Assembly (NCBI GenBank): GCA_041615815.1
Contig: JBFJCP010000047.1
Location: 1 to 22,984 of the forward strand
From: Gemmatimonadales bacterium
Lineage (GTDB): Bacteria; Gemmatimonadota; Gemmatimonadetes; Gemmatimonadales; GWC2-71-9
Length of the DNA: 22,984 nucleotides
Reading direction: 5' to 3'
Shown here: positions 1 to 22,984 of the stretch, piece after piece
How the letters are laid out: the number at the start of each line of letters is the position of its first letter
How positions within the stretch are numbered: position 1 is the first letter of the stretch
Notes under the pieces: model-generated
What the model saw: the letters and a program-made list of their open reading frames with translations, nothing else
Database searches by the model: none
Told to the model about the DNA's origin: nothing
Position numbers and translations under genes: made by a program

Positions 1-540
1 AGAAGGGTATTCAAGGTCGGTCGATTTGCATCGGAGGGGATTCGGCTGATAGCGGAGAACGGTGATCCCTCGACCGCCGTGGCCGAGTTGGACGGAAGCC
101 CCGGGATCGCCGCGGTCGTGGCGACGGCAGCGCCCGTCGGCTGTGTGGGTTGCCCCGGCCCCTTTGCTTCGACGCAGACGCTCGAGATCAGCGCCTACGG
201 ACCCGCGACTCACCTCTCGCTCTCCGTCATGTTGATCTGCACGAACGATGGATTCGTGGGACTCGACGCGGTGCGGCTACCGCGCGGGCACAAGACGGCG
301 ACCTACTATGCCGTGGGGTACGATGCCGGAACCGAGAAGAACGACGAGCTGTGGACGAGCATCGTGGATCCCTGTGGGGCCATTGGGCCCGTTGCGGGAC
401 CGCTGGACGGGACCAACGATCGGCCGGTTACCCACCGGCGGATCAAGAAGCACCCCGGCATTCGGGGCATTGGAGATCTCGGTCTTGCCCACCGCTGGAA
501 GAACCCGGTGGCCAAGGTGACGGTGCGACAGGTGCAATAG
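1..540 (+). CDS. hypothetical protein, probably 5'-truncated by the window edge
   Basis: Frame 1 is open from nt 1 with no stop before the internal GTG at 79; stop at 538-540. The translation is Gly/Pro-rich at the N-terminus and mixed hydrophobic/charged later (TNDGFVGLDAVRL...YYAVGYDAGTEKNDELW). No family recognised with confidence; a spondin_N-like fold is only a guess. Confidence 0.35.
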   Translation, partial: RRVFKVGRFASEGIRLIAENGDPSTAVAELDGSPGIAAVVATAAPVGCVGCPGPFASTQTLEISAYGPATHLSLSVMLICTNDGFVGLDAVRLPRGHKTATYYAVGYDAGTEKNDELWTSIVDPCGAIGPVAGPLDGTNDRPVTHRRIKKHPGIRGIGDLGLAHRWKNPVAKVTVRQVQ

Positions 541-597
541 TTCGGAAGGTTGGAAGGCGGAGTCGTTCCGACTTTCCAACTACTGACCTACTCACCT

Positions 598-1330
598 CGT
601 TCAGCCGATTGGCGAGAGTTGTTTAGCCAGCTCGGCGGCCGTTTGTATTCGATCGTCGGGGCGTTTGGCGAGGAGCCGCGCGACCAGGGAGGAGAGCGCC
701 GGCGGTACGTCCGGATTGAGTGCCGTCGGCGGCGCGGGCTCGTCGTGCAGGAGTTTGGCGATCAGCGAGACGGCAGACGGTGCCTCGAACGGCAGCTTCC
801 CCGTGAGACACTCGTAGAGCACCACACCGGCGGCGTACAGATCCGTCCGGGCGTCCACCTCCTCGGCGGTCACCTGTTCCGGCGACATGTACGCCGGCGT
901 CCCGACAACGAGCCCGACCTCCGTCAGGGGGCTGGCCCGTTCGGCGAGCCGTGCGACGCCAAAGTCCATGACCTTGAGCACGCCGTCGGCATCCAGGAGC
1001 AGGTTGTGGAGCGAAGTCGCCGGCGGTGGCTTTCAGTTCAGGCTCGAAGGACGTGGTACCCGCAAGCAACACCCCGACGGCGTCGAAGCCGAACGCGTCG
1101 TGCCGGAGCCCCTGGGCAACGCTTTTGCAGATTGCGTTCTCGTCCTGCGCCTCGGCGACGCGCGTGCTCAGGCCGAGCAGCGCGGAGCGGAGGCCGGAGG
1201 GATCGGTGTCGCGTGCTAACGACGGCGCTACCGGGCGCGGTCGCTCGCTCACAAAGCGGTGGGTGTGGTGAGGGTGACCGCGTGTCGTGCGCCGTGCCGC
1301 GACCCATGGGAGTTCTTCGGCATGGCTCAA
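598..1330 (-). pseudogene. chimeric remnant: GAF-like N-terminal fragment (frame of ORF 623..1330) fused out of frame to the C-lobe of a Ser/Thr kinase (frame of ORF 601..981)
   Basis: ORF 601..981(-) encodes kinase subdomains VII-XI only (VLKVMDFGVARL, GTPAYMSPEQ, DLYAAGVVLYECLTGKLPF). In that frame the residues upstream read KPPPATSLHNLLLDADG and are preceded by a TGA. There is no HRD motif, no VAIK motif and no Gly loop. ORF 623..1330(-) in another frame reads like the start of a GAF domain (LRSALLGLSTRVAEAQDENAICKSVAQGLRHDAFGFDAVGVLLAG) and then runs across the kinase region as unrelated sequence. Confidence 0.45.
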
Positions 1331-1606
1331 GCTCGTTGTCGGCTAGGGCTTTTTAGAATACCGGCGGATGGGCCACTCGGCTAGGGGACGGAGGGTGTTG
1401 TCCCGGCGCTACATGGCGCAGGTAGCGAGCGGGCACTGCACGCGGGCCCCGTGACTCGGACGCGGGAATCGACATCGATGTTCGGGACTCCCGAGAAGCG
1501 AGCGTTTCGCGGCCTAGCAGTGCGATCACGAGCGCAACGCGGACGGAGCGCTTTGGGACCTCCCGGTGTTCCTGCCCCATGTTGCCATTCAGGCGTCGTG
1601 GTGATT

Positions 1607-3166
1607 TCAAGACCTCTCGTGTGCAGCCAGGGCAATCGTGGGTCTTCCTCTCCGATAGCGACGGGTGATGCCGGCGGCAATCCGTTCCGCGTTGGCCAGA
1701 ATGGTGAGGCTCGTGTTGACGGCCAGCGAGGTGGGAATGGCGGCGCCATCCGACACGTACATCCCGGGATACCCAAACACCTCTCCCCCGGCGTCGACCA
1801 CACCGCGACTCGGTGTATCCGCCATGCGGCACGACCCTACCTGGTGGGCCGTCGAGAAATGCGGGTCAGAGTATGGGGCACCCTCACGGTTCACGAACTC
1901 GGCGGTGACGAGACGGCAACCATTGCGGGTGAGAATCGAATGGAGTAGCCGCTTCGTTTCCTCATAGTAGTGCCGCAAGCCATCGGTCAGCTCGAGCCGG
2001 AGATCCAGTCGGCGGGAGACCGCCGACATCACGCCAAGTGGCGGCGTCATGCCGAACGCGGCGAGCACGATCATGCGCCGGCGGTATTGCTTCATCAGCT
2101 CCACGTGCGGACCACCCCAATACGCGGGGGTTCGGTCGTCCCCATCCAAACGAAGGCGCGCCGAGGCCACGGCTTGTAGTGGCAAAGGCTTTGCCGCGGT
2201 CACCATGAGGCCATGGGACTCGAGGAACTCGTAGCTCACCATTCCCGGATGCGACCGTCCGGCGAACATGTCTCCGTCTGGAAACGACGACGGCAGGAGG
2301 CCCGCCACCTTGACGCTCCCGTTGAACGCGATGTTGCGCCCCACCTGGTCACTCAGCCGCGAAAGCGCACGCCTCGAATCGAGGAGGAGCCGCGCGGTCC
2401 CGACCGTACCCCCACCAAGGATCAGGAGCTTGGCTCGGTGGCGAACCATCTCGCGACTGCCGTCTCGGCGCCTGCACACGACGTCGTAGCGATAGGGCAG
2501 CCTGTTCACCGGACCGGCTGCGGGGGTATTCCGCACGTCGCCCACGGTGTCGATCGAGATCGCCTCCACGTCCGACTGCACGGTAGCTCCCGCCTTCACG
2601 GCCTGCGGCAGGTAATTGAGCAGAAGCGATTGCTTGGCGCCGTAGATACAGCCCGTGACGCAGAATCCGCTGCCCAGGCATCCGCGTACGGCATAGCGTG
2701 CGCGCTCGCAGCTGTAACCCAGGTTCTTCATCAGAAGCGAGAAGACGAGCCCACTCTTGGGCACGAGCTGCGGATCGATCTGCTCCACGTGGAGCATGCG
2801 ATCCGCCATGTCATAATGGGGATCGAGCGCCCGTCGGTCCACGCTCGACGGCCACAGCCGGCGACCGGCATCGTCCACCTGGTCGAAGGCTTTGGACGGC
2901 GCGCGCAACGAGACCATCTCGTAGAACCCGGACCCGCCACCCAGCGCCTCGGCATACGTCAAGCTCAGGTTCTCTCCGGCTAGACTTCTGAGGTACGTGA
3001 GCAGGTACTTGGGGTCCTGCGTTTGCCTGAAGCTCGTGTAGGGATCGAGGTGCGGGCCTTTCTCGATGATCACGACCCGGAAACCGGTTTGCGCGAGCCG
3101 AAGCGCCGGCGCCGCCGCGCCAAATCCCGATCCCACAACCAACACGTCGCTCGTAACCGTCTGCAT
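1607..3166 (-). CDS. GMC-family FAD-dependent oxidoreductase (choline dehydrogenase / cholesterol oxidase-like)
   Basis: N-terminal Rossmann motif DVLVVGSGFGAAAPALRLAQTGFRVVIIEKG. C-terminal GMC signature region HQVGSCRMADTPSRGVVDAGGEVFGYPGMYVSDGAAIPTSLAVNTSLTILANAERIA. ATG at 3166 preceded by GGGAGGGG; 519 aa. Confidence 0.9.
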   Translation of the reverse strand: MQTVTSDVLVVGSGFGAAAPALRLAQTGFRVVIIEKGPHLDPYTSFRQTQDPKYLLTYLRSLAGENLSLTYAEALGGGSGFYEMVSLRAPSKAFDQVDDAGRRLWPSSVDRRALDPHYDMADRMLHVEQIDPQLVPKSGLVFSLLMKNLGYSCERARYAVRGCLGSGFCVTGCIYGAKQSLLLNYLPQAVKAGATVQSDVEAISIDTVGDVRNTPAAGPVNRLPYRYDVVCRRRDGSREMVRHRAKLLILGGGTVGTARLLLDSRRALSRLSDQVGRNIAFNGSVKVAGLLPSSFPDGDMFAGRSHPGMVSYEFLESHGLMVTAAKPLPLQAVASARLRLDGDDRTPAYWGGPHVELMKQYRRRMIVLAAFGMTPPLGVMSAVSRRLDLRLELTDGLRHYYEETKRLLHSILTRNGCRLVTAEFVNREGAPYSDPHFSTAHQVGSCRMADTPSRGVVDAGGEVFGYPGMYVSDGAAIPTSLAVNTSLTILANAERIAAGITRRYRRGRPTIALAAHERS

Positions 3167-3182
3167 GAGCCCCTCCCTCGAG

Positions 3183-3737
3183 CTAGGCAGGATTGCCGTC
3201 GCCCGAGATGCTATGAGGCAGGAATCGCTCCGGATTGGGGTACGCCATCGCCTTTCGATCTTGAGGGCGATAGCGACCGTCGAAATCGATCAATGGGCAG
3301 CCGCGGTCCGGGTCGTAGATCCCCGCGTAGACCGCGATCTGCGTCAGAAACACGGCGCCCGTGTACACCCGACCAGTCGTGCCGCCCTCAGCGAGGCCCT
3401 CGGCCACTATTTTCGTGCGCTGTTGGATGGACAGCCGCTCGAAATCGAAGCTCGAGTAGTGGCGCATGGTCCGGTTACACAAATCGGACGCGAAGAATCC
3501 CCGGCACTTGGCGAGTGGGTAGTAGCTGTCGTAGAACGGGCGCACGAGATCCGGCTCATCGATGCGGACCCCTGGTACGACGGTCTCCACGAATGCCCGC
3601 AGGATCCGGTCTACCCGCTCGGACTGTTCGTCGAACTCTTCTGGGTAGAGACGCATGGCGATACGCAGCGGTGTGCAGGCGACGCTGCAGCTGGCAGCGA
3701 GGACCGCCAGACCCTTGAGCGCAGCGCGGCGTGACAT
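3183..3737 (-). CDS. Tat-exported small subunit of a flavoprotein dehydrogenase (gluconate 2-dehydrogenase subunit 3 family)
   Basis: Twin-arginine signal MSRRAALKGLAVLAASCSVA; about 185 aa; lies 13 nt upstream of the GMC oxidoreductase start, the usual pairing for this family. Start taken at the internal ATG (3737) that places SRR at the N-terminus; the ORF track's longer start at 3773 is the alternative. Confidence 0.7.
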   Translation of the reverse strand: MSRRAALKGLAVLAASCSVACTPLRIAMRLYPEEFDEQSERVDRILRAFVETVVPGVRIDEPDLVRPFYDSYYPLAKCRGFFASDLCNRTMRHYSSFDFERLSIQQRTKIVAEGLAEGGTTGRVYTGAVFLTQIAVYAGIYDPDRGCPLIDFDGRYRPQDRKAMAYPNPERFLPHSISGDGNPA

Positions 3738-3841
3738 CGTTTGTCGTGTGTCGCTGCGAACCTGGTGGGGCATGGGACCCTCCCGTGACTGCCAGCAGTG
3801 TCACAGGAGAGGCGCAAGAGAACGTCAAGGGTGGGATGATG

Positions 3842-5734
3842 CTAGCTGACGGCGCGGAGGATGCGCTCCTTTTGCCCGGTCGTCAGCATGTCACGGGCAA
3901 TGACGTCACGGACAATTCGTGCCACGAATGCGTAACCACGGGCATCGGCGGAGAGCCAGCGCTGCCATTCCAGTTCGTCGAGCGCGGCGGCAAGCGTGCC
4001 CGGGTCGAGACCGAGAGCAGCGGCGAGCAGCTGTTCCGATACCGGTTCCGGCAGCACGCTGGTGCCCGCGAGTACCTGCTGCGCCGGCTGGCTCAATCGG
4101 CGAAACCCGACCCGGATGGCGGCGATGATGGCGTCGGGAAGGTCGCCGGGCATTGTTTGGGAAAGGGTATGAAAGGGCGCCGGCCAGACGCCGGGCACGT
4201 GCTCGAGCTCGAGGCCCAACGCCACGGCGTGGAGCAACTCGACCGCGAGGAGCGGGATGCCGGCCGAATCGGCGTGCACCCGGCGGGCAACGCGATCGAT
4301 CTGATCTTCGTCACTGGTGGGAAGCGCCCAGGTGGCCAGGCGCCGTAGCGCCGTCTCATCGAGAGGGCCAGGCCGCACCGTCACCCCAGCAACGTCTCGG
4401 CCAATCAAACTGCGCAAATCATCCAGTTCGGTCCGCGATGGGTGCGGTTCGAGCGCAAACCCGACCGCGAGAGGTCGCGTTGCCACATCGCGTGTGAGGG
4501 CGACGAGCCCCAAGAGGGACTCGCGATCAGACCACTGGGCGTCGTCGAGGAGCAGCACGACCGGATGTTCATCGGCGATGACCCCGACAATCCGACTCAG
4601 CGCCGCGTCGAGCGGCATCGGTGTGTTCTTGGGAGCGCCGAACCGATCCGTCCAATCGGGAAGCCGGTGGGTGAAGGCGGCGAGGGCTTCCGGCGGTGCC
4701 GCCGCCACTCCTGGGGCGTTCGCGAGCCCCTCTGCGATGCCGAGGATGGCACTAAAGGGTCTCTGGCGATCTGCTTCGACCCCCCGCACGGTCGCGACGA
4801 TGGCTCCGGCGAGGCGGGCGCGCGCCTCGAACTCTTCGGCCAATCGGGTTTTCCCAATTCCCGCGTCGGCCACGATCAACAAGGTCAGTGCTCGACGATC
4901 GTTCACGCTTTCGTGCCAAGATTCGAGCAATCGTTCGAGCTCTTGTTCACGCCCCACCAGCGGCGCTCGTCGCAGCTGCGCTCCCGACCGCTCGTCCCGC
5001 GGCACCGATGCGGGGAGGTTCCACGTACGTTGGGCTCGCACGCGCGTGGCCAGGGCGGTGGTTTCGTGGTTCGGTTGCAGATCCAGATCGCCCAAACGCT
5101 GGGTGAACTGGTCGAAACACGTCAGCGCCACCGCCCGCTCGCCCAACAAGGCGTGCGCTCGCATCGCGCGTTGCACAGCCCGATTCGACGTCGGGTCGAG
5201 CGCGATCGCTCGGAGCGCCGTTGCGGCAGCCTCGTGCACCTGACCTCGGGCGATCGATAGGTCGCAGGATGCGACAACGGCTCCAACGCTCTTGCTTCGC
5301 CAACGGGTGCGCTCGACGGCAAGCCAGTCTTCGAACGGTGAGGCATCGGGAACCGTGAACCCTTCCATGAACTCCCCATCGACCAGGGCCGCGGCAGCGT
5401 CGAGGTCTCCGCGGGATTCCAGCGCCTCGAACTGGTCCGTGTCGAGCGTCACGGCAGCGGGATCGAGCGCAATGGTTCGGCTGTCGGCGTGCACGCCGGG
5501 ATCGCCGAGGCTGCGACGGAGCACCCGAACCGCTTCGCGCAGCGATTGTCGCGCGGCACTGTCTGGTTTGTCGCCCCACAGCAATGCGGTGAGGTGTTCT
5601 CGGGTGCGCGATCGTTCCGGTGAACGCGCCAAGTAGACCAACAGGGCAAGGTGCTTGCGCCAGAGCAATGCGGGCGGTGGTGGGGCGCCATCGATGGTCA
5701 CCAGCGGTGGGCCAAGCGTTCGACAAAAAATCAC
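3842..5734 (-). CDS. AfsR/SARP-family transcriptional regulator: OmpR-type winged-helix DNA-binding domain, BTAD, and NB-ARC/AAA ATPase
   Basis: N-terminal wHTH (LWRKHLALLVYLARSPERSRTREHLTALLWGD...SLREAVRVLRRSL) and a BTAD region. Walker A LLIVADAGIGKTRL and Walker B VVLLLDDAQWSD. No C-terminal TPR domain. The GTG start overlaps the upstream kinase stop (GTGA). Confidence 0.8.
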   Translation of the reverse strand: MIFCRTLGPPLVTIDGAPPPPALLWRKHLALLVYLARSPERSRTREHLTALLWGDKPDSAARQSLREAVRVLRRSLGDPGVHADSRTIALDPAAVTLDTDQFEALESRGDLDAAAALVDGEFMEGFTVPDASPFEDWLAVERTRWRSKSVGAVVASCDLSIARGQVHEAAATALRAIALDPTSNRAVQRAMRAHALLGERAVALTCFDQFTQRLGDLDLQPNHETTALATRVRAQRTWNLPASVPRDERSGAQLRRAPLVGREQELERLLESWHESVNDRRALTLLIVADAGIGKTRLAEEFEARARLAGAIVATVRGVEADRQRPFSAILGIAEGLANAPGVAAAPPEALAAFTHRLPDWTDRFGAPKNTPMPLDAALSRIVGVIADEHPVVLLLDDAQWSDRESLLGLVALTRDVATRPLAVGFALEPHPSRTELDDLRSLIGRDVAGVTVRPGPLDETALRRLATWALPTSDEDQIDRVARRVHADSAGIPLLAVELLHAVALGLELEHVPGVWPAPFHTLSQTMPGDLPDAIIAAIRVGFRRLSQPAQQVLAGTSVLPEPVSEQLLAAALGLDPGTLAAALDELEWQRWLSADARGYAFVARIVRDVIARDMLTTGQKERILRAVS

Positions 5735-8556
5735 GGAGGACAGGCGTCACGAATGTATTCGCGCGCGCGGCTCGCCAGCGGCCCGTAGTCGGAGTCGGCC
5801 TCTGCCCAGAATTCGAGCACGCGCCGAAAATGTCCGCATGCGCTGTTCCGTTTTTGCCGCACGTCCCGCGAACCACGCTGCCACATGGCATAGGTCCCGA
5901 GAGCCCAGTCGATCTCCGCTGCTTGGGCATGGCCACTCGGCATCCCGATGAAGTCGAAGTGCTCGTACCAACGTTGCGCGGAGTCGGCCGCCACCGACCG
6001 CCCGAGACTGTCGAGCCATTCCGCCCGTTTCATGTGCGCGACGGCGCGTGCGAAGGGATCGCCGGCCTGGCCTGCCGAGTCCAACGCGATGACCGATGCG
6101 CTGCGGTCGAGCGCGGCCTGGAATCGCTTACGCATGCCGTCCCTCACGGCTTCCAACAGGGTCGCGAGCGAGGCGGCCTCGGCATCGCCTGACCGACGGA
6201 TCGTCTCGATCGCTTGCGCCAGCGTGACGGTGTCGCCGCCCTCGGCCGCGTCGAGTCCGAGGGTCCACGCCGCGCGTGTTCCCACAGCCGTATCCGCCAC
6301 TCGACCTTCCAGAGCGCTGCGCGCCTGCGCGCGTTGGGCAGGGGAAACTCCCGGGACCCCCAAAACGGGGAGGATCAAGTACCATTGGGCCGCTTGCAGA
6401 GACGCGTCGTCAGAACCGAGGATCGTGGCGGCCCGGTGCAATCGATCCAAGGCTTCACCCACGCGCCCCAGCGCAACCAGGGCCAGCGCTTGGGCCACGT
6501 AGACGCTGCCGAGCGTCTCGGAATCCTCAGCGGCGAGTGGTTCGAGCATCTGCCCGAGGGCCAGCTGGGTGTGCGGCAACCCGAGCATCGCGGCGAGTCG
6601 AAACGCATTGATCAGCATGCCGGCGAGCTGGGGATCGCCGGCAACCTCCCGCCGGGCACCCTCTGCTCTTTCGGGTTCGAAACGCTCCACGTACGCCAGC
6701 TTTAGGAGCCCGGGCGTAAAGATATCGACCTCCTCTGGCCCGGCCGCCACCTGCTGGAGACGTGCGAGCCAGCGCGCGGATGCATCGCGATTACCCACCC
6801 GCAAATTGGCCCAGATCAAGTGATCGAGCGCAGGTCCGAGCGACGAATCCTTGGTGACGGCAGCCGCAAGCGCACCGATGGCGGTGTCCACAGAAAGACC
6901 GATGAAGGCGCCGCGGTGGAGCAGCTCATCGGCGTACAGGAACGCCGCGTACCCGTGCAGCGGATAGCGTTCGAGGGTCTCCTCGTAGCGTCGGAGGCGT
7001 GCACCCAGCGTCGGCTCGAGCTGTGCATCGATCAGTCGGCGATCGAGGTCCAGGAGGGCAGACCTCTTTGATTCAACCAATTGCCGGAGATCGACCTCCG
7101 GGGAGGGGCTCCCCGTCCTCAACCAACGCCATGCGTTGGACAGCCCCCAGGCAGCCAGGGCAAAACTGGAGTCGATAGCGAACGCATCCCGATAGTGGCG
7201 CACGGCCGTACGCCAGGCGTTGCGATGAAATGCGGCCTCGCCGTCCACGAACGCGGCTAGCGCCGACTCCGGAAGGTCGCTGAGCACACCGCCCACGGGA
7301 TACCGCTCAACGTCATTGGGCGAGATGATGCGGACAGCGTTCAGGCCGATGCGTTCGGCTGTCTCCCCGCGCGTCGTCACCTGAACCGTTCCTGCGGAGT
7401 CGACTCGGCCGTTCCTCCGGACCACCTCGACATCGACGGCCACTGCGGAACCGGACCGCACCAACCGACCCACCACGGCATTTCTGGTGTGCAGCTGGAC
7501 GAGGTCCGCCTTGTCGATTCGTTTCCCGGAACCATCGTTTTCCTGATGCCACTGACGGACCAAATCCGGCGGTGTCACCCCCTCGTTGAAGAACTCGCGC
7601 AGATAGATCTCAGCCAGCATGGAGAGGCTGCGGGCCAACGCCGAATCTTCCGGCGACGACGCCGAGAATGGGAGCACCGCGACATCGGTCGTAGCTCGCG
7701 TGGGCCGGAGCAACAGCGACGCCGCAATGGCGCCGACGGTCAGCCCCGCGATGGTCAGCAGCAGCGTGCGTCTTCGGTATCGTCTCGTGCGAGTCTTCCA
7801 GAGCTTCCGGCGAAACGTCGCGGCATCCGGCCATCGCTGATCGGCTTCGAGCGCCAACGCGCGTTTCAGAATCGGCACGATACTTCGCGGAATACCGGTC
7901 CAGTCCGGTTGATGCCAGCCCGTCCAGCGACGCCCGGTGAACGCCTCGCACAAAACGATCCCCACGGCGTACAGATCGGCACGGGGCGTTATGTCTTCGC
8001 CAGCCACCTGTTCAGGCGCCATGTACCCCAAGGTGCCAGCCCGGTCGGCGCTCGTGGAGGACGCGATTTCGGGCGATGGCCGTGCGAGTCCGAAGTCGGC
8101 GAGGACGGCACGGCCTTGGATGAGGTAGACGTTCCCAGGTTTGATATCGCGATGGATCACGCCGAGCCGGTGGACGGCTTCGAGGGCGTCCAGCAAATCC
8201 CGACCTAGCTTGCGAGCGCTCGCAACGGACAGTTTCCCGCGTTTGAGGCGGTCGGCGAGCGTCGCTCCCTCGTAGTAGTCCATGACGTAGTAGAAGAGGC
8301 CATCCGCCTCACCCGCACGGTGTACGGGCATGACGTTGGGATGATTCAGCGTGGCGAGGATGCGTGCTTCACGGAGGAATCGATGCGCGGCGCGCTCGGT
8401 CGCGAGCTCTGGACGGATGATCTTGACGGCGACGGGCCTGCGAAGGGTGACTTCTCGAGCGAGAAAGACAATGCCCATTCCACCTCCGGCGAGCTCACGC
8501 TCGACCTCGTAGTCGGGCCGGAGGGCGTCACGCAGACGCTCGAGCAGTGTAGGCAT
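5731..8556 (-). CDS. membrane Ser/Thr protein kinase with extracytoplasmic VAVLPF/TPR-like sensor domain (paralogue of 18246..21164)
   Basis: Gly loop LAGGGMGIVFLA, VAVKII, HRDIKPGNVYL, DFGLAR, GTLGYMAPEQ. One TM helix (LLLTIAGLTVGAIAASLLL), then a roughly 600-aa domain that starts TDVAVLPFSASS and is rich in helical-repeat-like sequence. Start set at the internal ATG (MPTLLERLRDAL) 12 aa before the Gly loop, with AAGG upstream; the track's longer start at 8670 is less likely. Confidence 0.85.
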   Translation of the reverse strand: MPTLLERLRDALRPDYEVERELAGGGMGIVFLAREVTLRRPVAVKIIRPELATERAAHRFLREARILATLNHPNVMPVHRAGEADGLFYYVMDYYEGATLADRLKRGKLSVASARKLGRDLLDALEAVHRLGVIHRDIKPGNVYLIQGRAVLADFGLARPSPEIASSTSADRAGTLGYMAPEQVAGEDITPRADLYAVGIVLCEAFTGRRWTGWHQPDWTGIPRSIVPILKRALALEADQRWPDAATFRRKLWKTRTRRYRRRTLLLTIAGLTVGAIAASLLLRPTRATTDVAVLPFSASSPEDSALARSLSMLAEIYLREFFNEGVTPPDLVRQWHQENDGSGKRIDKADLVQLHTRNAVVGRLVRSGSAVAVDVEVVRRNGRVDSAGTVQVTTRGETAERIGLNAVRIISPNDVERYPVGGVLSDLPESALAAFVDGEAAFHRNAWRTAVRHYRDAFAIDSSFALAAWGLSNAWRWLRTGSPSPEVDLRQLVESKRSALLDLDRRLIDAQLEPTLGARLRRYEETLERYPLHGYAAFLYADELLHRGAFIGLSVDTAIGALAAAVTKDSSLGPALDHLIWANLRVGNRDASARWLARLQQVAAGPEEVDIFTPGLLKLAYVERFEPERAEGARREVAGDPQLAGMLINAFRLAAMLGLPHTQLALGQMLEPLAAEDSETLGSVYVAQALALVALGRVGEALDRLHRAATILGSDDASLQAAQWYLILPVLGVPGVSPAQRAQARSALEGRVADTAVGTRAAWTLGLDAAEGGDTVTLAQAIETIRRSGDAEAASLATLLEAVRDGMRKRFQAALDRSASVIALDSAGQAGDPFARAVAHMKRAEWLDSLGRSVAADSAQRWYEHFDFIGMPSGHAQAAEIDWALGTYAMWQRGSRDVRQKRNSACGHFRRVLEFWAEADSDYGPLASRAREYIRDACPP

Positions 8557-8640
8557 ACCGTAGCCTTCAAGGGGCGCTGGGCAATCCCCATGTGATGCAA
8601 GCGTAGGGGTTCTGGAATGGGCGGTCAAGGAGGCGCGCGC

Positions 8641-8680
8641 GTTGATCTCACGGTCGCTGGGATTGATCACTTGTTGATCC
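8641..8680. promoter_or_regulatory. three direct TTGATC repeats phased 21 and 11 bp apart, in the 195-bp gap between flotillin and kinase genes
   Basis: The string gTTGATCtcacggtcgctgggaTTGATCacttgTTGATCc is read directly. The spacing puts all three on one face of the helix. Confidence 0.25.
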
Positions 8681-8750
8681 AGCGTGCCGAGGAGATTCTG
8701 GCAATGATTCCGGGTGAGCGGCGTGACGCTGAAGCTCCGCCGGCCGCTCC

Positions 8751-10022
8751 CTACGACTCGTTGTCGGAAGCCCTGGCGCCCAGCCGACTCAGAATGTTCA
8801 CGCCGGTGGCCGTTTCGATTTGCTCCGTGATCTTGATGATGGCTTCAGGAAGCTGTCCCGCCGCCGAAGCGATGCCGGTTCCCCTCCCCCCGGAATCGAT
8901 CACCGTGACCTTGTCGATGTCCATGGCACCCACGGACTTGGTGATCTCCCGGATGATGTCCGGCAGCATGTTGAGGATGAAGATGCGTTCGGCTTCGGTG
9001 CCGGCATTCTGATACAGCTTGATCGTTTCGTCGAGTACAAAGAGACGCGCCCGCCCGTCTTCGGTGATGGTGGCCGCCGATCCCTTGGCGCGCTCTTCCG
9101 CCGCCTCGCGATCCGCCTTGGCGGGCAGGAGCACGTCGGCTTCGAGCCGGCGTTGCTCGAGGGCGATTCGTTCCTGTTGCAGCGCTTGCTCCGCCACCGC
9201 GCGGGCTTTCTCCCCTGACACTTTGGCTTCGGCTTCGCGTGCCAGGGCCTCCGCCTCCAACTCGGCGCGGCGTACCCGCAGCAGATTGTTCTCTTCGGCG
9301 ATCTTGAGGTCGGCCTGAATGGCGGCGATCTGCGCCGCCTGCCGAGCCGAAGCTTCGGTTTGCTCCGCCTCGGACGCACGCTTGGCTTCGGCCACCCGCG
9401 CGACTTTGAGGATCTCCGCGGTTCGCTGCCGTCCAATGGAGTCCAGGTAGTTCACCTCGTCGGTGACGTTCTGGACCTTGAGCGTGTCCAACTCGAGGCC
9501 GAGTTTCTTGAGATCTTCGTCCGCTTCCTCGATGAGGCGGTGGGCGAACTTGAGCCGATCCTCGTTGACTTCCTCCGGTGTGAGAGTGGCGAGCACCCCA
9601 CGGAGGTTTCCTTCCAACGTGTCCTTTGCGATGTGCATGAGATCGTTGAACGGCTTATCGAGGAGCCGCTCGACCGCGTTGTGAGACACGGGATCCCGCG
9701 CACTCACCTTGACGTTGGCAATCCCCTGGACGATCAGCGGAATCCCGCCCTTGGAATACGCGTTCCTGACGATCACGTCGATCGGAATGGTTCGGAGATC
9801 GATCCGCGACACGCGCTCCACGATGGGGATGCGGAGCGTGCGGCCGCCGTGCAGGAGCCGGTAGCCCACTTTGCGGCCGTCACCGGTAACCCGATGACGC
9901 CCGGTGATGACGACGAGCTCGTTGGGAAGGCAAATCACGATGAGCGATTTGACGACGTACACCAGTGCGCCGACGATGCCGAGGGCCACGGCGCCGAGAA
10001 TGAGACCGACGGTGGGATTCAT
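8751..10022 (-). CDS. flotillin / SPFH (band-7) family protein (YqiK/FloA-like)
   Basis: N-terminal TM (LILGAVALGIVGALVYVV), SPFH core (NELVVITGRHRV...IDLRTIPIDVIVRNAYSKGGIPLIVQGIANVKV), a long Ala/Glu-rich coiled-coil flotillin tail. 423 aa. Start overlaps the upstream NfeD-like stop by 4 nt. Confidence 0.85.
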   Translation of the reverse strand: MNPTVGLILGAVALGIVGALVYVVKSLIVICLPNELVVITGRHRVTGDGRKVGYRLLHGGRTLRIPIVERVSRIDLRTIPIDVIVRNAYSKGGIPLIVQGIANVKVSARDPVSHNAVERLLDKPFNDLMHIAKDTLEGNLRGVLATLTPEEVNEDRLKFAHRLIEEADEDLKKLGLELDTLKVQNVTDEVNYLDSIGRQRTAEILKVARVAEAKRASEAEQTEASARQAAQIAAIQADLKIAEENNLLRVRRAELEAEALAREAEAKVSGEKARAVAEQALQQERIALEQRRLEADVLLPAKADREAAEERAKGSAATITEDGRARLFVLDETIKLYQNAGTEAERIFILNMLPDIIREITKSVGAMDIDKVTVIDSGGRGTGIASAAGQLPEAIIKITEQIETATGVNILSRLGARASDNES

Positions 10023-10657
10023 GATTTCCTCTGAAATTCCCCGGGGGGTAACTCACGAGACTCGAAGGGCATGATCTCCGCTTCGGTCTCGTGCATTCGT
10101 AACACCACGACCTCTCGGCCGGGATCCAGGGTCAGGTCGTATCCGGCCGCGAGGCGCGCCGTGACGTGGACTTCGCGTTCGCCAACCGTGCAGGCAATGC
10201 GTCCGCGGACGCCCTGGGACACGGGAATGATCACTCGGGCCAGCGATCCTTCGAGATCCGCGTCACTCACCGCATCGACGGCCGTGTCGGAGCGCTTGAG
10301 CCACAAGAACACGCTGTGGGTCACGACCATGGCGCCCAACCCCATGGCCAGCGAGGGGATGAGTCCGCCGAGCCGGGAAACGGGCGTGAGCAGGGTGAGC
10401 AGCGTTCCAGTGATCCCAAACGTGGCCAGAAAGAAGATCATGTTGCGGGGACGGAGGAGCCCGAGGATGAGATCGCCGGCTCCGACGTGGGCGTCGTGAT
10501 CGGCATCGTGACCATCGTGACCCCCATCGGCGTCGTGGTCGATATCGTGATCGATCTCGCCGCTGTCGACGTCCGAGCCATCATCCCCGCCCGCGAGCAC
10601 CGAGAACATCAGGAGCCCACCACCGAGCACCGCTGCAAAGATGTAGATGCCGAGCAT
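10019..10657 (-). CDS. NfeD-like (YqiJ-type) membrane protein, partner of the flotillin, with His/Asp-rich loop
   Basis: Start set at the internal ATG (MLGIYIFAAVLGG). Three predicted TM helices, then a C-terminal beta-rich NfeD/OB-like domain (SLARVIIPVSQGVRGRIACTVGEREVHVTARLAAGYDLTLDPGREVVVL). Loop GGDDGSDVDSGEIDHDIDHDADGGHDGHDADHDAH lies after the first TM. Position directly upstream of the flotillin is the canonical yqiJ-yqiK arrangement. Confidence 0.7.
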   Translation of the reverse strand: MLGIYIFAAVLGGGLLMFSVLAGGDDGSDVDSGEIDHDIDHDADGGHDGHDADHDAHVGAGDLILGLLRPRNMIFFLATFGITGTLLTLLTPVSRLGGLIPSLAMGLGAMVVTHSVFLWLKRSDTAVDAVSDADLEGSLARVIIPVSQGVRGRIACTVGEREVHVTARLAAGYDLTLDPGREVVVLRMHETEAEIMPFESRELPPGEFQRKS

Positions 10658-10904
10658 ACGCGTTCGGCTTTCGTGATGGTGTTCTACGGTGAATTTGCCG
10701 GTGCGGCACCACCGCGGCAAGAAAGTTCTGAAATGTGAAGGTCTCGATTGTGAGGAAACCCACGGAATAGCGAGTCCACGACTCCCAGAATAGGACGGGG
10801 CCTTTGCCGGAGGTCCGCCGGGACCGATATTTCCGTACGGATACACTTCGGTCGACGCTGGCAACCGACCGCCCATTCCTTGCCACCCATAGGCGACCAA
10901 ACCC

Positions 10905-11519
10905 GTGACCCTCACCCGTCTCAGCGCACTCGCCGGCATTGCGGCGGTCGTCCTCCTCGTGGGCATGACCGTGGTTTTCGGTGCCTTGACACCGGGCTAC
11001 TCGCACTGGTCTCAGGTGATCAGCGAATTGGGAGCCCGGGGCGCACCGCTTGGTCGAACGATGGGCTATGTCGGCATTGCCGGCTTTGGCATGCTGATCC
11101 TGCTCTTTGCGCCCACGATGGTCCTTGCGCGCCGGCCCGGTCCGATTACCGCATTGAGCGCAGCGCTCCTGGTGATCATGGGGGGAGGTGTGGCGCTCGC
11201 GGGGCTCTTCCAGTGCGATGTGGGATGCAGTCTGGAAGCACCGTCGGTCACGATGGCGCTCCACGTGTGGTCATCGTTCGTCGCGTTTCTGGCGGCAGCC
11301 GCGGCACCGCTGGTGTTAGCCCTGCGTCTGCGCAGCACCACGGAGGAGCGGAGATACCTGCAGTACGGATTGGTGACCGGCCTTGCGATGTTCGGGGTGA
11401 CCTTTTGGATCATGGCGATCGGCCCCACCGCAACCTACCTCGGCGCGCTGCAACGGCTCTTTCTCGTGCTCTTCTGTAGCTGGGTGGTGGTGACAGCGGT
11501 CAAGGCGCTGCGTAGCTAG
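10905..11519 (+). CDS. DUF998-family integral membrane protein
   Basis: Five to six hydrophobic helices. The characteristic motif GYSHWSQVISELGARGAP follows the first TM. GTG start at 10905. Confidence 0.6.
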   Translation: MTLTRLSALAGIAAVVLLVGMTVVFGALTPGYSHWSQVISELGARGAPLGRTMGYVGIAGFGMLILLFAPTMVLARRPGPITALSAALLVIMGGGVALAGLFQCDVGCSLEAPSVTMALHVWSSFVAFLAAAAAPLVLALRLRSTTEERRYLQYGLVTGLAMFGVTFWIMAIGPTATYLGALQRLFLVLFCSWVVVTAVKALRS

Positions 11520-11771
11520 CTCACCATATCCCTCGTTCCTCGAACGTGTGCGTGCCTCCGAGAACCGCACCTGGAATACATGGTACGTGTTGCGGTGTGG
11601 ACGCTCCATGAGCAGCCCAATTTCGTGGGCAACAGGGGTGGTTCCGAAGTTGCTCACCACGAGGTCGACCGCTTCATTGAACGGGCGACCGTGCTCGACG
11701 GTGGCAGCGGTGGTGTACTCCTTCTCGGTGAAGGGGACCAGCACGGCCTCGGGAGCGGGGCGTAGCGGCAT
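11316..11771 (-). CDS. candidate small ORF with degenerate zincin-like motif; only the first ~84 codons (11520..11771) are non-overlapping
   Basis: ATG at 11771 with GGAGG 4 nt upstream. N-terminal half is protein-like and contains VAHEIGLLMERPH, which matches the metzincin-type HEIGHxLGLxH pattern except that His5 is replaced by Leu. The 3' 200 nt lies antisense to the well-supported DUF998 C-terminus, so that part is probably not coding. Confidence 0.25.
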   Translation of the reverse strand: MPLRPAPEAVLVPFTEKEYTTAATVEHGRPFNEAVDLVVSNFGTTPVAHEIGLLMERPHRNTYHVFQVRFSEARTRSRNEGYGELATQRLDRCHHHPATEEHEKEPLQRAEVGCGGADRHDPKGHPEHRKAGHQSVLQVSPLLRGAAQTQG

Positions 11772-11897
11772 CAGTCCTCCGGGGGAAAGGCATGGGGAGG
11801 TGGGAGTTGCGCGTCCAACGGTTATGCCATCCGATCATGCCGCAGTCAATTCCGTGACGCCTACATCACATACCGCATACGCTCTGGTCTCCGATCC

Positions 11898-11927
11898 TTG
11901 ACGCTGGCCCAGCCCGTAGCGTATCAA
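11898..11927 (+). promoter_or_regulatory. sigma70-like promoter candidate for the csgG-like gene (TTGACG-N18-TATCAA)
   Basis: Hexamers read directly at 11898-11903 and 11922-11927. A ~120-nt leader follows that contains two TGTACA palindromes (12000-12005 and 12013-12018) and a GAGGAGG Shine-Dalgarno 6 nt before the ATG at 12057. Confidence 0.35.
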
Positions 11928-12056
11928 TGATGATGGATCTCAAGACGCCGGTAGAGCTGGACTTGAGTCGCAAATGTCGGCTGGCGGCTACGCTCTATCT
12001 GTACACATACGCTGTACACCGAATTGCGCCGGAGATCAGCACCGAGGAGGTCACCG

Positions 12057-12944
12057 ATGAGGGGTCGTACATTAGCCGCGCTCGCGGCGATTCTGGTGTT
12101 TGCGAGCGGTCCCTGGACCGCCAGTCGCGTGGACGCGCAAAAAGTCCGCGTCGCCGTCTTAGCCCTCGATAACAACAGCACCTGGAGCTACTGGGGTGCC
12201 CACCTCGGTGAGGCGGCCTCCGACGAGCTGACCACGCAGCTCGTGAAGTCCGGTCAGTTCTCCGTGATCGAGCGACGGCAGATCGACGCCATTCTGGCCG
12301 AACAGGGGTTTGGGCAGAGCGGCCGGGTGAATCCCGCGACCGCCGCTGCCATCGGAGAAGTACTTGGCGTCCAAATCGTCTTCATGGGATCCATTACGCA
12401 GTTCTCGATCGAGACCAAGAAGGCCGGTATCGGCGGGATCGGCGCGTCGTTCACGGAAGCCGAAAGCATGCTGGACATTCGCGCGGTCAACACGTCGACG
12501 GCGGAGATCATGTCCGTGGCCGAAGGTCAAGGCAAGAAGCGGCTCGGCGGGATCAACATCAACAACGTGAGCTTTCAGCAGAACTTCGACGCGGGGTTGG
12601 CGCAGGAAGCGCTACGACCCGCGATCGAGGACGTCGTGAAGGAACTCGTCAAGCAGGTGGACGACTTCGCGGCGGTGGCTCCCGTGGCTGCGAGGGCCAC
12701 CATCGTGGGCGTACGGGAGGGCTCGATCTACATCGACCGCGGTGAGAACTTCGGCGTACAGCCTGGGCAGCGGTTCGACGTCTATCGCGTCGTGGACGAG
12801 ATCCGAGACGCGAACGGCAATCTGTTGGACCGCGTCACCGAGAAGGTGGGCGTAATCGAGTGTGCCAGGGTGCTTTCACAGTCCGCGGTCTGCTCGATCG
12901 TCGAGGGAGATGCGGCCGAAGGGGATGAGGCGAGGGGGAGTTGA
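12057..12944 (+). CDS. CsgG-family lipoprotein (curli secretion channel-like / LpoB-like fold) with ~90-aa C-terminal beta-domain; no csgA/B/E/F neighbours
   Basis: Signal peptide MRGRTLAALAAILVFASGPWTA. CsgG-type core (KVRVAVLALDNNS...SDELTTQLVKSGQFSVIERRQIDAILAEQ...VLGVQIVFMGSITQF). Strong RBS. C-terminal extension ATIVGVREGSIYIDRGENFGVQPGQRFDVYRVVDEIRDANGNLL...VCSIVEG. Confidence 0.7.
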   Translation: MRGRTLAALAAILVFASGPWTASRVDAQKVRVAVLALDNNSTWSYWGAHLGEAASDELTTQLVKSGQFSVIERRQIDAILAEQGFGQSGRVNPATAAAIGEVLGVQIVFMGSITQFSIETKKAGIGGIGASFTEAESMLDIRAVNTSTAEIMSVAEGQGKKRLGGININNVSFQQNFDAGLAQEALRPAIEDVVKELVKQVDDFAAVAPVAARATIVGVREGSIYIDRGENFGVQPGQRFDVYRVVDEIRDANGNLLDRVTEKVGVIECARVLSQSAVCSIVEGDAAEGDEARGS

Positions 12945-12962
12945 CGGATCAATGAGGACGTG

Positions 12963-12989
12963 AGGGGCGAGGGATAGCACCCCGCCCCT
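12963..12989. terminator. GC-rich hairpin exactly between two convergent stop codons (12944 and 12992); no U-tract
   Basis: AGGGGCG(A)GGG-ATAGCA-CCCCGCCCCT gives a 10-bp stem with one bulge and a 6-nt loop. Confidence 0.35.
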
Positions 12990-12991
12990 AC

Positions 12992-15817
12992 TCACCCCCC
13001 ACCTACTTGTCCCGGAGTCACCGGCCGCGGCCGGTTCTCTGAGGTCCCATCGCCGAGCTGGCCGCCGTCGTTGGCACCCCAGCACCGCGCCTGCCCCGAG
13101 GCCGTGAGCGCGCAGGTATGCACGCGGCCGGTACTCACTGACACGAAATCGTCTCCCGGAACGCGCACCGGCACGACCCGAGGGGTGGTGGTGCCGTCGC
13201 CGAGCTGACCGAACCGATTATCGCCCCAGCAGTAGAGCCGCTTGGTGTTGGTGATGCCGCAGGTATGGGTCGCACCCGCACTCAGCGACTCGAACGCGAG
13301 CGGTATGTTACCCCCCATGGGAGCGCGGACCGGGCGCGGTGCGTGCCGCGGCTGCTTGGAACCGTCTCCCAGCTGACCGTACTGGTTATCCCCCCAGCAC
13401 ATCGCCGTCCCCACACGGGTGAGGGCACAGGTGTGATTCGTGCCGGCCGCGACGTAGACGAGATACCCGTGGTCGCCCTCGACCTCGGTGGGCTGTGTGA
13501 CGTAACCGCGCTCGAGCGTTCCGGTGCCCGTCTGGCCCGATGCGTCACTTCCCCAGCAGTACACGCGCCCGCTCAGCAGACCGCAGTTGTGCTCGGCACC
13601 CACCGCCAGCATCTCGAACGCGATCTCGCCTTGCACCTGGGTGAGCGCGCCGCCTGATGTGGTTCCGTTCCCCAGCTGCCCCCGGTCGTTGGCGCCCCAG
13701 CACGCGGCCGATCCACCGGAAGTGAGCCCACACGCATGCCGCTGCCCCGCGGCGATCGAGCGGAAGCGACCCGCTGGCGGTGCCAGCCCGCCCCAACAGA
13801 CCACGCTCTGATCCGGGTTGAGCGCGCAGGTGAGCAGGCCGCCCGCGCTCACGGCCGCAAAGCGGCCCGGGCGGGGGAAGGGAAAGCGCTGCGACCGTCC
13901 GAGACGTGACCCCACCTGCCCGCGGTCGTTCCTTCCCCAACAGTAGACCAGACCGTCCGCGGCCACACCGCAGGTGTGATCGGCACCGGCGGAAATGCTG
14001 CGGAAGGTGGGAACCACTGGCGACACGGATAGGGCGGTGCGGGACTCCAACCCGCCGGTACTCGCGAGCAGCTGCGTGTTCCCTACCCCAACCGCAATCA
14101 CCCAACCTCCGTCGCCTACTCGCACGACGTCCTGATCGTCCGCAACGAGACGAGGGGCCGATGCCGTGCCCAGCGATCGATTGCGATCGTCCAGCAGCGT
14201 GACGGCTACGCGGACGGAGTCCCCGATCCGAAGGGATGTCTGCGGGACACCGAGCCGGAGAGCAGTGGCACCCGCAGCCGACGTCTCGGCTCCGCCTCCG
14301 GATGGCTGCCCACCTCCTCCACCCTGATTCGTCTGCCCGTCACCGGGGGCCGCAGACACGGACACCGTGAGGGTGGCCTCGGCAACTCCTGCTCGCGCGG
14401 TGATACTGGCCTGGCCATTTCCGAGCGCGATCACCTGGCCGTCCTTGCTGACCGAGGCCACCGTGAGGCGATCGCTCTCCCAATCGATGGGGGAACGGAG
14501 TCGCTCACCGCCCGAGTCGAGCACGATCGCCTCGAGGGGTACGGTGTCTCCGAGTGCAAGAGACAGCGCGACATCGGACAGCACGATCGTCGCCGGCATG
14601 CCCCCCGAACCCCCTCCCCAGGGGAGCACGAAGAACCCGACGAGCGCTGCGGTAACGACGGCCGCCCCACCCACGGCCAGGCGGCGTCGCTTTGGCCGGA
14701 ACCACTGCGAGATCGTGCTCGTGAGCGAGCTTTGGCGGGGCTCGGGAAGGGGTGTCACCCACGTGTCGCTGTCCTCACCCGCCTCGAGCGTCTGTCCGCT
14801 GGCCAGCGCAGCAGCCTGTGTCCACACCGGATCGTCGGGTGGCGGCGGTGTTCCGACCGCGCTCACGACCTCGCGCATGGAGGGCCACCGGGCATCGGGG
14901 GCCTTCTCCAGCATACGGTGCACAGCCTGAGCGATCGCCGGCGGGCAGTCCGGACGCAACTTGCCGACGAAGTCCGGTGCTTCGCCCGTATGGGCGAGTG
15001 CCATATCCGAGAACGACTCACCGTCGAACGGGGGAGCGCCGGCCAGCATCGCGTACGCGACGATGCCGAGGGAATACTGATCGCTCGCGGACGTCACGGG
15101 CTGCCCCTTCCACTGTTCGGGGCTCGCGTAGGCAGGCGTTCCGAGGAAGCCGCCCGTGACGGTCTTCCATTTGGGATTCACCTGCAGCTTGGCAATGCCA
15201 AAGTCGGTGAGCACGGCGTTGCCATCGGTGTCGATGAGGATATTCCCCGGCTTGATATCGCGGTGAATCACGCCCTTGCGGTGCGCGAACTCGAGGGCGC
15301 TCGCAACCTGGGAGAGCCACAGCCGGACGATGGGTACGGGCAAGGTGCGCGTCTGCTCGAGGATGCGATCGAGGGATCGGCCGGGAATCAGGTCCAGGAT
15401 GAAGAAATGGAGCCCCTCGTGGTGGCGAAGGTCGTGCACGGTTACGATGTTCGGATGACGGAGACCGGCGATGGTGCGGGCTTCTTGCCGAAACCGTTCC
15501 ACCGTCTGCTCGTCGAGCCCTGCACCCGGCAACATCACTTTGATGGCCACCGGTTTGTGGAGCACGAGGTCCTGGGCCCGGTACACGGCCCCCATCCCAC
15601 CCTGGCCGAGTGTTGCTTCGATCTCGTACCGGCCTTCCGTGGCCTCGCGTAGGCCGGCGAGGATGGATCCCCACCCCCCGCTGAACGGCGTCTGCTGCTC
15701 GGGCTCGGTGGGAAGCGTCTTGTCTCCGTCACCCCCCAGCTGCGTGCCGCATTGGGGACAGAAAGTCACCGCGCTGGAGACGGTGTTCAGACAGGTGGGA
15801 CAGGTGATGGGATCCAT
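12992..15817 (-). CDS. multidomain Ser/Thr kinase: zinc ribbon, kinase domain, TM helix, two Big_2 Ig-like domains, seven-bladed RCC1 propeller
   Basis: Start at the internal ATG (MDPITCPTCLNTVSSAVTFCPQCGTQL, a CxxC...CxxC zinc ribbon). Kinase motifs GQGGMGAVYRA, VAIKVM, HRDIKPGNILI, DFGIAK, GTPAYASPEQ. TM helix LAVGGAAVVTAALVGFFVLPW. Two Big_2-like modules (ATIVLSDVALSLALGDTVPLEAIVLDSGGERLRSPIDWESDRLTVASVSKDGQVIALGNGQASITARAG...; ALRLGVPQTSLRIGDSVRVAVTLLDDRNRSL...). Seven CWG-containing RCC1 blades (HTCGVAADGLVYCWGRNDRGQVG ... ARCWGANDGGQLGDG). The upstream 118 codons of the ORF-track ORF read through the G-rich repeat and are taken as non-coding. No Shine-Dalgarno; an ATCGATCGAT palindrome ends 2 nt upstream of the ATG. 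Confidence 0.85.
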   Translation of the reverse strand: MDPITCPTCLNTVSSAVTFCPQCGTQLGGDGDKTLPTEPEQQTPFSGGWGSILAGLREATEGRYEIEATLGQGGMGAVYRAQDLVLHKPVAIKVMLPGAGLDEQTVERFRQEARTIAGLRHPNIVTVHDLRHHEGLHFFILDLIPGRSLDRILEQTRTLPVPIVRLWLSQVASALEFAHRKGVIHRDIKPGNILIDTDGNAVLTDFGIAKLQVNPKWKTVTGGFLGTPAYASPEQWKGQPVTSASDQYSLGIVAYAMLAGAPPFDGESFSDMALAHTGEAPDFVGKLRPDCPPAIAQAVHRMLEKAPDARWPSMREVVSAVGTPPPPDDPVWTQAAALASGQTLEAGEDSDTWVTPLPEPRQSSLTSTISQWFRPKRRRLAVGGAAVVTAALVGFFVLPWGGGSGGMPATIVLSDVALSLALGDTVPLEAIVLDSGGERLRSPIDWESDRLTVASVSKDGQVIALGNGQASITARAGVAEATLTVSVSAAPGDGQTNQGGGGGQPSGGGAETSAAGATALRLGVPQTSLRIGDSVRVAVTLLDDRNRSLGTASAPRLVADDQDVVRVGDGGWVIAVGVGNTQLLASTGGLESRTALSVSPVVPTFRSISAGADHTCGVAADGLVYCWGRNDRGQVGSRLGRSQRFPFPRPGRFAAVSAGGLLTCALNPDQSVVCWGGLAPPAGRFRSIAAGQRHACGLTSGGSAACWGANDRGQLGNGTTSGGALTQVQGEIAFEMLAVGAEHNCGLLSGRVYCWGSDASGQTGTGTLERGYVTQPTEVEGDHGYLVYVAAGTNHTCALTRVGTAMCWGDNQYGQLGDGSKQPRHAPRPVRAPMGGNIPLAFESLSAGATHTCGITNTKRLYCWGDNRFGQLGDGTTTPRVVPVRVPGDDFVSVSTGRVHTCALTASGQARCWGANDGGQLGDGTSENRPRPVTPGQVGGG

Positions 15818-15848
15818 GAGATCGATCGATGGGTGACAAAGGAATGTA

Positions 15849-15917
15849 GGGGATAGGCGGGATAGGCGGGATAGGCAGCAGGGGCGGCAGGGGTGGCAGG
15901 GGTGGCAGGGGAGGCGG
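15849..15917. repeat. G-rich intergenic repeat, copy A: (GGGATAGGC)x3 followed by GGCAGGGGCGGCAGGGGTGGCAGGGGTGGCAGGGGAGGCGG, including a G4N5G4N5G4N5G4 motif at about 15881..15911
   Basis: Read directly. Sits in the 138-bp divergent spacer between the RCC1 kinase (-) and the ECF sigma gene (+). Confidence 0.8.
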
Positions 15918-15955
15918 ATGCAGACGGTAAACGGCGCAGAGGCACGTGGCATCTC

Positions 15956-16588
15956 ATGGTTGGACCAGCAACCGGAACGCTCTTGAGTGAAGGACAGCGG
16001 CTCGACGAGGCCGTCCGGCCACTGGTGTGGCGGGCGAAGGCGGGTGACGAGGAGGCGCTTACCCGGGTGCTGGAGTGGTGCCGGCGGCGGATCTACCGCT
16101 GGGCCCTGGGGATCACGAGTGACGCCGACGACGCCGACGACGTCACCCAGGAGGTACTGATCACCCTGCACTGGAAGCTCCGGAGCTTCCGGGAGGAGTC
16201 ACGGTTCACCACGTGGCTGTATCGCGTGACGAAGAATGCGGCGTTGGGACTCATGAGACGGCGGCAGAGGCGGCAGGGGCGGCAGAAGGAGGCTGAGGGA
16301 GGGGGACGGGATTTGGGAGCCCATAACGAGGTCGAACGGGACCGACTGCATGGCCTGTATCTGTCTGAGATGGGAGCGTTGGTGCGGACGTTGTTTCATG
16401 AGCTGCCGGAGCGGCAGCGGGAGATCTTCGACCTGGTGGACCTCCAGGGATTCGCGCCGATCGAGGTGGCGGACATGTTGGCGCTGAAGCCGGTGACCGT
16501 GCGCGCTCACCTGTTCAAGGCCCGGCGCCAGATGCGGATGAAGATTGTGGAACGCAATCCTGAGATCGCCGAGGAGTTCATCCAATGA
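15956..16588 (+). CDS. ECF (group IV) sigma-70 factor
   Basis: Region 2 (DVTQEVLITLHWKLRSFREESRFTTWLYRVTKNAALGLMRRR) and region 4 (LPERQREIFDLVDLQGFAPIEVADMLALKPVTVRAHLFKARRQMR). Start at the internal ATG; the ORF-track extension back to 15893 lies inside repeat A. The linker RRRQRRQGRQKEAEGGGRDLG is encoded by an in-frame copy of the G-rich repeat. ATGA overlap with the downstream anti-sigma gene. Confidence 0.85.
   Translation: MVGPATGTLLSEGQRLDEAVRPLVWRAKAGDEEALTRVLEWCRRRIYRWALGITSDADDADDVTQEVLITLHWKLRSFREESRFTTWLYRVTKNAALGLMRRRQRRQGRQKEAEGGGRDLGAHNEVERDRLHGLYLSEMGALVRTLFHELPERQREIFDLVDLQGFAPIEVADMLALKPVTVRAHLFKARRQMRMKIVERNPEIAEEFIQ
16258..16316 (+). repeat. in-frame copy (E) of the (GGCGGCAGRGG)n repeat inside the ECF sigma linker
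   Basis: GGCGGCAGAGGCGGCAGGGGCGGCAGAAGGAGGCTGAGGGAGGGGGACGGGATTTGGG matches the intergenic copies A, B and C. Confidence 0.6.
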
Positions 16589-17076
16589 ACTGCGTGGAAG
16601 CGCGGGAACGGATTCTCGAAGCGGACCTGCCGGAGCTGAGGGAGACGGGTGCGTCGGATTTGAGCAAGCATCTGCGGCTGTGCGCGAGATGTCGTGGCGC
16701 CGCCGAGCGGATTCTGCGCGAGGAGCTGGCATTGGCGAATGCGCTGGCGGCGCTAGAGCCGACGGCCGCCGACAACAAAGCCACGGATCACCCGGCTGTG
16801 GGTGATGCTCGTACGATCGCGGATCGCACCACGGCTGATCGCCAGCGTTCCGCTCCCCGGCGCTGGTGGTGGGCAGTGGCCGCACCCGCAGTGGCGGCCG
16901 CGGGTCTCGTGGGAATCATGGTGACGCGGGGAACCGTGACCGTCGATCCGGAAGCAGGCGTGATCCCGACGCTGGAGATGTTGCCGCCCACTCCACTCAT
17001 CGAGCCGGCGGCGGCACGCGACTTCGCCGTGTTCGAAACGGACAATCCGGACATCGTGGTGGTTTGGTTCTTTTGA
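16585..17076 (+). CDS. zinc-binding (ZAS-type) transmembrane anti-sigma factor
   Basis: Translationally coupled to the sigma gene (ATGA). ZAS motif HLRLCARC (H-x3-C-x2-C). One TM helix (WWWAVAAPAVAAAGLVGIMV). Short extracytoplasmic tail. Confidence 0.75.
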   Translation: MNCVEARERILEADLPELRETGASDLSKHLRLCARCRGAAERILREELALANALAALEPTAADNKATDHPAVGDARTIADRTTADRQRSAPRRWWWAVAAPAVAAAGLVGIMVTRGTVTVDPEAGVIPTLEMLPPTPLIEPAAARDFAVFETDNPDIVVVWFF

Positions 17077-17078
17077 CA

Positions 17079-17134
17079 GGGGGGATGGGCCGGATAGGCG
17101 GCGGAAGCGGCAGGGGCGGCAGGGGCGGCAGAGG
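17079..17134. repeat. G-rich intergenic repeat, copy B (GGGGGGATGGGCCGGATAGGCGGCGGAAGCGGCAGGGGCGGCAGGGGCGGCAGAGG)
   Basis: Read directly. Begins 3 nt after the anti-sigma stop and ends about 25 nt before the lipoprotein ATG. Confidence 0.8.
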
Positions 17135-17159
17135 TGAAGCAAGCGAAAAGGTGCACACA

Positions 17160-17828
17160 ATGAAACCGACAATGCTGATTGCGCTTGGTGTTCTTGCTGT
17201 TGTCCTCACGGCATGCGGCCCCGGAACGCGGCTCGAGACTCGGACCTTCGAGGTGCAATACCTGCAACCACACGAGGTCGAGGAGCTCATCGCTCCATAC
17301 GTCTTCAACGAGCAGGCCCGTCTCTCGGTGGGCAGCACGGCCATTTCGGTGCGCGAGACGGCGGCCAACTTGGACCAGATCGAGCGAGTCCTTGCCCGCT
17401 ACGATCGGCCCAAGCCGGGGGTACGGCTCCATTTCCAGCTCATCCGGGCCAACGGGACAGATCGCACCGATCCGGAGATTGCGGATGTCGAATCCGCCCT
17501 GCGAAAGCTGTTCCGGTTCCAGGGATATCGGCTCGTGGCCGAGGCGGTGGTGGCGGGGGTGGAGGGTAGCCAGGCACAACAAGCCATCCGTGCGCAGGGA
17601 TCGGGCGCGCAGTACGCCATCAGCGCGCACATCATGGAAGTCAGAGCGGTCGGTGACAGCGGGACGGTCCGCGTGTTGGTCAACCTCATGATGGAGAACA
17701 TCGGGACGGCGCTTCAGACCGGTGTGAACTTGAGGGCCGGGCAGACCGTTGTACTAGGCAACGTGCAAGCGGATCCGCAGAGTGACACGATCATTCTGAC
17801 GGTGCGGCCGGAGTTTGTGGAGACGTAG
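17160..17828 (+). CDS. lipoprotein of unknown function (two tandem ~90-aa alpha/beta modules)
   Basis: Start at the internal ATG with AAAGG upstream. Signal peptide and lipobox MKPTMLIALGVLAVVLTAC. The ORF-track extension to 16866 reads through repeat B and the anti-sigma 3' end and is rejected. Confidence 0.7.
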   Translation: MKPTMLIALGVLAVVLTACGPGTRLETRTFEVQYLQPHEVEELIAPYVFNEQARLSVGSTAISVRETAANLDQIERVLARYDRPKPGVRLHFQLIRANGTDRTDPEIADVESALRKLFRFQGYRLVAEAVVAGVEGSQAQQAIRAQGSGAQYAISAHIMEVRAVGDSGTVRVLVNLMMENIGTALQTGVNLRAGQTVVLGNVQADPQSDTIILTVRPEFVET

Positions 17829-17870
17829 GGCGGGATAGGCGGATACGGGGGAGCAGCAGGGGCGGCAGGA
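17828..17870. repeat. G-rich intergenic repeat, copy C (GGGCGGGATAGGCGGATACGGGGGAGCAGCAGGGGCGGCAGGA)
   Basis: Read directly. Lies in the convergent spacer between the lipoprotein (+) and the DUF1059 gene (-). Confidence 0.75.
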
Positions 17871-17911
17871 AGAATCGATGCGAGTATCCGGCCGCCGCTA
17901 CCGCCTGACTA

Positions 17912-18088
17912 TCACACGGTTTTGATCGCGCCTTTCACCTTGGCGGCAAGATCCGGCGTCACCTCCTGAATGTCGTGCACGTCCTTGGCGTGGGCTGCCG
18001 CTTTCTGCATTACCTCTTGTTCGGTTTCACCCTTGGCCACGAAATCGCAGCCCGGCATCAAGTCGTTGCACTGGAGTTGCTTGGCCAT
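17912..18088 (-). CDS. DUF1059-family small metal-binding protein (58 aa)
   Basis: Not in the ORF track (too short). Own translation of the minus strand: MAKQLQCNDLMPGCDFVAKGETEQEVMQKAAAHAKDVHDIQEVTPDLAAKVKGAIKTV. This fits the DUF1059 consensus (MAKxLxCxDxGxDCDFxxxGETEEEVLxKAAEHAxxxHG...E) well. AAGGAG 11 nt upstream of the ATG. A CT-rich tract lies further upstream. Confidence 0.7.
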   Translation of the reverse strand: MAKQLQCNDLMPGCDFVAKGETEQEVMQKAAAHAKDVHDIQEVTPDLAAKVKGAIKTV

Positions 18089-18245
18089 TGCTCTAGGTCT
18101 CCTTGATGGCAGTCAGTGATTGAAGTTAGAAAAGGAGCGGAAGAGACGGAAGAGACAGAGAGCAAAGGCGAGCGAATCCCTCCCTTACGTGAGCCTTACC
18201 ACCCTCACACATACCAATTGACCCCCACTTGACGGCCACTCCTCA

Positions 18246-21164
18246 TTGTTTCTTCAGGGAGGGCGCCGTACGTTGGCCGAAGTCGGTACAGAGCTGGAAC
18301 TCGTGAGCGTCGCTGAAGGTCGCATCACCACGATTGCCGGCCGCTACACCTTGGAGCGCGAGTTGGGTCGAGGCGGCATGGCCGTGGTGTACCTCGCCAC
18401 CGATTCTCGCCATCATCGCAGCGTCGCCATCAAAGTGTTGGACCCGCAGATTGCCGAGTCCACGGGCAAGCAGCGATTCCTGCAAGAGATCCGCATCGTC
18501 GCACAGCTCACCCACCCGAACATTCTCACGCTCATCGATTCGGGCCAGATCAATGGGGCGCTCTACTACGTCATGCCCTACGTGGATGGTGAGTCCCTGC
18601 GCACGCGCCTGAATCGTGAACGGCAGCTTCCGTTGCGGGACGCACTGCAAATCGCGCGTGAGGTGGCGGAGGCGCTCGATTACGCGCATCGACAAGACGT
18701 GATGCATCGGGACATCAAACCCGAGAACATTCTGCTCGAGGATGGTCACGCCGTCGTGGCCGATTTCGGGATTGCGTGTGCGATCAGGGAAGCCCGGGGC
18801 GAGAGCTGTACCATGCCGGGTGTCGTCGTCGGCACACCGTCTTACCTGAGCCCGGAGGTGTGCTCCGGCACTGCAGATCTGGATGCGCGCGTGGACATCT
18901 ACGCGCTCGGCTGCGTGCTGTACGAAATGCTCACCGGGGAGCCGCCGTTCACGGGACCCAACGGGCAGGCAATCATGGCGCGGCACGTGAACGAACCGGT
19001 TCCATCGCCTCGAGTTCTGCGCCCTTCCCTCTCCGAATCCGTGGAAGCGACGGTCAAAACGGCGCTCGCCAAGGCACCTGCCGATCGTTTTAGCTCGGCG
19101 GCGGAATTGGCAGAAACCGTCCGCGTGCTCGAGACGGGAGAGCAGGTCAAGATCTTGCGCGCCGTTCGGCGCCGGACGCGGTTCGCCCTCGCCGTGGCAG
19201 GGGTAGGGGTCGCGGCGTTTCTGGGCTGGCGGGTGTTTTGGCCCACGGTGGAGGCGTTCGATCCTCAACGCGTCGTCGTGTTTCCCACGGTCCAAAGTGG
19301 CGAGCTGGGCGGCAATGCCGATCTTGGCGAGCAGGTAACCATTGCGCTGCTCAACGCGCTCAACAGCACCGAGGTCGTGAAAGCCGTGGATGGGTGGCGG
19401 TTGCTCACCGAGCGACAGCGAGCGGATGTCCGGGGAATCTCGCCCAGGACCAGCCGATCGTTGGCACACCGGGCGGGGGCGGGCGCGTATCTCGAGGGAC
19501 GCATCCTCGCGGCCGACTCGCTCCGCTTGTCGCTACAGCTCATGACCCTCGACGGCGAATCCGGAGTTCAGCGCGTCATCGCGTTTGCGAGAAGCGCAGA
19601 CCCCTGGACGATCGGCGTCCACGCTGCGACCGCCCTGCTCCCCGCACTGATTCCCGCGGGCCGGCGCGGCGATCTCGTAACGCTCAATGCGCGCGACCCC
19701 GCCGCCACGGCCAGCTTCCTCCGAGGTGAACAGGCGTACCGGCGTGCGCAGTTCGAGGACGCGTTGGGACATTACCGCCACGCGGTGGTGGTCGACACGG
19801 CTTTTGCTCTGGCAGCGTTGCGGGGAGCCCAAGCCGCCAGCTGGAACTATCGACTGTTCGAAGCAGGCGAGTTCCTCGCGGCCGCACTGACCCATGCCCA
19901 CGGTCTCAATCCTCAGGACCTGCACTTAGCGCGGGGGTTCTCGGCCTACCTGCGCGCACGGGCTGACTCTGCCGTGCGCCATTTTCGCCTCGCGGTGGTC
20001 ATGGAACCGGAGTGGCCGGAAGCGTGGACGATGCTGGGCGAAGTGTACACGCATCTCCTCCCTCTCGCGGCACCACTCGATTCGCTGGCCGAGGTGGCGT
20101 TCAGGGCGGCACACATTAAAGAACCGGACTTCGGGCCGGCGCTCTACCATCTCCTCGAGATCGCGATTCGCAAGGGCGACCGTCAGGAGGCGCGGCGTCT
20201 CTTGAACCGATTTCAGGCGGGCACTCCGGACTCGCGTCAGCTCCTGACGGTGGATCTCATGTATCGGTGCGTGTTCAACTCGCCATCAATCATCGATTGG
20301 CGGCGGTACGTGCATCGGGGACCGCAGCAGGTGGTCGACGCCGCGCGATCCCTCACGGTGGGGGGCATCCGGCAGCCGGTCTGCGCAGAATCGGCGTGGA
20401 GGGCGGTATTGGCCCACGATTCAGCAAGGGACAATGCGTGGGACAACCGGCGGTGGGGCGCGCTTCGAGGTCTCCATGCCGTGCTCGTGGCGCAAGGAAG
20501 AACGGAGGAGCTCAAGACCACGCTTTCGGCCGATACCGTGTTCGGACGTGGGCTCATCGAACGGCTGCATATTCTCGCGGCCCTGGCGGGCGCGGACGTG
20601 CATCGTGAAGCAGCTGAGGCGGCCGACCATCTCCAGGAGGTGTACCGCGCCGATCCCACCGGGATGCGGAGCCTGCACGTGTGGCACCTCGGGATCTGGA
20701 ACGCGTCGCGGGGAGACGTTGCGACGGCCGAGGGTATCAGCGGCATGCTTGCAACGAGAGCAGCCAGCAGCGGAGATCGCCGCGAGCGCTTGCTGTCTCG
20801 GAGTCTGGCCGCACGGGTTGCGCTCGCCGCCGGGGACTCGAACGTGGCGCTCGGCCGGCTGCAGACCCTCGTCCCCGACACGGGTCGAGCGCCGCTCACC
20901 TGGAACGCGTGGGAATCCCTGGGGGGTGAGCGCATGCTGTTGGCCGAGCTCTTGATGGCGTCCGGCCGGTACGCGGAGGCGTGGCGCGTGGCGTCCAACT
21001 TCGATGCGCCGGCCCCGGTTCCCTACACGATGTACGTGCCCGCAAGCCTGGCGCTCCGCATCCGGATCGCCAGAGCACTCCAACAACAGGAGGTAGCACG
21101 AGGACTCACACGACGTCTCGTCGCGCTCGGGCGCGAGGATCTGATTCCGTTGGACGTGAACTGA
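18246..21164 (+). CDS. membrane Ser/Thr protein kinase with extracytoplasmic VVVFP/TPR-like sensor domain (paralogue of 5731..8556)
   Basis: GRGGMAVVYLA, VAIKVL, HRDIKPENILL, DFGIA, GTPSYLSPE. TM helix FALAVAGVGVAAFLGW. C-terminal domain begins QRVVVFPTVQ and aligns by eye with kinase 1 (FLRGEQAYRRAQFEDALGHYRHAVVVDTAFALAAL versus FVDGEAAFHRNAWRTAVRHYRDAFAIDSSFALAAW). No in-frame ATG lies before the Gly loop. The start is probably the TTG at 18273, 9 nt after GGGAGGG, or the GTG at 18303; 18246 is the maximal ORF. Confidence 0.8.
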   Translation: MFLQGGRRTLAEVGTELELVSVAEGRITTIAGRYTLERELGRGGMAVVYLATDSRHHRSVAIKVLDPQIAESTGKQRFLQEIRIVAQLTHPNILTLIDSGQINGALYYVMPYVDGESLRTRLNRERQLPLRDALQIAREVAEALDYAHRQDVMHRDIKPENILLEDGHAVVADFGIACAIREARGESCTMPGVVVGTPSYLSPEVCSGTADLDARVDIYALGCVLYEMLTGEPPFTGPNGQAIMARHVNEPVPSPRVLRPSLSESVEATVKTALAKAPADRFSSAAELAETVRVLETGEQVKILRAVRRRTRFALAVAGVGVAAFLGWRVFWPTVEAFDPQRVVVFPTVQSGELGGNADLGEQVTIALLNALNSTEVVKAVDGWRLLTERQRADVRGISPRTSRSLAHRAGAGAYLEGRILAADSLRLSLQLMTLDGESGVQRVIAFARSADPWTIGVHAATALLPALIPAGRRGDLVTLNARDPAATASFLRGEQAYRRAQFEDALGHYRHAVVVDTAFALAALRGAQAASWNYRLFEAGEFLAAALTHAHGLNPQDLHLARGFSAYLRARADSAVRHFRLAVVMEPEWPEAWTMLGEVYTHLLPLAAPLDSLAEVAFRAAHIKEPDFGPALYHLLEIAIRKGDRQEARRLLNRFQAGTPDSRQLLTVDLMYRCVFNSPSIIDWRRYVHRGPQQVVDAARSLTVGGIRQPVCAESAWRAVLAHDSARDNAWDNRRWGALRGLHAVLVAQGRTEELKTTLSADTVFGRGLIERLHILAALAGADVHREAAEAADHLQEVYRADPTGMRSLHVWHLGIWNASRGDVATAEGISGMLATRAASSGDRRERLLSRSLAARVALAAGDSNVALGRLQTLVPDTGRAPLTWNAWESLGGERMLLAELLMASGRYAEAWRVASNFDAPAPVPYTMYVPASLALRIRIARALQQQEVARGLTRRLVALGREDLIPLDVN

Positions 21165-21186
21165 GCCCGTTCACAGGAGGTGTGAC

Positions 21187-21423
21187 ATGCCCAGAAGCAG
21201 CCCCGGGTCGCATGCCGTCAAAAAGCCTTGGTTCATTCCCAAGGTGCCTCAGGGCGGTGAGGACAAAGATCTGACCGATCTCAGACTCTGGGTCCGAGAC
21301 ATGGTCGACTGGGGCAAGAGAGTTCGCAGAGACATCCTCGATCTGGAGAAGAACGTGGATGCCTTGAAGGGCACGATGACTCCCGCTGGCGATCCTGGCG
21401 ATCCGCCGCCCGAACCGGAATAA
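21187..21423 (+). CDS. small hypothetical protein (78 aa), basic/coiled-coil middle and Pro-rich C-terminus
   Basis: ATG with a perfect AGGAGG 6 nt upstream, 22 nt after the kinase stop. No recognisable family. Confidence 0.5.
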   Translation: MPRSSPGSHAVKKPWFIPKVPQGGEDKDLTDLRLWVRDMVDWGKRVRRDILDLEKNVDALKGTMTPAGDPGDPPPEPE

Positions 21424-21582
21424 CCCTGTAGCGTGATCTGACGAGACCGAGCGGGATGCCGGGCCAGGCCGACGTCGGATTCGGCCAACGCGCCCACCGA
21501 CGAATCAAGCGGCCAACGGCGGTCGGCTGGACCCGCACCCGCTCGGCTCGAGGATCATCGTAGGAGGGGATACAACACACAG

Positions 21583-21616
21583 ACAAAACCCCCGGCGATC
21601 GCCGGGGGTTTTGTTT
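21583..21616. terminator. bidirectional rho-independent terminator (ACAAAA-CCCCCGGCGATCGCCGGGGG-TTTTGTTT)
   Basis: Perfect 8-9 bp GC stem around a GATC centre, flanked by an A-tract on one side and a T-tract on the other. Lies between convergent genes, 22 nt from the minus-strand lipoprotein stop. Confidence 0.8.
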
Positions 21617-21637
21617 CCCCTGGGGTCCTGTGGACCA

Positions 21638-22252
21638 TCAGGTGGTGCCGGGATCCATGTCCCGCTCGCACACCTTGCCGCCTGTGCGGGTGCGGCCGTC
21701 CGGCGTGATGGTGACGGTGACGTCGATGGTGCAGGTCCCCGAGACACCTTCGCCGTCCACCCAGGTAAACTGTCCGTTGATGGTCAGCTCGCCCGAATGG
21801 TCGCCGTTCTCGATGGCGATCTGTCCCATCTTGGTGATCCCGGGATCGACCGTGTTGATGGTGAACGTGCGATCGCGGTGCATGACCACACAGTCCGTGG
21901 CCACGATGGTGGCCTCGCTGGTGATCGTGCCGGACCGGTTCTCCCGATCGATGGTCCCCTCCATGGAGCCGGACACCTCGAGGGTGCCGCCACCGGGGCA
22001 GGTCCTGCTATGGGTGAAGCTGAACGACCGCTCCACCGGTGGGGCGGCCAGGTTGGCTGCGGGCGAAGGGGAGAGCCCCGTCCCAACACCCGCAGCCACG
22101 CCGCCAGCGGCGGCGCCTACGAATTGACCCCCGACGGCCGCGGCCTCTTCCTGACTCAGCTGGGCGCCGGGCCCACTGGCATCGCTACAGGCTGCGGCAA
22201 ACGCACCGATGACGAACAGCGCGGTCGTCTTCCACATGGCGTGTTTTTGCAT
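21638..22252 (-). CDS. secreted lipoprotein of unknown function (beta-rich, four Cys)
   Basis: Signal peptide and lipobox (M)WKTTALFVIGAFAAAC, with the alternative ATG at 22237. Gly/Ala-rich linker, then a beta-rich domain. Confidence 0.6.
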   Translation of the reverse strand: MQKHAMWKTTALFVIGAFAAACSDASGPGAQLSQEEAAAVGGQFVGAAAGGVAAGVGTGLSPSPAANLAAPPVERSFSFTHSRTCPGGGTLEVSGSMEGTIDRENRSGTITSEATIVATDCVVMHRDRTFTINTVDPGITKMGQIAIENGDHSGELTINGQFTWVDGEGVSGTCTIDVTVTITPDGRTRTGGKVCERDMDPGTT

Positions 22253-22355
22253 CCATACCTCGCTTACGGTGAACCCAAAGCGCCCGGTCCGTCTCGTCCG
22301 AGCAGCGACATAGTACCCACCAAGATAGACGTTGGGTCCAAGGCGGTCGTTAAGG

Positions 22356-22373
22356 ACGTGATCTAGGTCACGT
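22356..22373. promoter_or_regulatory. 18-bp palindrome ACGTGA-TCTAGG-TCACGT in the divergent lipoprotein/tadA promoter region
   Basis: Perfect 6-bp inverted arms read directly. The spacer contains CTAG. Confidence 0.35.
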
Positions 22374-22392
22374 TGGTGGGATCATGCAACAG

Positions 22393-22423
22393 AAGGCGGC
22401 AGGGGCGGTACAAGCGGCAGAGA
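22393..22423. repeat. partial G-rich repeat, copy D (GAAGGCGGCAGGGGCGGTACAAGCGGCAGAG)
   Basis: Shares the GGCGGCAGGGGCGG core with copies A, B, C and E. Lacks the GGGATAGGCGG unit. Confidence 0.5.
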
Positions 22424-22462
22424 TGCAGAAGAGGGTACCGGGCTGGCAGGCGTCGGTGCTAG

Positions 22463-22951
<489 letters not shown>

Positions 22952-22984
22952 GGGCTAGGGGTTAGAACCCTTCGACGCGCGCAC

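What the first reader, a model, noticed from the sequence alone, without database searches (positions are those of the whole stretch)
1607..8556. AfsK/AfsR-like kinase-regulator pair fused into one operon by a GTGA stop/start overlap, upstream of a Tat-exported two-subunit GMC dehydrogenase
The sensor kinase at 5731-8556 ends in TGA, which overlaps the GTG start of a SARP-type regulator (wHTH, BTAD and NB-ARC ATPase, with no TPR tail). This implies translational coupling and a fixed stoichiometry. In Streptomyces the AfsK kinase phosphorylates the SARP-NB-ARC regulator AfsR, but the two genes are not coupled in this way. Here the pair sits immediately upstream of a Tat-signal small-subunit gene and a GMC flavoprotein oxidoreductase, after a 104-bp gap that contains the imperfect palindrome GTGACTGCCAGCAGTGTCAC at 3785-3804. 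This suggests an extracellular-signal to kinase to SARP to periplasmic-dehydrogenase regulatory circuit in a non-actinobacterial background.
Basis: partly seen in the sequence, partly recalled or inferred. Interest (0 to 1): 0.6.

Follow-up and report, generated by a model that had tools for sequence, protein, structure and literature searches.

The report
Conserved kinase–SARP regulator cassette, Gemmatimonadota
A membrane Ser/Thr kinase gene and a SARP-type transcription activator gene overlap by four bases in most Gemmatimonadota relatives examined, and the dehydrogenase operon just downstream carries a promoter built like a SARP binding site, so this is probably a signalling circuit of a kind so far described only in actinobacteria.

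Summary
On the minus strand, a Hanks-type kinase (5731-8556) ends in the TGA of GTGA, whose GTG starts a 630-aa SARP-like regulator (3842-5734). The regulator has wHTH, BTAD and an AAA_16-type STAND ATPase, with no NB-ARC Pfam hit and no TPR tail. Downstream lie a Tat small subunit (3183-3773) and a GMC flavoprotein (1607-3166).

In 80 Gemmatimonadota genomes, the kinase sits upstream of the SARP in 64 of 74 evaluable loci, and 50 of those 64 share the same NTGA overlap.

The dehydrogenase pair is adjacent in only 6 of 80 SARP loci. Seen from the GMC side, about 39% of dereplicated lineages carry the pair next door, in several different arrangements.

The conserved element in the 68-nt spacer is a tandem repeat, CTTGAC-N5-CTTGCG, with an 11-bp period, placed 9 nt before a -10-like hexamer. 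That is SARP-box geometry. This promoter class is enriched about 15-fold directly after SARP genes (p=8e-11).

Best reading: periplasmic signal, then kinase, then SARP, then box promoters that include this dehydrogenase. Phosphorylation and DNA binding are inferred, not shown. A PhoB-type binder of the box remains a rival. It is a new variant of a known kind.

The parts
8600..8628 (-). Canonical sigma-70-like promoter for the kinase-SARP operon: TTGACC (8628-8623), 17-nt spacer, TACGCT (8605-8600). It lies about 44 nt upstream of ATG 8556.
   Evidence: Read from the sequence. The geometry equals the 'solo TTGAC' class, in which A...T peaks at offset 24 (30 of 93). No tandem box occurs here (best partial hit E=1.2).
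5731..8556 (-). Hanks-type Ser/Thr kinase gene, 941 aa. It has a cytoplasmic catalytic domain (about 7807-8511), one TM helix (about 7588-7653), and then a small alpha/beta domain plus a roughly 500-aa TPR-like solenoid (5734 to about 7569), predicted to be periplasmic.
   Evidence: Pkinase at 134.8 bits. VAVK, HRDIKPGN, DFG and APE motifs read. RRYRRR precedes the hydrophobic stretch TLLLTIAGLTVGAIAASLLL. AF2 model of aa 300-941 has pLDDT 89.9 and pTM 0.89, with only generic TPR matches. Invariant Cys608 and Cys640 lie in the C-terminal region.
5731..5734 (-). GTGA stop/start overlap: TGA ends the kinase and GTG starts the SARP.
   Evidence: The same ATGA/GTGA/TTGA overlap occurs in 50 of 64 genome loci that have the kinase upstream.
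3842..5734 (-). Medium-size SARP-type regulator gene, 630 aa. It has a wHTH (Trans_reg_C aa 25-79, 5498-5662), a BTAD (aa 107-233, 5036-5416), and a STAND NOD with Walker A GIGKT and Walker B LLLDD (aa 258-630, 3845-4963). There is no TPR or other sensor tail.
   Evidence: Pfam. 24-sequence alignment A1. Profile hits to EmbR 2fez (E=1.5e-10) and AfsR 8k60 (E=9e-10). AF2 pLDDT 81.8. Foldseek matches to the AfsR SARP domain (TM 0.69-0.71), EmbR, NLRs, Apaf-1 and MalT.
3813..3829 (-). Tandem direct repeat CTTGAC-GTTCT-CTTGCG with an 11-bp period. This is the candidate SARP box.
   Evidence: Exact match. Chance in a shuffled spacer is 3e-4. Sequence-only model R1, built from 66 sites in other contigs, hits 3795-3831 at E=0.0026. 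That is one of only two significant hits in the window. The element is conserved upstream of the small-subunit gene in relatives.
3797..3802 (-). -10-like hexamer GACACT, 9 nt after the second repeat hexamer (8 nt if the repeats are counted as heptamers).
   Evidence: In 91 unique box instances, A at +28 occurs in 77/91 and T at +32 in 73/91.
3183..3773 (-). Small-subunit gene, 196 aa. It has a twin-arginine signal (SRRAAL) followed by a lipobox-like Cys (..VAC|TPL). SD GGGAGGG lies at 3778-3784.
   Evidence: Alignment A2 shows invariant R15, R16 and C33-T-P-L. Pfam gives only weak TAT_signal, plus Gluconate_2-dh3 in one member at E=0.11.
1607..3166 (-). GMC-family FAD oxidoreductase gene, 519 aa. 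It has no signal peptide of its own and carries a conserved C-x5-C-x3-C motif (C163, C169, C173).
   Evidence: GMC_oxred_N and GMC_oxred_C. Invariant cysteines in A3. Nearest solved relatives are cholesterol oxidase, Burkholderia FAD-glucose dehydrogenase 6a2u_B and fructose dehydrogenase large subunit.
18217..18249 (+). Second box-type promoter in the window: ATTGAC-N5-CTTGAC-N9-CATTGT. It lies upstream of a TPR-containing Ser/Thr kinase gene (probable TTG start 18273, end 21164) and is a candidate member of the same regulon.
   Evidence: one mismatch. Model R1 E=0.00099. Sequence. Pfam on the ORF.

Best explanation
This is a conserved Gemmatimonadota signalling cassette.

A single-pass membrane Hanks-type Ser/Thr kinase has a large periplasmic TPR-like domain that serves as the sensor. 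Its gene is transcribed from a canonical promoter. Through an NTGA stop/start overlap it is translationally coupled to a cytoplasmic 'medium' SARP made of wHTH, BTAD and a STAND ATPase with no sensor tail.

Proposed mechanism, all inferred. The kinase supplies the input that the regulator's missing sensor domain would otherwise provide. It does so by phosphorylating or docking the SARP, which changes the SARP's ATP-dependent state. Two SARP protomers then bind head-to-tail to tandem CTTGAC-type repeats with an 11-bp period. The repeats replace the -35 element and end 8-9 bp from a minimal -10, where the SARP recruits RNA polymerase.

In this window the box promoter drives a separate transcription unit. 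That unit encodes a Tat-exported, probably lipid-anchored small subunit that carries a GMC flavoprotein dehydrogenase to the periplasm. A second box sits before another kinase gene.

Shown here: gene architecture, conservation of the pair and of the overlap, the fold assignments, the existence, geometry and distribution of the box, and its enrichment after SARP genes.

Inferred: the kinase-to-SARP signal, SARP-box binding, activation, and the dehydrogenase's substrate.
For: 1. The pair is conserved. The kinase, with a homologous C-terminal domain, lies directly upstream of the SARP in 64/74 evaluable species-level genomes, and 50 of those share the NTGA overlap. Other neighbours are variable housekeeping genes.
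2. The regulator is a SARP by Pfam, by PDB profile and by fold. Its recognition-helix region ARHSL(R/N)EA is nearly invariant.
3. CTTGA-N6-CTTG occurs 101 times at period 11, against 1-46 times at other periods. A and T of a -10 sit at fixed offsets.
4. Lone TTGAC elements instead show canonical 17/18-nt spacing, so the tandem class is a distinct, activator-type promoter.
5. The geometry equals the published SARP rule: 11/22-bp repeats, with the 3' repeat 8 bp from the -10 (PMC10936776).
6. 18/37 intergenic regions following a SARP gene carry the box, against 21/353 other promoter-capable regions (OR 15, p=8e-11). In about 12 lineages the SARP stop codon TGA is part of the first repeat, before different downstream genes.
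7. The box precedes the small-subunit gene in 20/22 loci with an adjacent SARP or kinase and in 24/38 loci without.
8. SARPs with an altered helix (NTALS) have altered boxes downstream (CTTCAG/CTTAAG).
9. The GMC pair recurs next to the cassette in dispersed lineages and in several gene orders.
10. In the window, only the small-subunit promoter and one other site match model R1. The kinase operon has a canonical promoter.
Against: - No experiment of any kind supports this. Phosphotransfer and DNA binding are inferred from adjacency and analogy.
- In the best-studied cases, the effect of phosphorylation on SARPs is weak or disputed: AfsR (PMC10936776) and EmbR in vivo (PMC9239209).
- Only 6/80 SARP loci have the dehydrogenase pair next door.
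- A large SARP clade (helix REAIRVLR) has no box downstream.
- Ten loci have a SARP without this kinase upstream.
- Boxes occur before about 6% of other promoter-capable regions. That implies hundreds of sites per genome, which is many for one regulator.
- Tandem 11-bp repeats in place of a -35 are also what PhoB/OmpR-family regulators bind (PMC4415409). Several box-driven genes are phosphoesterases.
- The enrichment statistics use crude in-house gene calls and loci that are not phylogenetically independent.
Confidence: 0.55

Rival explanations
1. The tandem CTTGAC boxes are bound by a different winged-helix activator, most plausibly a PhoB/OmpR-family response regulator, making them a PHO-box-like element. 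Under this reading the kinase-SARP cassette controls something else, or competes at the same sites.
For: - PHO boxes are two 11-nt direct repeats that replace the -35, and AfsR and PhoP bind overlapping sites in Streptomyces (PMC4415409).
- Box-driven genes include Exo_endo_phos (9/57), Phosphodiest, PAP2 and DUF4956, which would fit phosphate scavenging.
- About 6% of unrelated intergenic regions carry the box, which suggests a large regulon.
- In a box-less GMC clade an OmpR-type regulator gene lies next to the operon, so such regulators do control this operon type somewhere.
Against: - This does not explain the 15-fold enrichment immediately after SARP genes or the overlap with the SARP stop codon.
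- It does not explain the helix/box co-variation.
- No pstS or phoU gene was found in 1.75 Mb of loci, so no PHO-regulon hallmark could be tied to the box.
Confidence: 0.2
2. The two genes are co-expressed, but the kinase is not the SARP's input. The STAND ATPase would respond to a cytoplasmic nucleotide or ligand on its own, and the kinase would act on other substrates. The overlap would then only ensure co-expression.
For: - Four-base overlaps are the commonest gene overlap in bacteria (established knowledge).
- ATP binding, not phosphorylation, activates AfsR in vitro (PMC10936776).
- EmbR phosphorylation was not detected in vivo (PMC9239209).
- Ten loci keep the SARP without this kinase, and one clade has a membrane-protein gene inserted between the two genes.
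Against: - The pairing and the overlap persist across roughly 50% sequence divergence while all other neighbours change.
- A paralogous SARP family is also always next to a kinase, though divergently oriented.
- The SARP lacks any sensor domain of its own.
- Kinase and AAA_16 modules are fused in other proteins, for example the partial hits of both proteins to TIGR03903.
Confidence: 0.15
3. Adjacency of the cassette to the dehydrogenase operon in this window is a lineage accident with no regulatory meaning.
For: Only 6/80 SARP loci have the pair next door. The operon has its own promoter. Many GMC lineages lack an adjacent SARP.
Against: The adjacent cases are scattered over both the SARP and the GMC trees and occur in four different gene orders. 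39% of dereplicated GMC lineages show adjacency. The same box precedes the operon whether or not the SARP is adjacent.
Confidence: 0.08

Closest known systems
AfsK / AfsR of Streptomyces coelicolor
   Same: A Hanks kinase plus a SARP that carries a STAND ATPase. The SARP domain fold matches AfsR (8k60, TM 0.69-0.71). The AfsR target promoter has 11-bp direct repeats overlapping the -35 and a weak -10 (PMC10936776), like the box here.
   Different: AfsR has a TPR tail and this protein has none. afsK lies two genes away from afsR and is not translationally coupled to it. The kinase here is a single-pass membrane protein with a periplasmic TPR-like domain, and it scores 65 bits against the 1300 cut-off of the AfsK model. 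The phylum is Gemmatimonadota, not Actinomycetota.
EmbR / PknH of Mycobacterium tuberculosis
   Same: A SARP and a transmembrane Ser/Thr kinase with an extracytoplasmic sensor are encoded in one operon (PMC9239209). EmbR is the best PDB sequence match to the wHTH-BTAD part (2fez, E=1.5e-10).
   Different: The gene order is reversed, with embR first. EmbR recruits the kinase through a C-terminal FHA domain and has no STAND ATPase. No FHA domain was found here.
'Medium' SARPs (CdaR, CpkO, FdmR1)
   Same: About 600 aa, consisting of a SARP domain plus a nucleotide-binding domain and no TPR (PMC10972967).
   Different: Those are cluster-situated regulators of antibiotic gene clusters in actinobacteria and are annotated with NB-ARC. 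Here Pfam gives AAA_16, the gene is coupled to a kinase, and the neighbours are not biosynthetic clusters.
PhoB/PhoP PHO-box promoters
   Same: Two 11-nt direct repeats (7 conserved plus 4 variable positions) replace the -35 and are bound head-to-tail by a winged-helix activator (PMC4415409).
   Different: The repeat sequence is CTTGAC. The enrichment is next to SARP genes, not next to response-regulator genes. No link to pst genes could be examined.
FAD-dependent dehydrogenase complexes with a Tat 'hitch-hiker' small subunit (Burkholderia FAD-GDH gamma-alpha, fructose and gluconate 2-dehydrogenases)
   Same: A GMC catalytic subunit without its own signal peptide, encoded after a small Tat-signal subunit. 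PDB relatives include 6a2u_B and 7w2j_A. The C-x5-C-x3-C motif has the same spacing I recall for the 3Fe-4S site of FAD-GDH (from memory, not tested).
   Different: No cytochrome c subunit gene is adjacent. The small subunit does not reach the Gluconate_2-dh3 threshold and has a lipobox-like Cys. The best overall matches are cholesterol oxidases, over the C-terminal part only.

Membership tests
SARP family (Streptomyces antibiotic regulatory proteins) | N-terminal OmpR-type winged-helix DNA-binding domain | tested here: met
   Trans_reg_C 29.5 bits against cut-off 26.2. Aligned to EmbR and AfsR from residue 6. Fold match to the AfsR SARP domain.
SARP family (Streptomyces antibiotic regulatory proteins) | Bacterial transcriptional activation domain (BTAD) following the wHTH | tested here: met
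   BTAD 55.4 bits against cut-off 22.1, aa 107-233.
SARP family (Streptomyces antibiotic regulatory proteins) | Binds direct repeats with an 11/22-bp period, the 3' repeat 8 bp from the -10 | tested here: inconclusive
   Sites with exactly this geometry exist and are enriched after SARP genes. Binding itself cannot be tested with these tools.
SARP family (Streptomyces antibiotic regulatory proteins) | Restricted to actinobacteria, as stated in reviews | tested here: not met
   All named relatives are Gemmatimonadota. The review statement is in PMC10972967.
Medium SARP (SARP + NB-ARC, about 600 aa) | NB-ARC-type nucleotide-binding domain after the SARP domain, with no TPR | tested here: inconclusive
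   No NB-ARC Pfam hit at E<=0.01. AAA_16 scores 72.2 bits. Walker A and B motifs are present. The fold matches NLR, Apaf-1 and MalT NODs. Length is 630 aa with no TPR hit.
AfsR orthologue | C-terminal TPR sensor domain, about 990 aa | tested here: not met
   630 aa. The model ends in a helical/winged-helix region. The AfsR alignment stops at residue 309.
AfsK orthologue | Full-length match to the AfsK equivalog model | tested here: not met
   NF053615 scores 65.3 bits against cut-off 1300, over the catalytic domain only.
Hanks-type (eukaryote-like) Ser/Thr kinase | Pkinase domain with catalytic Lys, HRD, DFG and APE motifs | tested here: met
   Pkinase 134.8 bits. VAVK, HRDIKPGN, ADFG and MAPE read in the translation.
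EmbR/PknH-type pair | FHA domain on the SARP that docks the kinase | tested here: not met
   No FHA hit in Pfam. The EmbR alignment covers only residues 6-244.
EmbR/PknH-type pair | SARP and membrane kinase encoded in one operon | tested here: met
   4-nt overlap, conserved. The gene order is opposite to embR-pknH.
STAND NTPase | NOD (NBD-HD-WHD) plus a C-terminal sensor domain | tested here: inconclusive
   The NOD is supported. No sensor domain is present.
Tat-exported two-subunit GMC dehydrogenase (gluconate 2-DH / FAD-GDH type) | GMC catalytic subunit | tested here: met
   GMC_oxred_N 53.6 bits and GMC_oxred_C 61.3 bits.
Tat-exported two-subunit GMC dehydrogenase (gluconate 2-DH / FAD-GDH type) | Small subunit of the Gluconate_2-dh3 family with a twin-arginine signal | tested here: inconclusive
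   The RR motif is invariant. TAT_signal scores only E=0.03-0.11, and Gluconate_2-dh3 hits only one of six members at E=0.11.
Tat-exported two-subunit GMC dehydrogenase (gluconate 2-DH / FAD-GDH type) | Cytochrome c third subunit | tested here: not met
   No such gene follows the GMC gene in the window or in related loci.
PHO box | Two 11-nt direct repeats in place of the -35 | tested here: met
   Definition from PMC4415409.
PHO box | Found before pst/pho genes and bound by PhoB | not testable with these tools

The most novel reading that the evidence does not exclude
Gemmatimonadota use a phylum-wide 'eukaryote-like two-component system'. A periplasm-sensing Ser/Thr kinase is obligatorily coupled to a sensor-less SARP-STAND activator. 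Together they govern a large regulon of exported or envelope enzymes, including phosphoesterases, DedA proteins, lipid-modifying enzymes and this Tat-dependent dehydrogenase. Control runs through a dedicated promoter class of tandem CTTGAC boxes. That would take SARPs out of actinobacterial antibiotic regulation and into general envelope or nutrient sensing.
Probability: 0.35. Interest if true: 0.75.

Novelty: new variant of a known kind. Interest (0 to 1): 0.55.

Why it matters
- SARPs are treated in the literature as actinobacterial regulators of antibiotic clusters. How Ser/Thr kinases feed into them is still unsettled, even for AfsR and EmbR.
- A family in which the kinase gene is welded to a sensor-less SARP across a whole phylum is a cleaner system for studying kinase-to-STAND-to-promoter signalling. 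It comes with a recognisable target promoter class.
- It also gives a first handle on promoter architecture and regulons in Gemmatimonadota, which are abundant soil bacteria and almost uncharacterised genetically.
- For this window, it predicts that the periplasmic dehydrogenase is an inducible, signal-controlled function.

Tried and rejected
- The palindrome at 3785-3804 as operator. Rejected: it has 5-bp arms only, 38-61% of shuffles match it, and it is not conserved.
- NB-ARC membership. No Pfam hit.
- A terminator or sigma-70 consensus between the genes. The simple scan found nothing meaningful.
- The idea that the tandem TTGAC motif is merely the general housekeeping promoter. Rejected: lone TTGAC elements have canonical 17/18-nt spacing, whereas tandem ones have 9/20 nt, and only about 6% of other intergenic regions carry it.
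- Autoregulation of the kinase operon by the box. No significant site upstream of the kinase gene.
- Absence of a Shine-Dalgarno before the SARP start as a family-wide sign of strict coupling. Not supported: 35% have an SD-like string against 16% of random 17-mers. The window itself has none.
- The kinase's TPR as the SARP's 'missing tail'. Rejected on topology, because it lies beyond the TM helix.
- A specific fold relative for the kinase ectodomain. Only generic TPR proteins matched.
- Aligning the GMC Cys motif to solved FAD-GDH by sequence fragment. No hit.
- pstS/phoU in the fetched loci, to test the PHO-box rival. None found.
- Rfam and tRNA scans of the window. Empty.
- My first two GC3-based gene callers missed the kinase and SARP genes and had to be relaxed. 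Single-linkage clustering lumped kinases and SARPs together, so labels were taken from BLAST instead.
Full report
**What is in the sequence**

The window is GC-rich (about 65%). Coordinates 1607-8556 hold four co-directional minus-strand genes:
- a kinase at 5731-8556. The ORF can be extended to 8670, but homologues and independent gene calls start at ATG 8556;
- a 630-aa regulator at 3842-5734;
- a 196-aa protein at 3183-3773;
- a 519-aa GMC oxidoreductase at 1607-3166.

The kinase stop and the regulator start overlap as GTGA at 5731-5734. The regulator's start is secure, because all relatives begin MI.CR.LGP.

Pfam gives Pkinase for the first protein and GMC_oxred_N/C for the last. For the regulator it gives Trans_reg_C, BTAD and AAA_16, all above their curated cut-offs. 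NB-ARC is not hit. The small protein has no Pfam family but does have an invariant twin-arginine motif. The same contig and gene calls occur in public assemblies, and all named relatives are Gemmatimonadota.

**The regulator**

A 24-sequence profile finds EmbR (2fez, residues 6-244, E=1.5e-10) and AfsR (8k60, residues 6-309, E=9e-10) among solved structures. The AlphaFold model (pLDDT 81.8) matches the AfsR SARP domain (TM 0.69-0.71) and EmbR over the first 250 residues. Over the rest it matches plant NLRs, Apaf-1, MalT and Cdc6/Orc1. Walker A (GIGKT) and Walker B (LLLDD) are conserved. There is no TPR or other sensor tail. In the terms of a recent review this is a 'medium' SARP, a class the review says is exclusive to actinobacteria (PMC10972967).

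**The kinase**

The catalytic motifs are intact. A basic stretch (RRYRRR) precedes one hydrophobic helix. The remaining 620 residues fold confidently (pLDDT 89.9, pTM 0.89) into a small alpha/beta domain and a long TPR-like solenoid. That solenoid matches only generic TPR proteins. By the positive-inside rule this domain is periplasmic. Two invariant cysteines near the C-terminus are consistent with that location. The protein is not an AfsK orthologue (65 bits against a cut-off of 1300).

**Is the pairing conserved?**

A scan of one genome per species found 461 relatives of the SARP, and 80 loci were kept.
- tBLASTn shows a kinase with a homologous C-terminal domain directly upstream in 64 of 74 evaluable loci.
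- In 50 of those 64, the kinase stop and the SARP start overlap as ATGA, GTGA or TTGA.
- One clade has a gene for a roughly 260-aa membrane protein inserted between the two genes.
- Ten loci lack this kinase altogether.

All other neighbours vary. They include purH, purN, TonB-dependent receptors, citrate synthase, an HD-GYP regulator and GlnRS. A paralogous SARP family, about 45% identical, sits divergently next to another kinase.

A Shine-Dalgarno sequence is absent before the SARP start in this window. That is not a family-wide rule, though.

**Is the dehydrogenase linked?**

From the SARP side, the small-subunit/GMC pair is adjacent in only 6 of 80 loci. Those six are scattered over the SARP tree.

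From the GMC side, a metagenome scan gave 80 loci with orthologues at 54-71% identity. The arrangements found were:
- about 20 loci with the SARP immediately upstream and co-directional;
- one with a divergent SARP;
- two with a divergent kinase-SARP pair;
- one with a convergent SARP;
- two with the order small subunit, GMC, kinase.

After dereplication at 85% identity, 15 of 38 evaluable lineages show adjacency. These are interleaved with non-adjacent lineages on the GMC tree. This pattern indicates a recurrent functional association. It does not indicate a fixed operon.

**The spacer**

With ATG 3773 as the start, the spacer is 68 nt. That start has GGGAGGG four bases upstream.

It is matched by 38-61% of shuffled spacers and is not conserved.

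Aligning the spacers of relatives revealed a different element: CTTGAC-N5-CTTGCG at 3829-3813, followed 9 nt later by GACACT at 3802-3797. Evidence that it is real and specific:
- Across 1.76 Mb of loci, CTTGA-N6-CTTG occurs 101 times at period 11, against 1-46 times at other periods.
- In 91 unique instances, A is at +28 in 77 and T at +32 in 73. That is an nAnnnT -10 at a fixed distance.
- Lone TTGAC elements in the same genomes show the canonical 17/18-nt spacing to nAnnnT. The tandem class (9 nt from the proximal repeat, 20 nt from the distal one) is therefore a separate promoter type in which neither repeat can serve as a normal -35.
- The geometry is exactly that published for SARP targets: direct repeats 11 or 22 bp apart, with the 3' repeat 8 bp from the -10 and a weak -10 (PMC10936776).
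- A sequence-only model built from 66 sites in other contigs gives just two significant hits in the window. One is 3795-3831 (E=0.0026). The other is 18218-18249 (E=0.001), before another kinase gene.

The kinase operon itself has a canonical TTGACC-N17-TACGCT promoter at 8628-8600 (read) and no box.

**Who binds the box?**

Three observations point to the SARP:
- In the 80 SARP loci, 27 of 89 box sites lie right after a SARP gene. In about a dozen lineages the SARP stop codon TGA is part of the first repeat, before unrelated downstream genes.
- Among promoter-capable intergenic regions, 18/37 that follow a SARP gene have the box, against 21/353 others (odds ratio 15, p=8e-11).
- SARPs whose recognition-helix region reads NTALS instead of (R/N/S)EA(L/V/I)R have CTTCAG/CTTAAG-type boxes downstream.

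The box also precedes the small-subunit gene in 24/38 loci where no SARP is adjacent, which suggests action in trans.

Against this, PhoB/OmpR regulators bind the same kind of element, and AfsR and PhoP share sites in Streptomyces (PMC4415409). Box-driven genes in the flanks include Exo_endo_phos (9/57), VTT/DedA, alpha/beta hydrolases, Phosphodiest, PAP2, a desaturase and MMPL. That mix would fit a phosphate or envelope regulon. I therefore keep a PhoB-type binder as the main rival.

**The downstream enzyme**

The small subunit has invariant RR followed by a conserved Cys-Thr-Pro-Leu after the hydrophobic stretch. This looks like a Tat lipoprotein signal. It does not reach the Gluconate_2-dh3 threshold.

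The GMC protein has no signal peptide and carries an invariant C-x5-C-x3-C motif. Its solved relatives include cholesterol oxidases, Burkholderia FAD-glucose dehydrogenase and fructose dehydrogenase large subunits. No cytochrome c subunit gene is present. The substrate is unknown.

**Comparison with known systems**

The system works like AfsK/AfsR and PknH/EmbR, each a Ser/Thr kinase plus a SARP. It is an orthologue of neither:
- It has no TPR tail, unlike AfsR, and no FHA domain, unlike EmbR.
- The kinase ectodomain is different.
- afsK is two genes away from afsR.
- embR precedes pknH in one operon.

The new features are a phylum-wide, translationally coupled kinase-first cassette outside actinobacteria, a sensor-less SARP-STAND regulator, and an associated promoter class.

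**Verdict**

Every mechanistic step (phosphotransfer, DNA binding, activation) remains inference. I rate it a new variant of a known kind and of moderate interest.

Noticed in passing
window 18217-18249 (+) and gene about 18273-21164 (+): A second tandem-box promoter (ATTGAC-N5-CTTGAC-N9-CATTGT; model R1 E=0.001) precedes a 960-aa Ser/Thr kinase with TPR repeats. The probable start is TTG 18273, after GGGAGGG. This suggests kinase genes may themselves belong to the box regulon.
   Followed up: partly
loci L003-L082 in general: These Gemmatimonadota show two promoter classes. One is canonical: TTGAC-N17/18-nAnnnT. The other is a tandem CTTGAC class with 9/20-nt spacing. I found no published description of either.
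   Followed up: partly
L028, L070, L075, L076, L080, L114 (second SARP copies): A paralogous SARP family, about 45% identical, is divergently paired with another kinase. Its stop codon TGA is embedded in the first repeat of a CTTGA(A/T/G) box that drives the next gene (DedA/VTT or a phosphodiesterase).
   Followed up: partly
L011, L022, L027, L031, L036, L037, L044, L059: One clade has a gene for a roughly 260-aa polytopic membrane protein with no known family. It is inserted between the kinase and the SARP and breaks the overlap.
   Followed up: no
L141:7-672, L143:3072-4666, L160:5133-5810: In the most divergent small-subunit/GMC clade, which lacks both the box and an adjacent SARP, an OmpR/PhoB-family response-regulator gene lies next to the operon. 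This may be a replacement of the regulator.
   Followed up: no
window 3183-3773 (-), residues 30-36: The Tat small subunit has an invariant Cys-Thr-Pro-Leu right after the signal's hydrophobic stretch. This is lipobox-like, so the dehydrogenase may be tethered to a membrane by a lipid anchor rather than by a cytochrome subunit.
   Followed up: partly
window 1607-3166 (-), residues 163-173: The GMC protein has an invariant C-x5-C-x3-C motif. The spacing is the same as I recall for the 3Fe-4S site of Burkholderia FAD-glucose dehydrogenase. A fragment search against PDB sequences gave no confirming alignment.
   Followed up: partly
window 5734-5830 (-), kinase C-terminus: The kinase ends with a conserved Cys three residues before the stop (C-x-x-stop). 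A second invariant Cys lies 32 residues upstream. This may be a periplasmic disulfide.
   Followed up: no
protein P0139: A 970-aa protein combines Trans_reg_C, BTAD and TPR_19 and is weakly similar to the kinase's C-terminal region. It looks like a one-component version, with the SARP DNA-binding part fused to the same kind of sensor.
   Followed up: no
window 601-981 (-): A 126-aa ORF encodes only the C-lobe of a protein kinase (..DFGVARL..TPAYMSPEQ..). It is a kinase fragment or pseudogene just beyond the GMC gene.
   Followed up: no
window 12992-16171 (-): A 1059-aa Ser/Thr kinase is fused to a Big_2 domain and an RCC1-repeat beta-propeller. With this one, the 23-kb window holds three full-length kinases.
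   Followed up: no
window 8751-10966 (-): An NfeD-like membrane protein gene and an SPFH/Band_7 gene overlap by 4 bases immediately upstream of the kinase operon. They are not conserved next to the cassette in other genomes.
   Followed up: partly
L050:4361-4420 and L087:3350-3420: The SARP-to-small-subunit spacer of two near-identical contigs contains a CTCCTCTTT-type short tandem repeat that differs in copy number between them.
   Followed up: no

Follow-up and report, generated by a model that had tools for sequence, protein, structure and literature searches.

The 22,984-nt stretch of Gemmatimonadales DNA analyzed here (the window) carries G-rich repeats around three genes, encoding an ECF sigma factor, an anti-sigma-like protein and a lipoprotein, and the question raised by this locus is what these repeats are and whether they belong to the module that they surround. 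The initial annotation had described them as a lineage-specific, REP-like or structured element and had proposed several roles for it: an autoregulated ECF promoter, a G-quadruplex (G4)/i-motif regulatory switch and, for one further copy, a coding linker inside the sigma gene.

Three copies, designated A, B and C, are non-coding, lie on the + strand and are all found at gene boundaries of one ECF sigma operon region, where the initial annotation had correctly placed them. They follow a common plan in which GGGATAGGC units (unit 1) precede GGCAGGGGY units (unit 2), with a unit length of 9 nt. Copy A (15846–15917) consists of GTAG, three GGGATAGGC units and four to five GGCAGGGGY units, and is located in the divergent spacer between the start of a Ser/Thr kinase gene (15817) and the sigma promoter. 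Copy B (17079–17134), whose six units of 9 nt keep the register of A, follows the anti-sigma-like gene (16585–17076, + strand), which has an HxxxCxxC motif (HLRLCARC) and one hydrophobic segment, and precedes the lipoprotein gene (17160–17828, + strand), which encodes the signal peptide MKPTMLIALGVLAVVLTAC and shows a faint Secretin_N match. Copy C (17825–17870) begins with a GTAG whose TAG is the lipoprotein stop codon and continues with GGGCGGGATAGGCGG and a degenerate unit-2 tract. Since stop codons interrupt the sigma frame through A and a complete lipoprotein signal peptide starts at 17160, no copy can be coding.

The repeats are real and non-random. Exact matches to GGATAGGCGG occur at 15851, 15860, 17092 and 17833, and a copy with one mismatch lies at 15869; these are all on the + strand. 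GGCAGGGGYGGCAGG, searched with up to two mismatches, gave 8 matches against 0.27 expected, a number reached by none of 100 shuffles. Period-9 arrays were detected by TRF at 15850–15876 (3.0 copies), 15874–15915 (4.7 copies) and 17107–17131 (2.8 copies). Aligned in register, A and B are identical at 47 of 56 positions (shuffle mean 29.6, maximum 37; none of 2000 shuffles as good), and identity over 60 nt is 82%. Two exact matches link C to A, a 14-mer (GGCGGGATAGGCGG) and a 17-mer (GCAGCAGGGGCGGCAGG), which come in the same order in both. The 9-nt units run head-to-tail without spacers, in agreement with the earlier statement that this is not a CRISPR array, a type defined by regular 24–48 bp repeats separated by unique spacers. 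A, B and C showed neither terminal inverted repeats nor target duplications, no transposase was seen, and an Rfam 15 scan of the whole window at the gathering score returned no matches.

Eight loci were compared, namely the window and seven orthologous loci, and repeats of the A/B/C type are absent from all seven of the latter, which upholds the description as a lineage-specific, non-coding repeat family, REP-like or structured. No related copies were found in 596 Gb of species-representative genomes, JGI metagenomes or IMG/VR, the examined matches being chance matches in coding DNA. The composite GGATAGGCGG-N(0-30)-(R)GCAGGGGYGGCAG matched three genome contigs and five metagenome contigs, all by chance, in coding DNA of unrelated taxa; GGATAGGCGGGATAGGC gave four matches in viral contigs, and the three with clear context look like chance coding matches. 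Three unit-2 copies were present in 26 stretches of viral contigs, which lie outside the inspected chance matches. A protein search with six-frame peptides of A and B yielded 2115 candidates, none of which scored, and a literature search for Gemmatimonadetes with G-quadruplexes or tandem repeats returned nothing relevant. Relatives possess analogous, non-homologous intergenic arrays of 7–8-nt units, often with an inverted array that forms a hairpin after a gene; 7-nt arrays are present in L006, L009 and L059. The unit CGGATRG, which appears both in unit 1 of the window and in the L059 array, was treated as a coincidence because its enrichment stems from single arrays only.

Could such repeats be neutral low-complexity DNA, in which G-rich spacers of the genome, itself GC-rich, expanded by independent slippage, with neither dispersal nor function? 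Their lineage specificity and absence from orthologues, the different arrays owned by relatives, the signs of unit-number polymorphism at B and a G4 potential for which composition alone accounts (both described below) would all fit. However, A and B share the succession of two unit types as well as their register, with an identity that shuffling did not reach, and C has both modules in that succession; independent slippage would not remake this composite three times, and we consider a neutral origin of this kind quite unlikely.

The copy reported inside the sigma gene proved to be of a different nature. The gene (15985–16588, + strand) has its closest named homologues in Gemmatimonadales and probably starts at TTG 15985, in a context, TTGAGTGA, that is kept in five of the eight loci (TTGAGCGA in L058 and L060; GTG in L059), while gene callers place the start at ATG 15956, overlapping a -10-like element. 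Within it, the Arg-rich stretch RRQRRQGRQ (16258–16298, + strand) indeed resembles the repeat, matching B at 25 of 26 nt. Yet the sigma linker, about 3 amino acids longer than in most orthologues, is codon-for-codon colinear with them, and the orthologues show the same RR[Q/E] periodicity of 9 nt, built on conserved arginine codons; L009 reads CGG CGG GAG AGG CGG GAG GCG CGG GAG at these codons, where TRF detects a separate 9-nt array in L009. The likeness thus stands and the insertion does not: judged from the orthologue alignment, 16258–16298 is ancestral, 9-nt-periodic coding sequence, and the proposed co-option of the repeat as a coding linker was rejected.

The promoter proposal met a similar fate. 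An ECF-type promoter-like motif, GTAAACG-N16-CATCTCA (15927–15956, + strand), is invariant in the eight loci, with GTAAACG-N16-CRTCTCA as the consensus across them, and the sequence upstream of it is not conserved. The sigma transcript would be expected to begin at about 15960–15963. Its -35 and -10 elements lie outside the repeat, starting 10 nt downstream of the end of A, and nothing resembling the consensus was found in the region upstream of the lipoprotein gene, so the repeat is not the autoregulated promoter of the sigma factor. A scan for sigma-70 promoters and terminators over 15600–18400 gave no promoter and nothing relevant. On the other side of A lies the divergent gene for a Ser/Thr kinase with RCC1 repeats (12992–15817, - strand), on whose sense strand A is C-rich. 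Of the three copies, only the promoter-adjacent A looks possibly regulatory, and it may have a structural role at the promoter.

G4 folding is one candidate for such a role. Copy A contains, exactly as annotated, a GGGG-N5-GGGG-N5-GGGG-N5-GGGG motif (15881–15911, + strand), 16 nt upstream of the -35 element, with a G4Hunter score of 2.32, the maximum of the window. By the strict definition (four G-tracts of at least 3 G, loops of 1–7 nt), B does not qualify and C does so only with loops of up to 12 nt; with A alone carrying it, the strict motif is not a property of the family. Allowing G4s in ViennaRNA lowered the predicted energy of A from -12.7 to -31.3 kcal/mol, a value equaled by its shuffles (mean -31.4), and B and C gave G4-allowed energies poorer than those of their own shuffles. 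G4 potential is therefore not a selected feature of the whole family.

More in favor of a switch is what occurs at the same position elsewhere. In the window and in three others of the eight loci, L059 (-3.08), L060 (-2.68) and L058 (-2.08), a block of G/C tracts that reaches |G4Hunter| 2.0 or more is found no farther than 70 nt upstream of this -35 element; the three loci represent two further deep lineages, and their blocks are unrelated in sequence to A. As background, 2.2% of 7576 intergenic segments reach this threshold, which was picked after seeing the data, for a small sample in which L058 and L060 are not mutually independent. Across the loci, strict G4 motifs number 5 in 12 kb of intergenic and 8 in 100 kb of genic DNA, a roughly fivefold higher density between genes. 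Against this, four of the eight loci have no such block at the promoter-upstream position, and the G-rich strand is inverted between lineages, being sense to the promoter in the window and antisense in L058, L059 and L060. In these three loci, the tracts are preceded by a tRNA gene or a terminator hairpin and may reflect something unrelated. A switch in which the G-tract arrays would fold as DNA before the sigma promoter and as RNA before the lipoprotein gene, and thereby adjust how strongly the ECF module is expressed, is thus partly encouraged by the similarly positioned blocks of other lineages and weakened by the behavior of A, B and C themselves, and we regard it as rather unlikely. A broader conjecture, to which we also assign a low probability, concerns this ECF sigma family across Gemmatimonadota: G/C-tract blocks able to form non-B DNA (G4 on one strand, i-motif on the other) would recur as a module upstream of its autoregulated promoter, convergently acquired or conserved across deep lineages and built from different fast-evolving tandem repeats. 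Such a block might be a switch that responds to supercoiling, or might insulate the sigma promoter and the neighboring transcription unit from each other.

The tandem arrangement next to the promoter would also suit clustered, iteron-like binding sites for a regulator, for example a SARP/AfsR-like protein controlling the sigma operon. Upstream of the -35 element, GGGATAGGCGG is repeated in three tandem copies, B and C each contain it once, and a gene for a BTAD/AAA_16/Trans_reg_C regulator (3842–5734) lies in the window. With a spacing of 9 bp, however, neighboring sites would not face the same side of the helix, post-stop and intercistronic locations are odd for a transcription factor, and no orthologue has the sites despite the conserved module and promoter. 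We find this explanation scarcely credible.

At B, the repeat alters the spacing of the operon. The spacer that holds it measures 83 nt, in comparison with about 11–13 nt in L006, L009, L026, L058, L059 and L060, and in L027 the anti-sigma and lipoprotein genes overlap. Transcription of the lipoprotein gene would be expected to run through B together with the genes before it. An extension of the lipoprotein N-terminus through B, from an in-frame ATG at 17085, was called on one partial contig and was rejected on the grounds that the orthologues start at the downstream ATG, which is followed by a complete lipoprotein signal peptide and has a well-spaced AAGGTG. Among six independent sample assemblies, three break exactly at window position 17131, inside B, and one runs on past it with an extra GGCAGGGGC unit; there are thus signs of unit-number polymorphism at B between samples. 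The number of units in A is the same across six strain-level assemblies, which indicates that slippage at A is not rapid.

Copy C differs from the other two in its capacity to pair. It forms an imperfect hairpin of about 90 nt with a C-rich, partial inverted partner (17883–17911, + strand), between the lipoprotein gene and the convergent DUF1059 gene (17912–18088, - strand), and the predicted folding is well below that of shuffles on the minus strand (-36.2 kcal/mol, z = -3.15) and less so on the plus strand (z = -0.86). This raises the alternative of a REP/REPIN-type element mobilized by a RAYT (TnpA-REP) transposase, for which the GTAG(GG) opening both A and C, the GTAG...CTAC at the outer ends of the C hairpin and a GTAG-tagged 25-nt stem-loop after the kinase stop codon (12964–12991, minus strand) may be cited. 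However, GTAG is missing from B, and GTAGGG, with 3 of its 12 matches in intergenic DNA, shows no significant enrichment there (p = 0.07). Watson–Crick folding of A and B is no better than that of shuffles (z = -0.64 and +0.53), so that C alone pairs, and it does so with a separate downstream segment. No Y1-transposase was found among the annotated genes of the window and its flanks, where the part to the left of about 10 kb was covered by gene calls on matching contigs only. Given also that tandem 9-nt units are not a feature of REPs, we consider mobilization of this kind very unlikely.

The initial annotation had also listed a partial copy, D (22393–22423, + strand), upstream of a deaminase gene. 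In contrast to A, B and C, for which shared units and homology bear out the earlier listing, D offers just a 15-nt match to unit 2, without unit 1, and is a doubtful member of the family.

The explanation that we favor, with modest confidence, treats A, B and C as copies of one interspersed, non-coding repeat specific to this lineage, a composite of two arrays of 9-nt units that was duplicated as a whole into three spacers and whose local effects are by-products of position. As judged from the alignment, in which order and register are common to the copies, the composite (GGGATAGGC)n + (GGCAGGGGY)n would have been duplicated in its entirety, reaching three spacers of a single operon region of 2 kb, and the arrays would then have changed via replication slippage, as the polymorphism at B suggests. 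The element would stand outside the conserved design of the sigma/anti-sigma/lipoprotein module, with structural consequences that depend on the site of each copy. At the conserved autoregulated ECF promoter, copy A would place a G/C-tract block capable of G4/i-motif formation 10 nt before the -35 element; the block would also fall within the region that holds the promoter of the divergent kinase gene, and it may modulate or insulate transcription at both. Copy B would widen to 83 nt an ancestral-type spacer, short or overlapping in relatives and there presumably permitting translational coupling, and make it a stretch of G-rich RNA without structure, and C with its inverted partial copy would provide a hairpin between two convergent genes, in a terminator-like position. 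The claim of an interspersed family is based on three copies within 2 kb, in an organism for which 23 kb were examined (leftward extension on matching contigs added about 1 kb; to the right, the deaminase and TPR-kinase proteins had no exact counterpart on record), and a purely local triplication could be true instead.

The main present outcome is the correction of an over-reading, in that the repeat has not been co-opted as coding sequence and is not the promoter. Should the family prove abundant across the genome, no interspersed repeat family would have been described before it from Gemmatimonadota, a soil phylum that is poorly studied; it could serve as a strain-typing (VNTR) marker and would help to explain the fragmented assemblies of this organism. 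The unrelated G/C-tract blocks by the same ECF promoter in distant lineages would, if the association is true, represent natural non-B DNA at a defined bacterial promoter, and about 1200 orthologues (E ≤ 1e-10) are known for comparison of the promoter G/C tracts.

Several known systems invite comparison. Promoter-proximal G4s of bacteria include the pilE G4 of Neisseria and G4s engineered into E. coli promoters. The predicted strict motif of A, a few nucleotides upstream of a -35 element, is similar; unlike these, it is known from sequence alone and is a by-product of a tandem repeat, with a predicted stability not above that of shuffles. Mycobacterial MIRUs are intercistronic VNTRs with units of 40–100 bp that often overlap stop and start codons for translational coupling. 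Copy B is likewise intercistronic within an operon, in sense orientation and seemingly variable in unit number between strains, but its units are 9 nt long and it parts genes that in relatives are close together or overlap. REPs are palindromes of 20–40 bp with a GTAG or CGTC tag (PMC3733652). The present copies resemble REP, BIME and REPIN elements as small extragenic repeats at gene ends, with GTAG on A and C and, at C, a hairpin between convergent genes, a classic REP position; they differ in the non-palindromic A and B, the tandem 9-nt substructure and the lack of a RAYT gene among the annotated genes. The cyanobacterial STRR sequences are lineage-specific and sometimes hairpin-forming, and in them short tandem units occur at several intergenic or intercistronic sites, e.g. 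hupS-hupL (PMC2670836). Tandem short units at several intergenic sites, restricted to one lineage, characterize A, B and C as well. They are not STRR in the strict sense, which denotes a heptanucleotide unit and a cyanobacterial host: their units have 9 nt, come in two types in fixed order and show no sequence similarity to STRR, and the host belongs to Gemmatimonadota, as its Gemmatimonadales homologues indicate. The 7-nt arrays of the relatives L006, L009 and L059 behave very similarly to STRR, and with period-9 arrays in three spacers that are absent from orthologues and public collections, A, B and C are classified as a new dispersed short-tandem-repeat family, STRR/REP-like in kind.

The G-rich repeats of the initial annotation were recovered as it described them and proved non-random. 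Scanning the window, we found exact copies of GGATAGGCGG at 15851, 15860, 17092, and 17833 and a one-mismatch copy at 15869, all on the plus strand; there were eight matches to GGCAGGGGYGGCAGG (≤2 mismatches) against 0.27 expected, with none of 100 shuffles giving as many. Tandem Repeats Finder (TRF) delimited period-9 arrays at 15850-15876 (GGGATAGGC, 3.0 copies), 15874-15915 (4.7 copies), 17107-17131 (2.8 copies), and, in the sigma gene, 16260-16298. Copy A (15846-15917) is laid out as GTAG, three GGGATAGGC, AGCAGGGGC, two GGCAGGGGT, GGCAGGGGA, and GGCGGATGC, and copy B (17079-17134) as GGGATGGGC, CGGATAGGC, GGCGGAAGC, two GGCAGGGGC, and GGCAGAGGT. Both modules, a unit-1 array and then a unit-2 array, are common to A and B in identical order and register; the copies match at 47 of 56 positions (shuffle mean 29.6, maximum 37; 0 of 2000 shuffles reaching 47) and are 82% identical over 60 nt. 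Copy C (17825-17870) is more degenerate, scoring no better than shuffles in an ungapped window; it contains two exact matches to A, the 14-mer GGCGGGATAGGCGG and the 17-mer GCAGCAGGGGCGGCAGG, arranged in the order they have in A. The suggested partial copy D (22393-22423) lacks unit 1 and matches unit 2 over only 15 nt, and was therefore not counted as a member. The repeats do not stem from faulty assembly, since more than ten independent sequencing runs yielded this DNA at 99.8% identity.

From the order and register shared among the copies we infer that three spacers of this region received duplicates of one composite tandem-repeat element. The composite structure common to the copies argues against neutral slippage having built each array independently, which we consider quite unlikely. 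Other short repeats occur in the window: a G-rich mini-array, GTAGGGGCTAGGGGTTAG, begins at the deaminase stop codon and is cut by the right edge (22948-22984), and the spacer from which DUF1059 and the TPR kinase diverge contains a purine-rich 9-nt repeat, CGGAAGAGA (2.1 copies, 18138-18156).

Genes were mapped using Pfam and gene calls on matching contigs. A Ser/Thr kinase with RCC1 repeats (12992-15817, minus strand) is followed by an ECF sigma factor (15956 or 15985 to 16588), whose closest named homologues are in Gemmatimonadales MAGs, a 163-aa protein (16585-17076) that is anti-sigma-like by virtue of its HxxxCxxC motif and one hydrophobic segment, a lipoprotein (17160-17828), and DUF1059 (17912-18088, minus strand); the map also includes a TPR Ser/Thr kinase, a 251-aa ORF, and a deaminase. 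The sigma/anti-sigma/lipoprotein module is kept in seven orthologous loci of relatives (sigma identity 45-64%), all seven of which lack the A/B/C units, which shows that the module can do without the element. The anti-sigma to lipoprotein spacer measures 83 nt in the window versus ~12 nt in L006, L009, and L026 (GGTCGAACTGCC in the first two) and 11-13 nt in L058, L059, and L060, while the genes overlap in L027; B was thus acquired in the window's lineage. The composite pattern was sought by exact scans of 596 Gb of species-representative genomes, JGI metagenomes, and IMG/VR, which returned only chance matches in unrelated coding DNA, and a peptide search aimed at spurious ORFs over other repeat copies found nothing.

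Gene order also differs, as seen on comparing window 10905-18088 with L006 10-6501 and L009 9120-11718. Relatives have DUF998, sigma, anti-sigma, lipoprotein, csgG and kinase (minus strand), and DUF1059; the window has DUF998, csgG, kinase (minus), sigma, anti-sigma, lipoprotein, and DUF1059 (minus). A and C are direct repeats exactly at the two new junctions bordering the relocated sigma module, and the third junction (11778-11809) is likewise G-rich (G4Hunter 2.08). Recombination between repeats could have produced the swap.

Six strain-level assemblies agreed on the copy number of A and showed one G/T SNP. Six contigs reach B, of which three stop exactly at position 17131, and one of these three runs on as GGGCGG, an extra GGCAGGGGC unit, replacing AGGTGA. 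A k-mer assembly breaks in this way where two alleles coexist, so the unit number at B probably varies, which is suggestive though not proven. Slippage of 9-nt units does occur in this population: the L001/L012 strains differ from the window by an in-frame indel of 9 bp in the coding tandem repeat CATCGTGAC (10504-10522, inside the minus-strand gene 10019-10648), which is direct evidence. Two public Logan contigs have Illumina adapter (GATCGGAAGAGCGTCGTGTAGG and its complement) joined to their ends (L001 11586-11608, L021 1-23), a sign of adapter contamination in the assemblies they come from.

The position of the repeats had been read as compatible with an autoregulated ECF promoter. GTAAAC-N(15-18)-CATC has a single match in the window (15927-15953; 0.03 expected), and the same motif lies upstream of the sigma gene at every orthologous locus, about 25-30 nt before the conserved TTG start (window 15927-15995; L006 497, L009 9942, L026 4705, L027 4000, L058 9941, L059 9941, L060 5942). 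The eight-locus alignment revealed conserved blocks, GTAAACG, a 16-nt spacer, C[A/G]TCTCA, and the TTG start in the context TTGAGTGA/TTGAGCGA (GTG in L059), and no conservation upstream of GTAAACG. This arrangement resembles ECF-type promoters of the TGTAAC/TGAAAC-N16-17-CGTC class and is a candidate promoter. The sigma gene is annotated from an ATG at 15956 that falls across the -10-like element, so its true start codon is probably the TTG at 15985. The -35-like element follows A at a distance of 10 nt, which puts A beside the promoter and does not make it the promoter itself; upstream of the lipoprotein gene there is no motif of the GTAAACG type. The initial promoter reading is corrected accordingly. 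That the units are iterons for a regulator seems extremely unlikely. Two further genes, for a response regulator in L026 (1173) and DUF1059 in L027 (5861), have the same promoter-like motif in front of them and are candidate regulon members.

The initial annotation alternatively considered a G-quadruplex (G4) or i-motif regulatory switch. The textbook motif GGGG-N5-GGGG-N5-GGGG-N5-GGGG is indeed exact at 15881-15911; only A satisfies the strict motif, whereas C needs loops of up to 12 nt to qualify and B fails, so the motif is not a family-wide trait. In ViennaRNA, allowing G4 lowered the energy of A from -12.7 to -31.3 kcal/mol, equal to the dinucleotide-shuffle mean (-31.4), while B (-17.2 vs -25.7) and C (-6.4 vs -14.1) were worse than their shuffles. 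The predicted G4 capacity thus follows from the ~45-50% G content, a composition effect rather than an arrangement common to the family. The switch gained some ground in relatives when we compared the maximum absolute G4Hunter score over the 70 nt that precede the conserved -35 element. The window scores 2.32 with G on the sense strand; L059 (3.08), L060 (2.68), and L058 (2.08) all have C on the sense strand, and L006, L009, L026, and L027 reach at most 1.04. Among 7576 intergenic 70-nt segments of the same loci, 2.2% reach 2.0 and 7.3% reach 1.5. L058 and L060 are related (sigma factors 75% identical, tract alignable); L059 is 49% identical to them, as distant as the window is, and its tract sits after a tRNA-Ser gene. 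For three of seven independent lineages, a binomial estimate gives ~4e-4 (threshold 2.0) or ~0.01 (threshold 1.5), from a small, partly post-hoc sample in which strands disagree. These recurrent G/C-tract blocks are the sole result favouring a structural switch, modestly supported and cheap to test; a true G4/i-motif switch remains unlikely in our estimate.

Paired with a C-rich partial inverted copy at 17883-17911, C forms a hairpin where the lipoprotein and DUF1059 genes converge (minus strand -36.2 kcal/mol, z = -3.15; plus strand z = -0.86). B shows no structure (z = +0.53); downstream of it, the lipoprotein gene has a plausible Shine-Dalgarno sequence, AAGGTG. Reading through B from an ATG at 17085 leads in frame into the lipoprotein gene (MGRIGGGSGRGGRGGRGEASEKVHT..., 17085-17159), and a gene caller took this ATG as the start on one partial contig (L013 4069-4290); mis-annotated RGG-rich N-termini are thus a risk in this organism. 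At 21583-21614, a perfect palindrome, ACAAAACCCCCGGCGATCGCCGGGGGTTTTGT, with 19-nt arms and T-tracts forms a canonical bidirectional intrinsic terminator, so the organism does not depend on G-rich elements for termination. Directly after the kinase stop codon, between convergent genes, a GTAG-tagged stem-loop of REP-like form, GTAGGGGCGGGGTGCTATCCCTCGCCCC (12964-12991, minus strand; z = -2.45), contains GGGATAGC, near unit 1.

A fifth copy had been reported inside the sigma gene (16258-16316) as a co-opted coding linker. Its nucleotide likeness is genuine (identity to B at 25 of 26 nt), but it is not an insertion. Aligned with 25 orthologues, the linker exceeds most of them by only ~3 aa, and the Arg-rich RRRxRRxxR is present in every one. 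The window codons (CGG CGG CAG AGG CGG CAG GGG CGG CAG) have homologues in L009 (CGG CGG GAG AGG CGG GAG GCG CGG GAG), and in the sigma genes of L009 and L026 TRF likewise delimits 9-nt arrays at this position. Co-option is thereby refuted, and the initial interpretation is right only in part. The 9-nt periodicity is ancestral and results from a repeated RR[Q/E] in the protein; conversely, unit 2 may have been seeded by the coding stretch, or the two may have exchanged sequence by short-patch gene conversion.

Relatives carry intergenic arrays of their own, with periods of 6-9 nt; the periods of genic tandem repeats are mostly, not only, multiples of three. After the lipoprotein gene, L006 has (AGTAAGG)2(GGGAAAG)7, the latter itself a strict G4 motif, and then an inverted pyrimidine array; it also has (AGTGAGG)3(AGGGAAA)5, (GAGGGCA)4, and (GTGAGCA)/(CTCACCG). 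In L059, a gene is followed by (CGGATGGA)5 and then (CCATCCGC)4. Several of the composite arrays, which are built of 7-8-nt units (L006 2309-2416 and 6575-6631; L059 1585-1666 and 9904-9935), form long hairpins after genes. L009 and L027 have two arrays each, L026 and L058 none. Fast-evolving arrays of short units, often paired into hairpins where genes end, seem to be usual in this clade. Intergenic indels or replacements of ~75-100 nt between strains of one relative (L060 9405-9628 vs L061 6921-7046; L060 10736-10989 vs L062 8203-8381) make turnover of intergenic DNA appear rapid in this clade.

Duplication of the composite element would be followed by drift of its arrays through slippage, as suggested at B. 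Any effect of this dispensable element would depend on position: A would be a G/C-tract block beside a promoter, B would pull apart genes that lie ~11-13 nt apart or overlap in relatives, and C would supply one arm of a terminator-like hairpin. We regard this account, taken whole, as somewhat probable.

The element is not a CRISPR array, as first stated, and matches no Rfam family. With no palindrome in A or B, REP as defined in PMC3733652 was rejected and a REP/RAYT element is very improbable. The element belongs with interspersed intergenic short tandem repeats, its copies occupying three spacers of this region. It is most like the cyanobacterial STRR, short units in tandem that recur at several sites between genes or cistrons, in some cases form hairpins, and are of unknown function (PMC2670836), from which it differs in unit length, composite structure, and phylum.
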